Shown here: piece by piece, positions 1 through 64,000 of the stretch
Layout of the letters: each line of letters begins with the position of its first letter
Numbering within the stretch: the first letter of the stretch is position 1
Assembly: GCA_958295675.1 (NCBI GenBank)
Contig: OY282360.1
Coordinates: forward strand, 530,026-594,025
Source: Minisyncoccota bacterium
GTDB lineage: Bacteria; Patescibacteriota; Minisyncoccia; Phycocordibacterales; JABAAK01
Reading direction: 5' to 3'
DNA length: 64,000 nucleotides
The notes under the pieces: model-generated
What the model was told of the DNA's origin: nothing
The model's database searches: none
What the model saw: only the letters and a program-made list of their open reading frames with translations
Program-made: the position numbers and the translations under genes

Positions 1-390
1 GTGTTCATAGTCGTCATACTTGGCTGTCCGTAGAACGGCAAATCGATCAGGCATGACTTTTGTGAAAATAACAGAAACCAGCTGTTCAAAGCACTCTGAT
101 TCAATGTTGTTCCGTTTATCAACATCAACACTCCTATCTCTGATATGTCTCTCCTTTTTTTCCACATACCTCCTATCCTTATCCAGTTTCTCGGGAGGAT
201 AGAATGCACGAAAGGCGGAAACACTGACCCGTCCGTCATGCTCAAGCTGTATACCGATATCCTCATAGTGCTCAACAATACCGGTCATGAGTGTGTGCAT
301 CTTCTCCCGTTCTTTTTTTAGAAATTTGTTCTCAACACCATTACTTGATTCGCGGCCTGAAAAAGAATAGTTTCTTCTTTCCCTTCTCAT
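1..390 (-). CDS. hypothetical protein, N-terminal 130 aa (gene runs off window start)
   Basis: Reverse-strand ORF from ATG at 390-388 (MRRERRNYSF...) is open for 130 codons to position 1. I translated it by hand. It is absent from the ORF track because it has no stop inside the window. No family recognised. Confidence 0.4.
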   Translation of the reverse strand, partial: MRRERRNYSFSGRESSNGVENKFLKKEREKMHTLMTGIVEHYEDIGIQLEHDGRVSVSAFRAFYPPEKLDKDRRYVEKKERHIRDRSVDVDKRNNIESECFEQLVSVIFTKVMPDRFAVLRTAKYDDYEH

Positions 391-499
391 ACTATTGCAG
401 TATAGCATCAAAAACACATGAAGATGGTGTACACTATGCGATATATAAATCATGACGAACCACACTGACCGAAAACAACAATTTTCCGGAGGGTATATC

Positions 500-1201
500 A
501 TGACCGGGTTTAGTACCAATCTTCGTGAAATCGTATACGGCGGCATTGACGGCATTATCACCACTTTTGCCGTTGTCTCCGGTTTTTCCGGCATGTCGCT
601 GACTACGGAATCAGCGGTTTCCCTGTCAGCTGCCGTCGTACTGCTGTTCGGATTCGCGAATCTGTTCGCTGACGGGGTGTCCATGGGTCTCGGCAGTTTT
701 CTCTCTCTTCGATCGGAAAATAAACTGTTTGTGCTTGCAGAAAAAAAGAAACGGGAAGAACTGCGGAAAAATGAATCCTTTGAAGCGCGAAAAACAGCGG
801 ATATACTTGAGGCACACGGATTCTCAAAAGACGATGCGGACACTGTCACGGATATATTCCGAAAAAATAAGGGGTACTGGCTGAACTTCATGATACGGGA
901 AAAAATAAATATTCTTCCTGCTGAAAACAGCGGTATGGTGAAAAAATCTGTCTCCATTTTCTGCGCGTTCATACTCTTCGGCATGGTTCCGATACTGCCC
1001 TTTCTGTTCGTTACTGTCCCGTCACAGGCGTTCTATGTCTCCGTTATGAGTGTCATTATCGCACTCACCGTGCTCGGCATAGTCCGCGGTGCCGTTACAA
1101 AAGAAAACATAGTGTACGCGATCGCGGAGGTGCTTTTCATCGGGCTGGTTGCCGGAAGTATTGCGTTCTTCATCGGTTCTCTGTTTGAAGGGGCGGTATA
1201 G
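500..1201 (+). CDS. VIT1/CCC1-family (vacuolar iron transporter-like) membrane protein
   Basis: GGAGG Shine-Dalgarno at 487-491 precedes ATG 500 (MTGFSTNLREIVYGGIDGIITTFAVVSGFSG). The DGxxTTFAVVSG motif and hydrophobic C-terminal half are typical of VIT/CCC1 (PF01988). Confidence 0.6.
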   Translation: MTGFSTNLREIVYGGIDGIITTFAVVSGFSGMSLTTESAVSLSAAVVLLFGFANLFADGVSMGLGSFLSLRSENKLFVLAEKKKREELRKNESFEARKTADILEAHGFSKDDADTVTDIFRKNKGYWLNFMIREKINILPAENSGMVKKSVSIFCAFILFGMVPILPFLFVTVPSQAFYVSVMSVIIALTVLGIVRGAVTKENIVYAIAEVLFIGLVAGSIAFFIGSLFEGAV

Positions 1202-1250
1202 CGGTGTAGAAAAAGGTAACCATGCGCGCAACGCGCGGTACACTGACGGC

Positions 1251-2108
1251 ATGTCTTTCCCTATCACGACACTCTCACCGGACCAATACCCGCCGTCTCT
1301 GAGAGAAATACCGCACATCCCGAAACATCTTTACTGCCGCGGCAAATCTATGGACGAATCAAAACATGTGATCGCCGTTGTCGGCGCGCGGCGACATTCT
1401 GACTACGGTAGAAAAGCGTGCGAAAAAATAATCACGGATCTCGCAGGATACCCGATAACCGTTATCTCCGGGTTGGCTATCGGCATTGATGCTATCGCGC
1501 ACGAAACAGCCATAGCATCGGGGCTCACCACCGTGGCAGTGGTCGGTTCAGGACTTGACGATTCGGTGCTGTACCCTGCCGTGAACAAGCCGCTCGCGCA
1601 ACGAATTCTTGAACATGACGGCTCGCTTATCTCTGAACTGGAGCCGCAAGCACGCGCGACAAAATACACATTCCCGTCCAGAAACCGCATCATGGCGGGA
1701 CTTGCTGAAATTGTCATCGCCGTGGAATGCGAATTAAAATCAGGAACCCGCATCACTACCCGACTCGCGACTGAATACAACAAAGAGGTCGGCGCGGTAC
1801 CGCACAGTATATTCTCAGAAGTCGGTGCGGGTACAAACGCTCTCATACAGCAGGGCGCGCATGTGATACGGGACGGGAGAGATGTCATTGAACTGCTCGG
1901 TTTGGAAACACCGGTGAACACTGCCGTAAAAACGGAAACACTCACCGATGCGGAACAAAAGGTGTACAATGCACTGAACACACCGAAAACAAAAACCATG
2001 CTGTCACAGGAAACAAATCTGTCCGCACAGGAGCTGCAGTCAGCGATTGCCGCGCTTGAAATGAAAGATGTGGTGATAGAAATGATGGGGACAGTACAGC
2101 GACGATGA
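1251..2108 (+). CDS. dprA: DNA processing protein DprA (Smf)
   Basis: IAVVGARRHSDYG...ISGLAIGIDAIAHETA Rossmann core with a C-terminal winged-helix-like tail. In-frame ATG at 1251. TGA stop. Confidence 0.8.
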   Translation: MSFPITTLSPDQYPPSLREIPHIPKHLYCRGKSMDESKHVIAVVGARRHSDYGRKACEKIITDLAGYPITVISGLAIGIDAIAHETAIASGLTTVAVVGSGLDDSVLYPAVNKPLAQRILEHDGSLISELEPQARATKYTFPSRNRIMAGLAEIVIAVECELKSGTRITTRLATEYNKEVGAVPHSIFSEVGAGTNALIQQGAHVIRDGRDVIELLGLETPVNTAVKTETLTDAEQKVYNALNTPKTKTMLSQETNLSAQELQSAIAALEMKDVVIEMMGTVQRR

Positions 2109-2175
2109 GTGGTGTATAAAAAATATCTCCGCGCCGAATTGCTCCGGAGCGGAGACAGAAGTGTGTCTGAGAAGG

Positions 2176-3588
2176 TTACTTGTCTTCAGACCGTTTGCCG
2201 TAATCAGCCGCATCGCTCATGTCGCCGAGACGGGATGTGGAAATGCCGAAAGTGCTGGCAAAGCGACGAATCCACGCATGAACGATGGTGCGGACTTCAG
2301 GATGTACCCTCACACCGGAACGCAGCCGCAGAAGATACAGCCACTTATCCAGAGTGCCGTTCATCTCGAAAAACACCTCAACACCCATCGGCAGGAAGTA
2401 CAGAATGTCCTGTGACCTGGAAAAGGTATTCCAATACACTCTGGACATGGTTAACCCACCAGCGGTTGAGTGCACTACTTCATTCCGCTTATCTAGTGAT
2501 GGTATTTGATCAAAATACCACCCTGCAAAGCGAACATGTTCCGATTCCGCCGGAAGCGAAAACGATTTCGCATACGGTCGATGCCGCCACAAGTCACGCA
2601 ATGACCGCATTGACACTGAACCAGTACAGCGAATCGTCCCGAATCGTCCGAGAAAATCGTCAGACAGACGGGAATCCAATGCAAGCCGCAACAGGTTATC
2701 AATGTAAGGGCTGCATACCCTTTTTGTGTCAAACAATGCGAAGTGCGCTTCAGCAGATTCAGGTACATCAGAACGAACAAGCCGTTCGTCGCGTGCCAAA
2801 AAGGCATGGTTTTTCAGACAATCTCGCAATGATGCACGAGTGTTGAACTCAGCAGGATCCCGTTCCTTTACGGAATTCGGACACACATGGTTGATGACCC
2901 GAAGCAAATGATCACCGATGGCGGTAATCTCACCCTGACCTAGATAGGACTGCATTTCCCACGCATGCTCAATCAGGTTGCGAATATCACAGGTCAACAC
3001 AACACTGGTACGCGCTGCCAAAGGCAAAAACGCACCGGCGATGTCAAATGCTTTCGGTTCCGCATCCTTCGGTTCCATTCCCTGTTTTCGGAACTCCTCC
3101 TTGAGCATATCCAACACACTGCGGTACTGTGAGAACCAGCCCTTGACGGTATCGTGTGCATCCGTATTGTCCCGGAGAGACGGCGGCAGCAGATACCTTG
3201 TCTCGCTGAAGTCAATGTATCGCGTGGATGCCTCCTGTCCCTGAAACCGAGCGAACTCAATAGTCCGCAACGCACCGTACATGGACACATCCTCAACAGC
3301 AAGCGTCAGATGCCCCATCTCGCCGATGGAATCGTGTCCGTAGTTGCGGAAGTATCTGCCGATAATTCTGTCCCGCTGTTTCAGTGTGAGTTCAGCGAAA
3401 CGAACACGAAGCGGCGCAGGATCGCGCGACAGTGTGGCACCGAGTGCGGCGAACATTTCCGGATCGCCGTTGATCAGCACGACAATCCGAAATCCCAATG
3501 GGTGTTCATATTCCCGCAAACGCATGCCATCGCTACCGACAATTTCAGTCGGTTCAACCGGCAATGCCAGTATGTCTGTGTCAGCCAT
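2176..3588 (-). CDS. thyX: tandem-domain ThyX-like protein (flavin-dependent thymidylate synthase fold, duplicated)
   Basis: First half: GHDSIGEMGHLTLAVEDVSMYGALRTIEFARFQGQEASTRYIDF resembles the ThyX GHESVfEH...RHRxxSxxxESQRY block with a degenerate RHR. Second half has RHRPYAKSFS and two HAWE/HAWI (HAQWEIR-like) blocks. At 470 aa it is about twice canonical ThyX. Confidence 0.4.
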   Translation of the reverse strand: MADTDILALPVEPTEIVGSDGMRLREYEHPLGFRIVVLINGDPEMFAALGATLSRDPAPLRVRFAELTLKQRDRIIGRYFRNYGHDSIGEMGHLTLAVEDVSMYGALRTIEFARFQGQEASTRYIDFSETRYLLPPSLRDNTDAHDTVKGWFSQYRSVLDMLKEEFRKQGMEPKDAEPKAFDIAGAFLPLAARTSVVLTCDIRNLIEHAWEMQSYLGQGEITAIGDHLLRVINHVCPNSVKERDPAEFNTRASLRDCLKNHAFLARDERLVRSDVPESAEAHFALFDTKRVCSPYIDNLLRLALDSRLSDDFLGRFGTIRCTGSVSMRSLRDLWRHRPYAKSFSLPAESEHVRFAGWYFDQIPSLDKRNEVVHSTAGGLTMSRVYWNTFSRSQDILYFLPMGVEVFFEMNGTLDKWLYLLRLRSGVRVHPEVRTIVHAWIRRFASTFGISTSRLGDMSDAADYGKRSEDK

Positions 3589-3765
3589 GAAATCTCTCCC
3601 TTTTGTGGATGTTCACCGCCCCGGTACCTCATTCAAGGAACGGACTTGTGGCAAAAGACCAATGCCGTTGGTGCGGCATACTTCCTATAGTATACATCTA
3701 AAAATAGCAAACAATCAAACAGAACAATTTGACAATAAATCGTGTATACTATATACCGAGAACAT

Positions 3766-5919
3766 ATGCAGAACCTCGTTATCGTTGAGTCACCGACTAA
3801 AGTAAAAACAATAGAAAAATATCTCGGTAAAGAATATAAAGTGGTCGCTTCAGTCGGACATATACGGGATTTGCCGAAAAGCGAAAAAGATGCGGTTGAT
3901 ATTGACCGCGGATTCACGCCGAAATATGTGACCAATACGGAAAAAAAGAAAGTGGTACAGGATATCAAAAAAAAGGCGAGAAGCGCGGACCGCGTCATAC
4001 TCGCGACTGATCCGGACCGTGAAGGCGAAGCGATTGCATGGCACATACAACAGGCCGTTGATCTTGAAAACCCGGATAGGGTTGTATTCAATGAAATAAC
4101 CGAAGAAGCGGTTCGTGAAGCGCTGAAACATCCGAGAAAAATAGATCAATCACTCAGAAAATCACAGGAAGCGCGACGAGTGCTGGACCGGTTATTCGGC
4201 TACACGCTCAGCAAACTCATCTGGACCAAGGTGCGGTACGGACTCTCCGCGGGACGCGTGCAATCCCCGGCTCTGCGCATACTCATGGAACGGGAACGGG
4301 AGATACGAAAGTTCAAACCGGAAACCTATTGGGAAATACGCGGAACATTTAAGCGGGAAGACGGAAAAGAATACATAGCGGAATGTGAAAAGACATTTGA
4401 CAAAAAAGAAGAGGTTTCTGATATTGTACATCAGGCAAAAAAGAAGAAGTGGAAAGTTAATGATATACAGGAACGGATGCAGAAACGAAATCCGCGCGCG
4501 CCGTTCATCACCTCAACACTGCAGCAGGCGGCAAACAGCGCGTTCGGGTGGTCACCGTCATACACAATGCGAACAGCGCAGCGGCTCTATGAAGCGGGAC
4601 ATATCACCTATATGCGCACCGACTCAACAAACCTATCCGCACACGCCCATGCAATGCTGAAAAAGCACATCACGGAAGAATACAATGCGAATGAATACCG
4701 CAGAACGGATTACAAGACAAAAAGCAAATCGGCACAGGAAGCGCACGAAGCAATTCGTCCCGCATCAATCAGCGGCATACACCGCGGAAAAACAAAACAG
4801 GAAAGCGCGCTCTACACCCTGATACATCAGCGAACGGTCGCGAGTCAAATGAACCCCGCGGAACTGGTACGCACTGTGGTATCTTTTACAGCGGACGGCA
4901 TGCCGCTTTTTCTCATTCGCGGTGTCGTCATCGTGAAAGAAGGGTGGTTCATGGCGGATCCGAACGCGCGCGGTGAAGAAATAACGCTTCCGACATTCAA
5001 CAAAGATGAGAATATGATATGCACTGATATGCAGTCAGCGGAAAAACAGACCGCTCCGCCGTCACGCTACTCAGAAGCCGGATTGGTTAAGGAACTTGAA
5101 GCGCGAGGCATCGGCAGACCATCCACCTATGCTCCGACTATCCAGACACTTGTGGAGAGAAAGTATGTTGAAAAAGAGAACCGATCACTCAAACCGACAA
5201 CACTCGGCGATGTTGTCAGCTCATTCATAGAAAAAAACTTTGAAAACTATATCAGCGATTCCTTCACGGCAAATATGGAACAGAATCTTGATGAAATAGC
5301 GAACGGAAAAAAGGAATACGAGGAAACACTTTCATTATTCTACCGTCCGTTCAGAGAAAGTGTGGAATCAAAACAGGATGTTCCCAAACTGACTTCACTC
5401 GGTGCCGCACCGAAAGAATACCTCTGTCCTGTCTGTGACGGCACTATGGAATACAAACTGTCAAAAACAGGCACTTTCATGAGTTGCAAAAAGTATCCCG
5501 AGTGTCTCGGGGCGCGCACGGATGAAGGAGAAGAAATACAGCCGCCGAAACCGATCGGCAAACCATGCCCGAAATGCGGTGAATCGCTGGTGAAACGAAC
5601 CGGTAGATTCGGTGAATTCATCAGTTGTGAAACATACCCGAAATGCAAGTATGTTGAAGAAGACCCCGAAGAAAAAGCAAGAAAAGATACCGGTGTGCTG
5701 TGTACAATCTGCAAAAAAGGAACCATAATTGAACGACAGGGTAAGTTCGGTCCTTTCTTCGGTTGCTCAGAATACCCGAAATGCAAGAACACAATGCGCG
5801 CGCGACCGACGGGAGAAAAATGTCCAGAATGCGGCGCACTGATGATGGAAGGCACAAAGACCATACCAAATCGCTGCTCTGTAAAGACATGTCCGATGCA
5901 TAACCCGCACAAGGCATAA
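3766..5919 (+). CDS. topA: DNA topoisomerase I
   Basis: TOPRIM N-terminus (MQNLVIVESPTKVKTIEKYLG, DPDREGEAIAWH) and active-site-region motif (TYMRTDS). Four C-terminal Cys4 zinc ribbons (CPVCDG..CKKYPEC etc). Confidence 0.9.
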   Translation: MQNLVIVESPTKVKTIEKYLGKEYKVVASVGHIRDLPKSEKDAVDIDRGFTPKYVTNTEKKKVVQDIKKKARSADRVILATDPDREGEAIAWHIQQAVDLENPDRVVFNEITEEAVREALKHPRKIDQSLRKSQEARRVLDRLFGYTLSKLIWTKVRYGLSAGRVQSPALRILMEREREIRKFKPETYWEIRGTFKREDGKEYIAECEKTFDKKEEVSDIVHQAKKKKWKVNDIQERMQKRNPRAPFITSTLQQAANSAFGWSPSYTMRTAQRLYEAGHITYMRTDSTNLSAHAHAMLKKHITEEYNANEYRRTDYKTKSKSAQEAHEAIRPASISGIHRGKTKQESALYTLIHQRTVASQMNPAELVRTVVSFTADGMPLFLIRGVVIVKEGWFMADPNARGEEITLPTFNKDENMICTDMQSAEKQTAPPSRYSEAGLVKELEARGIGRPSTYAPTIQTLVERKYVEKENRSLKPTTLGDVVSSFIEKNFENYISDSFTANMEQNLDEIANGKKEYEETLSLFYRPFRESVESKQDVPKLTSLGAAPKEYLCPVCDGTMEYKLSKTGTFMSCKKYPECLGARTDEGEEIQPPKPIGKPCPKCGESLVKRTGRFGEFISCETYPKCKYVEEDPEEKARKDTGVLCTICKKGTIIERQGKFGPFFGCSEYPKCKNTMRARPTGEKCPECGALMMEGTKTIPNRCSVKTCPMHNPHKA

Positions 5920-6001
5920 TCATAAAAAATTCTGCCGATGTCCGAAGACAATCAGCAGAATATGGATCGGAACAACGCAATCAATCGTGAGCATGAAGAC
6001 A

Positions 6002-6559
6002 TCAAAGACCGAGCACTAATTTTTGCAAATCAGCGCGGGTTACTTTAACATCCTTATCACCTCTCCACAACGCGGTACACGCTCCGGAAAGAAACGATTC
6101 TGACGATTCCGTCTTTAAGCCATCGACACATTGCTCACGGGAAACAGTTGTGCCGTCACTCAGTTTGATTTTTGCGTCGGCATAATGCACCAACACATCA
6201 GCAAGTCGTCTGTTGTACTCACACCAAATGGGTACATCGTACCTGTATTCCCCTGTTTCCTCATCAAGCATGGGAAAAAGGTAATCCCTGTAGTCAATAC
6301 CTGCATCACGAATTCTGATGCAAATACTGACATCCTGTTCGGGTGAAGAAGGTGCGGGAGAACCTTCATGGCGCGGCAAAGCAGCGGCTTTTGGCTCTTT
6401 CTTTTCCGAATCTGATTGATTGAAAAAGGCAAAACCCTGAGACCGAACTCCGGAAAGTGTACCACTCTCCGCGGCAACGGCACAAACACACGACACCTGC
6501 ACACCGGCACAAACAAAAAAACCGGCAAGCACTTTTTTTAAACCACCTTTCACCATCAC
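6002..6559 (-). CDS. secreted protein, member 1 of a WCxYN/ACTALW C-terminal-domain family
   Basis: N-terminal signal peptide. The C-terminal ~90 aa (IWCEYNRRLA...DGTTVSREQC...ACTALWRGD...LQKLV) are shared with the next two genes. Confidence 0.55.
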   Translation of the reverse strand: MMVKGGLKKVLAGFFVCAGVQVSCVCAVAAESGTLSGVRSQGFAFFNQSDSEKKEPKAAALPRHEGSPAPSSPEQDVSICIRIRDAGIDYRDYLFPMLDEETGEYRYDVPIWCEYNRRLADVLVHYADAKIKLSDGTTVSREQCVDGLKTESSESFLSGACTALWRGDKDVKVTRADLQKLVLGL

Positions 6560-6708
6560 ACAACCTCCTTCAGTGAGCAGGACGAAAGAACACTCTATTT
6601 ATATTTTATCACAACAAGAAGAGTATATATAAAAAAGTAACACCGATGTGAATAAAAAGTAACCGCGACAATATACATGTTTTCACATGACATTGTCGCG
6701 GTAAAATG

Positions 6709-8301
6709 CTACCTCACTCCGGGAACGAGCATACTAAGATCTCGCACCCGAATTGTGGCCATCTCTTGATCACCTTTCCATAGCGCAGTACACGCCCTAG
6801 AAAGATCAGAAGGACCGTCATGTGCCGCAAGATTCCTGATACATTCATCTTGCGATACAGACGTGCCGTCATCAAGAGAAATTTCCTCAAATGAAGAAGG
6901 ACCGGATTCAGCGAGTTTCAGCGCAAGTCGAGCATTGTATCGGCACCAGATAACAGGCTGGTATCTCCAGCTCCGTGTTCTGGTGTTGAATACTCTCTCA
7001 CGCAGATACGCCCTGTGGTTCAGGGTACGCAACTTCTCACACGCGTTCCTCGAGTTTTGATCATCAGAATGCTGAGCAAGGTTTTCCGCCGGAACCACTT
7101 GATCCGATTCACCCTCTTCAACAGGATCCTCAATCACCTCGGGTCCATCGGCTTCAGCATCATCTTCAAAGAACGGGAAGTCGTCAACCAAAACCGGTTT
7201 CGGTGTTTCGTCAACAAAAGTCACCTCCACACGAATTGGTTTGTGATGTTCCGGAAGAACATCAAGATCGGTGCTCGCAGCGTCCTCAGCAGAACCATCA
7301 AATCCGGGGAGATGAAGAACCGGATCTTCAACGACCACTTCTCCGGAGAGATTCGGCTCTTCAACAACAACCGCTTCTCCGGAGAGATTCGGCTCTTCAA
7401 CAACAACCGCTTCTCCGGAGAGATTTGGCTCTGCAACAACAACCGCTTCTCCGGTGAGATGAGGAGTCAGATCTTCAACAACCACTTCCAGCACTCTCAC
7501 TCTGTCGCCATCAGCAGTTTCAACCTCAAACTCTCTCAAAGGAAGACCACTTTCTGCAGGAGTCGAGGGGGTGAGAATTTTCCCGGCGCCAGCAGCTTTC
7601 TCCTCAATCTCTTTCAGAGAAACACCGAATCCTCCTTCTGCTTCCTCAACTACTGCACCTAGTTGCGCAGGATCCGGAGAGTCGTCGCTTACTCCTTCCG
7701 ATCCCTCAATTTCTGTACGTGGTGGCACAGAAGTCAAGGTCTCATCAGTCGCTGTTGCCCCCTCATCCGTTTCGCTTGATAGCGCAGGAGCCGGAGAGTC
7801 GTCGCTTACTCCTTCCGATTCCTCAATTTCCGTACTTGGTTGCACAGAAGTCAAGGTCTCGTCAGTCGCTATTGCCTCCTCAAACATCTCGCTTGGTAGC
7901 GTGGTTTCCGGAAACAGAACAGCGGGATCTTCCCCAGCTACTGCATCTGGTTGCGTAACAACCAGAGAGTCGTCAGATGCTTCCACTTCCTCAACTTCCG
8001 CGCTTGGTTGCACAGGAGCCGGAGTGTCGTCAGATGCTTCCACTTCCTCAACTTCCGCGCTTGGTTGCACAGGAGCCGGAGTCTCGTCAGTCGCTGTTGC
8101 CTCCTCATCCATTTCGCTTGATAGCGCAGGAGCCGGAGAGTTGTCAAATTGAGTTTCAGTCCTTCCTTCAAAGGAAAACAGAAACCGAGTCGTTTGCTCC
8201 ACAAACACCTCGAACGGTATATCGCCGTATTTGTGCTCAAATACGGCACCTCCACCGAACAGGGTCAATGCAGAAACCACACACAAAAAACCTTTGAACA
8301 T
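6709..8301 (-). CDS. secreted acidic repeat protein, member 2 of the same C-terminal-domain family
   Basis: Signal peptide. Long D/E/S/T/P/A low-complexity body built from DNA tandem repeats. C-terminus VIWCRYNARLA...DGTSVSQDEC...ACTALWKGD...LSMLV. Confidence 0.6.
   Translation of the reverse strand: MFKGFLCVVSALTLFGGGAVFEHKYGDIPFEVFVEQTTRFLFSFEGRTETQFDNSPAPALSSEMDEEATATDETPAPVQPSAEVEEVEASDDTPAPVQPSAEVEEVEASDDSLVVTQPDAVAGEDPAVLFPETTLPSEMFEEAIATDETLTSVQPSTEIEESEGVSDDSPAPALSSETDEGATATDETLTSVPPRTEIEGSEGVSDDSPDPAQLGAVVEEAEGGFGVSLKEIEEKAAGAGKILTPSTPAESGLPLREFEVETADGDRVRVLEVVVEDLTPHLTGEAVVVAEPNLSGEAVVVEEPNLSGEAVVVEEPNLSGEVVVEDPVLHLPGFDGSAEDAASTDLDVLPEHHKPIRVEVTFVDETPKPVLVDDFPFFEDDAEADGPEVIEDPVEEGESDQVVPAENLAQHSDDQNSRNACEKLRTLNHRAYLRERVFNTRTRSWRYQPVIWCRYNARLALKLAESGPSSFEEISLDDGTSVSQDECIRNLAAHDGPSDLSRACTALWKGDQEMATIRVRDLSMLVPGVR
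7339..7460. repeat. intragenic 36-bp tandem repeat (about 3.3 copies)
   Basis: Unit ttctccggagagattcggctcttcaacaacaaccgc reiterated head-to-tail. Further ~60-100 bp near-perfect reiterations lie at 7660-8130. Confidence 0.8.
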
Positions 8302-8493
8302 GGTCTTTTCCTTCAGTTGTTGATGGTAGACAGCACAAAGACTGCCACTCTAGTTTCTATTATATAAAATATAAACATATTGTCAACTTTTATAGAATAA
8401 GGTTCAAAAAAAATACAACTAAATAACCCCTTCCCTATATAAAAAGAAAAAGACCACAACAACAAGATAAACTGTCGTTGTGGCCTTTGAAAA

Positions 8494-9126
8494 TCACCGC
8501 CGATCAAAAACGAGACGGTACAAGTCAGATGACATCACGGTGGGCTTTCCACCACGAAGCAACACTGAGCAAGCGCGGGAATAAAGGTTCTTCCCGTCCG
8601 TCTGCATCGGCAGATGGGCGACACAGTCCTCAACCGTGACTGGCTCGCCGTCAACATCAATGCTGTCCGCGGCAATGTCTGCGTTTCCAAGTTCAGCAGC
8701 CAATGTGCGGTTGTACGCACACCATGTTGCTGCCGAGTAAACACGAAACCCGCCATCCCCGAGGTTAGTGTCATAGCGGGTACTCGGTTGTTGATCTGCA
8801 TACTGATCGCATGGATTTTCATCCACTTCGGAATCATCAGATGCGGACTGATCAGCAACCATCTCAGGCATGGGGGGCATGGCTACAGGATGAGGCACAA
8901 CATACGGACCCGAACGCGACACTATTGCCCCATTTCGTTCCCGGTACTGCTCACCAAAGAGCGATGAGACGCTTCTGTCACCATAGTGATGCATGAAAAA
9001 TGCACCGAGAACCGGCAACGAAAGCATGAACAACGCCAAAACGACACCGCGCAATACACCGCCACTCCGTTTTGCATCACCACCAGTTTTTGCCCCGTCT
9101 TCGGGAGCAGTATCCTGTGTGTCCAT
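8494..9126 (-). CDS. membrane-anchored/secreted protein, member 3 of the same C-terminal-domain family
   Basis: N-terminal TM anchor. C-terminus TWCAYNRTLA...DGEPVTVEDC...ACSVLLRGG...LYRLV. Confidence 0.55.
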   Translation of the reverse strand: MDTQDTAPEDGAKTGGDAKRSGGVLRGVVLALFMLSLPVLGAFFMHHYGDRSVSSLFGEQYRERNGAIVSRSGPYVVPHPVAMPPMPEMVADQSASDDSEVDENPCDQYADQQPSTRYDTNLGDGGFRVYSAATWCAYNRTLAAELGNADIAADSIDVDGEPVTVEDCVAHLPMQTDGKNLYSRACSVLLRGGKPTVMSSDLYRLVFDRR

Positions 9127-9352
9127 TTTTCCTCCTTACTGGAAGTTGAAAAGAAATATAAAGAGACCCGTATAAATGGTCCCTAGTCCTGAATATATAA
9201 TAGTATGAAAACAATATATTGTCAATATCCCCTTATATAATACTCATATACCGCGATTATCACATAGATAACCACATAGCAGCAAAACCGGGGGATATAC
9301 ACATTCTCTTTCCATACAAAATCGGAAAATACCTTCTATTTTATTACAAAAA

Positions 9353-10903
9353 ATGGATATAAGATTTGTGTTGTATAGTACCAATATGAAAGCAGCAACA
9401 GAACAAGTAATAACATCACAGGACTATATCACAGCACAGGATATTATTGATTCAATACCGTACCAAATACCCATCAATGACAGACAAACGATAGAAAAAG
9501 CATGCGCATTTGTAAAAAAAAAGCATGAAAGACAGAAACGATATTCCGGTCTTCCCTATTACACACACGCCTTTGAAGTCGGAAAACTCATTGCGGAAGC
9601 AAATATGCCCATTAATATCATCATCGCCGGAATCCTCCACGACACGATAGAGGATACTGATACGACCGCTGCAGATATAGAAAAAGAATTTAACAAAGAA
9701 ACAGCATTCCTCGTGGAGAGCGTGAGTCATCTCGGTGAAGTACGCTATCAAGGATTGGATATACGGGTCAAATCACTCCAAAAACTATTTGTGGCAACAT
9801 CAAAAGATTTACGCGTCATCATCATAAAACTGATGGATCGGCTGCACAACATGCGAACACTTGATGCCGTTCCGGCAGAAAAACAAAAACGCATTGCCAA
9901 AGAAACACAATTGGTATATGTACCGCTTGCCGCTCGCCTTGGCATGGGTACTTTAAAAACAGAATTGGAAGAACTGGCATTCAGGCATATTGATCGAAAA
10001 ACATACAACATGCTGAAAGAAAAAATTAACACGGTAATCGGGTCAATATCAATGAAAGATATGGAAAGAAAAATGAGTGATGTTCTTTTGTCCGAAGGAG
10101 TTACTAATGTCAGCATAACATCAAGGATAAAAAACGCATACAGCACATACATGAAAATGAAGTATAAAAAATGCTCTTTTGAACAAATCCAGGATATCAT
10201 CGCGCTCCGCGTCATCGTTGATGACATACCGACCGCATACCATGTGTTAGGCATCATTCACGCGCATTGGCGCCCGATACCGGGAACATTCAAGGATTAT
10301 ATATCTCTGCCGAAACCGAACGGTTATCGCACGCTTCACACCAGAATACTCATTGACCAACACATTCTTGAAATACACATCCTGACTTACAGTATGTATC
10401 AGCACGCCCAATTCGGCATCGCCGCGCATTTTCATTATAAGGAAAAAAGAATAGGAATCGCCGGTATTGAACTGCAATGGTTTGACAAATTACTTGCTCA
10501 CAAAAAAACAGAACCGACAAAAAAACAACTCCCATGGCTGGAGCGAACTGCCGAACTTCACCAAAAAGAGAACGATAATGAGTCATCATTTGTTGAAAAT
10601 ATGCAGGTGGATTTCCTGCAGGAACGCATGTTTATATTCACACCAAAAGGTGAAACGGTTGACTTACCGCGAAAGGCGACTGCTCTTGATTTCGCGTTTG
10701 CTATTCACAGCGACATAGGAACACATGCGGAAGGTGCCTTTATCAACGGCAAATACACCTCACTAAGGCAGGAATTAAAAAACGGTGATATTGTCAGGAT
10801 AAAAGCAGCAAAAATACCGAAGGCGACAAAAAAATGGCTGGAATGGGTAAAAACAGCGGAAGCGCGTTCAGAAATCCGCCAGTTTATAAAGAAAAATTCT
10901 TAA
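9353..10903 (+). CDS. rel: bifunctional (p)ppGpp synthetase/hydrolase, short RelA/SpoT homologue (HD + synthetase + TGS, no ACT)
   Basis: HD-domain motifs (HDTIEDT, DRLHNMRTL), synthetase motifs (ALRVIV, GYRTLHTRI, EIHILT...AAHFHYKE) and a TGS domain (IFTPKGETVDLPRKATALDFAFAIHSDIG). The true start may be M at 9386. Confidence 0.8.
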   Translation: MDIRFVLYSTNMKAATEQVITSQDYITAQDIIDSIPYQIPINDRQTIEKACAFVKKKHERQKRYSGLPYYTHAFEVGKLIAEANMPINIIIAGILHDTIEDTDTTAADIEKEFNKETAFLVESVSHLGEVRYQGLDIRVKSLQKLFVATSKDLRVIIIKLMDRLHNMRTLDAVPAEKQKRIAKETQLVYVPLAARLGMGTLKTELEELAFRHIDRKTYNMLKEKINTVIGSISMKDMERKMSDVLLSEGVTNVSITSRIKNAYSTYMKMKYKKCSFEQIQDIIALRVIVDDIPTAYHVLGIIHAHWRPIPGTFKDYISLPKPNGYRTLHTRILIDQHILEIHILTYSMYQHAQFGIAAHFHYKEKRIGIAGIELQWFDKLLAHKKTEPTKKQLPWLERTAELHQKENDNESSFVENMQVDFLQERMFIFTPKGETVDLPRKATALDFAFAIHSDIGTHAEGAFINGKYTSLRQELKNGDIVRIKAAKIPKATKKWLEWVKTAEARSEIRQFIKKNS

Positions 10904-11855
10904 AAGTGTACATATCATCCTCTTCGCTCTCCCCATCCGAATCATTACCATCCTCATCAGGATAAAACGCATTATCGCTATCCTCGGGTATCGGTATATC
11001 CTGAACAGTACTCGCGCTAATCTGCTGCGCGCGCAATCGGTCAACAATACCTTTCAAATCATCACCGGAAAAATAATCAATGACAATTTTTCCGCCGTTC
11101 TCACCTTGCGACTGAATATACACCCTCGTGTCCAGCAACCCCTCTATAACCGATTGCACTTCTTCTATATACGGGTCGCCGTTTTTCTTGCGCACGCGAT
11201 CGGATGCCTGCCGGCGGGCTATAATCTCTGATTCCCGCACGGTAATTCTCCGCTGTAGTATCTCATCAAACAATGTCCGCTGTTTCTGCGGATCGTCCAC
11301 CAACATCAGCAGCGGACGGGTATGCCCCTCGGAAATCTTGCCGTCAATGACGGCCTGAATAATGTCATCAGCAAGGGTTAACAGTCGCAAACTATTTGAA
11401 ATATATTCCCGGCTCCTGCTCATACGGTGTGCGACCTCTGTGTGTGTCATAGAAAATTCGTCAATTAACCGCCGGAACGCGCGCGCGCGATCTATAGGAT
11501 TCAAATCCTCCCGCTGCAGATTCTCTATAATAGCGAGTTCAAGACGCACATTATCATCCTGTATATCAGAACGAATCACCGCGGGGATTTGCAGCAGTCC
11601 CGCGATTTTTGAAGCGCGTAAACGCCGCTCTCCGGCGATAAGTTCATACCGGACGGACATGTCGCCGGAATCGGCAAGTGCCTCTTTTTTTGTTACCACC
11701 AACGGCTGCAAAACACCGTATCGGCGAATTGACTGCGCTAAATCATCTAATTTACCGTCCGCAAACTCTTTCCGTGGCTGAAATGGATTCGGATCAATCT
11801 TTTCAACTGCAATCCAAAAAACAGATAGCGAAGGGGTGCCGGGTGTTTCATCCAT
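10884..11855 (-). CDS. parB: ParB/Spo0J chromosome partitioning protein
   Basis: ParB box GERRLRASKIAGL, HTH region and C-terminal dimerisation region. Confidence 0.8.
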   Translation of the reverse strand: MDETPGTPSLSVFWIAVEKIDPNPFQPRKEFADGKLDDLAQSIRRYGVLQPLVVTKKEALADSGDMSVRYELIAGERRLRASKIAGLLQIPAVIRSDIQDDNVRLELAIIENLQREDLNPIDRARAFRRLIDEFSMTHTEVAHRMSRSREYISNSLRLLTLADDIIQAVIDGKISEGHTRPLLMLVDDPQKQRTLFDEILQRRITVRESEIIARRQASDRVRKKNGDPYIEEVQSVIEGLLDTRVYIQSQGENGGKIVIDYFSGDDLKGIVDRLRAQQISASTVQDIPIPEDSDNAFYPDEDGNDSDGESEEDDMYTFKNFSL

Positions 11856-11952
11856 ACAAAATCAGTATACAATATATACTACGGATGCGGTACAAATACA
11901 ATACAATTGACGCGTGTCGGATAACAATACCCGCCGTTACAGCACGCTGAAT

Positions 11953-12024
11953 GGGTCTATAGTTTAATTGGTAAAATAGCGGTCTCCAAAACCGCCGTTC
12001 CAGGTTCAAGTCCTGGTGGACCCG
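11953..12024 (+). tRNA. tRNA-Trp (anticodon CCA)
   Basis: Folded by hand. Acceptor GGGTCTA/TGGACCC. Anticodon stem GCGGT/ACCGC with loop CTCCAAA. T-arm CCAGG-TTCAAGT-CCTGG. Discriminator G, no encoded CCA. Confidence 0.75.
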
Positions 12025-12059
12025 CTAAAATGCGCCGGATACCATATACCGCCGTCTTT

Positions 12060-12959
12060 TCAGACATGCGCATACACATCATCAAGGTATCTATACATAT
12101 CCTTGAACTCATGCTCTTGAAACCACATTGCCCCGGAATATCGCCGCCACCAGGTCTCCTGCCGTTTCGCATACGCGACAGTCGCGCGTAATAGATTGGT
12201 ATAGGTATCTTCTTTAGACACACCTTGCGTGAACATTCTGCTGACATGCCGGCATTCAAGTCCGAGCCCGTCCAACCAGTCAGGGTCAATGCCTGTATCC
12301 AGCAAATTACGCACTTCATCTATCATCGCATCAAAACGCGCATCAAGCCGCAGAGCAATCCGCTCGCGCACATGCTTCCTGCTGTGCTTGATACCGACTA
12401 TTTTGTGCGCGTACCGCTCACGCCGCTCTTGCGGAACAAATCTACCGAATGAACGAATCACTTCAAGCGCGCGAATAACACGACGAGGGTTGTGCGTATC
12501 CACCCGATCATACGCTTTTGAATCCTTCTCCCGCAATTCCCGCACCAATGAATCTCTGTCTCTGTGTTCCAATTCCCTACGATATGACGGATCAGACGGT
12601 GCATTACTCATTGAGCCGTCAAAGAGCAGGGTGTCAATATAAAAACCAGTACCGCCGGCAACAATAGGAATCGAACCGCGCGTATATATATCCGCTATGT
12701 GCCGCGAAGCGGCATCAACAAATAAATGCGCATTATATGACTCACCGGGCGGCACAACATCAAGCATGTGATGAGGAACACCGCGCATTTCCTCCTCGGA
12801 AATCTTACCGGTGGTGTAAAACAGTGATTGGTATACCTGCCTTGAATCGGCAGATATAACTTCCCCGCCATAGCGCAACGCAAGATCAACCGCTAAATCA
12901 CTCTTACCGCTCGCGGTCGGTCCGATAATAACAAGCAACGGAGGATACTGCTGCGACAT
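12060..12959 (-). CDS. miaA: tRNA dimethylallyltransferase
   Basis: P-loop LLVIIGPTASGKS with IPVTP-transferase body. Start taken at the internal M (MSQQYPP) rather than the ORF-track extension. Confidence 0.8.
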   Translation of the reverse strand: MSQQYPPLLVIIGPTASGKSDLAVDLALRYGGEVISADSRQVYQSLFYTTGKISEEEMRGVPHHMLDVVPPGESYNAHLFVDAASRHIADIYTRGSIPIVAGGTGFYIDTLLFDGSMSNAPSDPSYRRELEHRDRDSLVRELREKDSKAYDRVDTHNPRRVIRALEVIRSFGRFVPQERRERYAHKIVGIKHSRKHVRERIALRLDARFDAMIDEVRNLLDTGIDPDWLDGLGLECRHVSRMFTQGVSKEDTYTNLLRATVAYAKRQETWWRRYSGAMWFQEHEFKDMYRYLDDVYAHV

Positions 12960-13047
12960 ATATACCATAAGTATAATACATATATTTCTAACACTCATGC
13001 TACCAACAATTGATGCTGATAAAATTTTTACTTTTCTCTTTAATAAG

Positions 13048-13075
13048 TTGACAAAATATAGTTTTTATCTATAAT
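13048..13075 (+). promoter_or_regulatory. consensus sigma70 promoter (TTGACA-16-TATAAT) for secreted-protein gene 1
   Basis: TTGACA at 13048-13053 and TATAAT at 13070-13075. The identical block recurs at 13964-13991. Confidence 0.6.
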
Positions 13076-13138
13076 ATATACTAGGAGTGGAGGAGTATAA
13101 CAACTCTTTCATTGTTACACTTAAAGGAGCAACACACA

Positions 13139-13830
13139 TGGGTCGTAAGACACCTTTCATCATCGTTGCGCTTGTCATGGCAATGAGCGGTTGGACCGCT
13201 CTCGCTGAGGACAAGGGTACCGATACCGATGCCAGCACCGCAGAAGTTGAAAGCGGACATACCGCTGTGGACAACGGTACCGACGCCAGAGGCGACTTCG
13301 TTCAGCATCGGGTAGACCAGGTTTCCAGTTTCGCCGAAGCATTGGCGAACATGTATCCGGACAATCGGGTAGACCAGGTTTCCAGTTTCGCCGAAGCATT
13401 GGCGAACATGTATCCGGACAATCGGGTAGACGCGGTTTCCAGTTTCGCTGAAGTATTGGCGAACATGAATCTGGATCTGGAGAAGTCCTGTTTGTCCAGT
13501 ACCTCTCTTTCTCCGCCTGCCGCACAGAAGCACGCGGAGAATTGGCAGAAGTTGGTTGATTCGGGTGCCGACATCGATGTGTCGGACATAACGTTTCAAG
13601 TGTTTCTTGCCACCATGGACAGCAGCACGCGCGATGTTCAGTGTTTCCCAAGAAATTGTCCATGGTCACATGAGGAAATTGATTGGGATGACGGCGACGA
13701 CAGACTCGCCTATGTCCGGTGGATGGCAAATGCCAGTACCGAGGATTTGAAGGCCTGTCTCAGCGGCACGGAGATTACTCCGCTTGCGGCGCAAACGCAC
13801 GCAGAGAACTGGTTGGTGGCGGCAGAGTAA
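13139..13830 (+). CDS. small secreted repeat protein (paralogue 1)
   Basis: AAAGGAG Shine-Dalgarno precedes the ATG at 13139. Signal peptide MGRKTPFIIVALVMAMSGWTALA. Three 20-aa tandem repeats (RVDQVSSFAEALANMYPDN). Conserved C-terminus shared with 14055..14621. Confidence 0.65.
13302..13470. repeat. 60-bp tandem repeat x3 inside the secreted-protein gene
   Basis: catcgggtagaccaggtttccagtttcgccgaagcattggcgaacatgtatccggacaat repeated with 1-2 substitutions. Confidence 0.8.
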
Positions 13831-13844
13831 TCATCCCCCCATTA

Positions 13845-13884
13845 AACCCAATAGGAGTCCGCTCCTGTTGGGTTTATTTTTTTT
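13845..13884 (+). terminator. rho-independent terminator
   Basis: AAACCCAATAGGAG-tccgc-CTCCTGTTGGGTTT followed by a T9 run. Confidence 0.8.
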
Positions 13885-13963
13885 AATATTAGTCGTGCGC
13901 GTCTGCCCGTGCCGTCAATCTCTGATTGACGCTGACAGAGTTTTTTACTTTTCTCTTTAATAA

Positions 13964-13991
13964 GTTGACAAAATATAGTTTTTATCTATAA
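13964..13991 (+). promoter_or_regulatory. consensus sigma70 promoter, second copy
   Basis: TTGACA 13964-13969, 16-nt spacer, TATAAT 13986-13991. Confidence 0.6.
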
Positions 13992-14054
13992 TATATATTA
14001 GGAGTGGAGGAGTATAACAACTCCTTCATTGTTACACTTAAAGGAGCAACACAC

Positions 14055-14621
14055 ATGGGTCGTAAGACACCTTTCATCATCGTTGCGCTTGTCATGGCAA
14101 TGAGCGGTTGGACCGCTTTCGCCGAGGACAAGAGTACCGATACCGATGCCAGCACCGCAGAAGTTGAAAGCGGACACACCACGGACAATGTGGAAAAGGA
14201 GACCAACAAAGTCCAGGACGACTCGGACGAGATCATTTTCGCTGAAGTATTGGCGAACATGAATCTGGATCTGGAGAAGTCCAAGGCATGCCTCTCCAGC
14301 ACCACTTTTTCTGGTGAATACAAGGAGTACCCTTCTGAGGACTTTGTGAAGTTGATAGAGGGTGCTGTTGATTTGGACACATCGTTTCAAGTGTTTCTTG
14401 CCATCATGGAAAGCAGCACGCGCGATGTTCAGTGTTTCCCAAGAAATTGTCCATGGTCACATGAGGAAATTGATTGGGATGACGACGACGACAGACTCGC
14501 CTATGCCCGGTGGATGGCAAATGCCAGTGCCGAGGATGTGAAAGCGTGCCTCAGCTCTACCGTTATTACTCCGCTTGCGACGCAAACGCACGCAGAGAAC
14601 TGGTTGGCGGCGGCAGAGTAA
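14055..14621 (+). CDS. small secreted protein (paralogue 2)
   Basis: Same Shine-Dalgarno, signal peptide and C-terminal ~70 aa (DVQCFPRNCPWSHEEIDWDDDDDRLAYARWMANASAEDVKACLSSTVITPLATQTHAENWLAAAE) as paralogue 1. Confidence 0.65.
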   Translation: MGRKTPFIIVALVMAMSGWTAFAEDKSTDTDASTAEVESGHTTDNVEKETNKVQDDSDEIIFAEVLANMNLDLEKSKACLSSTTFSGEYKEYPSEDFVKLIEGAVDLDTSFQVFLAIMESSTRDVQCFPRNCPWSHEEIDWDDDDDRLAYARWMANASAEDVKACLSSTVITPLATQTHAENWLAAAE

Positions 14622-14634
14622 TCATCCCCCCATT

Positions 14635-14674
14635 AAACCCAATAGGAGTCCGCTCCTGTTGGGTTTATTTTTTT
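14635..14674 (+). terminator. rho-independent terminator (copy of 13845..13884)
   Basis: Identical hairpin plus T-run. Confidence 0.8.
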
Positions 14675-14759
14675 AATATTAGTCATGCGCGTCTGCCCGT
14701 GCCGTCAATCTCTGATTGACGCTGACGGATAGTCGCCACGGAGTGGCGGAATGATGGGG

Positions 14760-14826
14760 TGCCGGAGGCGGGAGTTGAACCCGCACACCCGAAGGTACAC
14801 GATTTTGAGTCGTGCGCGTCTGCCCG
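14760..14826 (-). pseudogene. partial tRNA-Leu(CAA) copy (3' two-thirds, from D-loop to discriminator)
   Basis: Identical to the 14887..14954 part of the intact gene. The 5' acceptor/D-stem is replaced by the 29-nt element cgtgccgtcaatctctgattgacgctgac. Confidence 0.7.
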
Positions 14827-14886
14827 TGCCGTCAATCTCTGATTGACGCTGACGGATAGTCGCCACGGAGTGGCGGAATGATGGGG

Positions 14887-14968
14887 TGCCGGAGGCGGGA
14901 GTTGAACCCGCACACCCGAAGGTACACGATTTTGAGTCGTGCGCGTCTGCCAATTCCGCCACTCCGGC
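14887..14968 (-). tRNA. tRNA-Leu (anticodon CAA)
   Basis: Reverse complement folds as GCCGGAG acceptor with anticodon stem CACGA/TCGTG and loop CTCAAAA. Long variable arm. T-arm GCGGG-TTCAACT-CCCGC. Discriminator A. Confidence 0.8.
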
Positions 14969-15006
14969 ATATAAAACAGTATAACAAACAGATATAGCAC
15001 TTCCTT

Positions 15007-17304
15007 CTACCGTACTTCAAACCCGTTTTTTTGCAGCACAGCATTCAATGCTTCCATACATACATTCACTGTGGAATCATCAAGAGTTCTGTCATCCGAT
15101 TGGAACACAAGACGAAACGCATACGATACTTTTCCGTCTTTTTCAAAGGTATCAAACATATTCACACGGCGCAGGTATTCACCGCCGTGTTCCCGGAGCA
15201 GATGTTCTGTCTGTTCTACCGTCGTGCCGTCCGGAACAAATACAGCAATATCCCGCAACACAAACGGAAACGGAGAAAACGGCGTATAGCGCACACGACC
15301 GATAACCGGAGGAAAATCATACGCATCCGGTTCAAGCGGCACTTCATCAAGCGGCACTTCCCAAACACCACCATCAAAACCGCCGGGAATAGGAAGTGCC
15401 TTCTTTATACTCTTTTCTATCTCCTTGATATCAGGCCCCGATCTGCCGAGTGTCGCGGTAATGCCGAGTGCAAGATGTATACTCTCACCACGCTCTGTAA
15501 ATACAGAACCAATCTCCATAATACGAATATCAGACACCCCGAGTAATTCTCCGACATAGGCATTTCTTTCAAGGGCTTCCTCAATCCCTTTTCTCAGGTC
15601 AGTACGCAGACACCCTTTATCCGCAGCGACAGGATGCGAAACACATACATCACCTTTCTCAAAGAATGAATGGGTAATCACTTCAGAAAAACCAAAAACA
15701 CGCAACGACTTCACAAGGGCAAGATGCTTCGCGAATATCGGCTCAACAGATTGCTCGCTTTGTGATGGTATAGCGGTCGGAGCGGCGCTCGGCACTGTGT
15801 CATAACCGAGTATTCTGCCGACTTCTTCAGTTAAATCAAACGCATTCCGTATATCAGGTCGTTCAACCGGCACAGTCACAACAAAACGCCTTTCATTATC
15901 CCAAATACTCGCCGCATATAGCATGCGTTTCCGGTCAAATTTCTTTGTCACCACGGCATTCGCACCGCTGCTTCCTTCCGCTTCAACAATGGTATCAGCA
16001 TCCAAAAGAACAGCGACATGATTAAATCCTGTCTTGACCGATCCGGGAGAGACAGGGTACCCCGATTCATACACCGATTCCGTGTGCAACGGAAGATTCC
16101 TGTCATCCGACTCCATGAAAATAAGATCGCCCGGACGGGGGTCAGTAACCTCAGCAGCGGAAAGAAATTGATTAACGGATATGCGCGGAATAGATTTTCC
16201 CGCACGCGACGCGCACCAGCAAACGAGCGATGAGCAATCAAAAGCATCGGGGGCATCTTTAGTAACAGACGCTCCCCACTTATACGGCTTGCCTGTCTGC
16301 GCTTTCACTGTTTCAATGAACAATGCGCGCGGGTCTTCATATGTGTGCGGCAATTGCAGTCGCTCAAGCGCGGCGCGCACATCCTCTTCAGTATGCGATG
16401 ATCCGAGTATAGCATTCACTTCGGCGACCGAGATGCCGGTCATCCGGCGGTGTCCGATCGGCACCCGCTTGCTGTCAAAAGAATCAACGATAGTACCGTG
16501 TTCACCGAAAACTTCTGCCGCACGATGAGCACTGTAACCGACAAGTTCCGGGGGAATATTCTGCGAAAATCGCAAGGAAGCATCCGAAACAAGATTGAGT
16601 CGTCGCATCGTGCGGCGGATAGTCGCGCCACGAAAGGTTGCTGATTCAATATAAATACTCTTCGTGTCCGGACTGACTCCGGTATCTTCCCCGCCCTTCA
16701 CACCGGCAAGCGCAACAACTCGGTCGGCATCAGTGATAACTATATCATCAGAAGAAAGCGTAACAGTGTCCCCGCCAAGCAGCGTGAGTGTTTCACCGTC
16801 ACGCGCTTGCCGCACACCGAACTCACCGGATACCTTTTCCGCGTCAAATGCGTGTATTGGCTGACCGATATCAAAAAGCACATAATTAGAGAGATCAACA
16901 ATCGGATTAATGCTCCGCTGCCCTATCGCCTCAAGCCGCAACCGTATCTCTTCGGGTGTTTCCTGCAATGACACATCATCAACTTTCATAATGGTATACC
17001 GATCACAGTACTCTGTCTGTATACACGCCGCCTCCCGCGCAAACTGAAACGGTTCCGTAAAATAGTGACGACGCATAGTCAGCGAAAAAACAGCAGCGAT
17101 TTCCTTCGCGACACCGTAATGTGCAAGACAATCAACCGACCGATTCGGCAGGATATCCAGTTCATACACGGTATCATCGCCGTTCCGCACTACATCCTCA
17201 ACCTCAAACGCATGCCGCATCAGACCGTCCGAAACTATATCCGGTGACGGCAACGGTTCGTTAAAAAATGATTGTAACCATGCGTGACTGTATATTCCCT
17301 TCAT
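15007..17304 (-). CDS. pheT: phenylalanine--tRNA ligase beta subunit with an inserted NlpC/P60 peptidase-like domain
   Basis: B3/B4, B5 and C-terminal FDX-ACB-like regions are recognisable. The start overlaps the pheS stop (ATGA). Residues ~352-503 of the ORF-track protein (nt ~15885-16338) carry PYKWGASVTKDAPDAFDCSSLV ... GDLIFMESDD ... FNHVAVLLDADTIVEAEGS. Confidence 0.8.
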   Translation of the reverse strand: MKGIYSHAWLQSFFNEPLPSPDIVSDGLMRHAFEVEDVVRNGDDTVYELDILPNRSVDCLAHYGVAKEIAAVFSLTMRRHYFTEPFQFAREAACIQTEYCDRYTIMKVDDVSLQETPEEIRLRLEAIGQRSINPIVDLSNYVLFDIGQPIHAFDAEKVSGEFGVRQARDGETLTLLGGDTVTLSSDDIVITDADRVVALAGVKGGEDTGVSPDTKSIYIESATFRGATIRRTMRRLNLVSDASLRFSQNIPPELVGYSAHRAAEVFGEHGTIVDSFDSKRVPIGHRRMTGISVAEVNAILGSSHTEEDVRAALERLQLPHTYEDPRALFIETVKAQTGKPYKWGASVTKDAPDAFDCSSLVCWCASRAGKSIPRISVNQFLSAAEVTDPRPGDLIFMESDDRNLPLHTESVYESGYPVSPGSVKTGFNHVAVLLDADTIVEAEGSSGANAVVTKKFDRKRMLYAASIWDNERRFVVTVPVERPDIRNAFDLTEEVGRILGYDTVPSAAPTAIPSQSEQSVEPIFAKHLALVKSLRVFGFSEVITHSFFEKGDVCVSHPVAADKGCLRTDLRKGIEEALERNAYVGELLGVSDIRIMEIGSVFTERGESIHLALGITATLGRSGPDIKEIEKSIKKALPIPGGFDGGVWEVPLDEVPLEPDAYDFPPVIGRVRYTPFSPFPFVLRDIAVFVPDGTTVEQTEHLLREHGGEYLRRVNMFDTFEKDGKVSYAFRLVFQSDDRTLDDSTVNVCMEALNAVLQKNGFEVR

Positions 17305-17305
17305 A

Positions 17306-18010
17306 CTAAAATTGATTAATAAAACGCAAATCAGCCCTGTAGAGCATACGCACATCATCAAATCGATAGCGCAGCATGGCAATACGATCAATTCCTATCC
17401 CAAAAGCGAATCCGCGGTATATCCGGGAATTAATACCGACACGAGAAAAAATATGCTGATGCACCATGCCGCATCCGAGTATCTCTATCCAATCCCGGTC
17501 GCCGACCCGCTTCATATCAACTTCCAAACTCGGTTCCGTAAACGGAAAGAAGCTCGGACGATAACGCATCTCAATATCATTTCCGAATATGCGACGCAGC
17601 ACGGTATCAAGAACACCCTTCATGTGCGCAAGCGAAGTGTCTTCGGTCACACACAACCCTTCAAGTTGATGAAACTGTGCACCATGTGTCGCATCGGTTG
17701 CCTCATTTCTGAACACCTTACCGGGTACAACAATACGGATTGGCGGCTGATGCGTTTCCATATACCGTACCTGCATCGGCGAAGTATGTGTACGAAGCAC
17801 TGCACCGGGACAACCTTTAATCCAAAAAGTGTCCTGCATTTCCCTGGCAGGATGGTCAGCTGAAACATTCAGCGCATCAAAGTTATAATATTCATCCTCC
17901 AATTCAGGACCGACTGCGACCGTATACCCAAGACCGTCAAAAATACTGACCAATTCACTGGTAATCGCAGTAATCGGATGAACACCCTTCTGTTTTCCGG
18001 TCGTTTCCAT
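17306..18010 (-). CDS. pheS: phenylalanine--tRNA ligase alpha subunit (short form)
   Basis: Class II aaRS motifs (FRNEATDATHGAQFHQLEG, GFAFGIGIDRIAMLRY). Confidence 0.85.
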   Translation of the reverse strand: METTGKQKGVHPITAITSELVSIFDGLGYTVAVGPELEDEYYNFDALNVSADHPAREMQDTFWIKGCPGAVLRTHTSPMQVRYMETHQPPIRIVVPGKVFRNEATDATHGAQFHQLEGLCVTEDTSLAHMKGVLDTVLRRIFGNDIEMRYRPSFFPFTEPSLEVDMKRVGDRDWIEILGCGMVHQHIFSRVGINSRIYRGFAFGIGIDRIAMLRYRFDDVRMLYRADLRFINQF

Positions 18011-18036
18011 ATACTATAATTCTAGTATATCACACC

Positions 18037-18492
18037 ATGAAAGTGCTACTGCTTGAAAATATACGAAGCATATTGAATGTCGGCAGTATATTCAGAACCG
18101 CTGATGCTGTCGGAGTGGAAGAAATACTATTAGTCGGCTACACACCCTCCCCGATTGACCGCATGGGAAGAAAAAACGAGAAATTAATTAAAACCGCACT
18201 CGGTGCGGAACAAACAGTGCAGTGGACACAATACAAAACCGTAACAGAAGCATTGCGGGAACGGAACAACCACACGCCAATTATCGTGGAGCAGACCGAC
18301 CGGGCGATACCGTACACCGAACTGAGTGTTACCAATCCGATATTTATATTCGGCAACGAAACAGAAGGTGTAACACAAGAAACGCATGACGCTGTGACAC
18401 AGCATATATATCTGCCGATGCGCGGAAAGAAAGAATCGCTCAATGTCGCTGTTTGCGCTGCTGTGATACTATATCACTTTTCAGAGTTATGA
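18037..18492 (+). CDS. SpoU/TrmH-family RNA 2'-O-methyltransferase
   Basis: SPOUT fold motifs (NVGSIFRTADAVG, IFGNETEGV, LNVAVCAAVILY). Confidence 0.7.
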   Translation: MKVLLLENIRSILNVGSIFRTADAVGVEEILLVGYTPSPIDRMGRKNEKLIKTALGAEQTVQWTQYKTVTEALRERNNHTPIIVEQTDRAIPYTELSVTNPIFIFGNETEGVTQETHDAVTQHIYLPMRGKKESLNVAVCAAVILYHFSEL

Positions 18493-18550
18493 GTATACAA
18501 AGTGCGCGCTATGCAGTATCCGGTTTCTAAAAAAGTGGAATTCTTTTCTG

Positions 18551-19144
18551 TTAAGACCGTTCAGTATATACAAACCGCCAAAGACGCTCCGTTCCCTTTG
18601 AAATACCTATACGCGGTGTGCGCTGAATTGACATCGGTATGTCTTCTCTCCCCAATACATACACCGCGGATTCCGCATCTGTCAGATTAACGCCATTGTG
18701 CCGTTTTTCAATAGCAAACGCCTGACACAACTTTCCGGGTCCGTTCATAATATCACGGTCACACACCGTGCGCTTTCCTGTGCCAAGCCGTTGTCTGTTT
18801 TGTCTGGCAAGAGCAAGACCTTCAATCGGTTTTGCCGCGCGCACTAGCACAGCGGAACCGAAACCTTCTTTCTCCGAAACAATATTAAGACAGTGATACA
18901 TGCCGTAGGTGAAATATACATACAGATGTCCGCCGCCTAAGAACATGACTTCATTTCTTTTAGTTCTCCTGCCGCCGAAAGTATGCGACGCTTCATCTCT
19001 CTCGGTATACGCCTCCGTCTCGCAAATAACACCGGCAATCCTGCCGTCCGGGGTCTCATGTACTAACACACATCCAAGCAAATCTTTCGCGAGATGCACT
19101 GTGGATCGCTTTCTGAAAAAATCCCCTGTTACTCTTTTTCCCAT
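18551..19144 (-). CDS. DNA-3-methyladenine glycosylase (AAG/Mpg family)
   Basis: LLGCVLVHETPDGRIAGVICETEAYTERDEASHTFGGRRTKRNEVMFLGGGHLYVYFTYGMYHCLNIV matches the AAG-family core. Confidence 0.75.
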   Translation of the reverse strand: MGKRVTGDFFRKRSTVHLAKDLLGCVLVHETPDGRIAGVICETEAYTERDEASHTFGGRRTKRNEVMFLGGGHLYVYFTYGMYHCLNIVSEKEGFGSAVLVRAAKPIEGLALARQNRQRLGTGKRTVCDRDIMNGPGKLCQAFAIEKRHNGVNLTDAESAVYVLGREDIPMSIQRTPRIGISKGTERLWRFVYTERS

Positions 19145-19243
19145 TATTCTTCAGTGTATCATCAGCGCAATATATCAAAATATACTATACTGACATAAGT
19201 ATCCGTTAGGATACTTAACCCGCAACACAAAAAGGAGTGTTCC

Positions 19244-19642
19244 ATGAACCTGATAAAGGTGCTTCAAGCGGCAAGTGAGTGGATTCAGAAGAAATTAGCC
19301 GATGAGGAAACATGCTTTTTCTGGGATGAGACGCATGGGACGCGATGGTTCAAGCGAAGAATCTGGACACACCTTGCAAGAAGTCGGCATGTGTCCGTTC
19401 GATGCATTATCGCGGGAAAACGGTGTATGCCGGAATCAGTGCTCAGCGACATGCTTGCAGATCCGGACAAGAGAGTCAGGGGAATAGCGGCACATAACCC
19501 TATGACACCATGGGGTTACAGGAAATTGACAGTCCTTGATGAAGAGGAAGAGGAATGTCTAAGACAGGCATATCCCGCTCAAGGACGAAACATACAATCT
19601 CGTCCTGATTCTGACACACAAACTCTTAAGTCCCGTTTCTAA
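19244..19642 (+). CDS. hypothetical protein with an LRV (leucine-rich repeat variant)-like motif
   Basis: LADPDKRVRGIAAHNP fits the LRV consensus. Otherwise unassigned. Confidence 0.4.
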   Translation: MNLIKVLQAASEWIQKKLADEETCFFWDETHGTRWFKRRIWTHLARSRHVSVRCIIAGKRCMPESVLSDMLADPDKRVRGIAAHNPMTPWGYRKLTVLDEEEEECLRQAYPAQGRNIQSRPDSDTQTLKSRF

Positions 19643-19657
19643 CGGGACTTATTTTTC
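19628..19657. terminator. bidirectional rho-independent terminator shared by convergent genes
   Basis: AAGTCCCGTT-tctaa-CGGGACTT followed by T7. Stop codons of both 19244..19642 (+) and 19639..20022 (-) lie inside the hairpin. Confidence 0.7.
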
Positions 19658-20022
19658 TTTGCGTTTTTCCTTTCAACCAATTTCCGCAAGTACGGAGAAA
19701 TTTTTGTCACCGGACGGTTTTTGATATGCATCCGACCTGTTTTAAGAATCTGATACTTCCCTTTTGTCTCCGCGATAGGATCGGTAATCGGATCAATAAG
19801 ATCGCTTTCAACCGCATCACTCCCCTTCTCATATATACGCATTAAACCGCGCAGATGCCGCCTGAATCGCTGCAATATATCAAACAATTTCTGATCAAGA
19901 GCAAGTCGCACATCAGAAGCGAAACGATTGCCGTAATTGACCTCCATAACGACTAACATCACATATCCGATTGCCACGCCGGACAGAATAAAAATTGAAT
20001 ATATAACAAATGCAGTTCCCAT
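19639..20022 (-). CDS. hypothetical membrane-anchored protein
   Basis: N-terminal TM segment. No recognisable domain. Confidence 0.4.
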   Translation of the reverse strand: MGTAFVIYSIFILSGVAIGYVMLVVMEVNYGNRFASDVRLALDQKLFDILQRFRRHLRGLMRIYEKGSDAVESDLIDPITDPIAETKGKYQILKTGRMHIKNRPVTKISPYLRKLVERKNAKKNKSR

Positions 20023-20047
20023 ATACTGTCAGGAAGTATACCATCAA

Positions 20048-20629
20048 TTACAAACTCCAAACAACAAATCTTCCTATCTCCAGACGCTCACCGAATTTCT
20101 GCACCGCTTCTTCAACAAGATTCTGAATAGTTCTGCTCTCATCTTTCAAAAACGATTGTTCAAGCAAAACGACTTCTTTCATTTTTGAATCGGTCATGCC
20201 CTGCAGAATTTTTTCCTGCACATCTTGCGGTTTACTTGAGTCCACCTCTCCTTTCAATTCAAAAATCACCTGATCCATCACCTCCTTCGGCACAGAATCC
20301 CGCGAAAGATACTGCGGCTGAAACGCTGCGCAGTGCATAGCGATATCACGAGCAAGGGCGACAAATTCTTCATTATTCGCGACGAAGTCAGTTTCACACA
20401 ACAACTCAACCATAGCACCGATACGGTTCGTATTATGAATATACGCCTGCACAACACCGGAGCCGAGATGACGATCCGCCTTCTTCTGCGCGGTCAAAGA
20501 CCCTCGTTCACGCAGTACATCACGCGCCTTATCCATATCACCGCCGGTCTCCTCAAGCGCATCCTTACACTTCGCTATGGAATGTCCGGTCTCATCCCGT
20601 AATTTTTTAATCAAACCTATATCTGCCAT
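20048..20629 (-). CDS. tsf: elongation factor Ts
   Basis: MADIGLIKKLRDETGHSIAKCKDALEETGGDMDKARDVLRERG is the UBA-like N-terminus of EF-Ts. Start placed at that M. The 5' extension in the ORF track overlaps rpsB. Confidence 0.85.
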   Translation of the reverse strand: MADIGLIKKLRDETGHSIAKCKDALEETGGDMDKARDVLRERGSLTAQKKADRHLGSGVVQAYIHNTNRIGAMVELLCETDFVANNEEFVALARDIAMHCAAFQPQYLSRDSVPKEVMDQVIFELKGEVDSSKPQDVQEKILQGMTDSKMKEVVLLEQSFLKDESRTIQNLVEEAVQKFGERLEIGRFVVWSL

Positions 20630-20630
20630 A

Positions 20631-21341
20631 TTACTTTGCTGCTTTTTTATCAGCCCCGCCACTCGCACCTCTGCGATATGCGTTTTCAACAAGAGATAAC
20701 ACATACGCGACAGTATCTCGTGACTGTATATTGGCAATAATAGGATACTGAACGACATGCAAATCAGCGTTCGCGTTTGAAAAACCGATAATAGGAATAC
20801 CGGCATTATTCGCCTCAATAACGGCATTTTTCTCCCGATAAGTATCAAGAATAAACACTGCAGCCGGTAAATTCTCCAAAGTGCTGATACCGGAAAATCG
20901 GCTCTCCAATTTGGTCAATTCACGATTCATCAGCACTTTCTCTTTTTTGGTATACTTCGTCCATTTTCCCTCATCCTTCTCTCTCTGCAGGCGCTCCAAA
21001 CGCTCAACGCGTCCGCGAATATGCTTGAAATTTGAGAGTGTTCCGCCAATCCAACGATTCAGCATTCTCGGCAGCAAAAGATTCTCCGCAGTTTTCTCAA
21101 CAAGATCAACAGTTTCGCGCCGTGTTGAAACGAAAAAGATAACTTGTCCGTGTCTGCCGCACTGTTCAATAAAAGTAAGCGCGGACTGCAGCATTTCCGC
21201 GACTTTCTCAATATCAAAAACCCCCTTGCTGCCGGTACCGACAACGAAAGGAGTGACTGACGGATGTCTGTACCGGCTGGTTACGGCATGCTGTCCGCCC
21301 GCATCGGTTATCTTTTTTGTTATTTCTTCATTGTCTGACAT
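20631..21341 (-). CDS. rpsB: 30S ribosomal protein S2
   Basis: FGHQTRRWNP-like core (QHAVTSRYRHPSVTPFVVGT...) in the rpsB-tsf operon arrangement. Confidence 0.85.
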   Translation of the reverse strand: MSDNEEITKKITDAGGQHAVTSRYRHPSVTPFVVGTGSKGVFDIEKVAEMLQSALTFIEQCGRHGQVIFFVSTRRETVDLVEKTAENLLLPRMLNRWIGGTLSNFKHIRGRVERLERLQREKDEGKWTKYTKKEKVLMNRELTKLESRFSGISTLENLPAAVFILDTYREKNAVIEANNAGIPIIGFSNANADLHVVQYPIIANIQSRDTVAYVLSLVENAYRRGASGGADKKAAK

Positions 21342-21432
21342 AGTATGTAGAACATCCTACCACATACTGTAAACAATAGGCAAATTGATTTTTGAAAAAA
21401 ACATGATATTTCCGTATCAGCATACCGGTATG

Positions 21433-22380
21433 TTATTCCGCCGCATACGCTTCCTGAAGCGCGGCAACGATGCCGTCCAAATTACCGGCAAGAATACCGT
21501 CAACATCGGACCAGCTTTTCTTGATGCGATGATCGGTTACCCTATCCTGCAAAATATTGTAAGTGCGGATTTTTTCCGATCGATCAGCGGTTCCGATTTG
21601 TGACCGGCGCATAGCGGAATAGGCGGATTGTTCTTTCTCCTGACGGTCCATTTCCACTTTTGCCGTGAGAATCTCGAGTGCCCGATCTCTGTTCCGCTGC
21701 TGTGTTCGCTCTTCCGTACACCGCACTTCTATTCCGGTCGGCAAATGCACCATACGAACCGCGGATTCAACCTTATTGACATTCTGACCGCCCGCGCCCC
21801 CGGAGCGGGAAAACTCCATCTTAATATCATTCGGATCCAATTCTTCAGCATGATGTTTCCGAATGGGTAAAATAGCGACTGATGCGGTGGAAGTATGTAT
21901 TCGTCCGGATTTCTCCGTCGCGGGCACGCGCTGCACTCTGTGTACCCCCGTCTCAAAACGAAGAAATGCGTACACATCTTTCCCCTGTATACGAAACACC
22001 CCCTCCTTATACCCGTTCATGTTATTCTCCGACATTGATACCGGTGAGAATAAAAAACCCTTGTTCAAAACATACCGCTGATACATTGACGCGATATCGC
22101 GCGCGAACATGGATGCTTCATCACCGCCGGCACCGGCGCGCACTTCTAATATCACCTCATTCGCACCGGCATCAGCGACAGATTCTTCCCGCACAATGTC
22201 CATAATATGCTGTTCTGTTTCTTTCATTCGGTTCGTAATACTTACCTCTTCCTCACGCACAAGATCATCCATGCCGTCTTTCCGCAATTGATCCAACGAC
22301 TGTAATTCCTTCTCAAGCCGTTTGTATTCTTTTGCAAAATGCGCAGTACGCGGATCCGTTATATATTGTTCAATATCCAT
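21433..22380 (-). CDS. prfA: peptide chain release factor 1
   Basis: GGQ motif (SGGAGGQNVNKVESAVRMVHLPTGI) and PAT tripeptide anticodon motif (RVQRVPATEKSGRIHTS). Confidence 0.85.
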   Translation of the reverse strand: MDIEQYITDPRTAHFAKEYKRLEKELQSLDQLRKDGMDDLVREEEVSITNRMKETEQHIMDIVREESVADAGANEVILEVRAGAGGDEASMFARDIASMYQRYVLNKGFLFSPVSMSENNMNGYKEGVFRIQGKDVYAFLRFETGVHRVQRVPATEKSGRIHTSTASVAILPIRKHHAEELDPNDIKMEFSRSGGAGGQNVNKVESAVRMVHLPTGIEVRCTEERTQQRNRDRALEILTAKVEMDRQEKEQSAYSAMRRSQIGTADRSEKIRTYNILQDRVTDHRIKKSWSDVDGILAGNLDGIVAALQEAYAAE

Positions 22381-22401
22381 ACACAATGACAGATACAACA
22401 G

Positions 22402-22773
22402 TTACTGCTGAGTATCGTTCATGTGCCGCGCATTCTTTTCTTTCCGTCCTTGCTTTCCCCCGCTCAACGACTGTATATTCCTGTCAACAGGCGTATCCGC
22501 AATCGCGCTGCGCTGTTTCCTCCCTTTTTCCGCTTTTTTGCCGGCTCTCACCTTAAACTTCTCAACCCGACCGGCGGAATCGATAATATTCTCCTCACCG
22601 GTATAGAACGGATGACTCGCCGAACTTATCTCAACCGGTATAACAGAATACTCAACACCGTCAATAACTTCTTTCTCTTCCGATGTTTTGGTGGAAGTGG
22701 TGATAAAGTCAACACCGGCTCCGGTATCGCGAAAAATAACCGGCTGCATAATCGGATGTATATCTTTTTTCAT
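22402..22773 (-). CDS. rpmE: 50S ribosomal protein L31 with a basic C-terminal extension
   Basis: MKKDIHPIMQPVIFRDTGAG...HPFYTG core followed by ~50 extra Lys/Arg-rich residues. Confidence 0.75.
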   Translation of the reverse strand: MKKDIHPIMQPVIFRDTGAGVDFITTSTKTSEEKEVIDGVEYSVIPVEISSASHPFYTGEENIIDSAGRVEKFKVRAGKKAEKGRKQRSAIADTPVDRNIQSLSGGKQGRKEKNARHMNDTQQ

Positions 22774-22905
22774 AACTGAGGTAGTGTACATCACAAAGAG
22801 CGGAAATTCAACAGGTGGAAAATACACTTAATACATGATAGTGCGTGCTACCTTACACAATAGTTGAACATTTAACAGCAACCTTGCAGACGAAAGGAGG
22901 TGAAG

Positions 22906-23421
22906 ATGGTGCGGAAAATGAGTTTGGACAAGGAAGAAATATACCGCATCATTCCTTACGATGCCCACTGGCGTTTGCTGGAACATGCGGAGATTTCTCC
23001 AGAAAAGGTAGAGGCAACGGTTGATCTGTGTAACAACCCGATGTGCAAGGGACACTTCAAAGGCACTGAAATCACGCCGGCACTCTTGCCGATTGAAGCA
23101 GTCGGTCATGCAGCTCTGCTGCATACAATGACAATGCGCCGCCGGGTTACAAGCGAAGACACAGCACCGATGATGCCGCTGTTTTCTGGATTGACAGAGG
23201 TTGAGTGCCATTCCATAATTCCGAAAATCTTTCTTGTCAAAGCATTCTTTTTGGAAGACATAAACAGGAACAAAACCTGTTATGCGGGCGAGGTCTGCGG
23301 AGGAGCACCAGAACACGCCGCGCTTGCGACCATCTCTTCCCTGCAATTAGTTGTCACACCGTCAAGGACTCTGAAAAGATATGTTACGCGGCTGAAGGAG
23401 CGCCATAAACAAACACTATAG
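22906..23421 (+). CDS. hypothetical Cys-containing protein
   Basis: Strong AAGGAGGTG Shine-Dalgarno before ATG 22906. I prefer it to the antisense ORF 22828..23346, which has no Shine-Dalgarno. Confidence 0.45.
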   Translation: MVRKMSLDKEEIYRIIPYDAHWRLLEHAEISPEKVEATVDLCNNPMCKGHFKGTEITPALLPIEAVGHAALLHTMTMRRRVTSEDTAPMMPLFSGLTEVECHSIIPKIFLVKAFFLEDINRNKTCYAGEVCGGAPEHAALATISSLQLVVTPSRTLKRYVTRLKERHKQTL

Positions 23422-23512
23422 GTGTGCATGCTCGCTATGCGGGCATACACACCTATTTTTTATATACTCAACGGCAAAAACATTTTCACCGCCGATACGG
23501 TATGCTGTCTGT

Positions 23513-24679
23513 ATGCGTATACTTTCCATAGAAACCAGTTGTGATGAAACAGCGGCGGCACTGCTTGAATTCACACAAAAAAACGGGGATATAGCAGTGA
23601 ATATTGTAGCGGAAAAACTGCACTCACAGACAGATATACATGCTGAATACGGCGGTGTCTTTCCCACGCTTGCAAAACGGGAGCACCAAAAAATACTTCC
23701 ACTGCTTGTTAAAAACATGCTGAAAGAAACAGGTACACTTCAATCAGACACGGCAAAAAGCATAACAAAAGACATAGAAACAATATGCGAACGCGAACCG
23801 GACATGCTCAGCATGATCAGGGACAATTTTGAAAAAACACGAATCGAAGACATTGATGCGATTGCCGTGACACGGGGACCGGGACTCGCGCCGGCACTGT
23901 GGGTCGGCGTGAATTTTGCCCGTGCCATTGCGACGCTCTGGCAAATACCTGTTATCCCGGTAAATCACATGGAGGGTCATATATTTTCCGCCCTGTTCAA
24001 CACATCAGGGACATGCAGCAAACCGCAATACCCCGTGCTTTCCCTGCTGGTATCCGGCGGACATACTGAACTTGTCCTCTCGCCGAAAGAAGGCGAATAT
24101 AAAAAAATCGGCAACACGCTTGATGATGCCGCCGGCGAAGCGTTTGACAAAGTAGCGCGATTACTCGGACTACCGTATCCTGGCGGACCTGAAATCGGAA
24201 AGATTGCACACACCGCCCGAGAACAGAATCTTGCCGCTCCGGTCACACTTCCACGACCGATGCTGAAAGATTCATCACTTAATTTCTCCTATGCCGGTCT
24301 TAAAACCGCAGTGCGGGTATATCTAGAAAAAAATCCGCGATTATCAGAGGATGAAACAATGGCACTGGCAATGGAATTTGAAGATGCGGTAGTGGAAACA
24401 CTATTGGAAAAAACCCGCCGAAGCATTGAAATACACAACCCGAAAACAATAGTGGTTGGTGGCGGTGTATCGGCAAATAAACACCTGCGGGAAAAAATGA
24501 CAGAAATGATTAACATGTACCCGGAAACTACGCTCCATCTTTCTGAACTCAAACATGCCACCGATAATGCAGTGATGATAGCACTTGCCGCGTACATCCA
24601 CAGAAATGAAAAGACGGATGCTCTGTCACTCTCGGCTGATTCCGGTCTCTCATTCCCGATGATGCAACATACCAATTAA
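23513..24679 (+). CDS. tsaD: tRNA N6-adenosine threonylcarbamoyltransferase (Kae1/TsaD)
   Basis: MRILSIETSCDETAAAL... with metal-binding HMEGH and ASKHV/actin-like fold motifs. Confidence 0.85.
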   Translation: MRILSIETSCDETAAALLEFTQKNGDIAVNIVAEKLHSQTDIHAEYGGVFPTLAKREHQKILPLLVKNMLKETGTLQSDTAKSITKDIETICEREPDMLSMIRDNFEKTRIEDIDAIAVTRGPGLAPALWVGVNFARAIATLWQIPVIPVNHMEGHIFSALFNTSGTCSKPQYPVLSLLVSGGHTELVLSPKEGEYKKIGNTLDDAAGEAFDKVARLLGLPYPGGPEIGKIAHTAREQNLAAPVTLPRPMLKDSSLNFSYAGLKTAVRVYLEKNPRLSEDETMALAMEFEDAVVETLLEKTRRSIEIHNPKTIVVGGGVSANKHLREKMTEMINMYPETTLHLSELKHATDNAVMIALAAYIHRNEKTDALSLSADSGLSFPMMQHTN

Positions 24680-24739
24680 TTCTCCACATAGGTATATCCG
24701 ACAATAATGTATGATATGATAGTGATATAACAATAGAAT

Positions 24740-25306
24740 ATGAAAGCAAAAAAGAAAAAGACAACGACAAAGAAAAAGAAAACAACAAAAAAAATATCAA
24801 TAATGAACCGTATACTCGGACGGGACAGAAAGTATGATGACTTTGATGATTTTGAAGAAATAGACGAGATGGATTTAGATACTGACATGACGGATGATTA
24901 TGACCGGGAGATTGAAAACATTATGGAAAATGATACAGAAGAGGACTTAGTGCAGCGTATGCCGAGTGATGAAACGGATCAGGATTTGCAGATAAATCTG
25001 GTGGATAAAAGTAAAAAACTCATCGCACAGGCCGTTATTCCGGGGCTCAGTGAAGATCAAATAGACATAAATCTAACCCGAGAGATGCTCACTATCTCAA
25101 CTAACTCAAATGATCATTGTATTGAGAAAGGAGGTGACTATCTCTATGAAGAACTGATATTCGGCTCTTTCTCCCGTTCAATTCTTCTGCCGGCAGAAGT
25201 GGAAGTGGAGGAATCAACAGCAGAGATAAAAGACGGTATCCTGACAATTAACATGCCGAAAATTAACAAAGCGGCACAGAAAAAACTCGGTGTGAAAAAG
25301 AAGTAG
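24740..25306 (+). CDS. Hsp20/alpha-crystallin family small heat-shock protein with a Lys-rich N-terminus
   Basis: C-terminal alpha-crystallin domain (LTISTNS...GILTINMPK). Confidence 0.7.
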   Translation: MKAKKKKTTTKKKKTTKKISIMNRILGRDRKYDDFDDFEEIDEMDLDTDMTDDYDREIENIMENDTEEDLVQRMPSDETDQDLQINLVDKSKKLIAQAVIPGLSEDQIDINLTREMLTISTNSNDHCIEKGGDYLYEELIFGSFSRSILLPAEVEVEESTAEIKDGILTINMPKINKAAQKKLGVKKK

Positions 25307-25325
25307 GATGTATACTACAGAGTAA

Positions 25326-25409
25326 GCTCAGGTGGCGGAACTGGTAGACGCGTACGCTTGAGGGGCGTATGGGAGTAATCCCGTGGAGGTTCAAGTCCTC
25401 TCCTGAGCA
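25326..25409 (+). tRNA. tRNA-Leu (anticodon GAG)
   Basis: Acceptor GCTCAGG/CCTGAGC. Anticodon stem TACGC/GCGTA with loop TTGAGGG. Long variable arm. T-arm GGAGG-TTCAAGT-CCTCT. Confidence 0.8.
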
Positions 25410-25457
25410 CTTACTTAAGTTGTTATAGATTATACAAATCCTTTTGATATAAAAGCA

Positions 25458-25754
25458 TTGTGTGTGGTATACTATAATTACATGATCGGAAAAAATAAAA
25501 TAGTATATATTTGGTTTGCTATTGGAGCTGTACTGGCACTGCTGCGTGTGTTTCTGGGATCCGCAGAAATCAGCGTTGCCGGCATAACCGATGTTCTCGC
25601 TGTTCTGACTGCACCCGGTCTCGTGCTCGTGCTTCCGTTAATGAATCTCATAGCACATCCCGTCTGGCCTATCACTATCACGGTACTTGCCAACGGTGTT
25701 GTGTACGGTTTCATTGCTGCCGGTATCAAATACTTGGTGCAAAAAAGTAAATGA
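25458..25754 (+). CDS. small membrane protein (98 aa, 3 predicted TM)
   Basis: Hydrophobic throughout. It sits between tRNA-Leu(GAG) and a degenerate copy of its 3' half. Confidence 0.45.
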   Translation: MCVVYYNYMIGKNKIVYIWFAIGAVLALLRVFLGSAEISVAGITDVLAVLTAPGLVLVLPLMNLIAHPVWPITITVLANGVVYGFIAAGIKYLVQKSK

Positions 25755-25805
25755 TATACCGCATACTGATTGTATCAACAGTAAAATTGATAAACGCATA
25801 CGATT

Positions 25806-25856
25806 AAGGAGCATATGAGAGTAATCTTGTGGAGATCCAAATACTCTTCTAAGTAC
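25806..25856 (+). pseudogene. degenerate partial copy of the tRNA-Leu(GAG) 3' half
   Basis: atgagagtaatcttgtggagatccaaatactcttctaagtac aligned against gggagtaatcccgtggaggttcaagtcctctcctgagcacttacttaag. Confidence 0.5.
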
Positions 25857-25909
25857 TTTTTGTTTGATAAAAAAGAAAGGTAATTTTACCATGTTATGCT
25901 ATCTTTAGC

Positions 25910-27118
25910 ATGGCAGATATATGCAAAGAACTGCGGAAACAGTTGAAAGAACTGAATACATTGCGAGAATCGTGTGGCTCTTTGCTTCTCAGAGAAGGAA
26001 TGGAATCCGATGCGGCAAAGAAAACGATTGAGGAGTTTGATACACTGGCGGAACACCTGCGTGATGCGGTTGCATTGTACAAACAACCGTTCGGTGAGTA
26101 TCTTGATATACTTGAAAAAAAGATAGACGACAAGAAACCACTTGACAGACGGGAATGCGGTCTGTTGTACGGTGTGGATCGGTATCCAGGAAATGTCAGT
26201 GATGCTGAAAAAGTAAAACGATACACTCTAATAAAGAAAAGAACCGGTGCAGAGAAAAAAGAAGATCTCAAACTTGCGCTTGAGGAACTCACCCCGCCGA
26301 GAGAGATTGATGGTGATTTGAATCTTGTTGATATCACCTCCGCTGAAGGACTCATCCTGCCGGAGAAAATTGGTGGTGGTCTGAATCTCAGAGGTCTCAC
26401 CTCCGCGAAAGGACTCACGCTACCTGAAGAGATTGGTGGTTTTCTGTATCTCGGCAGTCTCACATCCATAGATACTGAATTCACTATGCCGAAGAAGATT
26501 GATGGTGATCTGTTTCTTAGCAGACTCGCGTCCATAAATACTAAGCTTACTATGCCGGAGGAGGTTGGTGGTGATCTAGATCTCAATCTTCTTGAATCCA
26601 TAGATATTGAATTCACCATGCCGGAGAAAGTCGATGGTGATCTGTGGCTCGACAGTCTCACATCCATAAAGAATAAGCTCACTATGCCGAAGGAGGTTGA
26701 TGGTGGTATGGTTCTCATTAGTCTCAAATCCATAGATACTGAGATTATTATGCCGGGGAAGGTTGGCGATCATCTGGATCTTGAAAGTCTCACATCCATA
26801 GATACTGAGATTACTATGCCGAAGGAGGTTGGTGGTAATCTGGATCTTCGCAGTCTCACATCCATAGATACTGAGATCACTATGCCGGAGGAGGTTGGTG
26901 TTGATCTGGATCTTAAAGGACTCACATCCATAAATACTGATCTCACTATGCCGAAGGAGATTGGCGGTAATCTGTATCTCAACAGTCTCACATCCACGCA
27001 AGGTATCACCAACTGGCCTATAAAAATTAGACGCGAGATATATATAAACCCAGCATTGCCAGACAACGAAAGAGAAGAACTGGAGAAACGGTATCCGGGT
27101 CAGGTTCGATACGAGTGA
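25910..27118 (+). CDS. 23-residue-repeat (BspA-type LRR-like) protein, paralogue A
   Basis: N-terminal MADICKELRKQLKELNTLRESC helix. About 14 repeats of LTSIxTExTMPxEVGGDLDLxxL. C-terminal ITNWPIKI...EELEKRYPGQVRYE. Confidence 0.65.
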   Translation: MADICKELRKQLKELNTLRESCGSLLLREGMESDAAKKTIEEFDTLAEHLRDAVALYKQPFGEYLDILEKKIDDKKPLDRRECGLLYGVDRYPGNVSDAEKVKRYTLIKKRTGAEKKEDLKLALEELTPPREIDGDLNLVDITSAEGLILPEKIGGGLNLRGLTSAKGLTLPEEIGGFLYLGSLTSIDTEFTMPKKIDGDLFLSRLASINTKLTMPEEVGGDLDLNLLESIDIEFTMPEKVDGDLWLDSLTSIKNKLTMPKEVDGGMVLISLKSIDTEIIMPGKVGDHLDLESLTSIDTEITMPKEVGGNLDLRSLTSIDTEITMPEEVGVDLDLKGLTSINTDLTMPKEIGGNLYLNSLTSTQGITNWPIKIRREIYINPALPDNEREELEKRYPGQVRYE

Positions 27119-27142
27119 ACCATGCTACCTTACTCTTGGTAT

Positions 27143-27190
27143 GGCAGATATATGCAAAGAACTGCGGAAACAATTGAAAAAACTATAGAA
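27143..27190 (+). pseudogene. N-terminal fragment of a fourth LRR paralogue (MADICKELRKQLKKL*)
   Basis: Includes the conserved upstream block accatgctaccttactcttggt + ATG found in front of paralogues A and B. Truncated after 15 codons. Confidence 0.55.
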
Positions 27191-27256
27191 ACAAGATCCG
27201 AACAAATCAAGGACGATATAGCATATCTTTCTGAAAAGATGTAGTTTTTATATTCA

Positions 27257-27332
27257 GTGCGAATGGTAGGACTTGAACCTACGACCTCTCCATTATCAGT
27301 GGAGTGCTCTAACCACCTGAGCTACATTCGCA
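27257..27332 (-). tRNA. tRNA-Ile (anticodon GAT)
   Basis: Reverse complement has D-arm AGCTCAGGTGGTTAGAGC, anticodon stem CTCCA/TGGAG with loop CTGATAA, and T-arm GTAGG-TTCAAGT-CCTAC. Confidence 0.75.
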
Positions 27333-27388
27333 TAACACATATAATACCACCGTACGCGTTATGTGAAAAGTCCGTCACTAACATATAA

Positions 27389-28543
27389 TTAGTATCTTCT
27401 AAAGAGGAAAACGATAATACTTCGCGTGAGGACGCCGATGAAAAAGAGGGTGGAAACAACCGTGATAACGAGCAACAACGGCGTGAAAAGGGACGCAAGC
27501 AGCAGCAGACCGACACCGAGAGCGGTTGATTTCGCGGTAACATGAATATCTTTTTTCCTGAACAATAACCATACAACAGCACCGACAAGGACCGGAGTAA
27601 CAATAATTCCGAGAAAAATCACAAGTAAAAGAGATAAAAGAAGCGCCATTGCAATACCAAAAAATCCGGGAATAAACAAAAGCACCAATGAAAACAGCGC
27701 GGCGAGTATCACAAAGGCAAGACCGATTAAAACAGCAAGAAGAGCATGCGTAACCGACATCCGCAGAAAAGTATTCCAGCGGCTTCTGAGAGCACCGTAT
27801 GCCAAAAACCCGCCAACTGCAAGAGAAATGAGAGTGGTGATAAATACAAAAAGTGCCTTCTTCCCCTCCTCTTTAACCGGCATTGTATCCCCGCCGACAA
27901 TCGCACCAGGATGCAAAGTGAGTGTTTCTGTTTTATCCTGATCTGTGTACACAATATCTCCCGTCACATTCGCTCCTTCGTGTAGAGTTATTTGCTTCGT
28001 ATCTTCAGCATACACAGTACCGTCAACGGTACCGTGAATAACAAGATTAAGACCGCTCACACGCATGTCGCCATGAACAGTGCCATGAACAGTGGCGGCA
28101 TCAGCATACAGCGCAATGTCAGATCCAACAATACCGTCCTGTTCTAAAACAAAAGAAGTGCCGACAAATAAAACTTCTCCTGTAATCTCATCACGCACAA
28201 CACCACTGTCAGCGATGATGCGCGCATCGCCATGCACACGCTCATCAAGAATAATATCTTCACCTATAAATCCGATATCACCGATTAAATGTTCTGCGAT
28301 ACGCAACGATTTTGCGAGAGCATAAATATCGCCGGACATCGGTGAATCAACGGAAATGATATTACCGATGAGATATACATTTTCGTCTTTCTCACCCAAA
28401 GAAACAATATGCTCATCTGTGATTGAGATAAGCGGACTATGTTTGTCATAATCGGAGGTCTCCGCAAAAACAGGCACGCTGAACAGGAAACAGATAACAA
28501 ACAAAATGCTCGCGGCAACTGATTGTCGGCTGCTGGATAGCAT
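27389..28543 (-). CDS. signal-peptide beta-helix (bactofilin/DUF4097-like) protein with polytopic C-terminal membrane domain
   Basis: Signal peptide. ~200 aa of short GD/VxG-rich beta-helix-like repeats (VHGDxRVSGLNLVIHGTVDGTVYAEDT...). Then ~5 TM helices. Confidence 0.5.
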   Translation of the reverse strand: MLSSSRQSVAASILFVICFLFSVPVFAETSDYDKHSPLISITDEHIVSLGEKDENVYLIGNIISVDSPMSGDIYALAKSLRIAEHLIGDIGFIGEDIILDERVHGDARIIADSGVVRDEITGEVLFVGTSFVLEQDGIVGSDIALYADAATVHGTVHGDMRVSGLNLVIHGTVDGTVYAEDTKQITLHEGANVTGDIVYTDQDKTETLTLHPGAIVGGDTMPVKEEGKKALFVFITTLISLAVGGFLAYGALRSRWNTFLRMSVTHALLAVLIGLAFVILAALFSLVLLFIPGFFGIAMALLLSLLLVIFLGIIVTPVLVGAVVWLLFRKKDIHVTAKSTALGVGLLLLASLFTPLLLVITVVSTLFFIGVLTRSIIVFLFRRY

Positions 28544-28603
28544 ATGGATAAGTATATCACAACACGCAACTGTTTCAAACAGGGCTGAATACCCTATCTA
28601 CAT

Positions 28604-30619
28604 CTACACGGTATCTTCCCGCGTATTGCCGTCATTACCAGCTCTCTGCAAATCATTGAGATTAATCCAGTCGTCATCATAGTGTATTGGCGGTTTCTTT
28701 TTCTCCTGTGGCTTCGGTGGAACTGTCAAATCTTTCTTCAAACCGCTTTGCTGCGTAGATTTAATAAGACCGCCTAATGAACCGGTTGTTGTTTTCTGAT
28801 GTGCGGATACCTCTGTATCACTGTCTCTGTTTTTCTTTTGCGCAACATCTTTCTGTTTCTTTAATCTGTCTTTTTTGTCATCCTTGCGATCTTTCTCCGG
28901 AGCAGGATTCAGCCGCTCTTCAGATTGATCTTTGTGTACATTACTATCCGAGCGTTCTCTCTGTTCCGATCGAATATCTTTTTTTTCTTTATTATTCCTT
29001 TCAATGACATCAGAAGCTGGCATTGTCACGGATGTAGAAGAAACAGAATCATTCTTTTTCTGCGCGGTATCAGTCCTCATCCGCGCCTGCGCGCCTTTCT
29101 GAGACCGATCCTTCTTATCAAATCCTTTTTCTTTTGCACCTCCACCCGTCAATTTCTGAATGAGACCTTTTGCGACCTTTTGAAACGGTTTTTGTGTTTC
29201 CTGTTGTGCGGATGCCGATTTGCCGTCTTTCCTTCCTTTCTGATCAGCATACTTTCTCTTATTTTTTTCATCAGGTTTCCGCTGACCGGAAGACGGAACA
29301 ACCGTGCCTTCCAGGCGTTCCCGTATCTGTTCTTCCAGCGCAACCTGATCAACACCGTATCGTTCTCCTGATTTTTTTATAACCAGTTCCGCAAGCGATA
29401 TCGGCGGTGGATCCGGCATCTGAAATGTTCTCGCTGAAAACGGCGTTGATCCCGCGCCGTCAATATTAAGTGTCAGAAACATATGCCGTCTCGGCAGCGC
29501 GACCAAATCCTCTTCGGTGATAACCGGCGCGAATTGTTTCGCGATAATCTCAGCATCAACCGGTCCGACACGAAACGAGACAAAAGTGCCGACATTGCCG
29601 AATACGGCATCCCGAATCATGTTCCCTTCTGCGGCATCATCACTATAAAGCTGTCCGATATACTGGTGCGCCAGCACAAGGTTCAGTTTGTACTTCCGCG
29701 CCTCGGAAAGAATACCGGCAAATGAGGAATTCGCGAACGATTGGAACTCATCAACATAAAAGTTACAGGGTGCGGCATCAGTGAGTTCCTGATGTGTCAT
29801 ATCTCCGCGGGAAAGCGCGGCAAGGTATATTTTGGTGGTGAACAGCACACCAAGCATTTTCGCGTTATTCTCACCAATCTGCCCTTTTGAAAGATTCACC
29901 AGCAGCACCTTCTTGTTGTCCATGATCTCGCGAAAATTAAAAGACGATTTCGGCTGTGCGATGATATTCCTGATAAGCGGATTCGCAGTGAACTGTCCGA
30001 GTTTATTCTGAATTGCCGGAGTCGCATCCTGCACATACCGCTCGTTATAGTTCGCGTAATCCTCAATCCAATATTTCCTTACCTGCGGATCTTTGATATT
30101 TTCTATCACATGATTACGGAACTCCTTGTTCGAATACATCCGACCGATATCTAAAAGTGTGGTATTCGGATATTCAATGAGAGCGAGCAGGGTGTTTACA
30201 AGAATGTATTCCATACGATCCGACCAGCTTGTCTCACCCCATATCTTGTGAAACGACGCTATCAAACTGCTGACAACAAGATGTCGCTTGTCATATCCGA
30301 TATCCTCCATAATATTCAGACCAATGGGACGATTCTGCAGGTGCGGAGCAAAATAAATGGTGTCATCAACCCGATTTTCAGGCACAAAATTCAGCAGGTT
30401 ATCCACTGACTGACCGTGCGGATCCATGAAGATGAGACCTTCGCCGTTCATAACATCCTGAGTCGCCATAATTTCAAGCAATGTGGATTTTCCGGTACCT
30501 GTCTGCCCTATCACATAAATATGTCGGGACCGGTCTTCCTCCTTGATGCCGAACCGAATGGTCTCGCCACGTCTGTCAAGTTCACCGACATATACTTTTC
30601 TTTCTGGATCATACGCCAT
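28604..30619 (-). CDS. TraD/VirD4/TrwB-like (AAA_10, FtsK-HerA superfamily) P-loop ATPase with ~250-aa Lys/Glu-rich disordered tail
   Basis: Walker A VIGQTGTGKST. Walker B NFYVDEFQ. Downstream LVLAHQYIGQL motif typical of type IV coupling-protein-like ATPases. Confidence 0.55.
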   Translation of the reverse strand: MAYDPERKVYVGELDRRGETIRFGIKEEDRSRHIYVIGQTGTGKSTLLEIMATQDVMNGEGLIFMDPHGQSVDNLLNFVPENRVDDTIYFAPHLQNRPIGLNIMEDIGYDKRHLVVSSLIASFHKIWGETSWSDRMEYILVNTLLALIEYPNTTLLDIGRMYSNKEFRNHVIENIKDPQVRKYWIEDYANYNERYVQDATPAIQNKLGQFTANPLIRNIIAQPKSSFNFREIMDNKKVLLVNLSKGQIGENNAKMLGVLFTTKIYLAALSRGDMTHQELTDAAPCNFYVDEFQSFANSSFAGILSEARKYKLNLVLAHQYIGQLYSDDAAEGNMIRDAVFGNVGTFVSFRVGPVDAEIIAKQFAPVITEEDLVALPRRHMFLTLNIDGAGSTPFSARTFQMPDPPPISLAELVIKKSGERYGVDQVALEEQIRERLEGTVVPSSGQRKPDEKNKRKYADQKGRKDGKSASAQQETQKPFQKVAKGLIQKLTGGGAKEKGFDKKDRSQKGAQARMRTDTAQKKNDSVSSTSVTMPASDVIERNNKEKKDIRSEQRERSDSNVHKDQSEERLNPAPEKDRKDDKKDRLKKQKDVAQKKNRDSDTEVSAHQKTTTGSLGGLIKSTQQSGLKKDLTVPPKPQEKKKPPIHYDDDWINLNDLQRAGNDGNTREDTV

Positions 30620-30622
30620 ATG

Positions 30623-30802
30623 CTATTTTTTTGTAGAATCATTCCTGCCGCGCCTGCCAACCTGTATCGCGTCGCAGACAGATATGATAATAAGCACCAG
30701 TCCTATACCGAACGCCGTCCACATTTTCCATTCAGAAAATACTTTGATAAAAGGAAAGAGCAGAAGAATAAGACCGATTAAAAATGTAAAACGATGAGAC
30801 AT
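30623..30802 (-). CDS. small membrane protein (59 aa), translationally coupled upstream of the ATPase
   Basis: MSHRFTFLIGLILLLFPFIKVFSEWKMWTAFGIGLVLIIISVCDAIQVGRRGRNDSTKK. Its stop lies 3 nt before the ATPase ATG. Absent from the ORF track only because of the 60-aa cutoff. Confidence 0.4.
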   Translation of the reverse strand: MSHRFTFLIGLILLLFPFIKVFSEWKMWTAFGIGLVLIIISVCDAIQVGRRGRNDSTKK

Positions 30803-30829
30803 ATACTATATAGTATACAATACAATGCG

Positions 30830-31528
30830 CTATGCAACAGTATCCAGCGAGGAAATAATCAGAACAATCTCGCCGCGCACCATATCAGGATGTTCATGAT
30901 AGTATTTCAAAACATCAGCAGCAGTACCCGAAATAACTTGTTCATGCACCTTGGTCATTTCACGAACAACAATGATCTCTCTGGCGGGAGCAATATGCTC
31001 GCGCAGCGATTCCAAGGTCTTCAAAAGACGATGCGGCGCTTCATAGCAGACAACAGTCCGCTCTTCCGCGGCAATCTGCTGAAACACGGTTTCTCTCCTC
31101 TTTTTGCGCGGTAAAAAGCCAAGAAATACAAAAGAAGAACATGGTGCACCAGAAATGGAAAGTGCTGCGGTAACTGCGGACGGTCCGGGTACGGTCTGGA
31201 TAACAGCGGCATCGCCGAGTACATTCCGTATTTCCCGCACAAATTTCACACCGGGATCGGATATAACCGGCGTACCGGCATCGGAAACAAGCGCGACATC
31301 CTTTCCTTCTCGCAACATCGTTATTGCTTTGTGTATCTTCCCAAATCCGCTGAATGAATGATATGAAACACATGGCGTGTGTATATCATAGTGTGTGAGC
31401 AACTTTTTTGTTACACGAGTATCTTCACAAAACAGCATATCCACGGAACGAAGAGTTTCAACAGCGCGAAACGATATATCGGCGAGATTACCTATCGGCG
31501 TGGCAATAATATAGAGTGTTCCTATCAT
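30830..31528 (-). CDS. rsmI: 16S rRNA (cytidine1402-2'-O)-methyltransferase
   Basis: MIGTLYIIATPIGNLADISFRAVETLRSVDMLFCEDTR is the tetrapyrrole-methylase N-terminus typical of RsmI. Confidence 0.85.
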   Translation of the reverse strand: MIGTLYIIATPIGNLADISFRAVETLRSVDMLFCEDTRVTKKLLTHYDIHTPCVSYHSFSGFGKIHKAITMLREGKDVALVSDAGTPVISDPGVKFVREIRNVLGDAAVIQTVPGPSAVTAALSISGAPCSSFVFLGFLPRKKRRETVFQQIAAEERTVVCYEAPHRLLKTLESLREHIAPAREIIVVREMTKVHEQVISGTAADVLKYYHEHPDMVRGEIVLIISSLDTVA

Positions 31529-31580
31529 GCCAGCAGTATATCAGGAACCGAGTTACGCCGCCTTTTTCATTTCTTCACCT

Positions 31581-32342
31581 TTATTCCAACGCTGCTGTGA
31601 CAGGTTTTCTTCCAGTATATTCTGCTCTCTCTATATACTTATATAGACCGGATGTAACTATAAACTTCAAATCATCCAAAGAACATGAAAAAATGCCGGG
31701 CATATTCATAACTTGATCTTTATAACCGGCAAGCACCAACATACCGGCAATATATCCGTTAAGAGATCTTTTATCAAAATAGTGAAGATACTCAGCGAGA
31801 ACATTGATGTACCCCGCCTTTATCAATGTGCCAGCAAGATCATGCTGATGAACATCAGCAAATGTGTCGTTCAGATGCGCAAAAACAAGTGCTCCGTTAC
31901 CCTGTTCAGCGAGTATGAGGGCTATATCGGCACGATACGATGAATTAAATGAATTTATCTTCGGAATAATTTCCCCAACGGGTAGAGTATGTATGGCATC
32001 TCTCACAAAAGATAACGCCTCTCTTTTGCTGGCTTGCACATGCTTCATGACAGATTCAGGACCAATATCCTTCAGTTCTGTATGAAGATTCTCTTTCATA
32101 TCAATTCTTCTTTCTTTCGTTAATCCTTTTTCATTAGACCAAGGGTCTCTCTTCCAATTATAATTATGATTATAATTACCACGAGTATGATGACTTCTTC
32201 TCCTTGTTACCTTTCCGTGCTGCTCAACAAATTTTTTATCCTTCGGGCGTTGTTCAGGACTCTGCGATCGCGTTGCATCAAAAGATTTATTTCCTAACAT
32301 GCTAGGCATGCTACCACACCCACAATACCAAAAACAAGACAT
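31581..32342 (-). CDS. hypothetical protein
   Basis: ORF only. Basic His/Asn-rich N-terminus. No domain recognised. Confidence 0.35.
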   Translation of the reverse strand: MSCFWYCGCGSMPSMLGNKSFDATRSQSPEQRPKDKKFVEQHGKVTRRRSHHTRGNYNHNYNWKRDPWSNEKGLTKERRIDMKENLHTELKDIGPESVMKHVQASKREALSFVRDAIHTLPVGEIIPKINSFNSSYRADIALILAEQGNGALVFAHLNDTFADVHQHDLAGTLIKAGYINVLAEYLHYFDKRSLNGYIAGMLVLAGYKDQVMNMPGIFSCSLDDLKFIVTSGLYKYIERAEYTGRKPVTAALE

Positions 32343-32393
32343 ACCCTGTTAACAATACATTTCTTTTTTCAACTCTCTAAAACATAGACATCT

Positions 32394-33458
32394 TCACAAC
32401 CTGGTATCATCATAACGAATTTTATTTGGATACCGTTTCTCCAGTGCTGCTTTCTCATTGCCTGGCAGCGCTTGGTTCACTTGTATAGTTCCTATAATTT
32501 TGACAGGCCAGTTAGTGATACCTTGCGTGCTAGTTAGACTATTGAGATACAGGTCACCACCAATCTCCTCCGGCAATGTAACTTCATCTGCAGAGGTAAG
32601 ACCAGCAAGAGATAAATTACCACCAACCTCCTTTGGCAGGATGGATCTTTTCACGGAGGCAATCTTGTAGAGATACAGATGACCACCGATCTTTTCTGGG
32701 AAGGTAATAAGATTATCTACGGAAGTTAATTTGGTGAGATATAAAGAACCACCAATCGTTTTCGGCAAAGCAAGTTTCTTTGTGGAAACAAGATGACGGA
32801 GATTCAGATCACCACCGACTTCCTCCGGCATGGTGAATTCAATATCTATGGATTCAAGAAGATTAAGATCTATACTGCCACCAACCTTCTTCGGCAGGGT
32901 AAACCCTTTTACAGAGATGAGATTCCCAAGAGACAAACTGCCTTCAATCTCCTCTGGCAAAACAATTTTATCGTCGTCAATGGAAATGAAATCATCAAGT
33001 TTTAAATCACCGCAATGGTAGCGCATTTTTCCCAAAAGCGCATCTAATTTAGTCAAAGAAATACGATCAATGGTGGTGTCAAGCGCACATGCGATATCCT
33101 GTTTCTTTTGTGTATCACTTCTCCTTTCTTTCAAATATATTTGTCTTTGTTGTTCCCTAATATCATAACCTCTCGCTCTCGGATACTGATCAATATCATA
33201 CAACAGACGGTATTCCCGTTTCGTGCAAGGTACACCGTGTGCTATCTTCCGTTCTATACGATCCAGATGTGCACTGAACGGTTGACTATAAAATGCAACA
33301 TCATCACGCAATTCTTCCGCCAATGTATCAAACTCCCTTATTGTTTTCTTTGTTGTTTCGGATTCTGCTCCTTCTCTGACAAGCGCGGAGACACACGATT
33401 CCCGCAATCCGTCCAGTTCTTTCAACTGTTCCCGCAATTCTTTACATATATCTGCCAT
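32394..33458 (-). CDS. 23-residue-repeat (BspA-type LRR-like) protein, paralogue B
   Basis: Start at MADICKELREQLKEL. Same repeat architecture and C-terminal ITNWPVKI...EKRYPNKIRY tail as paralogue A. Confidence 0.6.
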   Translation of the reverse strand: MADICKELREQLKELDGLRESCVSALVREGAESETTKKTIREFDTLAEELRDDVAFYSQPFSAHLDRIERKIAHGVPCTKREYRLLYDIDQYPRARGYDIREQQRQIYLKERRSDTQKKQDIACALDTTIDRISLTKLDALLGKMRYHCGDLKLDDFISIDDDKIVLPEEIEGSLSLGNLISVKGFTLPKKVGGSIDLNLLESIDIEFTMPEEVGGDLNLRHLVSTKKLALPKTIGGSLYLTKLTSVDNLITFPEKIGGHLYLYKIASVKRSILPKEVGGNLSLAGLTSADEVTLPEEIGGDLYLNSLTSTQGITNWPVKIIGTIQVNQALPGNEKAALEKRYPNKIRYDDTRL

Positions 33459-33480
33459 ACCAAGAGTAAGATAGCATGGT

Positions 33481-34491
33481 TCACAGATATGCGTCTTCAA
33501 CCTGACTCGGATAGCGTTTCTCCAATGCTGCTTTCTCACTGTCTGACAATCTAAAGTTCACACGCACAGTTCCTCCAATATTACCGGGCCATTTAGTGAT
33601 ACCTTGCGTGCTGGTGAGATTACTGAGATTCAAATCACCACCAACCTCCTCCGGCATAGTGAGCTTATTCTTTATGGATGTGAGTCTGCCAAGAATCAGA
33701 TTACCGCCAACCTTCTTCGGCATGGTGAGTTTCTTCTTTATGAATGCGAGATTACTGAGATTCAGATCATCACCGACTTCCTCCGGCATGATGAGTTCCT
33801 TCTTTATGAATGTGAGTCTGCCAAGAATCAGATTACCGCCAACCTTCTTCGGCATGGTGAGTTTCTTCTTTATGAATGCGAGATTACTGAGATTCAGATC
33901 ATCACCGACTTCCTCCGGCATGATGAGTTCCTTCTTTATGGATGTGAAATTTCTGAGATCCAAACCACCACCAATATTCTCCGGCAGAGTGATTCTTTTC
34001 GCAGAGGTTAAATTATTGAAATTGAGATTATGGAAAACCAGATTGCCGTAATGGTACCGTATATCACCAGAAAATGCTTCTTTTTTGGTCAGAGAAATAC
34101 GATCAAGGGTAGTGCCAAGCACAAATGCGAGATCTCGTTTCTTTTCTTCATCGCTTCTCCATTTTTCTACCATATCTTTTCGTCTTTTTCTTTCCTCTTC
34201 ATTGTTACCTTTCAGGTGCTGATCTATACCGTACAACACCCAGTATTCCCATTTCGTCAGGTTCTTCTTGTCCTCCATCTTCCGCTCTATATCGTCCAGA
34301 CGCTCATCAAACGGTTGTCTGTACAGTACCACCACATCATGCAATTCTTCCGCCAATGTATCAAACTCCCTTATTGTTTTCTTTGTTGTTTCGGATTCTG
34401 CTCCTTCTCTGACAAGGACGGAGACACACGATTCTCGCAGGATGTCTAATTTATTCAACTGTTCCCGCAATTCTTTACATATATCCACCAT
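33481..34491 (-). CDS. 23-residue-repeat (BspA-type LRR-like) protein, paralogue C
   Basis: MVDICKELREQLNKL start. Near-identical internal 69-bp DNA repeats. C-terminal ITKWPGNI...EKRYPSQV. Confidence 0.6.
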   Translation of the reverse strand: MVDICKELREQLNKLDILRESCVSVLVREGAESETTKKTIREFDTLAEELHDVVVLYRQPFDERLDDIERKMEDKKNLTKWEYWVLYGIDQHLKGNNEEERKRRKDMVEKWRSDEEKKRDLAFVLGTTLDRISLTKKEAFSGDIRYHYGNLVFHNLNFNNLTSAKRITLPENIGGGLDLRNFTSIKKELIMPEEVGDDLNLSNLAFIKKKLTMPKKVGGNLILGRLTFIKKELIMPEEVGDDLNLSNLAFIKKKLTMPKKVGGNLILGRLTSIKNKLTMPEEVGGDLNLSNLTSTQGITKWPGNIGGTVRVNFRLSDSEKAALEKRYPSQVEDAYL

Positions 34492-34587
34492 ACTGACGGT
34501 AGTGTACCATAGCTTTTTCTGATGTAATTATGATTATATTCGGCTTTCCTGTATGCAAGAAAGCAAACGAGTTTCGGATACAAAAAC

Positions 34588-34899
34588 TTATACTTCTGAC
34601 TTCTGTGTACCGCTCTCTTGACGCATTTTTTGCAAAAAACGATCTATTTCCTCTTTCAAAATTGTCTCAACATCAATATTTTTCTCTTGAAGAAAATCAG
34701 GAACGCTATTCTCGTTATTGTCATTACTCTTAAGCATGTTAAGGAAACTTTCCGCATCGGTATCATCCAATGCTTCAAGAATCCTCTTCAGAACACATGA
34801 ATCAATCACATCTTCAACAATTTCCACGAACTGATTCTGAACATCATCCGAAAAACCGTCCATGCCGAAAATTTTTATAACACTTTCTTTTTTACTCAT
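34588..34899 (-). CDS. hypothetical acidic protein
   Basis: ORF only. Confidence 0.3.
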   Translation of the reverse strand: MSKKESVIKIFGMDGFSDDVQNQFVEIVEDVIDSCVLKRILEALDDTDAESFLNMLKSNDNNENSVPDFLQEKNIDVETILKEEIDRFLQKMRQESGTQKSEV

Positions 34900-34943
34900 A
34901 CCACATGTATTGTATCATTAATTAATAATAACATTATTGACGA

Positions 34944-35327
34944 TTACTGAATCTGCGAATCATCAAACATACTGACCCTGTACCTCCTCCATAATGTATC
35001 TTTCACTTCATCAAAAGATTCTCCGTTGTATAATTTCGCTTGAAGTTTTGCGACCACAGGATGCTTTCCCACAAGAACAAACATATCTCCGAGCATTTTT
35101 TTTGCTACCGCATCACGCTCCTGAACAGCATCCGGTAACTCACCGCGCCATTTTTCCCGATCTGCCCCTGATCCGAATGTTCCACCGTGTACCTCATTAA
35201 CAAAACCATAAAGGTTATTACTTAATGATTCAACCCGTTCGTTCGAAGCTCGCAGTGTTTCCAAGCTGGCGTTAAGCCGCTCCTTCGCATCATCGTACCG
35301 CGCTGCCCTTTTTTCATAATTTACCAT
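34944..35327 (-). CDS. hypothetical coiled-coil protein
   Basis: ORF only. Confidence 0.3.
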   Translation of the reverse strand: MVNYEKRAARYDDAKERLNASLETLRASNERVESLSNNLYGFVNEVHGGTFGSGADREKWRGELPDAVQERDAVAKKMLGDMFVLVGKHPVVAKLQAKLYNGESFDEVKDTLWRRYRVSMFDDSQIQ

Positions 35328-35490
35328 AAATTAAACATATTACTTAATAATGTATCCGATAAAACAACTAAAACAACACCTAAAATTAATATAACATGGC
35401 ATATAACGCTATGTGCCGCATTTTCCACAGACACATATCACAACAAACAACAATATATTGAATAAGGGATTGCAAGAACAACATACATAA

Positions 35491-35510
35491 CACCTTTCTC
35501 TTGCTCCAAC
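35491..35510 (-). other. 3' half of the pre-16S processing stem
   Basis: On the transcript strand it reads GTTGGAGCAAGAGAAAGGTG. This is complementary to CACTTTTCTCTTGCTCCAAC at 37096-37115, which lies upstream of the 16S 5' end. Confidence 0.55.
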
Positions 35511-35611
35511 TGCTCCCGGTTTCGCTGTATCCGGGAAAGCGAGTACATGTTTAGGACAAGGTACCACTGTCCTGCTCTTCCGTTGCCGAAAGAATAATTG
35601 ACATTCCTCCT

Positions 35612-37090
35612 TGCGGAGGCAATTTCACTTGAATTATTCCACGAACAGCTTCCGCTACCCGTGCCTTGTTACGCCTTAGCCCTTGTTATTGAATTTACCT
35701 TAGACCCGTATAAAACGGGGCATCGGGTACCCTCAACTTCCTTGACTTGGCGGGCGGTGAGTACAAGACTCGAGAACGTATTCACCGCAGCGTGCTGATC
35801 TGCGATTACTAGCGATTTCAACTTCATGGGGTCGAATTGCAGACCCCAATCCGGACTGAGACTGTTTTTATTAGGATTAGCTCCGGCTTGCGCCTTGGCA
35901 TCCCGTTGTAACAGCCATTGTATCATGCGTGCAGCCCGAGGCGTCAAGGGACATGCGGACCTGGCGTCATCCTCTCCTTCCTCCCTCGTGAGAGGGCAGT
36001 CTCGCCTGACATCATATAACAGACGACGAGGGTTGCGTTCGTTACCCCACTTAAGGGAACAGTTCAAACCACGAACTGACGACGGCCATGCATCACCTGC
36101 CTACCCGCCCGAAGGAGATACCCCTTTCAGGGTATCGTCGTGTAGGTTTCTAGCCTCGGTAAGGTTTGTCGCTTAGCATCGAATTAAGCCGCGTGATCCA
36201 CCGCTTGTGCGAGTCCCCGTCTATTCCTTTGAGTTTTAAGCTTGCGCTCGTACTACCCAGGCGGCTTGCTTAACGCGTTAGCTTCGCCTCTCAAGGGTCA
36301 ATGCCTCAAAAAGCCAGCAAGCATCGTTTAGGGCGTGGACTACTGGGGTATCTAATCCCATTCGCTACCCACGCTTTCGTCTCTGAGTGTCAGGAGCAGA
36401 CCAGTGTGCTGCCTTCGCTTTTGGTGTTCCCCACAGTATCAACGGATTTCACCCCTACTCTGTGAGTTCCACACACCTCTTCTGCCCTCTAGTGCTGCCG
36501 TTTCGTATGCGGTTTTCCGGTTGAGCCGGAAGATTTAACACACGACTAACAGCACCACCTACAGACGCTTTACGCCCAGTGATTCCGGGTAACGCTCGGG
36601 GCTTCTGTATTACCGCTCCTGCTGGCACAGAATTAGGAGCCCCTTATTCATACGGTACTGTCAATAAACTTCCTCCCGTATAAAAGGTGTTTACGCGCCG
36701 AAACGCTTCATCCACCACGCGGCGTCGCTCCGTCAGGCTTTCGCCCATTGCGGAATATTCTCGACTGCGGCCTCCCGTAGGAGTATGGCCCGTGTCTCAG
36801 TGCCATCGGTGGGGGTCAGGCTCTCACCTCCCCTACGCGTCATTGCCTTGGTACGCCGTTACCGTACCAACAAGCTGATGCGAAGCAGGCCCCTCCCTAA
36901 GCGAAAAATCTTTACTCCGTAGAGACTATCAGGAATTAGCACACCTTTCGATGCGTTATGCCTGACTTAGGGGTAGGTTCCTACCTGTTACTACCTCGTT
37001 TGCCACTGGGTCCGAAGACCCCGTTCGACTTGCATGCCCTATCCACGCCGCCAGCGTTCACCCTGAGCTAGGATCAAACTCTAAATAAAG
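35612..37090 (-). rRNA. rrs: 16S ribosomal RNA (complete, no linked 23S)
   Basis: Reverse complement begins AGAGTTTGATCCTAGCTCAG at ~37082. It contains ACGGGAGGCAGCAG, GTGCCAGCAGCCGCGGTAATAC, ATTAGATACCC, ACGAGCTGACGAC and AAGGCGTAACAAGG. It ends with the CCTCC anti-SD near 35615. Confidence 0.9.
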
Positions 37091-37095
37091 AAACG

Positions 37096-37115
37096 GTTGG
37101 AGCAAGAGAAAAGTG
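37096..37115 (-). other. 5' half of the pre-16S processing stem
   Basis: See 35491..35510. The inverted 20-nt match brackets the 16S. Confidence 0.55.
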
Positions 37116-37335
37116 TCATATATAGCACACATCCTCTCTTGCAGATATCCTTACTCAAAAAATATAATAAAATAATAGGTTCTGTATGTTGATTGTTAAA
37201 AGGACAACGAGACACACTACCCTCCTCAAAAGGAAAACAAATACAAAAGTGTTTGTTTCGCGTGTATATTCAGTATACCCATATATGACAAAAAAGGTCA
37301 ATGCAAGCGCACCAAAAAGCAAATCATACGAAATG

Positions 37336-40300
37336 TCAATGACGCGCCTGCGCCTCTAACAACTCCTGAATTTTTTGCTGAATTCGCTGTATCTCTCTTC
37401 TAAGAGATTGTATGAGTTCCTGTTGTTGCGTTTCAGTAAGCGCCTGTGCAGATGGTGATGCGTCAGATTGCACCTGAAACATGACGGTGCGGGTACGCGG
37501 ACCATAGTAGCCGCTCGCGGGTGTGATACCGCGCGCCTGTTGAAAGGCGATAAGCGCGCGGTGGGTTGCCGGTCCGAAGTAATCACTTTCATTGCCGACG
37601 GAACCGGGTCCTGTTTCAGCGACAGTATATCCGCCTTTGTTCAAAAATTGCTGAAGCGCACGCACACCGGGATCGCTCACACCAATCTCAAGGTCATATT
37701 CAGGCAGCAGCAGCGGTTCCGGTGCTAACAGAGATGAAAATCCGTCGGCGGGCAATGCTTCAACAGGAACAACGCCGGAGATGACAGGCGGTGCTGCAGA
37801 TTGCTCGGACACAGTGGGCGATTCAGGTATGCGCGGTGCGGAGACAGTCGGAGGACGGTACGAACTTCGGCTACCGCCTCCTCCGCCTCCGCTGCTGCCG
37901 CGACGGATTGAAAAAGATGACAACAACAGAGACACTGACGCGGCATTGCCGGCGACATCAATCATGGTGAGTGAACAGTCATCGTAGTTGCTGCGCGCTC
38001 CGGAGAAACGAAGGGTATGGCTCGCGGTGCCGGATCCGATAACTGATCCGGTAACCTGCAGATCATCGCAGACACCGCCTCCGCTGACAGCAAACCGTAC
38101 GGTCTCTTCAATGGTTTGGTTGTGGTTCACCGTAATAGTAACCTCCGGTCGTCGTGAACTCGGTACTGACACCGTTCTCTCAACAAATGCGGGAACGGAG
38201 GTGTCGCGAGTAACGGCGAGCGGCGCGCTATACACCGTATTGTGCGCACTGTCGCGAACTCTGGCACAAATATAACGAATGCCATCGGAAAGTGATGCAG
38301 CGGTGATAGTCGCTATATCAGTAATAGTGTACGAAAGCGTATCCGCGCATACCGAACCCGGGTTAGTGTCCGTTACCGCATAGGTAACCGTCACTCCGTC
38401 GTCCTCATTCACTGTGACGGCAGTCACAATCGGCTGCGTGTTCCGTTCCCCATCTCCCGCCTCATCAGCGTTTATATACCCGTCCGTCGCAACCCCGGCA
38501 TGCGATAAATGCGCGGTAACAGTCGGCGCGACGGTATCAACGGTAACGGTAAGAGCAGGAGACGGATCAGACAGCGGACTGCCATTAATTGACTGTTTTG
38601 CGGCTATAGTCCACGAACCGGATATACCGGCGGCGGCAATACGACTGCCCTGTGCATCCGCCGCGGTTGTGAGATCAAGAGTGATTGTATAGCTGCCGTC
38701 AGCACTGTCGGCGACAGCAGTGCCGGTAGCAGTGTAAGCGGTAGCATCAACGGTCTTCACGGCGGTAAGGGTCACCGTAGCACCGGCATTCGCGGTACCG
38801 GAGAATGAAAGTGTCGTATTCCCCGTTACAGCATCCTCCGACCCCGTATCAGACGATGTCTCAAGAGCCGGCAAAGCAGGAGCAGCCGGCTGAAACAATA
38901 GCGGATAGCGGCGTTTCAGTTCGCGCAGCGCGCCGAGAGTGTTCAGCACCCTGCCGCCGCCGACAACCTGCGCGCTTGTCAGACCGCTCGTGCCGCCGAC
39001 CGCATGTGTCGCCGCGGTCAGGGTGTTTGAACCGCTCAGCAAGATATCACGCGTCTCGGCGACGGTGAGATCCGGCTTTACCTCAAGCAGCATAGCCGCG
39101 GTGCCGGCGACCATCGGCGCGGCAACGGAGGTGCCGGAAAAAACGCGATAGTACCCGCGCAGCAGCTCCTGCTGATGTGTAAGATCAGCGCGAAGAGGAC
39201 CTTTGAAGAACACAAATTCATTATCAAATATCTTACAGTTCTCTTTTGTCAGCCCGGTGGTTGGTGAACCACTCCAATCAAATCTAAAATGAAAGTTTGA
39301 AGTCAAGTGCGCAGTACCGGACAATTCAGCGTATGAAAATGTGTGTGTTGCCGGATTATGCAGTGCAATAGGACTGGAATAGTCCGTTCCGTCACCGCTG
39401 AACGAGTATGAAAGATGATTGTACTCACCCCGACAATCATGCCGAATGGCAAGGAGTACCCGTTCACCGCGCGCGGGATCAATAAAACTAAGATCAATCG
39501 GTCCGATGGTATAGGAAGACGCGGCGGAAGCGGCAGTTTCCGAACCGGCATCCGGTATCGGCGATATATAGCGCGTACCCGAATCAGTGCCGGACGACCA
39601 CGATGTCGCGCTAACGGGGACGGCGGAACCGTCGCCCAGCCCGCTTCCCTGCTGCAATCTGGAGTATCCCGACTTATACGACGGCAATGCCACACCAACC
39701 GCCGGCGCGAGTATCTCTATATGCGGTCCGTAATTTGTGCCGCCGTACACGGCATTATTCCTGTCCACACCACCGACCGCGAGGACATGAGAGAGTCCGG
39801 TCCAGCATTCATTGCCGTCAGTATCGCTGACTGACTCGGTGTAATCAACCGGTACAACCCAGTCGCTTGTGGTACCGATCTTCCTCCCGCTGTTGCCGGC
39901 GGCGATAGTGACAATGCCGGGAAAATCACGCAACGCGGCGTAGAGCATTGCGTCAAAACCGCCCTGCTTTTTCTCTTCCGCCGTGCCGCACGATAGCGTG
40001 CTTGAGGACGAATTGTTGGGATAGGTACGCGCCCAACTGATACTGAGCACATCCGCACCGTTATGCCGCGCCGTGTTAATCATACGCACGGCATCCGCCG
40101 TATACACCTTATCAACCTTGTACGGGAATCTGCTGCTCGGCGGCGCGGCGAGCGCCATCAACCGGCTGTTCTGCGCCACACCGAACGCGCCCTTTCCGTT
40201 ATTAAAACCGCCGAGCGCGGCACCCGCCATCGCGGTGCCGTGCACGGCAAAACCGGCTTCCGGATCGTTAGTGAACACCCGCTGTGTCCGACCGTTCACC

Positions 40301-40977
40301 AACCGCGCCTCAACATTAAAACCGCCCTTCGGACACCCGCTAACAAATGCGGTATTTGTATCATCAAAACAGGATGTCGGCTGCCACAACATTCCCTGAA
40401 ATTCAGGATGTGATGTCTTGATATTCGTATCAACAACGGCAATAACAGGTGCGCTGTCAGCGCGGTATGAATCCGGCGGTATCAAACCATACGCTTCTCC
40501 GAGACCCAAAAAAGAGAACGGCCACGCGTAGGTGTTTGCAATAAGCGGATCATTTGACGGCGGTTCGGTCTGCGCGTCGTACGCGAAGTTCGGCTGCGCG
40601 TGCGCGATACCGGCAACAGCGGACACCTCAGCGGACAACGCGGCAACATCAACATGCTCATCAAACGAAAGCAGTGCGGCACCGGTATCAGTAGCAACAT
40701 CTTCCGTGCGAATATCGTCAGTATCAACGCCGTGCTCACGCAATACTTTTTCCACCTCCAGATACAATGCTTCCTTCGCGTCAATAACATGAGTACTACT
40801 AACGGAAACATCGGAATCAATCTCCTCATACACCACAATAATCTGGTTCGGCGCATACACATCAGCGGAAGAATCTTCGGAAACAGTGACTGCACCCTGC
40901 GCGGCGGCGTATGGCACCGACAAACACATACAAAAGAGTAAAAAACAGAAACTGCCGTTCTGCAACGAAATATACAT
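37336..40977 (-). CDS. subtilisin-family (S8) serine protease with C-terminal peptidoglycan-binding domain
   Basis: Signal peptide. Catalytic triad motifs VIAVVDTNI (Asp), HGTAMAGAA (His) and GTSVAAPMVAGTAA (Ser). C-terminal PG_binding_1-like LQQFLNKGGY...GPATHRALIAFQQARGI. Confidence 0.8.
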   Translation of the reverse strand: MYISLQNGSFCFLLFCMCLSVPYAAAQGAVTVSEDSSADVYAPNQIIVVYEEIDSDVSVSSTHVIDAKEALYLEVEKVLREHGVDTDDIRTEDVATDTGAALLSFDEHVDVAALSAEVSAVAGIAHAQPNFAYDAQTEPPSNDPLIANTYAWPFSFLGLGEAYGLIPPDSYRADSAPVIAVVDTNIKTSHPEFQGMLWQPTSCFDDTNTAFVSGCPKGGFNVEARLVNGRTQRVFTNDPEAGFAVHGTAMAGAALGGFNNGKGAFGVAQNSRLMALAAPPSSRFPYKVDKVYTADAVRMINTARHNGADVLSISWARTYPNNSSSSTLSCGTAEEKKQGGFDAMLYAALRDFPGIVTIAAGNSGRKIGTTSDWVVPVDYTESVSDTDGNECWTGLSHVLAVGGVDRNNAVYGGTNYGPHIEILAPAVGVALPSYKSGYSRLQQGSGLGDGSAVPVSATSWSSGTDSGTRYISPIPDAGSETAASAASSYTIGPIDLSFIDPARGERVLLAIRHDCRGEYNHLSYSFSGDGTDYSSPIALHNPATHTFSYAELSGTAHLTSNFHFRFDWSGSPTTGLTKENCKIFDNEFVFFKGPLRADLTHQQELLRGYYRVFSGTSVAAPMVAGTAAMLLEVKPDLTVAETRDILLSGSNTLTAATHAVGGTSGLTSAQVVGGGRVLNTLGALRELKRRYPLLFQPAAPALPALETSSDTGSEDAVTGNTTLSFSGTANAGATVTLTAVKTVDATAYTATGTAVADSADGSYTITLDLTTAADAQGSRIAAAGISGSWTIAAKQSINGSPLSDPSPALTVTVDTVAPTVTAHLSHAGVATDGYINADEAGDGERNTQPIVTAVTVNEDDGVTVTYAVTDTNPGSVCADTLSYTITDIATITAASLSDGIRYICARVRDSAHNTVYSAPLAVTRDTSVPAFVERTVSVPSSRRPEVTITVNHNQTIEETVRFAVSGGGVCDDLQVTGSVIGSGTASHTLRFSGARSNYDDCSLTMIDVAGNAASVSLLLSSFSIRRGSSGGGGGGSRSSYRPPTVSAPRIPESPTVSEQSAAPPVISGVVPVEALPADGFSSLLAPEPLLLPEYDLEIGVSDPGVRALQQFLNKGGYTVAETGPGSVGNESDYFGPATHRALIAFQQARGITPASGYYGPRTRTVMFQVQSDASPSAQALTETQQQELIQSLRREIQRIQQKIQELLEAQARH

Positions 40978-40989
40978 ACCGCCAGTGTA

Positions 40990-42297
40990 TCACGCGATCC
41001 GGGCAATAGTGTTCAAAAACGAATCAGTCACCGTCTCCGGCACTTCAGTACTCCCGACATAGCACACCGCCATAGTATCTGTAACAAAAATATCCTCCGC
41101 GACCCGGCGTACATCCGCAGGCGTTACCGCCCTGATATGCTTCTCGTATTCCTCATCGGACTCCACGGCACCCGTTTGCGCGTACAGCACCATATTCCGT
41201 CCGGCAATACCCTGTGTGCTCTCCTGTTGCACAGCACGGACACCGAGAATGTACTCCCGCGCCTTCCGTAATTCATCATCAGACACCGTATCCCGCAGTA
41301 CAGCGGCGCACTCATCGGCAACGGCTCCCATCACCTCTTCGGTCCGTTTCCCGTTAATGCCCGTATAGATTGAAAAACTGCCGTAATGCGCGTTCATATC
41401 AGCGGACGCATTGATGGTGTAGCAAGCACCGAGATGTTCGCGCACCCGCAGAAACAAACGGGAACTCATAGAACCGCCGAGTACCGTACCAAGCAACTGA
41501 AGCGCATGACGGTCATCGCTGCCGCATGACGGCGCGTACCCGCCGATAACAATATGCGACTGCTCCAAATCAGAACGCACCACATGTACATGCTTCTGTT
41601 TTACACCGACAGCGGATACCGCGACCTGCTCGGTATGCCCGCCGACAGGTGCTGATCGGTACATGCGCTCCAATGCGGCGAACACTTCTTCAGAATCAAA
41701 CTTACCGGCGACAGAAATAATGATATTGCCGGAGACATAATGTTTCCGTAAAAACTGCACGAAGTCATCGCGGGAAAACGACCGGACTGAATCAGCAGTG
41801 CCGAGAATATCATGCTCGGCGGCAGTTCCATGAAACAGTGATTTTTCAACTTCATTACCGGCTTTTGCGGCGGGATCATCCTCGTACATTGCTATCTCCT
41901 CAACGATAACACTCTTTTCTTTTTCAAGTTCACCGGCGGGAAACAGAGAACGCAAAAAAATATCAGAAGTGATATCCATCATATCGCCGATTCTCTCCGC
42001 CCTGCCGAACAGATAGTAGCCGGTATATTCCCTTGAGGTATACGCGTTCCCGACGACACCGGACTCGTCCATGCGCACCAGCAGCTGCGTATAGTCGGGA
42101 TAGGTTTCCGTCCCCTTGAAACACATATGTTCAAAAAAATGAGCCAAACCATGCTCATGCGCCTCCTCATGATTCGCGCCGATATTCACGCCGACCAGCA
42201 CGCACGCCGTCTTTGCGTGCGCATTAGGATCAAAAATAACAGTAATCCCGTTGCTCATCGTGCGTACCTCAGCCATACACCTACCACTATACATCAA
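40990..42297 (-). CDS. M16 (pitrilysin/insulinase) family zinc peptidase
   Basis: Inverted zinc motif HFFEHMCFKG with the downstream glutamate region. Start may be M8 (MAEVRTMSNG). Confidence 0.75.
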   Translation of the reverse strand: MMYSGRCMAEVRTMSNGITVIFDPNAHAKTACVLVGVNIGANHEEAHEHGLAHFFEHMCFKGTETYPDYTQLLVRMDESGVVGNAYTSREYTGYYLFGRAERIGDMMDITSDIFLRSLFPAGELEKEKSVIVEEIAMYEDDPAAKAGNEVEKSLFHGTAAEHDILGTADSVRSFSRDDFVQFLRKHYVSGNIIISVAGKFDSEEVFAALERMYRSAPVGGHTEQVAVSAVGVKQKHVHVVRSDLEQSHIVIGGYAPSCGSDDRHALQLLGTVLGGSMSSRLFLRVREHLGACYTINASADMNAHYGSFSIYTGINGKRTEEVMGAVADECAAVLRDTVSDDELRKAREYILGVRAVQQESTQGIAGRNMVLYAQTGAVESDEEYEKHIRAVTPADVRRVAEDIFVTDTMAVCYVGSTEVPETVTDSFLNTIARIA

Positions 42298-42459
42298 AAC
42301 GCAGTACCGGTAATCACATTTTTTCTCAACACCAAAAAGTACACCATCCTGTTCTACAACATACCAAAAAAACAGTAATATAACTACAAAACAACAGCAA
42401 AATATGCTACACTACCCGCCAGAACCCTGTTCTTTCCACACACAACGAGGACGTTTCTC

Positions 42460-45024
42460 ATGCACAGACGAGCAGCAGGCATCCTGCCTGTTTTCCTGCT
42501 GACCGCGACATTCGCGGTCGGCGAAACACAGACGGTACCGCTGTTCGCTCCCGCGAATGACGGTATTCGGCAGGGATTCACGCGAGTCGTGAATCTCGCA
42601 CACCGAGACGGTACGGTCACAATCCGTGCCCGTGACGATGCCGGTGTCCTGCACCGGAGTTCGTTCCGCATCGCTGCATCCGCGGTGTACCACTTCAACT
42701 CAGACGACCTGGAGAACGGCAATGCCGTGAAAGGTATCACCGGTATCGGCAACGGCACCGGTGACTGGCAGCTCGCACTGGACAGTGATCTGCCGATCGC
42801 GGTCACCGCGTACCTGCGTACCGATGACGGCTTTCTCACCGCGATGAACAACACCGTGGCACGAGGCCCTGACGGGGTCCACCGGGTCATGACCTTCAAT
42901 CCCGCCTCAAACGTGAACCAGGAGAGTATGCTCCGGCTGATCAATCGGTCGGGGCGGACCATCACGGTAACCGTGCGGGGTACTGACGATCAGGGTGCAG
43001 CGGGAGACCGTCCCGTGACGGTATCCCTCCGCCCCAACGGTGCACGTACCCTGAGCGCGAAAGACCTGGAGAACGGAGGACTCGGCGACGGAAGCGGTAA
43101 GTGGCGATTGCTCGTCACGGCACCGGAATCCATTGTCGTCATGTCCCTCATGAGCACCAAGGTCGGCTACCTCACGAACCTCTCATCGGCACCGGAAGGC
43201 ACCACGATTCCGCTGTTCACCGCGGTCTCGCGGTTCAGGCAGAGTTTCGCGCGGATCATCAACCGCTCACCGGAAGCGGGCACCGTGACGGTACGCGCCA
43301 GGGATGACTCGGGCACCGAACGGGGCTCGTTCACCATCCCCATCGGCGCCAATCAGGTGCGGCACTTCAACTCCGATGATCTGGAAAACGGCAGTGTCGC
43401 CAAAGGTGTCACCGGTGTCGGCGACGGTACCGGTCACTGGCGGCTGACGGTCTCCGGCGATCTGGACCTACAGGTACTCGCCTACATGCGCACCGATGAC
43501 GGTTTTCTCACCGCACTCCACGATATCGTGGGTGATGCGGGACGGACGCACCAGGTACCCATACTCAACCCGGGCAGTAACACCGACCGGGAGAGCAGTT
43601 TGCGAATAGTCAACACCACGGGTGCCGTGACCACGGTCACCGTCCGCGGCTTTGACGATAGAGGCAGAGAAGGCGACAGCACAGTCCGCATCACCCTGCG
43701 GGGCAATGAAGTGAAAACCTTCACCGCCAAACGGCTGGAGGATCTGGGACTCGGCGACGGCAGCGGTAAGTGGCGGCTCATGGTCACCGCGACCAATCCC
43801 GTCATCCTGCTGTCCCTCATACAGACAACAACCGGGCACCTCACCAACCTCTCCTACACACCGGCAGGCATTCGGGTCATCGCCAGACCGGTGGAAGCAT
43901 CGTTCACCTACGAGGAGGACGACGGCATCCCGTTCGGCATCCGCTTTGACGCCACCGCGTCCAAAGGAGACCTCACGGACTACGCCTGGGACTTCGGGGA
44001 GAACAGTCTGCGGGTTGACACCACGACCGGCACCGGTCCGACCCCCCTGTTTGTCTACGACAGTACCTGGTTCTTCGGGCGTACCCGGGGTGACCACCTC
44101 GGCTACGAGGGTCGCTACCCCGCCACGACGACCTACCCGGTCACCCTGACCGTTACCGACCGCTACGGCGCCACAGACACCCATGCCGAGACAATCACGG
44201 TAACCAACACCCTGTCCTTCGCCGGCATGCGCGACCTCATCGGTCGTATCACCGACGGCGGGCACCGCGGGAAACTCATTATCTCGGAGTTGGGTATCGG
44301 CGAGGCGTTCGAGGGCAGCCATGCCCAACAGACGGTGTATGTGAACATGAAGGAGGAGGGAGTACCCGCGGCGAGTATCGTGGTGCACGGTCCGGGGATC
44401 ACGAACCCGCGCGCACTCGGTTCGTTCGGCATCCTGACCCACCCGGACAACGCCGCCCTGCGCGCCGAGACCCTGGTGGTGAATCTGTCGGTACTGCCCG
44501 CCTTTAACCGATTGAGTGTACCGCACATCCCTGCGCACAATATCATATGGGTGGCGAGTGCGGGCAACCTTGATCCCGACATCGCGGCGTGCGGTCCGAC
44601 CGACCCGCGCATCCGTGATTTCTGGCGGTCTGACCATCCGTACTTCTCCTGTGAGGGGAGGGATCGCAGTCCCGTCTATATCGACACCATGGGCGCAGTC
44701 AGAACCGGCAAGGTGCTGATGGCGACCGCGGCGGTGCGCAGACAGGACGGCACGGTCGTGCCGGATACCGGTGTCATGATGTGCGGCGACACCAGGGAGC
44801 AGTGCTTCGCGGTGGAGCAGTCGAGGATTACCTCGGCATCGGCACCGGCACTCAGCGCGGCGGTGTTCCACCTCTTCCAGACCTACGAGGATGCGGAGGA
44901 TGTGGTGCACGCCCTGAAGTCGTGCGCGACGGATATCGGGGAGCCCGGGGTTGACCGTGAATTCGGTCAGGGGCTCGTTGACTTCCGCTGCGCTGCGGCG
45001 ATGCTGCCGGTTGTTGATCGGTAA
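42460..45024 (+). CDS. secreted ~100-aa-repeat protein with degenerate S8-peptidase-like C-terminal domain (copy 1)
   Basis: Signal peptide. Four tandem ~100-aa repeats (...NSDDLENGxxxKGxTGxGxGTGxWxL...). C-terminal block HNIIWVASAGN ... SRITSASAPALSAAVFHL echoes the subtilase oxyanion/Ser motifs. Confidence 0.6.
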   Translation: MHRRAAGILPVFLLTATFAVGETQTVPLFAPANDGIRQGFTRVVNLAHRDGTVTIRARDDAGVLHRSSFRIAASAVYHFNSDDLENGNAVKGITGIGNGTGDWQLALDSDLPIAVTAYLRTDDGFLTAMNNTVARGPDGVHRVMTFNPASNVNQESMLRLINRSGRTITVTVRGTDDQGAAGDRPVTVSLRPNGARTLSAKDLENGGLGDGSGKWRLLVTAPESIVVMSLMSTKVGYLTNLSSAPEGTTIPLFTAVSRFRQSFARIINRSPEAGTVTVRARDDSGTERGSFTIPIGANQVRHFNSDDLENGSVAKGVTGVGDGTGHWRLTVSGDLDLQVLAYMRTDDGFLTALHDIVGDAGRTHQVPILNPGSNTDRESSLRIVNTTGAVTTVTVRGFDDRGREGDSTVRITLRGNEVKTFTAKRLEDLGLGDGSGKWRLMVTATNPVILLSLIQTTTGHLTNLSYTPAGIRVIARPVEASFTYEEDDGIPFGIRFDATASKGDLTDYAWDFGENSLRVDTTTGTGPTPLFVYDSTWFFGRTRGDHLGYEGRYPATTTYPVTLTVTDRYGATDTHAETITVTNTLSFAGMRDLIGRITDGGHRGKLIISELGIGEAFEGSHAQQTVYVNMKEEGVPAASIVVHGPGITNPRALGSFGILTHPDNAALRAETLVVNLSVLPAFNRLSVPHIPAHNIIWVASAGNLDPDIAACGPTDPRIRDFWRSDHPYFSCEGRDRSPVYIDTMGAVRTGKVLMATAAVRRQDGTVVPDTGVMMCGDTREQCFAVEQSRITSASAPALSAAVFHLFQTYEDAEDVVHALKSCATDIGEPGVDREFGQGLVDFRCAAAMLPVVDR

Positions 45025-45051
45025 CTTCTTTTTTTCGCCTACAAGGCAGTA

Positions 45052-45080
45052 CCCGCGCGGTTATCCGCGCGGGTTTTTTT
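45052..45080 (+). terminator. rho-independent terminator
   Basis: CCCGCGCGG-ttat-CCGCGCGGG followed by T7. Confidence 0.85.
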
Positions 45081-45179
45081 ATTTGCTCTTATATACAGCG
45101 TTGCTAATGTGTTATGGAGTATATGAACAACTGGCAGTGGTACTTTTGTTTCGCTTGAGGGACTGCTGTATGTCCTGAT

Positions 45180-45500
45180 TCTCGTTTGCGTAAATGATGT
45201 GCCACAGGTTTTTGTACTCGCTGCTGGTGACCAGGTGCTCCAGGGACAAGTTCCACAACTCGCACTGGTCGGACTACTTGCCCAGGTACCGTTGGTGCAG
45301 CTGTAGGTGGCGGATCTCTACGGAGAACCGGTACTGTCCCTCGCGGTATCGCTGCTAGCGGTTGTGGATGCGACTCTACCGCTACAGGTCCTACCGCTCA
45401 CGGTCCAGGAGACATCTTTCGGGGGGCAAGGCCGAATTTTGCAGGATCCCGTCCTTGTACTTGTTGACCAGGTACCGTCGTCGGTGCATCTGTAGGTGGC
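45180..45500 (-). pseudogene. decayed fragment of a Cys-repeat surface-protein gene (paralogue of 48152..52222)
   Basis: 45270-45480 aligns at roughly 80-85% identity, with indels, to 48885-49060. Reverse-strand translation gives ...TYRCTDDGTWSTS...VSWTVSGRTCSGRVASTTASSDTARDSTG, which is one Cys-repeat unit. Confidence 0.55.
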
Positions 45501-45566
45501 GAAACACAGACGGTACCGCTGTTCGCTCCCGCGAATGACGGTATCCGGCAGGGATTCACGCGAGTC

Positions 45567-48011
45567 GTGAATCTCGCACACCGAGACGGTACGGTCACGA
45601 TCCGTGCCCGTGACGATGCCGGTGTCCTGCGCCGGAGTTCGTTCCGCATCGCTGCATCCGCGGTGTACCACTTCAACTCAGACGACCTGGAGAACGGCAA
45701 TGCCGTGAAAGGTATCACCGGTATCGGCAACGGCACCGGTGACTGGCAGCTCGCACTGGACAGTGATCTGCCGATCGCGGTCACCGCGTACCTGCGTACC
45801 GATGACGGCTTTCTCACCGCGATGAACAACACCGTGGCACGAGGCCCTGACGGGGTCCACCGGGTCATGACCTTCAATCCCGCCTCAAACGTGAACCAGG
45901 AGAGTATGCTCCGGCTGATCAATCGGTCGGGGCGGACCATCACGGTAACCGTGCGGGGTACTGACGATCAGGGTGCAGCGGGAGACCGTCCCGTGACGGT
46001 ATCCCTCCGCCCCAACGGTGCACGTACCCTGAGCGCGAAAGACCTGGAGAACGGAGGACTCGGCGACGGAAGCGGTAAGTGGCGATTGCTCGTCACGGCA
46101 CCGGAATCCATTGTCGTCATGTCCCTCATGAGCACCAAGGTCGGCTACCTCACGAACCTCTCATCGGCACCGGAAGGCACCACGATTCCGCTGTTCACCG
46201 CGGTCTCGCGGTTCAGGCAGAGTTTCGCGCGGATCATCAACCGCTCACCGGAAGCGGGCACCGTGACGGTACGCGCCAGGGATGACTCGGGCACCGAACG
46301 GGGCTCGTTCACCATCCCCATCGGCGCCAATCAGGTGCGGCACTTCAACTCCGATGATCTGGAAAACGGCAGTGTCGCCAAAGGTGTCACCGGTGTCGGC
46401 GACGGTACCGGTCACTGGCGGCTGACGGTCTCCGGCGATCTGGACCTACAGGTACTCGCCTACATGCGCACCGATGACGGTTTTCTCACCGCACTCCACG
46501 ATATCGTGGGTGATGCGGGACGGACGCACCAGGTACCCATACTCAACCCGGGCAGTAACACCGACCGGGAGAGCAGTTTGCGAATAGTCAACACCACGGG
46601 TGCCGTGACCACGGTCACCGTCCGCGGCTTTGACGATAGAGGCAGAGAAGGCGACAGCACAGTCCGCATCACCCTGCGGGGCAATGAAGTGAAAACCTTC
46701 ACCGCCAAACGGCTGGAGGATCTGGGACTCGGCGACGGCAGCGGTAAGTGGCGGCTCATGGTCACCGCGACCAATCCCGTCATCCTGCTGTCCCTCATAC
46801 AGACAACAACCGGGCACCTCACCAACCTCTCCTACACACCGGCAGGCATTCGGGTCATCGCCAGACCGGTGGAAGCATTGTTCACCTACGAGGAGGACGA
46901 CGGCATCCCGTTCGGCATCCGCTTTGACGCCACCGCGTCCAAAGGAGACCTCACGGACTACGCCTGGGACTTCGGGGAGAACAGTCTGCGGGTTGACACC
47001 ACGACCGGCACCGGTCCGACCCCCCTGTTTGTCTACGACAGTACCTGGTTCTTCGGGCGTACCCGGGGCGCTCGCCACGGCTACGAGGGTCGCTACCCCG
47101 CCACAACGACCTACCCGGTCACCCTGACCGTTACCGACCGCTACGGCGCGGAAGCCACGCACACCGAGCCGATCACGGTAACCAACACCCTGTCCTTCGC
47201 CGGCATGCGCGACCTCATCGGTCGTATCACTGACGATGACGAACACCGCTACAAACTGGTGATCTCGGAGTTGGCTGATGGTGAAGCGTTTGAGGGCAGC
47301 CATGCCCAGCGGACGGTGTATGTGAACATGAAAGAAGAGGGCGTGCCGAAAGCGAACATCCATGTGCACGGTCCGGGGATAACGGACTGGCGCGTAGTGG
47401 ACGGTGCGTACGGCTTCCTGACCCACCCGGACAACGCCGCTCTGCGCGCCGAGACCCTGGTGGTGAACCGGTCGGTACTCCCCGCCTTCAATGAGCTTGC
47501 TGCGGAACACATCGCCGCGCACAATATCATATTTGTGGCGAGTGCCGGTAATGTGAACCACCATAGCGTGAATCAGTGCGATCCGCCGGACAATCCGGAT
47601 CGGGACCTGTGGCGTCCTGACCATTCGTACTTCACCTGTGATGATGGCGGTCGGCGGTGGATGTATACCGCAACGATGGACGCGGTCAGGACCGGTAAGG
47701 TGCTGATGGCGACCGCGGCGGTGCGCAGACAGGACGGCACGGTCGTGCCGGATACCGGTGTCATGATGTGCGGCGACACCAGGGAGCAGTGCTTCGCGGT
47801 GGAGCAGTCGAGGATTACCTCGGCATCGGCACCGGCACTCAGCGCGGCGGTGTTCCACCTCTTCCAGACCTACGAGGATGCGGAGGATGTGGTGCACGCC
47901 CTGAAGTCGTGCGCGACGGATATCGGGGAGCCCGGGGTTGACCGTGAATTCGGTCAGGGGCTCGTTGACTTCCGCTGCGCTGCGGCGATGCTGCCGGTTG
48001 TTGATCGGTAA
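45567..48011 (+). CDS. copy 2 of the repeat/S8-like protein, N-terminally truncated (possible pseudogene)
   Basis: >95% nt identity to copy 1 from GETQTVPLF onward. No signal peptide and no Shine-Dalgarno. The first in-frame start is GTG. The upstream in-frame sequence derives from the Cys-repeat fragment and opens with a stop at 45465. Confidence 0.5.
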   Translation: MNLAHRDGTVTIRARDDAGVLRRSSFRIAASAVYHFNSDDLENGNAVKGITGIGNGTGDWQLALDSDLPIAVTAYLRTDDGFLTAMNNTVARGPDGVHRVMTFNPASNVNQESMLRLINRSGRTITVTVRGTDDQGAAGDRPVTVSLRPNGARTLSAKDLENGGLGDGSGKWRLLVTAPESIVVMSLMSTKVGYLTNLSSAPEGTTIPLFTAVSRFRQSFARIINRSPEAGTVTVRARDDSGTERGSFTIPIGANQVRHFNSDDLENGSVAKGVTGVGDGTGHWRLTVSGDLDLQVLAYMRTDDGFLTALHDIVGDAGRTHQVPILNPGSNTDRESSLRIVNTTGAVTTVTVRGFDDRGREGDSTVRITLRGNEVKTFTAKRLEDLGLGDGSGKWRLMVTATNPVILLSLIQTTTGHLTNLSYTPAGIRVIARPVEALFTYEEDDGIPFGIRFDATASKGDLTDYAWDFGENSLRVDTTTGTGPTPLFVYDSTWFFGRTRGARHGYEGRYPATTTYPVTLTVTDRYGAEATHTEPITVTNTLSFAGMRDLIGRITDDDEHRYKLVISELADGEAFEGSHAQRTVYVNMKEEGVPKANIHVHGPGITDWRVVDGAYGFLTHPDNAALRAETLVVNRSVLPAFNELAAEHIAAHNIIFVASAGNVNHHSVNQCDPPDNPDRDLWRPDHSYFTCDDGGRRWMYTATMDAVRTGKVLMATAAVRRQDGTVVPDTGVMMCGDTREQCFAVEQSRITSASAPALSAAVFHLFQTYEDAEDVVHALKSCATDIGEPGVDREFGQGLVDFRCAAAMLPVVDR

Positions 48012-48038
48012 CCTCTTTTTTTCGCCTACAAGGCAGTA

Positions 48039-48067
48039 CCCGCGCGGTTATCCGCGCGGGTTTTTTT
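48039..48067 (+). terminator. rho-independent terminator (duplicate of 45052..45080)
   Basis: Same hairpin followed by T7. Confidence 0.85.
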
Positions 48068-48151
48068 ACTACCTGCGTTAGTTATATACACAAGCAATAT
48101 GCTACACACCCTAAATCTGACACACTGCGTTCGCCGGTCTTCCAATCATCA

Positions 48152-51100
48152 TTAGGATGTCGGACACCCGCTCGTGGTGCAGGCATTACCGGAGTGTTGG
48201 TAGGTACCGGCAGTGGCAGCATCAGTGGTACTTGTGGTGCACTGACAGGGACCCTGATTGCAAGTACCGATACTACTTCCTCCGGTCCAGGTTTGGTTGT
48301 TACAGCTGTAGCTTCTGGAACCCTGATAATCTCCGTCAGTATCTCGGGCAACAACAGTTCCATTCGTGGTTCTTGCGCTCAAAGTAGTGCTGCACGATCC
48401 CCATGTGACAGATCTCGCTGAGCATCCGGGTGGTTTCGCCACAGAGCAGGTGTCAATGGTTACGCCACCGTAGGAACACCGCCATTTGTAGTGCGTAGTC
48501 GTAGTCATCGCATAGCCACCACTAGCGTACCCAGGGCTGCAGGTATTTCTGGTTGTGCCGCATCCGGGTGGTTTCTTCTTGGAGCAGCGAGGAGAGTTGT
48601 AGCCTTTAGGAGATTTGCTGTCTCCGCTCGTTCCATCACACTGCCATCTGTAGTGCGTGTCCGTGTCAGTATACGTCTTGTCATTGTGTGTACCGTGTAA
48701 GCACCCGTTCCGCTCGCTGTTATTGCATACACCGTTCACCGGACACGCTATTTCCCTTTGACATGGTCCACCAGGAACACGCCAAGTGGGTCCTTGGTAG
48801 TATAGCCGGACACCGTTAAGAGCGGGATCGCCGGTGCCTACTGTACACACACACGCACCAGGACCGCATTTCGCCCCCGTATTCGGACTACTTGCCCAGT
48901 CCCCGTCGGTGCAGCTGTAGGTGGCGAATCCCCGATTATGACCGGTACTGTCTATCGCGGTACCGCTGCTAGCGGTTGTGGATGCGAGGGTACTGTTGCA
49001 GGTGTATTCAATGTTCTCGTCCTGATCATCGGGCACTGTCCAGGAGACAGTGTTCAAGGGGCAACTTATAGGTTGGCAGCTCGCAGCGGTCGGACCACTC
49101 CATGTTTCGTCGTTACAACTGTAGGTCGCGCTGCCGGTGTAGCCAGCAGATTTAGTATTGGCAACTACCTTACTTCCGCTTGCACTTGCTGTTCCTGTGC
49201 TTCCACCACATTGAGTTCCCCAAGTTACATCTTTATCCTCACATCCCGGTTTCTTTATGTCACAATACGCTATCTCAGTGTCGGGCTTTCCTATGCAACA
49301 CCAACGGTCAAGCGTAGTGGTATCTTGACATCTCGTGCCGGTGTTTGATTTGCGCCCGACTAAGCATTCATCTACTTCAGCATTGTTGCATACAGGTGTT
49401 TGTGGACAATTATTCGCCTCGTTGCAGGCACCGCTGCCGTCAGACCAGGTGCCGGCGTTCGTAGCATCGGTTTTTGATGTAGTGCAGTTGCAGGTTTTTG
49501 TCGGACAGTTATTCGCCGTGACGGTGCAGGCACCGCTGCCGTCAGACAAGGTGCCTTTGTTCGCGGCATCGGTTTTTGATGCGGTGCAGACACAAGGAAC
49601 AGGAGTGCATCCACTACCACAACACTGTGATTGGGTGCTTGAACCTGAGCAGGTGCCGCAGGTTGACTCGGTTACGGTTTTACTTCTTGATCTGCTTTGG
49701 GAGCCATTTGAACATGTACTCCAATCACTCCAAGGTCCCCATTGACAATTTGTCGCCGGTTTCGTGCCGGTCGTTGATCGTGAACCGCAGGTTCTGGACT
49801 GGGTGAATCTCTTGCCGCTACAGACCGTGTTTCGTGCCGGTGACCATGTCCCACTTTGGGGTTTTGTCCCGGTCGTCAACCGACTTGTTGCACAGTTATT
49901 ACACTCAGTGTTGCAGGTTCTGAACTGGGTGAATCTCGTGCCGCTACAGACCGTGTTTCGTGCCGGTGACCAGGAACCGCATTTAGGGCTCTTCGGACAG
50001 TTATTTGCCGAGACGGTGCAGGTATTGCCGGTGGTACTGCAAGTACCGGCGTTCGTAGCGTCTGTTTTTGATGTAGTGCAGTTGCAGGTGCCGCACGGTT
50101 TTTCCTTTTCGCAGACAGGAGAGTTTTTTCCGCCATTCCGTCCGTCGCAGCGCCATTTGTAGTGCGTGGTCGTGTCAGCCACCGCGGAGTCATTGGCATC
50201 ATTGTAGAGCGTGCCGGACGAGCACCTGTTCTGCCTGCTGGTATCGCATACGCCGTCTTGCAGACACCCACTCGTGGTGCAGGCATTCGTGCTGTCAGCA
50301 TCATCCCATGAGCCATTGTCGTTACATTTGTAAAATCCGCCACCACCCGTTGATCCATCAGTGTCCAATAGATTAGCGTATGCACCGGAAGGTGTAATTG
50401 AGCGGGAAAATCTGCAAATTCTGTTGTTGTCTTCACTCCATGTGACTATATCGGCGGGACAGGATGTGGATGAGCAAGTCGCACCGGTTCCGCTTAACCA
50501 TATTGAGTCATGCATATTGTCACTCCAATGTCTCCAGAAAATCCAAGAAGCATCGTATCTACTAAACATGGTTCTCCAGGTACCATTAACACATCTGTAG
50601 GCGGCGACACCGATTGTTGGTTTGGTGGCATCCCTCGCGACGCTGCCGCCACCATGTCGTGTTGTGGTTCGGGTGCCGGTGCAGGTGTGACTGCCTACTG
50701 TCCAATTGACCGTACCACCGGCACATGTTCTGTCGCACAATGCGAAAGATGGCTCGTCGCTCCAGGTGCCATTGGTACAGAGGTACTTCGCACTGCCGCG
50801 TGATGTTCCTTCGGTACTCCGTATGAAGACCTCTCCGCCGGAAGGTGCCATAGGTCGGGACGCTGTGCAAGTCCTGCCGTTCTTGGTCCAGCTGACTGTA
50901 TCAGCGGCGCAGGATGTCGTCGCACTTGTGCACCACGCGAACAGCGGGTTGCTCAAGGTACCATCATTGCAGTCGTAAATGGCTCTGCCGCGTGTCGTTC
51001 CAGTCGTGTCCCACACGGTGGTTGGATTTTCACCTATATCGGCTTCAGGAGTTACTTCTGGCAAGGAGCCCGAACAGGTCTTGCCGTTCACGGTCCATCT

Positions 51101-52222
51101 GACAGTACGACCGGCGCAGGATCTCTTGCACCATGTATGAGGTGTGGCACGGGTACCGGCGGTTGTGCTGTCGGTTGCGGACGGGGTGCAATTACAGGGT
51201 GGATCTCCATATCCGCAACTCATGCTAGTTGCGATCCAGTCGCCGTTGTTACAGCTATAGGTCGCGCTACCGGTTGACGGTCCGGTGCTATCAGTTGCAG
51301 TATCGCTGCTACCGGAGTTTGTCTCGTCTCGGGAACCGGTGCAGTCGTGATTGTCCACGCTCCAATCAACACTACCGCCTGAACACTTGAGAGGAGGAAG
51401 AGTTGTAGATTCGCAACTTGTGTTAGTCGGTTCGGTCCAGGCACCGTTGTTGCAGCTATAGGTCGCGCTACCGGTTGACGGTCCGGTGCTATCAGTTGCA
51501 GTATCGCTGCTACCGGAGTTTGTCTCGTCTCGGGAACCGGTGCAGGTGTGACTGCCTACTGTCCAGGTGACCTCATCGTCTTCTTGGCAGTGGGGAGGAT
51601 CGTCTGCACATGATGCGCTCGTTGGTTCTCCCCATGTCCTGTCATTATTACAGTGATAGGTCGCGCTGCCGGTGGGCGGTCTGTTGCTATCAATTGCAGT
51701 ATCGCTACTGCCGACCACTGTTGTGGTTCGGGAACCGGTGCAGGTCTTGTTGTTCACAGTCCAGCTGACACTTCCGCCGGAGCAGGATGGAACGGTAGCA
51801 GCAACCACCGGCACCACGATACCGCATGAGGTACTTTGTGTCCCTTTCGTCACCGTCACATAGTACGGTGAGTTGTACGGGTTGGCGATGTCTCCTGCGT
51901 TAATGGACAGGGTATCTGAGGTCATTGCGGTCGTTTCCTCACGCAGTATTCTGCTCTGCGTGTCAAACTTCCAGCGGTAGGTATAGTCACCGGCAGCGGA
52001 GAAGTTATCCGTGGTCACCGTTAAGGTGAACGACTGTGCCGTTGTCGGCGATGCGGGTGAGACCGACACTGCACAGGAAGGGACGGTCTGAATGGTCGCA
52101 CAGTCCAGCGACCCGTCATTGTTGACACCGCGGACATACTCTCCCGTGCCGCATACTTGGTTCACTCCCGCTTTCTGAACACTGGCACAGGTAACCTGTC
52201 TGACCCCGTTGACCGTGGTCAC
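48152..52222 (-). CDS. giant Cys-rich multi-repeat surface protein (1356 aa)
   Basis: At least 10 copies of a ~60-aa 4-Cys unit (C..VSWTV..TC[TS]GSR...SSDTATDSTG...ATYSCNNG.W...C). THYKWRCDG-type repeats. A TSP1-like WGPWSDWSTCS motif. Nearly identical internal 160-bp DNA duplications. First in-frame start is GTG with no signal peptide. Confidence 0.6.
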   Translation of the reverse strand: MTTVNGVRQVTCASVQKAGVNQVCGTGEYVRGVNNDGSLDCATIQTVPSCAVSVSPASPTTAQSFTLTVTTDNFSAAGDYTYRWKFDTQSRILREETTAMTSDTLSINAGDIANPYNSPYYVTVTKGTQSTSCGIVVPVVAATVPSCSGGSVSWTVNNKTCTGSRTTTVVGSSDTAIDSNRPPTGSATYHCNNDRTWGEPTSASCADDPPHCQEDDEVTWTVGSHTCTGSRDETNSGSSDTATDSTGPSTGSATYSCNNGAWTEPTNTSCESTTLPPLKCSGGSVDWSVDNHDCTGSRDETNSGSSDTATDSTGPSTGSATYSCNNGDWIATSMSCGYGDPPCNCTPSATDSTTAGTRATPHTWCKRSCAGRTVRWTVNGKTCSGSLPEVTPEADIGENPTTVWDTTGTTRGRAIYDCNDGTLSNPLFAWCTSATTSCAADTVSWTKNGRTCTASRPMAPSGGEVFIRSTEGTSRGSAKYLCTNGTWSDEPSFALCDRTCAGGTVNWTVGSHTCTGTRTTTRHGGGSVARDATKPTIGVAAYRCVNGTWRTMFSRYDASWIFWRHWSDNMHDSIWLSGTGATCSSTSCPADIVTWSEDNNRICRFSRSITPSGAYANLLDTDGSTGGGGFYKCNDNGSWDDADSTNACTTSGCLQDGVCDTSRQNRCSSGTLYNDANDSAVADTTTHYKWRCDGRNGGKNSPVCEKEKPCGTCNCTTSKTDATNAGTCSTTGNTCTVSANNCPKSPKCGSWSPARNTVCSGTRFTQFRTCNTECNNCATSRLTTGTKPQSGTWSPARNTVCSGKRFTQSRTCGSRSTTGTKPATNCQWGPWSDWSTCSNGSQSRSRSKTVTESTCGTCSGSSTQSQCCGSGCTPVPCVCTASKTDAANKGTLSDGSGACTVTANNCPTKTCNCTTSKTDATNAGTWSDGSGACNEANNCPQTPVCNNAEVDECLVGRKSNTGTRCQDTTTLDRWCCIGKPDTEIAYCDIKKPGCEDKDVTWGTQCGGSTGTASASGSKVVANTKSAGYTGSATYSCNDETWSGPTAASCQPISCPLNTVSWTVPDDQDENIEYTCNSTLASTTASSGTAIDSTGHNRGFATYSCTDGDWASSPNTGAKCGPGACVCTVGTGDPALNGVRLYYQGPTWRVPGGPCQREIACPVNGVCNNSERNGCLHGTHNDKTYTDTDTHYRWQCDGTSGDSKSPKGYNSPRCSKKKPPGCGTTRNTCSPGYASGGYAMTTTTHYKWRCSYGGVTIDTCSVAKPPGCSARSVTWGSCSTTLSARTTNGTVVARDTDGDYQGSRSYSCNNQTWTGGSSIGTCNQGPCQCTTSTTDAATAGTYQHSGNACTTSGCPTS

Positions 52223-52292
52223 CTGCAGAAACTGTCCCGCAGGACAGTTCGTGGATTCCAGCAGTGCCTGCTCCGCGGAAATACATTCCAGT

Positions 52293-52424
52293 CCGTTGTC
52301 AGTTAAGCTGAGGATTCATTATCCGCGCAGGCGATTTGTGCGTTTGTCATGCCGTATGACACGAACAGCATGCTGAGTATACCTATAGCAAGTACAACTT
52401 GCAGGATTTTGTGGGTAATGTGCA
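52293..52424 (-). pseudogene. orphan signal-peptide ORF, out of frame with the giant gene
   Basis: MHITHKILQVVLAIGILSMLFVSYGMTNAQIACADNESSA* lies 70 nt upstream of the giant gene's GTG, in a different frame. Confidence 0.45.
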
Positions 52425-52482
52425 TATATACTTGTAGTGTATATCGCAGGGAAATAGAGTTTTTTTGGTGGTGGAAAAACAC

Positions 52483-53499
52483 CTACATAACATCCTGCCC
52501 TTGAAGGATGTCTTTTAGGGTGTCTTCCGCTTTCTCTGTATCTGTTTTTGTACGGTTACCATCCTCTTTCTGTGGAAAGTGACGGTGCCACAGCAGAAGG
52601 AGTGACGGCGCGAAAAAGAGCGATGAGTAGGTACCGGCAGCGACACCGACAAACAGTGCGACACCGAACCACTGCGTGACAGGCACCAGGGCTATAAGAA
52701 GGGCGAGAGGAATGACCGTTGAGACGGAAGTATAGAGTGATCTTCGGACACTGCTCCGCACGCCGTAATCAACCACTGTTCCGAAATTCTCTTTGTGTTT
52801 TTTTACCATATTCGTCTTAAGCCGGTCGCGGATACGGTCAAATATGACAATAGTATCGTTTATAGAATAGCCGAGCGTGGCAAGTAGAGCGGTTACAAAC
52901 AGCGCGTCAACGGATGCGGAGGTGAACGGCGCAAGCAGGGCAAAGATGCCGAGCGGCGCGGCGACATCATGCAGCAATGCCGCTATTGAGACAACACCGT
53001 ATTTCCAGGAAGCGATAGGCCGCGACACGCCTTTAAACACAAATGAAATATAGGCAATGATGATAATGGTTGCGATGATGAGGGCAAGAAGCGCTTTGCG
53101 TACCAGTTCCTGACTGATAGAGGGAGAGAACGATTGATACTCAGTGATGGTATGTGCGCCGACGGTATCAGTGATATGTGTGAGTAAACCTTGATATTCC
53201 TCGTCACTGAGCGCGCGCGAAGTGAATGACCATTCCGTTTCTGAAATCTGCTGCGGTGTGATATCATACGGAAACTCTGCAAATGCGGTATGCATACTCT
53301 GCGTAGATTGTTCACTCTGAAAATCAACCTGCAGGTGCGCGGTGCCGCTGAACTCCGGCGCGATATTCGGTGTGATGACGAAAACACTCAGCAGAAAAAC
53401 GACAATGAGCGCGACACCTATAACCGCGTGTTTTTCCGCGTGTCTGCTTATCATATGTTGAAATCTGTTTTGTATCATATATTTTAGTGAATATACCAC
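52483..53499 (-). CDS. secF: protein translocase subunit SecF
   Basis: Six-TM SecF topology with periplasmic loop. Immediately downstream of secD. Confidence 0.8.
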   Translation of the reverse strand: MVYSLKYMIQNRFQHMISRHAEKHAVIGVALIVVFLLSVFVITPNIAPEFSGTAHLQVDFQSEQSTQSMHTAFAEFPYDITPQQISETEWSFTSRALSDEEYQGLLTHITDTVGAHTITEYQSFSPSISQELVRKALLALIIATIIIIAYISFVFKGVSRPIASWKYGVVSIAALLHDVAAPLGIFALLAPFTSASVDALFVTALLATLGYSINDTIVIFDRIRDRLKTNMVKKHKENFGTVVDYGVRSSVRRSLYTSVSTVIPLALLIALVPVTQWFGVALFVGVAAGTYSSLFFAPSLLLLWHRHFPQKEDGNRTKTDTEKAEDTLKDILQGQDVM

Positions 53500-54797
53500 T
53501 TTTTCATTCGATCCCGCAGCGCATCGGATGTGGTCCGCAGGAACAGCCGGGTAAGGAGATATGCCGAGAGCATACTGAGCAGCACACCGATGATGAACGC
53601 GAAGGCGAATCCTTTAATGATGGATGTGCCGAACCAAAAGAGCAGGAACGCGATGATGATACTGGTGAGATTCGCATCACGGATGGCGAGCCACGCGCGC
53701 GAGCAGCCGCGCTCTATCGCTTCGCGGCGAGATATGCCGTTCCGCAATTCCTCGCGCATGCGCTCAAAGATGAGCACATTCGCGTCAACGGCGAACCCGA
53801 GCGACATAATAAAGCCGGCAAGTCCGGCAGCGGTGAGCACCACCGGGATTCCCTTAAACACCGAGAGCATGACGGCGACATAGACGGCAAGCGCAAACAC
53901 GGCGACAATACCGACAAAACGATACGCCAGCAGGAAGAGCATACTGACCAGCAGCAGTGCTATCATCGCGGCAGTCATGCTCTTCGTCACGGTCTCAGAG
54001 CCGAGTGTCGGATTGACGGTACGCGTTTCGGAAAGTTCAATCGGCATCGGCAGCGCGCCGAAACTCAAACTGTCCGCGAGTTCTGTCGCTGATTCAAGGT
54101 TGAAGTTCCCTTCTATCTGTGTCGTGCCGCCGAGAATCGGCGTGACAATCACGGGCGACGATATGAGCGCGCCGTCCAGATAGATGCCGAGCAGGTTGCC
54201 GACATTGTTCCGCGTCAGATCGGCGAACATCCTGCCCCCTTCGCCGTTAAAGTTCACCACTACCACCGGCTCATTGGTAAGCGCGCCGCCGATGCCCTGT
54301 AAAAATTGCACGCCGGCGGAAGTAACATGCCCGCCCTGCAGACCCACAGAATCAAACTGTTCGGTCTCTTTGTTGAAAATGCGGAATTCAAGGTGCGGTG
54401 TCTGACCGATTGCCCGTGTCGCCTCGGCGATATCTGTCACGCCCGGCAACTCAACTACCAGCCGATGTGATGACGGAAGACCGGTCAGTACGGAGCTTGA
54501 AGCGGTGTAGACCTTCGGCTCGGATACGCCGAGCGCGTTCACCCGCCGCTCAATAACCTGTTGCAACGCGTCCATACGCCCGTTTATCTCCTCTTCGGGC
54601 ACATCAGAGGTATCGGCGACATAGGTAACCTGCGTACCGCCCGCGAGATCAAGACCGAATGAGAACGGAAACCGGTCTATATCACGGACATAGAAAACGG
54701 CAAGTGTGATAGCAAGTGCGAGAACGCAGACACTGGTAAGAGCAAGGATGATCCGCTGTTTTTCCATACCATTCCAGTATACACGGCAAGGATACAA
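53484..54797 (-). CDS. secD: protein translocase subunit SecD
   Basis: Large periplasmic domain followed by a six-TM bundle (LLAYRFVGIVAVFALAVYV...). Confidence 0.8.
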   Translation of the reverse strand: MYPCRVYWNGMEKQRIILALTSVCVLALAITLAVFYVRDIDRFPFSFGLDLAGGTQVTYVADTSDVPEEEINGRMDALQQVIERRVNALGVSEPKVYTASSSVLTGLPSSHRLVVELPGVTDIAEATRAIGQTPHLEFRIFNKETEQFDSVGLQGGHVTSAGVQFLQGIGGALTNEPVVVVNFNGEGGRMFADLTRNNVGNLLGIYLDGALISSPVIVTPILGGTTQIEGNFNLESATELADSLSFGALPMPIELSETRTVNPTLGSETVTKSMTAAMIALLLVSMLFLLAYRFVGIVAVFALAVYVAVMLSVFKGIPVVLTAAGLAGFIMSLGFAVDANVLIFERMREELRNGISRREAIERGCSRAWLAIRDANLTSIIIAFLLFWFGTSIIKGFAFAFIIGVLLSMLSAYLLTRLFLRTTSDALRDRMKKWYIH

Positions 54798-54856
54798 AAT
54801 CCAGTTGTAAAAATAAAGGTTTTACAGACATTTCTATCGCGAACGCGGCAATGCTG

Positions 54857-55978
54857 TTATTTGATCGGAAGGCGAAGTTCATCAAAACTGCCGGCAAATT
54901 GAAGGCGCGCCATGCCGAGTACAAGCGCGATTGCCAGGGATTCGGCGAGTATATGCGATCCGCCATAACTCATAAACGGCAGAGTAATGCCCGTGACCGG
55001 AACCACGCCGGCATTCACGCCTATATGCATCAGCATATGGGAAAAAATAAATACAAAGACACCGACAATGAAAAGTGTCTCAAAGTTTGTCCGTCCCCGA
55101 ATAGCATGATGAAACAGCCGCCACCCTATCACACCGTACAGCAGAAACAGCAACACCACGCCGATAAAACCCCATTCCTCCGCGAATGCGGCAAACACAA
55201 AATCTGATTCGTACAGCGGTAAAAATCCGAGTTTGGACTGTGTTCCTTCGCCGATACCTTTGCCGAATATTTCTCCAGAACCGATTGCTATCTTTGATTG
55301 GTACGCTGTATAGCCGGATGATTCCAGGTTTTCAAGCGGTTCAAGAAATGAAAGAACACGATCCTGCTGGTAGTTCGGTATGAACTGCCAACTGATAACG
55401 GACACAGTGACCGCGAACAACAGCAAAGCGATAATATGTTTTTTTGAGACACCGGAAACAAAAATCATGCCCGCCCAAATCGCAATGAGAATCACAGACG
55501 AACCGAGATCCGGCTGAATAAACACCAGAAAAAACAGGGTCGCCATGATGGCGAATGAAACAGCGACATGCCGAATGTGCCTGATGCGGATATGTCTGCT
55601 CGCGAAGTAGCGGGCAAGTATGATGATAAGTACTATTTTTATAAACTCAACGGGCTGCAGCGCGATCGGACCGATGATAAACCAGCTGTGCGCGCCGTTT
55701 ATTTCCGGAGAAAAAAGAAGCAGCGCGATGAGTGTGACAATAGAGGCGATGAACAATGTCAGTGAGATCAACGGTCCGCGAAGAACGCTGTATGTATTCG
55801 CGGACGCGAACAGTATGACAACAACAGCGATACCGGTGAATAACGCCTGTTTGTAAAACAACGAACTGACAAGGGGGTCGTCAACGGGAAAATTGGTCAC
55901 TAAACCGATCGCCATGATAAGGAGAACGGGAGCAACGAGCAGCCAGTCAAGGGAGCGTATGTGGTGTAACAGGTTCAT
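54857..55978 (-). CDS. SEDS-family peptidoglycan glycosyltransferase (FtsW/RodA)
   Basis: 10-TM protein with conserved SEDS C-terminal block (GVVPVTGITLPFMSYGGSH). Confidence 0.75.
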   Translation of the reverse strand: MNLLHHIRSLDWLLVAPVLLIMAIGLVTNFPVDDPLVSSLFYKQALFTGIAVVVILFASANTYSVLRGPLISLTLFIASIVTLIALLLFSPEINGAHSWFIIGPIALQPVEFIKIVLIIILARYFASRHIRIRHIRHVAVSFAIMATLFFLVFIQPDLGSSVILIAIWAGMIFVSGVSKKHIIALLLFAVTVSVISWQFIPNYQQDRVLSFLEPLENLESSGYTAYQSKIAIGSGEIFGKGIGEGTQSKLGFLPLYESDFVFAAFAEEWGFIGVVLLFLLYGVIGWRLFHHAIRGRTNFETLFIVGVFVFIFSHMLMHIGVNAGVVPVTGITLPFMSYGGSHILAESLAIALVLGMARLQFAGSFDELRLPIK

Positions 55979-55987
55979 ACATAGACC

Positions 55988-56800
55988 CTACCATTTTGTG
56001 ATGACAGGGATAATATCAATATATTTAACCTGTGCATCACATAATCCATCGGCACATTGCATTTTTTGAAGTTCAAACGGGTGAATCCAGGTGTACTGAA
56101 CGGAGCGGGATTCGCCGGGTTGCATATATTTCTCAAATGTTCGCGATGCTCCGACAGCATTGCTGTTTTCATCGTACACAGTAACAACGAAATCAACACC
56201 TGATATCTCAGTTGAACCGATATTTGTCACAACGGCATGTATGCGCGGAGACACACCCGCTGATGCTTCAATCCTCTCATCTGATACTTTGAAACTGTAT
56301 GATTCAGGAGAACGGACAAACTGGGGATCCTCAGTAAAACGGAACGATGCGCTGACCGCCTCAATTTTGCCGGTCCGCAGAAACGGCACAAACACGGGTG
56401 TAACATCGACCGGCATAATAGCGGTTTTTTCTGACGCGCGCGCGATGATGCCTCCTTTCGCGTCATGCAAGGTGATTTCAAACTGTACTGACGGCACATA
56501 AAAACCTTCATTCTGATTCTCTATGTGCGCAATAGCGGAATACACTTTTTCGCCGTCATCTCGTTCGCCAAGCGGAAACACGCGCGTTACAATAGGCAGG
56601 AGCTGTTTCCATTGCACCGGACATGCGTTCGGACACGACCCGCCGCAATCAACACCGGTCTCCGAGCCGTTCTGTACCCTGTCATTGCAGGTCGGCGGGT
56701 TATAGAAAATAAGAAAAAGCAATCCGCTGACCACGAGTGTGATAAGCACCAAAAAAGTTACAAATGCAAAAATCCTTCTTTGTGCGCTCCATGCTGACAT
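55988..56800 (-). CDS. hypothetical membrane-anchored protein with Cys-rich ectodomain
   Basis: N-terminal TM anchor, then CNDRVQNGSETGVDCGGSCPNAC. Confidence 0.4.
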   Translation of the reverse strand: MSAWSAQRRIFAFVTFLVLITLVVSGLLFLIFYNPPTCNDRVQNGSETGVDCGGSCPNACPVQWKQLLPIVTRVFPLGERDDGEKVYSAIAHIENQNEGFYVPSVQFEITLHDAKGGIIARASEKTAIMPVDVTPVFVPFLRTGKIEAVSASFRFTEDPQFVRSPESYSFKVSDERIEASAGVSPRIHAVVTNIGSTEISGVDFVVTVYDENSNAVGASRTFEKYMQPGESRSVQYTWIHPFELQKMQCADGLCDAQVKYIDIIPVITKW

Positions 56801-56835
56801 ACTACCGCCAGTATACTATATGTTCCTAAAACACA

Positions 56836-59367
56836 TTAAAATGAAGATACATAGGTCAGTATCATATCACGGGTCCGCCGATCCAAAACACCCGTTACCG
56901 GCACACCGTTCACGCGCTGAAAACTCCGAAGCGCGCGTTCAGTTGACGAGCCGAATGTGTTAACTTCATTCCCGGGACTGCCGGCACCGGATCGTGAGAC
57001 CGTATACCCGTTATTGTTGAGAAATACCTGCAGCCGATATACCTCTTCATCGGTATCGCCGATTCGCAGTTCATCGGAACCGGTCGGCACTACAACACCG
57101 AGATTTTCCCGGGTCTCTTCCACAACCTCGTCGCGTGATCTGGAAACTTCCTGATCCTCATCGGCGGATTGCTCCTCATCGGCGGTAACAACTCGCTCAA
57201 CAACAACCTCGCCCGGCAATCTGGGAGCAGTCAGACCTCTCAGTTCCGCGGCGCGGCGCTGTGCATCGGCATGCACCGTCGCTTCGTCAAAAATGACCAA
57301 ACGCTCATCTTTCTTTTCCGCATCATCCGCAGCACTGCGCAGCTTGGCATCAACATCCGCAATCAATGCGTTTATCCGTTCGGTTAAACTTTCCAAAATT
57401 GTCTTTCGTTCCGAAAGTGTGTCAACTGATTCTGCCTGTGAACCGGCAGCACTTTCTGAAGTTGTTTCTTCAGATGAACATGTAACAGGAATGGAATCGT
57501 ATATATATAAAGCACCGGTATCCCGTTCGGCGGTATCGTGCTGCGGCGCGCCGACAACAAGATGCCGACCGTCAAACGCCACGCTTGTGCCGAATCTGTC
57601 ACCGGACTTGACCATCTCCCCGGAGGTTGTCTTCCGCAGAGTCCATTCTGCATCTCCGTGTGTATAGGTGTAGACAAGTCCTGTCCTGTCACCGTTCTCA
57701 TCTTCAGCACCCGGCGCGCCGACAACCAACACACCGTTTGAATATGCCAACGATGTACCGAAGTGCTGTGAAAATCCGTTTTCGGGAGGGGTAATTTCCT
57801 GCTGCAGCTGCCACAAGTCGCCCTGACGCGTGTAGACATACACGGCACCGCGTCCTTTCTGGGCGGCACCGACAAACAAATTACCGTCGCCGAAAAGAAT
57901 TTCCGAACCGAATGTGCCTTCTGAGTCAGTATCCGGCGGCACAATTTTCTTCTCGTTCCAACGCGACCCATCAAATGCGTACACATATACCGCACCGGCA
58001 TCAGCACCACTGATAAGATCCCCGGGAGCACCGATCGCTATAACATCGCCATCAATGGCGATACCGGCACCGAACTGCTGACCCCGGGCAGTATCCGAAG
58101 CGGTTAAGCGAACGGAGCGAACCCATTGATCATTCCGGCGTGTATAGACATACACATACCCGCTCTTATCGCGCCCTTCGGCACCGATAGCGAGTGTATT
58201 TCCGTCAACGGCAATACTTCTGCCGAACAAATCATACGGTGCGGTCGTGGCCGATAGAAGCGCGGAACGAAACAGGAGTGACGAATCAGACCGCCGATAC
58301 ACATACACAGAACCGGACTGATGTCCGCCATGATGTGCTTTCGGCACACCGACAATGACATCCTGACCGTCAGACACGGCAACCATCCGGCGGGTGCCGG
58401 TAGAACGGTACTCCTGTTCAACAACCGTACCGGACGGTTTCCACGACGAACCGTTATCGGTGTATAGATACGCCTTGTGAATACCGGTACCGGAAACAAG
58501 GGTATCTCTATTGATACTGACATTTTCCCCGAGTTGTGTTTTTCTCTCCGGATTTTCCGGCACCAATTTCTGAGTCATGGTATAGGTAACACACTCGTAT
58601 AACATTTCAGCGGCTTCATCTTCTTGCGCGGTAACTGTTGCTTTCACCGGCGGTTTCTCAACAGATTTCGGTACTGCAATGATAATAGGTTCCGCAAGCG
58701 TGCCCCGCTGACTCTCATGGCTGCCCCGGCGAATAACCGCGGCAAAATGATTCTCCCCGACAGCCAATTCATCCGCGCTGATAGAAGGAAAAGAAACTGA
58801 ATTGCCGGTTACTTCTTCAGGCGTTACAACCCGCATACGAATCTCAGAATCATTCAAAAAAACAGAAACACTGTCTCCGGTCAAAAAATTTCCCGAAACC
58901 GCGATACTGTACGAATCAGCAGGCGCATCGGCATCGGCGGATTCCGGTTCAACAATAATGGACGGCTGTGCCGGGACACCGACTATCGTCAGCTCAAACG
59001 GCTCCGTTTCCTGAAGTGTAGCACCGTTACGAGCCAATTTCGCGACAACATTATTCACACCGGTCACAAAAACATCGGTTGATATATTATCAACAATAAC
59101 CTCACCGCCCTCAGTAACATCATCCGCACCGATCACCTTCGCGGTGATAAATGAATCATTGCTGAATATATTTATAACATCATTCTCCTGAAACGCGCCG
59201 AACACGCGAACCGCGACAACGGATGTATTATGTTCGTTCCTAGAGAAACCGATAATACTGAATGATGTTTCTTGTGCTGAGACCTTGACGGCAAATAAGA
59301 CAAGGCATACCAGCATAAACAGAACTGCACGGACAAAATTCCTATTAAAACGACTGTACGCTTTCAT
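56836..59367 (-). CDS. FG-GAP/beta-propeller repeat surface protein with C-terminal peptidoglycan-binding domain
   Basis: Signal peptide. Repeated FG..DG..D units (LFGRSIAVDGNTLAIGA, FGAGIAIDGDVIAIGAPGD, FGTSVAFDGRHLVVGAP). C-terminal LQVFLNNNGY...RALRSFQRVNGV. Confidence 0.65.
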   Translation of the reverse strand: MKAYSRFNRNFVRAVLFMLVCLVLFAVKVSAQETSFSIIGFSRNEHNTSVVAVRVFGAFQENDVINIFSNDSFITAKVIGADDVTEGGEVIVDNISTDVFVTGVNNVVAKLARNGATLQETEPFELTIVGVPAQPSIIVEPESADADAPADSYSIAVSGNFLTGDSVSVFLNDSEIRMRVVTPEEVTGNSVSFPSISADELAVGENHFAAVIRRGSHESQRGTLAEPIIIAVPKSVEKPPVKATVTAQEDEAAEMLYECVTYTMTQKLVPENPERKTQLGENVSINRDTLVSGTGIHKAYLYTDNGSSWKPSGTVVEQEYRSTGTRRMVAVSDGQDVIVGVPKAHHGGHQSGSVYVYRRSDSSLLFRSALLSATTAPYDLFGRSIAVDGNTLAIGAEGRDKSGYVYVYTRRNDQWVRSVRLTASDTARGQQFGAGIAIDGDVIAIGAPGDLISGADAGAVYVYAFDGSRWNEKKIVPPDTDSEGTFGSEILFGDGNLFVGAAQKGRGAVYVYTRQGDLWQLQQEITPPENGFSQHFGTSLAYSNGVLVVGAPGAEDENGDRTGLVYTYTHGDAEWTLRKTTSGEMVKSGDRFGTSVAFDGRHLVVGAPQHDTAERDTGALYIYDSIPVTCSSEETTSESAAGSQAESVDTLSERKTILESLTERINALIADVDAKLRSAADDAEKKDERLVIFDEATVHADAQRRAAELRGLTAPRLPGEVVVERVVTADEEQSADEDQEVSRSRDEVVEETRENLGVVVPTGSDELRIGDTDEEVYRLQVFLNNNGYTVSRSGAGSPGNEVNTFGSSTERALRSFQRVNGVPVTGVLDRRTRDMILTYVSSF

Positions 59368-59573
59368 ATATGATCAAAATACATATGTAGTATACTGCTG
59401 AAAACAGAGTCGTGTGACATGTTTCCACATCGTATGAGAAAAGAAATATGGATTCATTGTTGAAGAAAAATAAAAAATAAATGTGACAACTTTTTCAGAC
59501 AAGATGCCGTATGGAAAGCATATGAGCGTGCGTTGTACTCGGTAGGTCTATATAAAAACAACAGCCGATAGAC

Positions 59574-59600
59574 AAAAAATCACCCCACCTAAGTGGGGTG
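59574..59600 (-). terminator. hairpin + U-run (candidate terminator on the reverse strand)
   Basis: CACCCCAC-ttag-GTGGGGTG followed by T6 on the reverse strand. Confidence 0.45.
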
Positions 59601-60060
59601 AGAAGAAGATGGGAAGCCGATACCCGATGTTACCGACCTTTTTCCAGTGTTCGGGAAGTGATTTTACGTACACGGTAGTAATGGGTGGCCATCTCGGCGC
59701 GCGGGATTCTTGGCGTGTATGCGTCGGAAGAATCCACTTAATGCGGGCTGATGAGATCTAGCTCCCAAAACCATTACCGAATCCGTGAACCGCGATGGAC
59801 GAAAAATCGTCACATGCGCAGTAGTCAACCTCACTCCTCACAATGGCTAGACGCGAAAACCACCAGAGAACGAGGACACTTCAAGATTTCCGGGGAATTA
59901 CACCGCCGGTCCTCTCTGTCCGCACTGAAACGCTTTCTCTAAAGTACCTGAACACCCTCACAGGAAGAAATTACTCCCCTCCCGCTTGATGAGGATCCGT
60001 TGCATCTTTTTGGCATGCTTCGCCGTCACTTCCCATCTTCTGAATCTATTGTAGCAAAAG
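59600..60060. ncRNA. candidate structured non-coding RNA / orphan GC-rich island (unclassified)
   Basis: No ORF of 60 aa or more with coding features, in a genome that is otherwise densely coding. GC-rich. Long-range complement AGAAGATGGGAAG (59610) / CTTCCCATCTTCT (60028). Flanked by two CACCCCAC hairpins, each preceded by AAAAAATCACCCCAC. Confidence 0.3.
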
Positions 60061-60108
60061 AGAGTAAAAAATCAATGTTGAAATGGGGATAGCTCTGTAC
60101 AAAAAAAT

Positions 60109-60194
60109 CACCCCACATATCCTGGTCATCAGTCATCCAGGTGGTAAGTCTGGACTAGGACTAGATAACCCTGGATATTGGATATGTGGGGTGG
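60109..60194. repeat. long imperfect hairpin (13-bp outer stem CACCCCACATATC / GATATGTGGGGTG)
   Basis: Seen directly. Shares the AAAAAAATCACCCCAC leader with 59574. Confidence 0.6.
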
Positions 60195-60601
60195 GGAGAT
60201 ATAGTCATGAACGGACTGAGGTTGGCTATCTCCCGCATATATTATAGCAAAAAACCAAAATTAAACAAATAATGTAAGATGGTGGGATGTATCTTTTGAT
60301 TAAGTATTTTTGTTTATAGTTTGTATTATAATCATGGAATACATCCCCAGATTTTTTGGTGGTACTCCGTAGTACTAATATCCGGTAAAACAAGTTGTTT
60401 TGTACAAAGCGTGAAAACAGGCAGAGGAGGGTTATTAACTCTTTTTGATATAAAAGGTGTGATAGACGAGTATCATTAGGGTGTCAGGGGATATACCCTG
60501 ATTTTTTTCTACTACTAAAGTTTGTGAAATATTGTATAATGATATTGTTGGCAGTGAAATGCCCTTGCGTTCAGTTCTTTCCACAAAAAGGAGGTGGGAA
60601 T

Positions 60602-60904
60602 ATGCAAAAAGCACTTGCTATCGTCTTCATTGTGACCGGTTTGCTGGTTCTCATACTGACGAGCTGGTATCACGATATATCGGCATGGGTTGTTGTTCCA
60701 TTATTTGTCGCCTTTATGGTGTGCACATATGGTGTAGTGATAACCCGATCGGGGCCGACACAACCGCCGCTGAAACTTGCTGTGAGCGTACTAATCGCTT
60801 GCGTCGTTTTGAGCGTGGTTCTCATGATGGTAACACAGTTTTTGTGGATGCTATCACTGATACCAGAGTACAATGCGTATGACGCTCATCAGGTCATCAG
60901 GTAG
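60602..60904 (+). CDS. small membrane protein (about 100 aa, 3 TM), cassette copy 1
   Basis: AAAGGAGGTGGG Shine-Dalgarno before ATG 60602 (MQKALAIVFIVTGLLVLILTSW...). Confidence 0.55.
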   Translation: MQKALAIVFIVTGLLVLILTSWYHDISAWVVVPLFVAFMVCTYGVVITRSGPTQPPLKLAVSVLIACVVLSVVLMMVTQFLWMLSLIPEYNAYDAHQVIR

Positions 60905-60915
60905 TGCTTGATTCT

Positions 60916-60944
60916 TCCTCCTCTGCATAGAGGAGGATTTTTTT
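60916..60944 (+). terminator. rho-independent terminator
   Basis: TCCTCCTCT-gcat-AGAGGAGGA followed by T7. Confidence 0.8.
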
Positions 60945-61341
60945 AATATGCTATCCGCTATTTGTTTGCTAATACAAGAGAATTCTGTAACCATTAATCA
61001 ATTAATGCCACATGAAAATGGTAGATAAGAGAGGATATACGCGCAGATTTTTAGGAGTATGTCCCCTGACTTGCTGTGGTAGGGGTTTATTACGATTTGT
61101 CGGTAAGTTATCAACATCGTTGCTATTGTGAGGTATACTGTGATTAAAAAAATAATAAGTATATGCCAATAAACTTCGCTGAAAGCACCCTGTTTACCAG
61201 CGATAATCTGCCGATGTGGTATGTCAAGGGATACACCCCGATTTTTATTTATTGTGAAAGGTTATAAGGTATGGTATGACTATAGTGTTGGCAATACAAT
61301 GCCCTTGCGTTCAGTTCTTTCCACAAAAAGGAGGTGGGAGT

Positions 61342-61599
61342 ATGCTAAAAGCACTTGAAATCGTCTTCATTGTGACCGGTTTGCTGGTTCTCATACTGAC
61401 GAGTTGGAGTTTCAACATGCCGGCGTTACTTGTTGTTCTGTTGTTCACCGTCACGCTGGTGTGTACATACGGCATAGTGGTAAATCGCACGGCGTTGCAG
61501 CAACTGCCGCTGAAACTTGCTGTGAGCGTACTGATCGCTTGCAGCATCGTGAGTGTGGTTTTCATGGCGGCACGACTGTTGTCATTAACACCGACCTAA
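61342..61599 (+). CDS. small membrane protein, cassette copy 2 (paralogue)
   Basis: Same Shine-Dalgarno and 55-nt leader. MLKALEIVFIVTGLLVLILTSW... ~60% identical to copy 1. Confidence 0.55.
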   Translation: MLKALEIVFIVTGLLVLILTSWSFNMPALLVVLLFTVTLVCTYGIVVNRTALQQLPLKLAVSVLIACSIVSVVFMAARLLSLTPT

Positions 61600-61609
61600 T
61601 GCTCATTAA

Positions 61610-61640
61610 AGACCCTCTCTACAGAGAGGGTCTTTTTTTT
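61610..61640 (+). terminator. rho-independent terminator
   Basis: AGACCCTCTCT-aca-GAGAGGGTCT followed by T8. Confidence 0.8.
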
Positions 61641-61824
61641 AAATATTCTTTTGACAAGACAAGAGAATTCTGTGACTATGAATCAATTATTATGACGGAA
61701 TACATCTATCCATTCTTAAATATTTTTTAGCGCATTTCAACCTGCTACTGTGCTTATCAACGGTATAGATGATGAATGTGAGGATGTATCAGCAAAGGAA
61801 TACATATCAAAAATTGAATTGGAC

Positions 61825-61912
61825 TGATTATCTCTCAAAGGTCTCAAATGATACTTATATGTTGAGGAAGATGTTCTGATTAGATGTTTTCAGGGACACA
61901 AGGGATACAGTA
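61825..61912 (-). pseudogene. degenerate copy of the 23S rRNA 3' terminal region
   Basis: ctgattatctctcaaaggtctcaaatgatacttatatgttgaggaagatgttctgattagatgttttcagggacac aligns to 62655-62745 of the real 23S at roughly 75% identity. Confidence 0.5.
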
Positions 61913-62400
61913 TATAAATAAAAAATAGGTAGTATAGAAAAAGAGAAAGTGTCCCGCGCGAAACGGGACACTAAAGGAGAAAAGGTGGAGTTCCGCGAAC
62001 CTGACTCTATTCGGCAGTATCTGTGAAAGGCCTGTTTGTGTGTATCACACACACGCATCCATCACCTGTCAGAGCGTACTTGATATCAGGCAGTGACCAG
62101 CTTATCAGAACATGTGTTCCGAAGAGTCAGGAAGCCACCGACCGAAAGTACCCCCAATGGTCGTGCGTGAGGCAGTTCGCTAATTCGTTGATAAAGCAAG
62201 GTCAAGCCGCACAACGAATCCGTTCGACGTGACAGTGGCGAACATCAATCACTATCAAAAAGCCGGAACGCCACGGAAAAACTTACGCTTCTGGAGGACC
62301 AAATCCAAAAAGTCGCACCACCTTTCCGCCAGCAGCAGTGTAGCACAGACAAATGATAAAAGCAAACTTCTTCAATGCAAACTCTTCCCCACCACCATTT

Positions 62401-62512
62401 TGTTCTGGCGACGAGCTACTCTCCCGCGCATGCAGTACCATCGCCCCTGGAGGGCTTAACTTCCGTATTCGGAATGAGAACGGGTGTGACCCCTCCGGTT
62501 TCATCACCAGAA
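62401..62512 (-). rRNA. rrf: 5S ribosomal RNA
   Basis: Reverse complement GUUCUGGUGAUGAAACCGGAGGGGUCACACCCGUUCUCAUUCCGAAUACGGAAGUUAAGCCCUCCAGGGGCGAUGGUACUGCAUGCGCGGGAGAGUAGCUCGUCGCCAGAAC matches the bacterial 5S consensus (CCGAACACGGAAGUUAAGC, GAGAGUAGG). Confidence 0.9.
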
Positions 62513-62707
62513 CAAAATAGTGGTGTGATTATATTTTTACTATTGCAATACGCATGGGCAATCCGCTACAGAAACGATTATTACATTTCTCACGAAAAGA
62601 ATCGACTAATTAGTACTCCTCTGCTAAACGCATCTCTGCGCGTACACATAGAGCCTATCAACCTGATCATCTCTCAGGGGTCTCAAATGATACCTAATCT
62701 CAAGGTG

Positions 62708-62740
<33 letters not shown>

Positions 62741-62799
62741 CTGCCCAACATAGCTACCCAGCTGTGCCGCTGGCGCGACAACTGGTACACCAGAGGTTA

Positions 62800-62831
<32 letters not shown>

Positions 62832-62870
62832 TCCTTTCAAGTATCAACGACTGCGGAAGATAGAGAACCA

Positions 62871-62914
<44 letters not shown>

Positions 62915-62928
62915 TTGGAGAACAGCCA

Positions 62929-62982
<54 letters not shown>

Positions 62983-63017
62983 GAACTCCGTCGTCGATAT
63001 GAACTCTTAGACGGAAC

Positions 63018-63049
<32 letters not shown>

Positions 63050-63558
63050 ATGATCTCTGACCGCATCTAAAGCGTATCAGAGGTTCACTAAGTCCTGCTT
63101 TCGCATCTGCTCGCGATGTCCCGCTTGCAGTCAAGCTCCCATATACCTTTACGCTATCGGCACGGTTTCCATTCGCGCCTAGGGAACCTTTGAACTCCTC
63201 CGTTACCTTTTGGGAGGATAGCGCCCCACAAAAACTACCCGCCACGCACTGTCCCTGTACGGTTTTGCCGCACGGGTGAGAGATTACAGACACACAGAGA
63301 GGTATTTCACTGGCGACTCCACTGTTCCCAAGAGAACAGCTTCAAAGTCTCCCTCCTATGCTACGCAGTATATCCGTAACCCCAATACGAAGCTGTAGTA
63401 AAGCTCCACGGGGTCTTTCTGTCTTTCCGCAGTAAGCCGGCATCTTTACCGGCATTGCATTTTCGCCGGGCTCCTCCCCGAGACAGTACTTCACTCGTTA
63501 CGCCATTCGTGCGCGTCCGAAATTACCGGACGAGGTATTTCGCTACCTTAGGACCGTT

Positions 63559-64000
63559 CATTCGTGTTAGCTTTATGTCTCCATAAAGATCGGACTATAT
63601 CTTCACGATATATTATCGTGTTCCGCGTGTAGTCTCTGAGGTTCTGTCTTGGTATACATCATGTTGTGTATACTTCCTTTTCCTGCCCCGTCCTTCATTC
63701 AGTTGTTCACGGAGTTGAATAATAGTTTTCAACCCCCGAGCGGTAACATGCTCTTTTCGGTATATTCTTTCAACAATATTTGAAAAAGTTACAAAATCTT
63801 TCTTTTTCTTTGCTGAAAGAAACCTGAACTTTCTGAAGAAAGGAAGGATGGTATCGTGCAGAGCGGTTATATTAACCACTTCATAACACACAACACCATC
63901 ATCTCTCTCACGCAGGGTTCCACATTTAAGTGTATTCTTTATCTTTGCCAGTATTACCCTGTCTTTCTGAGAGATGTTGAACGAAGCGTTCACTTTCCAT
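63559..64000 (-). mobile_element. group I intron in 23S rRNA helix 69 (E. coli position ~1917), partial
   Basis: Exon identity stops after ...TTCGCTACCTTAGGACCGTT at 63558. The next base is the expected intron-terminal G. AT-rich sequence with an embedded ORF follows to the window edge. Confidence 0.75.
63613..63993 (-). CDS. intron-encoded LAGLIDADG-type homing endonuclease
   Basis: 126-aa ORF inside the intron. ...LHDTILPFFRKFRFLSAKKKKDFVTFSNIVERIYRKEHVTARGLKTIIQLREQLN is the characteristic C-terminal half of single-motif LAGLIDADG enzymes. Confidence 0.65.
   Translation of the reverse strand: MNASFNISQKDRVILAKIKNTLKCGTLRERDDGVVCYEVVNITALHDTILPFFRKFRFLSAKKKKDFVTFSNIVERIYRKEHVTARGLKTIIQLREQLNEGRGRKRKYTQHDVYQDRTSETTRGTR

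Follow-up and report, generated by a model that had tools for sequence, protein, structure and literature searches.

Three adjacent genes on the minus strand of the 64-kb stretch of DNA analyzed here (the window, part of a 724.5-kb contig) encode otherwise variable secreted proteins that end in a similar module. The locus raises the question of what this module is and whether it serves to sort, to anchor, or to bind. We refer to the genes, in order of their coordinates, as A, B, and C, and to the module as the head domain.

Three tandem genes share a C-terminal module

The three minus-strand open reading frames (ORFs) of the initial annotation were recovered at exactly its coordinates. They are given here with their expression signals, L002 being a syntenic contig.

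9197 to 9225, minus strand: promoter-like site of gene C, TTGACA-17-TATTAT (11/12), kept in L002
8494 to 9126, minus strand: gene C, ORF of 210 aa (P0004 in the protein collection)
8449 to 8488, minus strand: terminator-like hairpin directly 3' of C, 17-bp stem and T-run, -23.3 kcal/mol, kept in L002
8359 to 8386, minus strand: promoter-like site of gene B, TTGACA-16-TATAAT (12/12), kept in L002
6709 to 8301, minus strand: gene B, ORF of 530 aa (P0003 in the protein collection)
6662 to 6702, minus strand: terminator-like hairpin and T-run directly 3' of B, -26.8 kcal/mol, kept in L002
6603 to 6611, minus strand: possible extended -10 element of gene A, TGATAAAAT, read from the sequence, kept in L002
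6002 to 6559, minus strand: gene A, ORF of 185 aa with a GTG start at 6559 (P0001 in the protein collection)
5923 to 5961, minus strand: hairpin and T-run 3' of A, between the convergent genes A and topA in an intergenic region that L002 matches at 96% identity

The collection entry for gene A has 184 aa, which fits an ATG start at 6556, and a Shine-Dalgarno site (GAAGGAGG) lies upstream of the gene. Shine-Dalgarno sites (GGAGG) are conserved in L002, as are the promoter-like sites and hairpins. Judged by these signals, A, B, and C are predicted to be separate transcription units. The promoter call for gene A is the weakest of the three. An artefactual or non-coding reading was rejected in view of orthologue conservation, an omega of less than 1 for the head, and the Shine-Dalgarno, promoter, and terminator signals, and plus-strand ORFs antisense to B (e.g., 7015 to 7662 and 7571 to 8152) were dismissed as shadow frames of the repeat region.

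The C-terminal similarity proposed in the initial annotation held up. Pairwise BLASTP gave E values of 1e-20 for A and B and 2e-9 for both A and C and B and C, with identities of 26 to 41% among the three (33 to 41% for the B and C C termini against A) and with the Cys conserved after alignment. All of the motifs quoted at the outset are present (W-C-x-Y-N-x-x-L-A, D-G-x-x-V-[ST]-x-x-x-C, A-C-[TS]-x-L, and D-L-x-x-L-V), but the module is about 105 to 115 aa long rather than about 90 aa and includes a fourth invariant Cys, which lies approximately 33 residues upstream of W-C. In alignment A2, which holds 10 divergent sequences (the three window proteins and seven from outside), the invariant columns are C5, W37, C38, Y40, A45, C69, L73, C86, L89, and D102 in the numbering of the A module. 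Our working definition of the family is C...W-C-x-Y-[NH]-x-x-[LM]-A...C-x3-L...C-[TS]-x-L...D-[LV]-x-x-[LF]-[VIL] after an N-terminal hydrophobic segment, and this order is seen in 3/3 window proteins and 7/7 outside sequences of A2. A degenerate DNA pattern of the head core matches all three genes, with 0 matches expected by chance, and there is no further copy of the domain in the 64-kb window. Column conservation far beyond chance indicates that the head is a real, conserved domain, and by sequence A, B, and C appear to be tandem whole-gene paralogues.

Protein architecture and topology

The protein features, with their coding positions, are as follows.

6464 to 6535, minus strand: hydrophobic core of the A signal peptide, aa 9 to 32 (Kyte-Doolittle scan)
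6005 to 6334, minus strand: four-Cys head domain of A, aa 76 to 185 (alignments A1 and A2; AlphaFold2)
8236 to 8298, minus strand: N-terminal hydrophobic export/anchor segment of B, aa 2 to 22
8221 to 8250, minus strand: juxtamembrane motif GAVFEHKYGD of B, aa 18 to 27, common to C
7066 to 8220, minus strand: acidic low-complexity spacer of B, aa 28 to 412 (pI 4.05; 26% D+E)
7329 to 7488, minus strand: tandem repeat in the B spacer, 36 nt x 4.4
7665 to 7901, minus strand: tandem repeat in the B spacer, 117 nt x 2
7965 to 8138, minus strand: tandem repeat in the B spacer, 57 nt x 3
6712 to 7065, minus strand: four-Cys head domain of B, aa 413 to 530 (alignment and profile search)
8983 to 9066, minus strand: transmembrane (TM) helix of C, aa 21 to 48 (hydrophobicity; AlphaFold2 helix 23 to 48)
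8977 to 9006, minus strand: motif GAFFMHHYGD at the end of the C TM helix, aa 41 to 50
8497 to 8835, minus strand: four-Cys head domain of C, aa 98 to 210, structured from 105 to 207 (alignment)

Every family member runs from an N-terminal signal or TM helix through a disordered spacer to the head domain, and in each the sole hydrophobic segment lies N-terminal to the head. The spacers are of 42 aa in A, 385 aa in B, and 47 aa in C. In A, the signal core is followed by A-V-A/A-E, which reads as a signal-peptidase-I-like site; a lipoprotein assignment was rejected, as the protein has no canonical lipobox by sequence reading. A short N-terminal tail precedes the TM helix of C, and the distant members carry K/R-rich tails ahead of theirs. 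We assign a signal peptide to A, a signal-anchor or TM helix to C, and probably a signal-anchor or TM helix to B as well, and judged from this topology, the head is on the extracytoplasmic side.

These assignments revise the earlier picture of the proteins. C had been taken as the only membrane-anchored member, whereas all three proteins begin with a hydrophobic segment for export or anchoring. The N-terminal regions had been called unrelated, which is only partly right, as B and C have in common a hydrophobic helix and the motif GA[VF]F-x-H-x-YGD. B is acidic and repeat-rich as described, but its Glu/Val/Pro/Ala-rich composition is not classically mucin-like. The KG/F start of B hinted at a type IV pilin, a candidate that was rejected because the protein begins M-F-K-G-F-L-C-V-V without a Glu at +5; the prepilin motif G/F-x-x-x-E is absent from C too, and N_methyl (PF07963) matched neither B nor C. 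A polymorphic toxin was also rejected, as it would have its variable and conserved ends in the opposite arrangement and as A, B, and C are anchored.

Sorting or secretion tags, such as those read by a sortase or by a secretion system of their own, are classically recognized as a conserved C-terminal element on secreted proteins that otherwise vary, and the head resembles LPXTG/sortase, PEP-CTERM, and T9SS C-terminal domain signals in just this respect. A sorting or anchoring role of this kind, which the initial annotation had raised, is nevertheless highly improbable. The regular expression LP.[TSA]G was negative in A, B, and C, and the proteins end in ...LQKLVLGL, ...LSMLVPGVR, and ...LYRLVFDRR, with no defining motif, hydrophobic helix, or basic tail. 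No NCBIfam model (E up to 1) matched, and neither NCBIfam nor Pfam gave a model of PEP-CTERM, the T9SS C-terminal domain, or similar signals, whose inclusion in these libraries we assume. Moreover, the module has the size (about 105 aa) and predicted structure of a folded domain, and it is their N termini that export or anchor these proteins. In P0007 and P0010, extra sequence continues beyond the module, so that it is not always terminal. The co-occurrence check that had been suggested showed no consistent co-location with a sortase or secretion gene. Because the order is N-terminal anchor, spacer, and head, and both an LPXTG and a hydrophobic C-terminal tail are lacking, we regard the module as an extracytoplasmic head and not as a sorting signal.

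Predicted fold and search for relatives

The structure modelling and profile search proposed in the initial annotation were both run here. The head of A was modelled with a pLDDT of 93.3 and a pTM of 0.85, and the domain is confidently predicted to fold into a compact alpha/beta structure, with its elements in the order alpha, beta-hairpin, alpha, beta-hairpin, and three alpha. The same order recurs in the full-length model of C, which also has the TM helix (23 to 48) and a disordered spacer (58 to 104). The profile search recovered independent members, with E values from 1e-42 to 3e-4.

Besides W, Y, A, L, and D, the only absolutely required residues are the four Cys, which could in principle ligate a metal or an Fe-S cluster, or be redox-active, instead of forming structural disulfides. 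We consider such a center very unlikely: the Cys are 17 to 33 residues apart, each in a different helix, with no CxxC or CxxxC spacing, the location is extracytoplasmic, and there is no match to any metal-binding family.

As first supposed, the head belongs to no described family. A, B, and C matched 0 NCBIfam families at E up to 1 and, at E up to 0.1, 0 families of PHROGs and PADLOC, which cover phage and anti-phage defense; Pfam returned sub-threshold noise only, with full proteins and in a permissive per-member scan; PDB sequence profiles had no significant match to the head; and Foldseek found no fold match to the head model in PDB or BFVD. The sole Pfam family matched by more than one member was Fim1C-like_C (PF21489, a fimbrial tip subunit C-terminal domain), found in 2/10 aligned members over approximately 50 residues and in B in the full-protein scan; it was dismissed as noise (E = 0.016 to 0.15; 12.3 bits for B against a 27-bit cut-off). 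P0011, a 434-aa repeat protein, has a repeat unit, L-x-D-G-[ST]-x-x-[ST]-[RK]-x-[DQ]-C-[LV]-x-x-A, that resembles the second beta-hairpin and helix of the head, and four of its stretches match head profile positions 45 to 94 (whole-protein E = 9.7e-4). The likeness is confined to a local motif of about 50 aa, without the W-C-x-Y-N core and the four-Cys pattern, and is probably convergent or very remote; P0011 also has a TPR_17 match below the Pfam cut-off (17.2 versus 24.4 bits). The head domain is new: neither by sequence nor by fold was a relative detected in Pfam, NCBIfam, PHROGs, PADLOC, PDB, or BFVD.

Distribution and genomic context

An exhaustive profile search of 1.84 billion representative proteins yielded approximately 10 representatives of the family, which in all comprises about 12 proteins from a few Paceibacteria-like CPR assemblies. 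With about 10 representatives in a collection of this size, the suggested lineage specificity was borne out. The homologue search of the protein collection was lossy for this family, missing B and C even as query rows and adding only P0012. Patterns from alignment A1 found no relative in GTDB species-representative genomes, and A1 found none in JGI metagenome contigs, where the degenerate core pattern gave six matches that were all attributed to chance by HMM. IMG/VR held no head-family relative, nor did phage and plasmid records searched with tblastn. The head family is extremely rare and lineage-restricted.

L002 keeps the same three-gene array in the same order between relA and topA. In the closest named relative, the topA-relA slot is occupied by an unrelated TM-anchored FG-GAP-like protein. 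Across all loci, distant members included, conserved-neighbor analysis found no common partner gene, and the context thus offers no functional handle. Individual loci have neighbors of their own: T4SS-pilin-like genes lie near P0009 and P0010, an S8 peptidase gene lies near P0007, and P0008 adjoins PIG-L deacetylase and GT4 glycosyltransferase genes.

The retention of all three paralogues together in two genomes would fit a complex in which the A, B, and C heads bind one another, with a possibly released A and a long-stalked B held on membrane-anchored C; the cleavable-looking signal peptide of A and the true TM helix of C are consistent with this arrangement. Such hetero-oligomerization seems rather improbable, given that distant members occur singly, with no second head copy found on their contigs by HMM, and that the three genes are predicted to be separate transcription units.

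Divergence of the array from L002

The A orthologue in L002 (A') is 80% identical (omega 0.42), and those of B (P0005, 510 aa, in L002/L003) and C (P0012, 231 aa, in L002) are each 63% identical, with omega values of 0.54 and 0.63. Between the window and L002, dN is 0.12 to 0.27 for A, B, and C and 0.010 to 0.032 for TopA, RelA, and ParB, with similar dS, so that the array has 4 to 25 times the dN of the flanking housekeeping genes, a combination of raised dN with omega below 1 that, with two genomes compared, is also expected from simple relaxed constraint. The head has an omega of about 0.35 and the spacers have omegas of 0.49 to 1.0 (0.35 and 0.57, respectively, in B alone), and the repeat make-up of the B spacer differs from that of P0005.

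This divergence bears on the possibility that the head binds the cell's own wall or S-layer, so that the proteins bridge membrane and wall as functional analogs of PG_binding_1 (PF01471) modules. C-terminal wall binding is an established design in this organism, as two large secreted window proteins, an S8 subtilase (37336 to 40977) and an FG-GAP protein (56836 to 59367), both end in PG_binding_1, and the head is likewise a small C-terminal module on secreted proteins; the PIG-L deacetylase and GT4 glycosyltransferase genes beside P0008 also speak for a tether. Nevertheless, the PG_binding_1 modules of the window proteins have no Cys, whereas the head has four invariant Cys and a predicted alpha/beta fold that includes two beta-hairpins; hhalign of A2 against the genome's own PG_binding_1 modules gave a probability of 0.2%, and Pfam gave no PG_binding_1 match at E up to 10; and the proteins already have an N-terminal anchor. 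A module for a conserved polymer of the cell itself is usually found widely and changes slowly, whereas the head is fast-evolving and confined to a handful of assemblies. We give an envelope tether some weight but consider it unlikely.

Discussion

Among sorting, anchoring, and binding, a putative binding domain is the most plausible role for the head. The explanation that we tentatively favor, at a little under even confidence, is that A, B, and C are tandem paralogous Sec-exported surface proteins of a small-genome Paceibacteria-like bacterium, each made up of an anchor or signal, a disordered spacer, and a four-Cys binding head. Given the extracytoplasmic topology and the invariance of the Cys, these may form two structural disulfides, which could be made by MdbA/VKOR-type oxidative folding machinery of the kind common in CPR. 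CPR bacteria are reported to be enriched in MdbA-like oxidoreductases with VKOR (PMC6744442). No MdbA, Dsb, or VKOR gene was found among window ORFs of at least 150 aa, the window being 64 kb of the 724.5-kb contig. The head would act as a ligand-recognition (adhesion) module, with spacers of unequal length setting it at different distances from the membrane, and its target may lie outside the cell, on a partner that co-evolves with it, such as the surface of a host cell.

Serine-rich repeat and MSCRAMM-type adhesins of monoderm bacteria combine an export signal with a long, low-complexity, repeat-variable stalk that displays a small folded binding region. A, B, and C are similar to such stalk-and-head adhesins in their modular design, rapid divergence, and change in repeat number between close relatives. 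They differ in polarity, with an N-terminal TM or signal anchor and a C-terminal head rather than a C-terminal LPXTG anchor, and in their acidic, Glu/Val/Pro/Ala-rich stalk, and no adhesin domain in Pfam or PDB is similar to the head in sequence or fold. A bolder version of the binding-head reading, which we regard as doubtful, is that the head is a new fold and determines host recognition (specificity) in an episymbiotic lineage of Paceibacteria, where three paralogues with stalks of unequal length, evolving in an arms-race-like manner, would form one recognition apparatus or address different host-surface layers.

CPR genomes as a rule encode membrane proteins that are specific to a lineage and have no known function, and with its dozen or so proteins from a few assemblies, the head family is useful rather than surprising. 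For structural biology, the head could be a new fold. An attached life on other cells is commonly assumed for CPR/Patescibacteria, but apart from type IV pili, hardly any of the molecules that they use for contact are known. Carried on variable stalks and diverging far faster than the flanking housekeeping genes, the head domain would be a concrete candidate for a molecule of this kind, and one that is amenable to study.

A common cysteine-containing domain in three adjacent proteins

The minus strand of 6002-9126 holds exactly three open reading frames, A, B, and C, flanked by topA and a relA/spoT-type gene.

3742-5919, plus strand, topA, one flank of the array
6002-6559, minus strand, gene A, 185 aa
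6709-8301, minus strand, gene B, 530 aa
8494-9126, minus strand, gene C, 210 aa
9353-10903, plus strand, relA/spoT-type gene, other flank

The initial annotation had proposed a C-terminal Cys-containing domain of about 90 aa common to all three proteins. Pairwise BLASTP bore out the domain itself (E = 1e-20 for A/B, 2e-9 for A/C, and 2e-9 for B/C), but not its length, as the C termini are alignable over about 110 residues (33-41% identity to A, and so not below 20%) that include one more invariant Cys, the fourth, ahead of W-C. Searching the window with a profile built from these sequences gave no copy beyond A, B, and C, and a profile search of all 1.84 billion representative proteins returned only ten hits at E values up to 1e-3: B and C of the window, near-orthologues P0002, P0005, and P0006, the divergent members P0007 to P0010, and one marginal repeat protein, P0011. 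One further orthologue, P0012, was recovered by word-indexed search, and the known family stands at about 12 proteins in a few ENA assemblies. Searches of 241 million metagenome records from JGI, of IMG/VR, and of phage and plasmid entries gave no member, and none was matched among GTDB representatives, where the patterns were too specific and missed even P0008, which is present in a GTDB genome. The distribution is very narrow, with the estimate of rarity limited because the exhaustive search used a profile from one genome only and word-indexed searches are lossy. In an alignment of ten domain sequences with mostly 20-40% pairwise identity, all four Cys, W37, Y40, A45, L73, L89, and D102 (A-module numbering) are invariant, and N41, L44, S83, T87, L103, and L106 are nearly so.

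Consistent with the earlier failure to place the domain, Pfam, NCBIfam, PHROGs, and PADLOC gave nothing above noise for A, B, and C, nor did PDB sequences for the domain or a permissive Pfam scan for every family member. We therefore regard it as a new domain family, with a possibly new fold, undescribed in the libraries searched. PG_binding_1 was rejected as an identity for the domain (profile-profile probability of 0.2% against the genome's own PG_binding_1 modules).

AlphaFold2 modelling of the A domain, hereafter the head, from the ten-sequence alignment reached a pLDDT of 93.3 and a pTM of 0.85, with four of five models above 92. The predicted elements are, in order, a helix, a short helix, a beta-hairpin, a long helix from W-C, a second beta-hairpin formed by the D-G-T-x-V-S element, and three helices, with each of the four Cys on a different helix. 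Full-length C, modelled in a separate and independent run, was predicted to have a TM helix (23-48), a disordered spacer (58-104, pLDDT below 55), and the same element order as the A head (105-207, pLDDT about 77-90).

Topology and the role of the cysteines

Only one protein had been thought membrane-anchored, but a hydrophobic N-terminal segment is present in all three. A carries a classical signal peptide with a basic n-region, a hydrophobic core (aa 9-32), and an A-V-A|A site without a lipobox; in C the TM helix comes after a tail of 20 residues, and the N terminus of B is short, hydrophobic, and of the C type. The proposed unrelatedness of the N-terminal regions does not extend to B and C, which have in common the hydrophobic helix and, next to the membrane, the motif GA[VF]F-x-H-x-YGD, and are whole-gene paralogues rather than unrelated proteins with an acquired common tail. 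The sole hydrophobic segment precedes the domain in every family member and follows K/R-rich tails in distant members, indicating an N-in, C-out topology and thus an extracytoplasmic domain. A sorting role, also suggested initially, is not supported because LPXTG, a C-terminal hydrophobic helix, and a basic tail are all absent from A, B, and C, and because P0007 and P0010 continue beyond the domain. The domain instead forms a folded head, placed distally on proteins that are exported or anchored by their N terminus.

Since the four invariant Cys are widely spaced in an extracytoplasmic domain, they most simply form two putative structural disulfides; we consider a metal or redox role for them highly improbable. 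MdbA-like oxidoreductases are reported to be enriched in CPR bacteria, often adjoining VKOR (PMC6744442), and no MdbA-like or VKOR gene was seen among the scanned ORFs of the 64 kb window.

Genomic setting and evolution of the array

The source contig is 724.5 kb long. Its TopA shares 78% identity with TopA from a Candidatus Paceibacterota MAG (OZ244939.1, 641 kb) and 75% with TopA from a Candidatus Kaiserbacteria MAG. These identities, together with the rRNA gene layout (16S unlinked, 23S intron), place the organism as Paceibacteria-like within the CPR/Patescibacteria. About 25 kb separates the 16S gene (35627-37089, minus) from the 23S and 5S genes, which makes this an unlinked rRNA operon. 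The 23S gene (62589-64000, minus) contains a group I intron (63571-63791) whose score of 50 bits matches the gathering score.

Each gene of the array has a strong GGAGG-type Shine-Dalgarno site upstream and a stable hairpin with a T-run at its 3' side, and B (12/12) and C (11/12) have sigma-70-like promoters. These signals suggest that each gene is its own monocistronic unit. Both the signals and the gene order of the window (ParB, RelA, C', B', A', TopA, ThyX, DprA) are kept on a 22 kb contig of another assembly (L002/L003).

Other features of this region were also noted. The ThyX ORF (2176-3588, minus) encodes 470 aa with the Thy1 domain confined to aa 68-238; its unannotated long C-terminal extension is conserved, as the L002 orthologue is similarly long (466 aa). 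PheRS beta (phenylalanyl-tRNA synthetase; 15007-17391, minus, 794 aa) carries an NlpC/P60 peptidase-like insert (aa 367-428, E 2e-10) between its B3_4 and B5 domains, and the orthologue at L002 3246-5543 has the identical architecture on record. ARAGORN predicts two tandem tRNA-Leu(CAA) genes (14758-14843 and 14884-14969, minus) 40 nt apart; in Rfam only the second reaches the gathering score.

Protein identity and substitution rates between the window and L002 genomes (Nei-Gojobori, own script)
TopA: identity 97.9%, dN 0.010, omega 0.04
RelA: identity 93%, dN 0.032, omega 0.10
ParB: identity 96%, dN 0.021, omega 0.15
A: identity 80%, dN 0.118, omega 0.42
B: identity 63%, dN 0.246, omega 0.54
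C: identity 63%, dN 0.265, omega 0.63

Across these six genes dS was 0.13-0.45. Relaxed constraint alone could lie behind the fast rates of A, B, and C. Within this fast protein evolution the head is under purifying selection, with omega of about 0.35 in the head versus 0.49-1.0 in the spacers. The B spacer contains tandem repeats of 36, 57, and 117 nt; its orthologue P0005 instead has an extended series of related acidic repeats, each about 20 aa long.

The three-gene array is missing from the topA-relA slot of OZ244939.1, the closest named relative, where one unrelated TM-anchored FG-GAP-like protein is found instead (L009 8162-9649, minus, 495 aa, weak FG-GAP/beta-propeller hits). The family member of that genome, P0008, lies elsewhere, adjoining PIG-L and GT4 genes. 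The slot appears to be a site where one surface protein can replace another, and the array is thus a recent, lineage-specific occupant of it.

Neighbourhoods and other surface proteins

No neighbour is common to all family loci. P0009 has a type IV pilin cluster on one side and T4SS-pilin-like genes on the other; a gene of the latter type also occurs on the P0010 contig, and an S8 peptidase 4.5 kb from P0007 is 46% identical to that of the window. The window's S8 peptidase falls within a block of raised G+C (about 36000-52000; 0.52-0.62 versus 0.42-0.49 elsewhere), whose very large proteins are probable surface proteins.

37336-40977, S8 subtilase, Big_13 and C-terminal PG_binding_1
40990-42297, M16 peptidase, in the block
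42460-45024, giant protein, little or no Pfam match, in the block
45567-48011, giant protein, weak PKD, in the block
48152-52222, giant protein, 1356 aa, little or no Pfam match, in the block
56836-59367, minus strand, FG-GAP protein, 843 aa, four FG-GAP_2 repeats and C-terminal PG_binding_1

Near P0008, OZ244939.1 encodes two paralogous proteins of 423 and 425 aa that are 27-28% identical to the 843-aa protein. Three window ORFs without Pfam hits (25910-27118, plus; 32394-33539, minus; 33481-34491, minus) probably form a second lineage-specific paralogous family, as each is about 35% identical to one unannotated 286-aa OZ244939.1 protein (L005 16528-17388). P0008 itself (L005 10001-10837) bears, at residues 75-95 of its cytoplasmic N-terminal tail, a tandemly duplicated KHWFMSAC-x-RC element (C-x2-C...C-x2-C, no Pfam hit) that could by its pattern be a zinc ribbon. 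Upstream lies what looks like a tandem array of five or six small secreted or membrane proteins, nearly identical in length (L005 5833-7335 and 50-589, both minus; 83, 83, 83, 83, 72 aa, and again 83, 72 aa), also without Pfam hits. The P0007 and P0010 contigs (L004 1593-4884, L008 1864-7162) contain duplicated gene pairs that are 99-100% identical (e.g., L004 2140-3099 and 3895-4884), and these are tandem duplications of very recent origin or else artefacts from assembling low-coverage (4-5x) long-read contigs.

Proposed function

The head may be a recognition or adhesion module facing an external partner, as suggested by the anchor-spacer-head anatomy, by spacers that differ greatly in length, by the extracytoplasmic site, and by fast protein evolution that leaves the head under purifying selection. 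In a CPR bacterium this partner would plausibly be the host-cell surface. The main rival, that the head binds the cell's own envelope, follows a design known in this genome from the C-terminal PG_binding_1 of the S8 subtilase and FG-GAP protein, but the rarity of the domain, the fast evolution of A, B, and C, and the N-terminal anchor already present speak against it, and we judge it unlikely. Head-head assembly of the paralogues A, B, and C is more doubtful still. The new domain is used in a familiar stalk-and-head surface-protein design. Although lineage-specific surface proteins without known function are expected in CPR genomes, the domain makes a good and tractable candidate, both as a cell-contact molecule of CPR bacteria and for structure determination.

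Follow-up and report, generated by a model that had tools for sequence, protein, structure and literature searches.

A tandem array of 5′-truncated tRNA-Leu(CAA) copies that holds two secreted-protein cassettes in a tiny-genome, Kaiserbacteria-like bacterium

Known systems and the tRNA-Leu(CAA) locus

The tRNA gene fragments examined in PMC9897764 were ascribed to two processes, the integration of mobile elements and CRISPR spacers. A full tRNA gene with a direct repeat of the 3′ part of the tRNA is the classical footprint of integration (PMC9897764). Such attL/attR footprints and the tandem accretion of islands at tRNA genes have been described (Reiter 1989; Williams 2002; Islander; reviewed in PMC9897764), and the anticodon loop is the classical crossover position for tRNA-targeting tyrosine integrases (Williams 2002, as cited in PMC9897764). 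Here we describe a tandem repeat beside a tRNA-Leu gene of a Kaiserbacteria-like bacterium with a tiny, episymbiont-type genome of 724.5 kb, of which a 64-kb stretch, referred to as the window, was analysed. The repeat units are 5′-truncated copies of tRNA-Leu(CAA) together with its trailer. The locus appears to be a further source of partial tRNA genes, namely a live array of tandem units that started within a tRNA gene.

The locus resembles bacterial minisatellite (VNTR) arrays in its constant-period head-to-tail units, in a copy number that differs between strains (2.1 versus 4.0), in its homogeneity within a strain and in the in-register duplication of a larger variant, the cassette-bearing unit. 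It differs from them in that the unit combines two-thirds of a functional tRNA gene with its trailer, that this unit design recurs at two or three tRNA-Leu genes, and that a unit can hold a complete expression module of 0.75–0.87 kb. With attL/attR islands it shares an intact tRNA gene whose 3′ part is directly repeated, a breakpoint in the anticodon loop, and intervening DNA that varies from strain to strain. Unlike in those islands, no integrase was found, the DNA between the repeats is a 60-nt native trailer or one small gene, and each cassette lies between a 17-nt D-loop/anticodon-stem piece and a trailer hairpin, with no core common to its junctions.

Integron cassette arrays are similar in that small single-gene cassettes stand in series, each followed by a conserved palindrome-containing element, and in that their content varies between strains. 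However, no attI was found here and no intI in the scanned window ORFs, and the cassettes have their own promoters and terminators. The recurring element is derived from tRNA and trailer and lacks the GTTRRRY core and the attC architecture, the 46-nt junction having no GTT on either strand. Two other classes were rejected. For an IS200/IS605-type element or REP/RAYT, no Pfam match to an HUH (Y1) enzyme was obtained in the scanned ORFs, and the hairpin is not dispersed within the 64 kb. For a diversity-generating retroelement, no reverse transcriptase was found in the scanned ORFs and no template repeat in the window, and, as read from their alignment, the paralogues also differ at positions other than adenines.

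Structure of the array in the window and in relatives

The tRNA-Leu(CAA) gene was divided into a (the 5′ 17 nt), R (D-loop to anticodon loop, tRNA positions 18–34) and b (the 3′ 50 nt). The 60-nt trailer S was divided into S1, with an inverted copy of a, and S2, with a GTCAAT-N5-ATTGAC hairpin. Read along the minus strand, the sense of the tRNA, the array has the order a[R b S1 S2][R b S1 S2][R′ cassette2 S2][R cassette1 S2-degenerate] and is followed by miaA. The features, in window coordinates, are as follows.

14887–14968, minus strand: intact tRNA-Leu(CAA) (Rfam tRNA, 58.4 bits; ARAGORN, 14884–14969)
14952–14968, 14935–14951 and 14885–14934 (CC included), minus strand: segments a, R and b of the intact tRNA, assigned from the sequence
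14825–14951, minus strand: array unit 1, 127 bp, with R and b of the real tRNA, S1 (14854–14884) and S2 (14825–14853)
14698–14824, minus strand: array unit 2, 127 bp, a 5′-truncated pseudo-tRNA with R (14808–14824), b (14758–14807), S1 (14727–14757) and S2 (14698–14726)
14866–14879 and, a second time, 14739–14752, minus strand: inverted copy of tRNA positions 3–16 inside S1, 14/14 complementary to 14953–14966
14681–14697, minus strand: R′, 17 nt of tRNA from the D-loop to the anticodon loop with 1 mismatch, which opens unit 3 and abuts the cassette 2 terminator
13937–14680, plus strand: cassette 2, with −35 (13965–13970), −10 (13987–13992), CDS (14055–14621; 188 aa, signal peptide; P0002) and terminator (14634–14667) plus T run
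13891–13936, minus strand: 46-nt junction separating the cassettes, S2 (13908–13936) plus R (13891–13907), exact matches, nhmmer 51.6 bits
13021–13890, plus strand: cassette 1, with −35 (13048–13053), −10 (13070–13075), CDS (13138–13830; 230 aa, signal peptide; P0001) and terminator (13843–13876) plus T run
13307–13477, plus strand: three in-frame repeats of 57 bp within the CDS of cassette 1
13000–13020, minus strand: degenerate terminal S2 copy ATCAGCATCAATTGTTGGTAG with its palindrome destroyed, identified from alignments, left of cassette 1 at the array boundary beside the miaA upstream region

Tandem Repeats Finder reported a repeat at 14681–14951 with a period of 127, 2.1 copies and 99% matches, and units 1 and 2 are identical over 127 nt. 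A preliminary description of this DNA had placed an intact tRNA-Leu(CAA) on the minus strand at 14887–14968, which Rfam and ARAGORN both recovered, and beside it a tandem duplicate of the tRNA 3′ two-thirds; the duplicate is there, at a period of 127 bp instead of the ~126 bp given. This second tRNA copy (14758–14824) is 100% identical to tRNA positions 18–84. It was called by ARAGORN (14758–14843) and was rejected as a functional tRNA gene, scoring 24.4 bits against the Rfam gathering score of 29, with the D-arm missing and 2 mismatches in the acceptor stem. ARAGORN takes array units for additional tRNA-Leu genes, and genomes of this kind can therefore be credited with too many tRNAs.

The window contains four copies of the 17-nt R piece (13891, 14681, 14808 and 14935) and three of the 29-nt S2 piece (13908, 14698 and 14825), counts that were reached in 0 of 100 dinucleotide-preserving shuffles of the window. 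This agrees with the earlier claim that a 46-nt junction element recurs after both secreted-protein genes. The GTCAAT...ATTGAC hairpin is confined to this locus within the 64 kb, and in relatives it was found only downstream of tRNA-Leu genes. An inverted copy of the tRNA 5′ end, also reported earlier in the spacer, matches at 14 of 14 nt and is present at two sites, where it forms the left arm of a predicted S1 hairpin, CGCCAC-TCC-GTGGCG. This 14-nt copy is unique among 110 tRNA-Leu(CAA) loci, the longest trailer match in 108 others being 8 nt. Minimum-free-energy folding predicts pairing between the tRNA 5′ end and S1 in both contexts (z-scores −5.0 and −3.5). An internal promoter in S was rejected, none being found by a promoter scan. 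In a metagenome scan with a 27-mer of the tRNA, all of the matching loci listed (at least 120) were single-copy, and none had homology to S or to the cassettes.

The collections searched held one close relative, a sister strain whose corresponding locus is referred to as L019. A PheT scan of GTDB genomes gave no close relative (best identity 31–41%), and exact-protein look-ups gave no record for the window's own proteins or for P0123. The flanks of L019 are 92–96% identical to the window, and homology stops exactly at 14681 and resumes at 12999. In place of the cassettes L019 has two further 127-bp units, and not a plain unoccupied site, and its array consists of four identical units (4.0 copies, 100%) with no cassettes. 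The units read ...ACTATCC in both window units versus ...ACTATTC in 4/4 L019 units, C versus T at a position of S1. Copy number is 2.1 in the window versus 4.0 in L019, and units are more alike within than between the genomes; the array is under concerted evolution. An assembly artefact was rejected, as the array is present in two independent assemblies with differing copy numbers.

A second locus in the same assembly as L019, L145, carries tRNA-Leu(TAG) with a 126-bp array; the head-to-tail period is constant at each locus, 127 in the window and in L019 and 126 in L145. The breakpoints at TAG are the same as at CAA, between AATT and GG in the D-loop and after ...GGCACG. S at TAG and S at CAA are about 83% identical overall and about 91% identical over the 3′ 45 nt, and the tRNA bodies are far more diverged. 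The inverted copy of the 5′ end co-varies with its own tRNA between CAA and TAG (TC to CT opposite GA to AG). The S2 hairpin is present at three tRNA-Leu genes, with conserved stems and different loops (CAGAG, CAAAG and TTGGGTG).

L145 also has an array-less tRNA-Leu(TAA), followed by a homologous trailer (nhmmer E 3.4e-6) and then by a decayed 5′-truncated copy. In the alignment of this trailer 32/47 positions are identical and 10 differ by transitions, and the local score is 22 versus a maximum of 17 in 500 shuffles. Because this array-less gene has a homologous trailer, S is a native tRNA-Leu trailer. That S is an inverted native trailer was rejected, since the TAA trailer aligns in direct orientation. 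The live arrays are 99–100% homogeneous and the TAA copy is decayed. Distant relatives retain the order pheS-pheT-tRNA-Leu-miaA, where tRNA-Leu is a single TAA gene or a full tandem TAA and CAA pair, which points to earlier duplication at this locus, and S is missing in relatives at 63% PheT identity. The preliminary description had proposed looking for cassette-number variation among strains and for the junction element elsewhere. Both cassettes are missing from the L019 locus, and the junction element is present at tRNA-Leu(TAG) in L145; the arrangement is therefore not an old, fixed duplication.

The cassettes and their protein family

Both cassettes contain a TTGACA-16-TATAAT promoter (12/12 matches), an AAAGGAG Shine-Dalgarno sequence, a common signal peptide and a terminator with a 15-bp stem and a T run, so that all the identical signals first described for them were found. 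The cassettes are bounded by R (tRNA positions 18–34) on one side and by S2 on the other. Each stands in place of 81 nt (b + S1) and is not a simple insertion; the cassette junctions share only ~2–3 nt, with no common core and none of 5 nt or more. The R-b repeats enclose only the cargo-free 60-nt spacer. No additional copy of the cassette sequence was found in the window, and derivation of the cassette from tRNA or S sequence was rejected, there being no similarity. The GC content of the cassettes (0.46–0.54 versus about 0.48 in the flanks) is not anomalous.

Cassettes 1 and 2 have common boundaries on both sides, with flanks identical at 108/110 and 59/60 positions and a diverged middle. It follows from these boundaries that one acquisition event suffices, with later duplication of the unit. 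Between the two cassettes dS is 0.11–0.125 at the ends and about 1.1 in the middle, and dN/dS is 0.28–0.51, indicating that the cassettes are real genes under purifying selection. Dating of the duplication from dS was set aside as unreliable, since intragenic repeats and conversion appear to have remodelled the middle.

P0001 and P0002 are members of a small family of secreted proteins that is confined to this lineage, and every member is equipped with a promoter and a terminator of its own. In a word-indexed search of 5.8 billion proteins the only matches were these two cassette proteins; a full HMMER search of 1.84 billion representatives alone added P0244, a homologue elsewhere in the same 724.5-kb genome, and P0243, a homologue in the sister assembly, which brings the family to 4 distinct proteins. 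No Pfam family was matched at the cut-off, no PHROG family was matched with an E value better than 0.017, and tblastn against phage and plasmid collections gave no matches. The AlphaFold2 model of the cassette protein was of no use (mean pLDDT 34). L145 contains tandem modules of the family with common promoters and terminators, and it also has a 1.8-kb duplication at 99.9%; its cassettes have no flanking S or R pieces. The family adjoins tRNA-Leu genes at both loci whose context was visible. As in contingency-type families of secreted or surface proteins, near-identical 5′ and 3′ blocks enclose a divergent, repeat-containing middle, and the paralogues form tandem mosaics both in the window and in L145. 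Unlike in those families, the proteins are lineage-restricted and one sub-array is embedded in a tRNA-derived repeat.

Origin of the array and of its cassettes

The locus looks more like recombination-driven repeat turnover than integrase-mediated delivery, the latter being less likely. Slightly better than an even case can be made that it is a tandem array under concerted evolution, composed of the tRNA-Leu(CAA) 3′ two-thirds and their own 60-nt trailer and changed by unequal crossing-over and template switching. Unequal crossing-over, gene conversion and replication template switching, acting between the repeated S2-R junctions and R-b segments, would add and remove units and keep them homogeneous, a turnover that would need no dedicated recombinase. 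The b + S1 (81 nt) of one unit would have been swapped for a full expression module, from a consensus promoter and Shine-Dalgarno sequence through a signal peptide and a variable coding region to the terminator. The putative source of the module is the lineage-restricted secreted-protein family that is also present elsewhere in the genome, and illegitimate recombination or microhomology-mediated templated insertion is the probable route of the swap. Unequal exchange between flanking S2 copies would then have duplicated the unit that carried the cassette, which would account for both paralogues and for the repeated occurrence of the 46-nt junction. Quasi-palindrome (template-switch) copying or correction would best explain why S1 contains the tRNA 5′ end in inverted form. 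The locus has in common with quasi-palindrome template-switch, MMBIR and FoSTeS-type events an exact inverted copy that tracks the changes of its partner and a replacement-type insertion with 0–3 nt of microhomology, and we infer such a mechanism here from sequence only. No donor copy or intermediate was seen, and the molecular mechanism proposed for unit turnover and cassette capture is likewise read from the DNA itself.

Two observations count against the array model. Breakpoints common to CAA and TAG are not predicted by random tandem duplication and need ectopic template switching or conversion, or a site-preferring mechanism. Selection for pairing, in place of mutational correction, could lie behind the co-variation of the inverted copy with its tRNA.

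The preliminary description had read the locus as site-specific recombination delivering a small cargo gene at a tRNA attachment site, perhaps in a cassette array serviced in trans. The S2-R junction with its palindrome would then be a recombination site, and an unlinked site-specific recombinase would insert, excise or shuffle cassettes at tRNA-Leu genes. Of that claim, the strain-level presence or absence of both cassettes held, as did the recurrence of junction and breakpoints at a different tRNA-Leu gene (TAG). The end of R in the anticodon loop, the position of the cassette family beside tRNA-Leu at both loci with visible context and the restriction of the perfect palindrome to sites downstream of tRNA-Leu genes point the same way. 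The delivery itself fared worse, and we regard it as unlikely. No Pfam match to a recombinase, transposase or reverse transcriptase was obtained in the 20 window ORFs scanned (all but one within 23–59 kb), and none of these enzymes appears in the gene tables of L145 and of L019, which is syntenic and stands in for window positions 2–22 kb. Over that range the earlier remark that no integrase lies nearby stands. No direct repeats of the tRNA 3′ end bound the cassettes, which replace 81 nt instead of being inserted and share no junction core of 5 nt or more. The cassettes of L145 have no flanking S or R pieces, the cargo-free units form a perfect 127-bp array in which S is the native trailer, a 31-mer of the junction had no match in IMG/VR viral contigs, and the documented independent insertion events number one.

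We give a similarly low probability to the reading that the unit of S and truncated tRNA is kept by selection, which fits either recombination mechanism. Its putative roles are control of pre-tRNA folding or processing by pairing of the trailer with the 5′ end, a processing or protein-binding site in the S2 hairpin, or action of the truncated copies as small RNAs or tRNA-like decoys. Between CAA and TAG, S (about 91% over 45 nt) has diverged less than the tRNA bodies, and the a:S1 pairing contains two compensatory changes between the loci; quasi-palindrome template switching, however, yields the same compensatory pattern without selection. The retention of hairpin stems with different loops at three tRNA-Leu genes and the 5′-end:S1 pairing predicted in both contexts (z-scores above) would also fit selection, although three sequence contexts make co-variation statistics impossible. 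So would the contrast between the homogeneous live arrays and the decayed TAA copy. The pseudo-copies fail the tRNA model, and the absence of S in relatives at 63% PheT identity means that any function would be very young.

Somewhat more doubtful still is the proposal that the unit of S and 5′-truncated tRNA-Leu is a self-propagating module that recognises the tRNA-Leu D-loop. Such a module would have moved between CAA and TAG with identical breakpoints, would have been amplified by an unlinked enzyme (a recombinase, HUH nuclease or reverse transcriptase), and would serve as a landing pad that captures and shuffles promoter-equipped secreted-protein genes. If true, CPR bacteria would have a cassette system of their own, anchored at tRNA genes. 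The recurrent breakpoints at two tRNA-Leu genes and the co-varying inverted copy are unusual and justify a search for a dedicated mechanism.

Least probable, and without positive support for the earlier suggestion of an integrative-element remnant, is a decayed prophage or island once integrated in tRNA-Leu, with R-b as an attR-type partial tRNA, S as element ends and the cassettes as surviving cargo: the full tRNA does have its 3′ 67 nt directly repeated behind it, and the cassettes, as ORFans, match no Pfam or PHROG family, but S and what lies beyond it share homology with the TAA trailer and are thus chromosomal, not element-derived, the array ends in S2 and native flank instead of a displaced tRNA 3′ end, the cassette GC is not anomalous, tblastn and PHROG searches showed no phage or plasmid similarity, and the cassette family is endogenous and multi-copy.

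Under the favoured reading of a tandem array, the locus is a place where a 0.72-Mb episymbiont-type genome gains, duplicates and loses strain-specific secreted-protein genes. The cassette genes are candidate host-interaction genes, and the locus could be used as a marker to tell strains apart. In line with such repeat turnover, other tandem repeats of this genome also differ between the two strains.

The tRNA-Leu(CAA) array and its units

The tRNA-Leu(CAA) gene, its three pieces (a, R and b) and the trailer S that follows it are listed below; tRNA sense is the minus strand of the window.

Pieces of the tRNA-Leu(CAA) gene and the first copy of its trailer
14887-14968, minus strand: tRNA-Leu(CAA), detected by Rfam (58.4 bits) and ARAGORN
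14952-14968, 17 nt: piece a, the tRNA 5′ end
14935-14951, 17 nt: piece R, GGCAGACGCGCACGACT, from the D-loop to the first two anticodon-loop bases
14885-14934, 50 nt: piece b, the remainder of the tRNA
14854-14884, 31 nt: S1, first copy, the opening part of the 60-nt trailer S
14825-14853, 29 nt: S2, first copy, GTCAGC-GTCAAT-CAGAG-ATTGAC-GGCACG

Read in tRNA sense, the locus runs a (R b S1 S2) (R b S1 S2) (R′ cassette 2 S2) (R cassette 1 degenerate S2) miaA, where R′ is a copy of R with one mismatch. In both cassette-bearing units the cassette replaced b + S1 (81 nt) of the array unit. The window holds four copies of R and three of S2, and neither count was matched in any shuffle of the window. 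S1 contains an inverted copy of tRNA positions 3-16 (14/14). The preliminary description of this locus was correct in all but the repeat period: the tandem duplicate is present, but Tandem Repeats Finder measured a period of 127 bp rather than ~126 bp (14681-14951, 2.1 copies, 99%).

The terminal degenerate copy of S2 (13000-13020) reads TCAGCATCAAT. It carries an A variant found in S2 of the tRNA-Leu(TAG) locus on L145 (GTCAGCATCAAT), unlike the window's own S2 (GTCAGCGTCAAT). This single base hints at a possible TAG-type array origin for the sequence flanking cassette 1 on the left.

A second 'tRNA-Leu' called by ARAGORN was rejected as a real tRNA; it is a pseudo-copy that lacks the D-arm and, at 24.4 bits, falls short of the gathering score (29). 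CAA array units were miscalled in this way in both the window and the sister strain, and three extra 'tRNA-Leu(TAG)' calls on a second contig of the sister assembly (L145, 8765-9216) are 5′-truncated array units. Automated annotation would thus inflate tRNA-Leu gene counts in these genomes.

Variation between strains and related loci

The one close relative compared was a sister strain (L019; ENA ERZ19488997, contig_8), the flanks of which are 92-96% identical to the window. Homology ends precisely at window positions 14681 and 12999. In its pheT-miaA gap L019 has no cassette; there, tRNA-Leu(CAA) leads into 4.0 mutually identical (100%) units of 127 bp. Cassette content and unit number thus vary at the strain level. 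S1 reads ACTATCC in both window units and ACTATTC in all four L019 units; units are uniform within a strain and different between strains, which is concerted evolution. In L019, miaA and parB are each broken into two overlapping ORFs (8009-9083 and 9288-10260), which may be long-read assembly indel errors rather than true pseudogenes.

L145 is contig_1 of the assembly that gave L019, and from this common origin and from sequence features we infer that the two belong to one genome. Five tandem secreted-protein modules (4216-8389) lie upstream of tRNA-Leu(TAA), which is followed by tRNA-Lys, tRNA-Leu(TAG) and a 126-bp array of 3.5 copies (100%). The design of the TAG array is that of the window array, with an identical D-loop breakpoint (AATT|GG) and an identical junction (...GGCACG|). 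TAG S and CAA S are ~83% identical overall and ~91% across the 3′ 45 nt, while the tRNA bodies are far more diverged. TAG S1 also contains an inverted copy of the 5′ end of its own tRNA, and the two tRNA 5′ differences (GA in CAA, AG in TAG) are mirrored in S1 as TC and CT, respectively.

The CAA gene has a close paralogue in the L145 tRNA-Leu(TAA). The trailer of this paralogue is homologous to S (nhmmer E 3.4e-6; 32/47 identical, 10 transitions) and decayed, with the hairpin stem unchanged, indicating that S is the native tRNA-Leu trailer of the lineage. Behind this trailer lies a decayed, 5′-truncated copy with a CAA anticodon. The arrangement of tRNA, S and truncated tRNA is thus older than the TAA/CAA split.

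In relatives at 63% PheT identity, synteny is kept and the pheT-miaA gap contains tRNA-Leu only. Two of these more distant loci (L143 and L144) have one tRNA-Leu(TAA) in the gap, while L141 has a full-length tandem pair (6335-6737; TAA, 236 nt, CAA), the two genes of which show only a few differences, pointing to a young duplication with an anticodon switch. The tRNA-Leu content of relatives thus indicates a history of tandem duplication at this locus. Neither S nor a cassette was found in L141, L143 or L144, indicating that S is young. At least 120 metagenomic loci with the same tRNA 27-mer showed no second copy, no S and no cassette homology, and in the trailers of the metagenomic tRNA-Leu(CAA) loci listed the inverted tRNA 5′ end never exceeded 8 nt.

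Cassette genes and their family

The two cassettes encode P0001 (230 aa) and P0002 (188 aa), which share 59% identity. Both cassettes have a 12/12 consensus promoter and a strong terminator, and they agree in Shine-Dalgarno sequence and signal peptide. Their ends are near-identical (upstream 108/110, downstream 59/60, dS 0.11-0.125) and their repeat-rich middles diverged (dS ~1.1). A dN/dS of 0.28-0.51, with every indel in frame, indicates that these ORFs are real genes under constraint. Neither protein had a match in Pfam, PHROG, phage or plasmid collections, and an AlphaFold2 model was uninformative. A full HMMER search with a P0001/P0002 profile found two remote homologues, P0243 on L145 and P0244 outside the window on the same 724.5-kb contig. 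Both are small, with a signal peptide and the motif ...ANM..D.LKACLS.T...PLAAQ.HAENW...GADLD...QCFP.

Promoters and terminators of the L145 modules are similar to their counterparts in the window cassettes. Within this group of modules, a two-gene stretch of 1.8 kb is duplicated at 99.9% identity, and the 5′ halves of the 181-aa and 245-aa genes are mosaic-shared (98.5% over 520 bp). No pieces of S or R lie between the L145 cassettes.

Formation of the array and its genomic setting

The simplest account, toward which we lean slightly, is a recombination-driven tandem array. Unequal crossing-over, conversion and template switching would add, remove and homogenise its units. In one of these, a family module would have been taken up in a replacement-type event with junction microhomology of at most 3 nt, and the cassette-bearing unit would next have been duplicated via the S2 copies on either side. 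This model explains why the 46-nt junction (S2 + R) recurs, why both cassettes have the same boundaries, why the paralogues are mosaic, why one strain has no cassette and the other two, and why no recombinase was found in the sequence examined.

Site-specific recombination at a tRNA attachment site delivering small cargo genes had been proposed for this locus. Cassette variation (none in L019) and the further junction copies on L145 agree with this proposal, yet the evidence does not favour delivery by an integrase. The 20 window ORFs scanned (19 of them within 23-59 kb) gave no Pfam hit to a recombinase, transposase or reverse transcriptase, and none of the three is listed for window 2-22 kb, as judged from the syntenic L019 gene table. 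The locus is similar to tRNA attachment footprints and to integron arrays, yet lacks defining features of both; it does qualify as a VNTR-type array subject to concerted evolution.

Chance alone does not explain why the TAG gene has the same breakpoints and a near-identical S, or why the inverted copy of the tRNA 5′ end co-varies. Without a dedicated enzyme, the former could arise by a two-step template switch on the conserved tRNA-Leu D-arm and CGGCACC 3′ end, and the latter by quasi-palindrome correction. Both observations are also compatible with a site-preferring enzyme, or with selection acting on RNA or DNA structure; in predicted folds the tRNA 5′ end pairs with S1 in both contexts. The tRNA gene fragments examined in PMC9897764 were ascribed to mobile-element integration and CRISPR spacers, and a live tandem array seeded in a tRNA gene, with expression cassettes, looks like a variant beyond the coverage of that paper.

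The window covers 64 kb of the 724.5-kb contig, and Candidatus Kaiserbacteria is among the named relatives of MiaA and PheT. Gene order is pheS-pheT-tRNA-Leu-(array)-miaA-(tRNA-Trp)-parB. An NlpC/P60 (C40 peptidase) domain is inserted into PheT (15010-17304, minus) around residues 317-462. PF00877 is present in almost all of at least 120 PheT homologues, including several Paceibacteria/Parcubacteria-group lineages; such an insert is usual in this group and unusual among bacteria generally.

A 530-aa ORF (6709-8301, minus) contains several in-frame tandem repeats at 7329-8138 with periods of 36, 117 and 57 bp. This region gave many overlapping, offset alignments with L019 (80-95% identity), where the counterpart has 510 aa and no Pfam family listed. 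The ORF looks like another repeat protein variable in copy number. The 16S gene (35627-37089) is unlinked from the 23S-5S pair, ~25 kb away, and the 23S gene (62589-64000) contains a group I intron (63571-63791, minus) scoring exactly the Rfam gathering score of 50 bits. A 671-aa protein (28607-30619, minus) with weak matches to TrwB/VirD4-type coupling proteins and HerA-type ATPases adjoins a bactofilin-domain protein (27392-28543).

Follow-up and report, generated by a model that had tools for sequence, protein, structure and literature searches.

A tandem pair of genes for a divergent subtilase-fold protein, one copy decapitated, in a Patescibacteria-like genome

Introduction

Subtilases (MEROPS S8) have an alpha/beta fold, and in subtilisin BPN' 32 residues lie between the catalytic acid and the His. 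Sedolisins (MEROPS S53) have the subtilisin fold with a Ser-Glu-Asp triad, in which Glu replaces His, and an Asp serves as the oxyanion residue. The pilE/pilS genes of Neisseria and the MgPa repeats of Mycoplasma genitalium are variation loci built from an expression site and silent cassettes. In Patescibacteria genomes, both genomic islands and single transferred genes that come from donors in other phyla have been described (Gios et al. 2025, PMC12455944).

Here we describe two adjacent copies (copy 1, W1, and copy 2, W2) of a protease-family gene within a 64,000-nt stretch of DNA, referred to as the window. The predicted product carries a divergent subtilase-fold domain, and both copies have a composition foreign to the window (Table 1).

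Table 1. Features of the locus, with positions in the window
Feature	Position	Strand	Basis and remarks
M16 peptidase gene, left border of insertion	40990..42297	-	Pfam Peptidase_M16 and M16_C
AT-rich intergenic region 5' of copy 1	42298..42459	.	sequence read; GAGGA at 42447-42451
Imperfect ~24-nt direct repeat, left copy, ACAGCAAAATATGCTACACTACCC	42394..42417	+	local alignment
Copy 1, intact gene, 854 aa	42460..45024	+	ORF list, translation; GC 0.628, GC3 0.764
Predicted Sec-type signal peptide, aa 1-19, MHRRAAGILPVFLLTATFA	42460..42516	+	read from translation; cleavage before VGETQ
Four predicted tandem beta-sandwich domains, aa ~22-128, 141-240, 249-352, 361-463	42523..43848	+	AF2 pLDDT 94.8
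PKD-like domain, aa ~478-583	43891..44208	+	PKD_4 and family profile
Type A cassette of copy 1	44091..44709	+	within 928-nt run (43985-44912) free of differences from L001A
Divergent subtilase-fold domain (predicted), aa 585-854	44212..45021	+	AF2 pLDDT 86.8, pTM 0.87; Foldseek
Putative catalytic residues	E610 44287-44289; H621 44320-44322; oxyanion N703 44566-44568; S792 44833-44835	+	conservation
Rho-independent terminator of copy 1	45051..45081	+	stem-loop 45051-45074, then T-run; donor loci without terminator
3' remnant of second Cys-repeat gene	45180..45497	-	tblastn and translation; in-frame stop; 5' side cut by copy 2
Copy 2, without codons 1-20	45498..48011	+	blastn, tblastn, translation; internal stops absent
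Type B cassette of copy 2	47069..47696	+	protein matches P0127 at 100% in aa 530-770; 91-96% identity to Pseudomonadales L001B, L002a, P0002
Terminator of copy 2	48038..48068	+	stem-loop 48038-48061 identical to that of copy 1, then T-run
Imperfect ~24-nt direct repeat, right copy, ACACAAGCAATATGCTACACACCC	48088..48111	+	local alignment
Cys-repeat giant ORF, 1,356 aa	48152..52222	-	GC3 0.55, like the rest of the window
secF, right border of insertion	52483..53499	-	Pfam and synteny with L013

Results

The window looks like part of a small (~0.72-Mb) Patescibacteria (CPR, Kaiserbacteria-like) chromosome. Housekeeping genes are distributed across it, the 16S gene is unlinked from the 23S gene, which contains a group I intron, and the best named relatives of its SecD are Candidatus Kaiserbacteria (67-69%). 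We compared it with a single relative, contig L013, where rodA, secD, secF and an M16 gene are contiguous and share 64-75% amino acid identity with the window genes. The M16 gene of the window is collinear with, and 64% identical in amino acid sequence to, the gene that directly follows secF in L013. The gap between secF and M16 is 13 nt in L013 and 10.2 kb in the window; judged against L013 alone, the 10.2-kb block at 42298-52482 is inserted between these two genes. The block contains the two protease-family copies and Cys-repeat genes of window-like composition, and a 1,213-aa gene with Peptidase_S8 and PG_binding matches lies nearby. The preliminary description saw in these neighbours a surface proteolysis or adhesion island, a view we do not retain: since M16 adjoins secF in L013, it belongs to a conserved rodA-secD-secF-M16 order and is no evidence of such an island, and nothing ties in the neighbouring S8 gene by function.

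The composition of both copies (GC 0.62-0.63, GC3 0.76) matches that of homologs in Pseudomonadales genomes, here called donor copies (GC3 0.75-0.77), and not that of the window, in which housekeeping genes have a GC3 of 0.41-0.66 and the GC outside the island is 0.474. Near-identical homologs are on OY282460.1, a 4.33-Mb contig of ~65% GC named 'uncultured Pseudomonadales bacterium', which has at least six copies of the family; OY282447.1 has at least five, plus fragments. Other family members lie amid TRAP and MFS transporter genes and purine-biosynthesis genes, typical of larger-genome bacteria. Over its 2,565 nt, copy 1 departs from L001 10001-12565 of OY282460.1 in 39 alignment columns (98.5% nucleotide identity), and one run of 928 nt is the same in both. 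Copy 2 shares 96-97% identity with L001B and L002a, at 87-100% per 150-nt block. Both copies differ from all sampled donor copies in 39-92 columns, with 90-93% identity in the last 120 nt. The 120 matches listed for the window SecD include none from the two donor contigs of 4.33 and 5.07 Mb. This near-identity to the genes of a genome with distant core genes points to a very recent gene transfer between two phyla, and the mosaic pattern of identity suggests repeated recombination rather than one old event.

Homology of copy 1 to the donors extends from 42459, 1 nt upstream of the ATG, to about 20 nt past the stop codon. Such tidy gene-edge boundaries are unusual for illegitimate integration and are left unexplained by the model proposed below. 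The AT-rich leader of copy 1 has no homology to the conserved GC-rich leader of the donors in a comparison of upstream regions. As noted in the preliminary description, copy 1 has a weak Shine-Dalgarno-like motif (GAGGA, 8 nt 5' of the ATG) and an N-terminus that reads as a Sec signal; this N-terminus is identical in P0127, a further family member of the same contig, and in the donor copies.

Copies 1 and 2 are direct repeats in the same orientation (42516-45081 and 45495-48068). They share 94.6% nucleotide identity over 2,585 columns (blastn, E=0), and residues 21-854 of copy 1 match 45498-48008 at 92.6% amino acid identity (tblastn). The duplication is thus real; the earlier figure of more than 95% was a little above the measured value, and identity varies strongly along the repeat. 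Two stretches of 1,247 nt (42654-43900) and 316 nt (44710-45025) are 100% identical, and almost all mismatches fall within 44091-44709, giving a mosaic. The cassettes of ~620 nt in this variable part are 63-90% identical between the copies, with indels, and have a dS of 0.43. In the flanks dS is 0.005 within the genome and 0.054 to the donors; being lower within the genome than to any donor, it indicates intragenomic conversion. The dN/dS ratio of 0.05-0.45 throughout the genes (0.38 in the cassette) indicates purifying selection.

The repeat takes in the 3' UTR and the terminator, whose stem-loop is the same in both copies, as had been observed before, and it stops directly after the T-run (45081 and 48068). 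A candidate direct repeat, imperfect and ~24 nt long, brackets the block of both copies (22 matches in 26 columns, 4 gapped). The pair had been read as a simple recent duplication of a unit of repeat-protein gene and Cys-repeat gene. It is not, since the repeat ends at the terminator and each cassette matches a different Pseudomonadales paralog; on this pattern of identity, the pair reflects old paralogy together with gene conversion or recombination. Taken alone, a tandem pair in which one copy is decapitated is nothing beyond common genome decay.

Copy 2 is indeed decapitated. Its homology to copy 1 begins at codon 20-21, and its longest ORF (45567-48011, 814 aa) has a GTG start and no signal peptide; the public gene call (P0122) is likewise 814 aa. 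An in-frame TGA lies upstream at 45463-45465, and no ATG, GTG or TTG is in frame between it and the GTG at 45567. P0127 is an intact twin of copy 2 with the same cassette, and the window contig has at least three copies of the family. With this intact twin present, copy 2 is probably a relic, most likely unexpressed and too young for stop codons. As its 837 codons contain 0 stops, copy 2 may also be kept up for some function.

The spacer before copy 2 (45063-45500, minus strand) encodes a fragment with Cys-repeat motifs that is 39-50% identical in amino acid sequence to the 1,356-aa Cys-repeat protein (tblastn E 4e-12). This agrees with the earlier report of a diverged Cys-repeat piece directly upstream of copy 2. 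At the DNA level the remnant is unalignable with the giant gene except for one repeat-unit match, in which 121 nt are 82% identical to 48883-49003. The start of the giant gene, which encodes a signal peptide (52303-52425, minus strand), is in a different reading frame from its body. The gene has no Pfam family, and the donor loci lack a homolog of it.

Structure prediction and fold search bear out the four beta-rich repeats that had been read from the sequence. The best fold match of the single domains is the Anabaena sensory rhodopsin transducer (ASRT; 2ii7, prob 1.0, TMt 0.69-0.78), with an rmsd of 3.0-4.6 A over ~97-105 columns, consistent with an ASRT-like fold. The window protein has no significant sequence match to the ASRT family PF07100, and DUF5719 matches weakly in 10 of the 45 family members. 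The N-terminal module by itself matches proteins that end in a wide range of other domains (LRR, metalloprotease-like, trypsin-like, sulfatase-modifying and Calx-beta), with 2,376 matches in total. Distant relatives of the module occur in Gammaproteobacteria MAGs, some with sponge-derived-looking names. The module is conserved and widely reused, and it may serve generally for targeting or anchoring. For the PKD-like domain, the PKD_4 scores of 19-21 bits fall short of the gathering threshold (27), and 44 of the 45 family members match weakly; the family profile matches PKD domains of collagenases and proteases in the PDB (E 4e-4 to 1e-3).

Foldseek with the C-terminal domain against the PDB gave 116 matches at E<=1e-3. 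Every one of the 50 listed is a subtilase or a subtilisin-fold protease, among them PvSUB1, subtilisins BPN' and Carlsberg, and a lanthipeptide protease. The listed matches have E about 2e-7, prob 1.0 and TM about 0.5. The proposal of a subtilase-like C-terminal domain is thereby upheld. By sequence profile the domain is elusive: for PF00082 (gathering score 21.8 bits), no hit in copy 1 passes E<=0.01, copy 2 reaches 18.6 bits in the C-terminal Ser region only, 15 of the 45 family members match weakly (best E 7e-4), and a distant relative, P0160, scores 24.8 bits. It belongs to a small, Pfam-elusive clade of compact subtilase-fold domains, which accounts for 159 of 1.84 billion cluster representatives. 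A search for an I9-type propeptide was negative.

Glu610, His621 and Ser792 are each conserved in 44 of the 45 family members, and Asn703 in all 45. At position 610 nearly all aligned relatives of ~30% identity have Asp; the protein has no Asp-His-Ser triad, since Glu occupies the acid site, and retains the order acid-His-Ser. In an hhalign alignment to subtilisin BPN', N703 falls on the oxyanion N155 and S792 on S221, and the VVNLS, AGN (oxyanion Asn), TSxSxP (Ser) and FGxGxVD blocks align to subtilisin residues 119-271. In the model, a strand ends just before E610, and helices start at H621 and at T-S792. Of the Peptidase_S8 features, the protein thus has the fold, the His, the Ser and the oxyanion Asn; it falls short of the gathering score and has no Asp at the acid position. 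Whether the domain is active or a pseudo-protease had been left open. Conservation of Glu610, His621, Asn703 and Ser792 at canonical secondary-structure positions favours an active enzyme, and we predict that the domain is probably an active peptidase with an unusual Glu for the catalytic Asp. The domain also has four invariant Cys. A sedolisin identity was rejected, as the His and the oxyanion Asn are kept and the Glu is at the position of Asp32. A literature search yielded nothing relevant on Ser-His-Glu subtilases. The least conserved stretch across the family is aa 701-740, directly after the oxyanion Asn.

Discussion

We propose that protease-family genes were acquired from a large-genome gammaproteobacterium of the OY282460.1 type. 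Later homologous recombination with donor-type DNA and between the copies would have left identical flanks around two ~620-nt cassettes, each matching a different donor paralog. Copy 2 would have lost its promoter and first ~20 codons, most economically through one deletion that also took most of the intervening Cys-repeat gene. The protein would be a Sec-exported modular enzyme composed of a beta-sandwich binding or stalk module, a PKD-like domain and a divergent subtilase-fold serine peptidase, with a predicted Glu-His-Ser triad, an Asn oxyanion residue and, given the invariant Cys, two probable disulfides. The cassette that distinguishes the paralogs covers the catalytic Glu, the His and the oxyanion Asn, and the loop after the Asn diverges most. 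On the model of subtilisin, this loop would be the wall of the S1 pocket, and the paralogs would then probably have different substrate specificities. This joint account, of foreign family genes in a 10.2-kb insertion, recombination, a relic copy 2 and a modular subtilase-fold enzyme, seems to us likely on the whole.

It is improbable that the locus instead derives from a native unit of repeat-protein and Cys-repeat genes that was recently duplicated in tandem, with decay of the first Cys-repeat gene and of the head of copy 2, inside an island with the S8 and M16 genes. Such a history would fit the direct repeats, the identical terminators, the Cys-repeat remnant between the copies and the neighbouring 1,213-aa and M16 genes, but the repeat stops at the terminator, and the two Cys-repeat sequences share only 39-50% amino acid identity, with one alignable repeat unit. 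The cassettes, at a dS of 0.43, are each nearer to a gene of another organism, a GC3 of 0.76 does not fit the window, and M16 is beside secF in the single relative contig compared. That same nearness to another organism, whose genome possibly stems from a sample of the same kind, could also arise if reads of an abundant multi-copy Pseudomonadales gene had been threaded into a Patescibacteria contig during assembly or binning, or if one copy had been doubled, and neither junction was found independently, in the JGI metagenomes. We regard this as very unlikely. Donor flanks should accompany the genes in a chimera, whereas the foreign segments run from start codon to stop and are bordered by AT-rich leaders, GAGGA and two identical terminators that no donor locus has. 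Each sampled donor copy is different from both window copies, markedly so in the last 120 nt. A 620-nt cassette sets the two copies apart, so they are no collapsed or doubled repeat, and the gene calls of the contig include a third copy, P0127. Other family-bearing ENA contigs are named like hifiasm-meta primary contigs (for instance s891.ptg001067l), and if the window assembly is also HiFi, reads would span the 5.6-kb pair.

Copy 2 might also be a promoterless silent cassette, serving as gene-conversion donor to switch the variable cassette of copy 1. The architecture is suitable, with a full-length gene beside a 5'-truncated, startless copy, identical flanks of 1,247 and 316 nt around the 620-nt cassette, a flank dS that speaks for intragenomic conversion, and a reading frame free of stop codons. 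We consider a switching role quite unlikely, however, because there is just one silent copy and P0127, intact, already has the type B cassette, so that switching would bring nothing obvious. In addition, the cassette dN/dS gives no sign of diversifying selection, and the truncation also wrecked the neighbouring Cys-repeat gene, which looks accidental.

Beyond the preferred account of transfer and recombination, the Patescibacteria cell could be an episymbiont of, or in intimate contact with, the OY282460.1 lineage, repeatedly recombining partner DNA and keeping several partner protease copies with partner-identical specificity cassettes, with copy 2 as a recombination reservoir. We find this extension doubtful. 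If true, the shared near-identical genes would be a direct genomic marker of the bacterium that hosts an uncultured CPR cell, and an example of a parasite copying the secreted or surface toolkit of its host. The hosts of most Patescibacteria are unknown, and DNA shared at 98.5-100% identity by a ~0.7-Mb Patescibacteria chromosome and one particular 4.3-Mb Pseudomonadales genome, if confirmed, suggests a host or partner hypothesis. The mosaic pattern, if confirmed, would indicate that recombination across phyla is still going on and was not limited to a single ancient transfer, and a conserved Glu for the catalytic Asp would raise the question of Ser-His-Glu catalysis in the subtilisin fold.

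Among known systems, the pilE/pilS and MgPa loci resemble the window in having a full-length gene and a 5'-truncated promoterless copy with identical flanks around a variable segment; the window, known from the sequence of one assembly, differs in its single truncated copy and in the intact gene with the same cassette elsewhere. Single N-terminal repeats share the ASRT fold (PF07100), and the window protein has four in tandem and is predicted to be secreted. With subtilases (MEROPS S8) it shares the alpha/beta fold; it differs in the Glu for Asp of its clade, in the fusion of the domain behind four beta-sandwiches and a PKD-like domain, in the four invariant Cys, and in an acid-His spacing of only 11 residues. 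Like the transfers described in Patescibacteria (PMC12455944), the locus has a compositionally foreign gene in an island inside conserved synteny. Unlike them, it combines 98.5% identity to the putative donor lineage, including the 928-nt identical run, with at least three copies.

The tandem pair and its mosaic identity

The window does contain a tandem pair in which one copy is decapitated, but this is ordinary in itself. Of more interest is that the pair looks like cross-phylum cargo in an ultra-small genome, exchanged recently and repeatedly, and encodes what looks like a new variant of subtilase. We regard this overall account as reasonably probable.

Copy 1 (W1) and copy 2 (W2, without codons 1-20) align over 2,585 columns at 94.6% identity (42516-45081 vs. 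45495-48068, blastn), and copy-1 residues 21-854 match 45498-48008 at 92.6% (tblastn). The preliminary description had the copies more than 95% identical; the duplication is confirmed, but overall identity is just under 95% and very unevenly distributed. A base-by-base comparison gives identical runs of 1,247 nt (42654-43900) and 316 nt (44710-45025), with nearly all of the 147 differing columns (indels included) within 44091-44709. At synonymous sites, divergence is 0.005 for the N-terminal part vs. 0.43 for the variable cassette. Such mosaic identity cannot be caused by a single recent duplication. Copy 1 begins with MHRRAAGILPVFLLTATFAVGETQ and has GAGGA 8 nt upstream of its ATG, and each copy is followed by an identical hairpin with a 10-bp stem and a T-run (45051-45074 and 48038-48061); the signal peptide, Shine-Dalgarno and terminators were thus correctly recognized. 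An imperfect direct repeat of ~24 nt (…CAA..AATATGCTACAC.ACCC) at 42394-42417 and 48088-48111 flanks the copy 1-copy 2 block, perhaps as a scar left by insertion or as a promoter element that was duplicated.

Coordinates of features in the window and at related loci of OY282460.1
Feature	Position	Strand	Remarks
Copy 1 ORF, 854 aa	42460-45024	+	ORF list
Copy 2 ORF, 814 aa	45567-48011	+	ORF list; identical 814-aa protein in public gene call
Giant Cys-repeat ORF, 1,356 aa	48152-52222	-	ORF list
40-codon signal-peptide ORF (MHITHKILQVVLAIGILSMLFVSYGMTNAQIACADNESSA, then stop)	52303-52425	-	Just upstream of, and out of frame with, the giant Cys-repeat ORF
VirD4/TrwB-like type IV coupling protein	28604-30619	-	12 kb from the island (secF-M16 block)
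16S rRNA gene	35627-37089		
23S rRNA gene	62589-64000	-	Group I intron 63571-63791, score exactly the Rfam gathering score
5S rRNA	62403-62511		
Shared ~120-nt GC-rich leader (…GCGCGACCAGCCGCTTCGGTATGATGCGCGGCTGTCGAAGG…)	L001 9880-10000, 15365-15485; L002 9880-10000, 13764-13884, 17702-17822; L005 9880-10000		

Related genes in Pseudomonadales

A protein search returned 2,376 relatives, the full-length ones 45-100% identical and annotated by Pfam with weak PKD matches only. The ~445 N-terminal residues also precede other C-terminal domains (LRR, reprolysin-like, trypsin-like, FGE-sulfatase and Calx-beta). Two chromosome-level MAGs of the genome collection, both labelled "uncultured Pseudomonadales bacterium", hold the close relatives, often in arrays: OY282460.1 (4.33 Mb, at least six copies) and OY282447.1 (5.07 Mb, at least five copies plus fragments). 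Distant relatives occur in other Gammaproteobacteria MAGs.

Homology between the window and every Pseudomonadales locus is limited to the ORF, from 42459 to the stop or ~20 nt past it. In sliding windows, identity among all members of the closest subgroup is 97-100% for the first 1.5 kb, after which they split by cassette type. The copy 1 cassette is identical to that of L001A, a paralog in OY282460.1, and the copy 2 cassette is 87-100% identical to those of two other paralogs there, L001B and L002a. The differences between L001A and L001B exactly mirror those between W1 and W2, so both cassette types are older than the window's pair. Over 2,565 nt, copy 1 and L001A differ at 39 alignment columns, none of them in 43985-44912 (928 nt), whereas in the final ~120 nt both window copies are only 90-93% identical to any sampled donor (Pseudomonadales) copy. 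The flanks were thus homogenised within each genome, and separate segments have separate histories.

At locus L002, donor paralogs at 13885-16507 and 17823-20454 are 100% identical for ~2 kb and diverge in the same C-terminal cassette region, a pattern indicating the same concerted evolution at work in the Pseudomonadales genome. The GC-rich leader precedes every OY282460.1 paralog, is absent from the window and is different in OY282447.1. It may serve these paralogs as a common regulatory element or belong to a unit homogenised within OY282460.1. Among small ORFs between donor copies, a search for immunity or inhibitor partners found only a weak DUF7931 match, an alpha/beta hydrolase and restriction-modification genes.

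Insertion site and genome context

Both window copies have a GC content of 0.62-0.63 and a GC3 of 0.76 (0.75-0.77 in the Pseudomonadales copies), vs. a GC content of 0.474 for the window minus the island and a GC3 of 0.41-0.66 for its housekeeping genes. The two copies are foreign to the window by composition. The window encodes topA, relA/spoT, pheT, tsaD, a prfA-like gene, tsf, rodA, secD and secF. The next relatives of its SecD are 67-76% identical and mostly lie on contigs of 0.63-0.85 Mb, the named ones being Candidatus Kaiserbacteria, and identity to Campbellbacteria and Parcubacteria is about 50%. The 23S rRNA gene is unlinked from the 16S rRNA gene, ~25 kb away; this and the 23S intron fit a Patescibacteria genome. 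Taken together, these features suggest that the window comes from a Patescibacteria chromosome. The pheT gene (15007-17391, minus) has an apparent NlpC/P60-like (RipC/invasion-associated endopeptidase) segment at aa ~354-439, and two tRNA-Leu(CAA) genes stand in tandem 40 nt apart (14758-14843 and 14884-14969, minus).

A relative's contig, L013, carries a SecD 76% identical to the window's and the gene order FG-GAP/PG_binding protein, 265-aa protein, rodA, secD, secF, M16 peptidase, rnhB; the window proteins are collinear with it at 44-75% identity. The gap between secF and the M16 gene is 13 nt in L013 vs. 10.2 kb in the window (42298-52482), where it holds copy 1, a Cys-repeat remnant, copy 2 and the giant Cys-repeat ORF. 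The M16 peptidase had been read as a sign of a surface proteolysis or adhesion island; because it adjoins secF in L013, it belongs to a conserved gene order rather than being a functional partner of the copies. A 1,213-aa protein with Peptidase_S8, Big_13 and PG_binding_1 domains is encoded at 37336-40977 (minus), between the M16 and 16S rRNA genes. Since rnhB follows the M16 gene in L013, this gene may be a second lineage-specific insertion.

Copy 2, the spacer and the Cys-repeat genes

The frame of copy 2 is closed upstream by a TGA at 45463-45465, and the first ATG, GTG or TTG after it is the GTG at 45567. A missed upstream start or signal peptide is rejected on these grounds, and no signal-peptide-like ORF was found upstream in copy 2's frame; copy 2 is decapitated, with an internal GTG start, as first described. 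On the minus strand, the spacer shows Cys-repeat motifs (ATYRC..., SATYSC...) and an internal stop. This fragment is 39-50% identical at the amino acid level to parts of the giant ORF, which bears out the diverged Cys-repeat piece reported upstream of copy 2, and at the DNA level it matches 48883-49003 with 82% identity over 121 nt. At the junction, the minus-strand ATYRC motif directly abuts codon 20-21 of the family gene, with at most 3 nt (GGC) shared. In the simplest history, copy 1 with its terminator would originally have been followed by a complete Cys-repeat gene on the other strand and then by a complete copy 2 behind an intergenic promoter; a single deletion from within the Cys gene to codon 20 of copy 2 would have left the 3′ Cys-gene fragment fused to the truncated copy.

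The proposed ancestral duplication of a unit of repeat-protein gene plus Cys-repeat gene is not upheld, because identity within the pair is mosaic. Presence of such a unit in relatives is also rejected, as the Cys-repeat protein has no tblastn match in any of the 12 related loci. A reading in which copy 2 was inserted into an originally unbroken Cys-repeat gene was rejected as well, since 83 nt (AT-rich, no coding features) and the giant ORF's own stop lie between 48068 and that ORF. The Cys-repeat genes have a window-like GC3 of 0.55. The giant gene looks to carry a frameshift or an assembly indel directly behind its signal peptide, and would be damaged in the former case. Its protein has no Pfam match, but shows thrombospondin-type-1-like motifs (WGPWSDWSTCS..., WSPARNTVCSG...RFTQ.RTC) along with several families of internal repeats.

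Relic, silent cassette or assembly artefact

The window's contig carries a third family gene, P0127 (857 aa), whose signal peptide is that of copy 1 and whose protein is 100% identical to copy 2 over residues 530-770. The type-B protein (that of copy 2) thus keeps an intact gene, so copy 2 is most likely a young relic. A minority reading takes it for a silent cassette beside an expression site, an arrangement that the architecture of the pair resembles.

Relic or cassette, the pair could also be a chimera or assembly artefact, and four points argue against this. The foreign segments end at start and stop codons, and the AT-rich leaders, SD-like GAGGA and terminators around them are absent from all donor loci; the window copies differ from all sampled donor copies; a cassette distinguishes W1 from W2; and P0127 lies elsewhere on the same contig. 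Other ENA contigs with family genes bear hifiasm-meta-style names, which suggests that they are long-read assemblies, where single reads would span the 5.6-kb pair. Both junction sequences gave no match in JGI metagenomes.

Protein architecture and predicted activity

The four beta-rich repeats described from the sequence correspond to four beta-sandwich domains in the AF2 model of residues 20-475 (pLDDT 94.8). In the PDB, only the Anabaena sensory rhodopsin transducer matches single domains of this N-terminal module well (prob 1.0, TMt 0.70-0.78), and residues ~478-583 are PKD-like. For the model of residues 580-854 (AF2 pLDDT 86.8), all 50 PDB matches listed are subtilases or subtilisin-fold proteases (E about 2e-7, prob 1.0, TM about 0.5, 12-16% identity), in agreement with the subtilase resemblance noticed earlier. 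HMM scoring and inspection for Asp/His/Ser leave the domain short of a formal S8 assignment, as it misses the Pfam threshold and has Glu in place of the catalytic Asp.

An exhaustive profile search with the subtilase-like domain found 159 cluster representatives only (E≤1e-3), including ~500-aa lipoprotein-like and fn3/dockerin proteins, one above the Pfam S8 threshold. The ~500-aa relatives P0157-P0228 have lipoprotein-type signal peptides, the canonical Asp and C-termini ending in ...RF, ...RW or ...SF, like outer-membrane beta-barrel signals; others have fn3 and dockerin domains. All of these belong to one small clade barely detected by Pfam.

The Glu610 column is Asp in nearly all distant (~30%-identical) relatives aligned, and His621, Asn703 and Ser792 are nearly invariant in that alignment. 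Within the family, Glu, His and Ser are each conserved in 44 of 45 members and Asn in all 45; four Cys are invariant. In the AF2 model, a strand precedes Glu610, a helix begins at His621, a strand precedes Asn703 and a helix begins at Thr-Ser792, positions that we take to match D32, H64, N155 and S221 of subtilisin. With hhalign, the domain profile aligned to subtilisin BPN' over the C-terminal two-thirds alone (E 0.076), so the equivalences of Glu to Asp32 and His to His64 derive from the family alignment and secondary-structure position. The dN/dS values of 0.05-0.45 indicate purifying selection, and positive selection on the variable cassette finds no support (0.36-0.45). We conclude that the domain is probably an active, compact subtilase-fold peptidase with a putative Glu-His-Ser triad. 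Residues 701-740, the least conserved stretch family-wide, lie directly behind the oxyanion Asn and would correspond to the S1-pocket region of subtilisin, so paralog cassettes may encode differing specificities. Literature searches found nothing relevant on DUF5719 or on Ser-His-Glu subtilases.

Comparison with known transfer into Patescibacteria

Horizontal transfer into Patescibacteria, with other phyla among the sources, has already been described (PMC12455944), and so has a T4SS of the conjugation type in this group (PMC12102498). The VirD4/TrwB-like protein encoded in the window may be relevant to DNA exchange in Patescibacteria. Unusually, the genes seen here are nearly identical to those of one specific large-genome bacterium, occur in several copies and form a mosaic.
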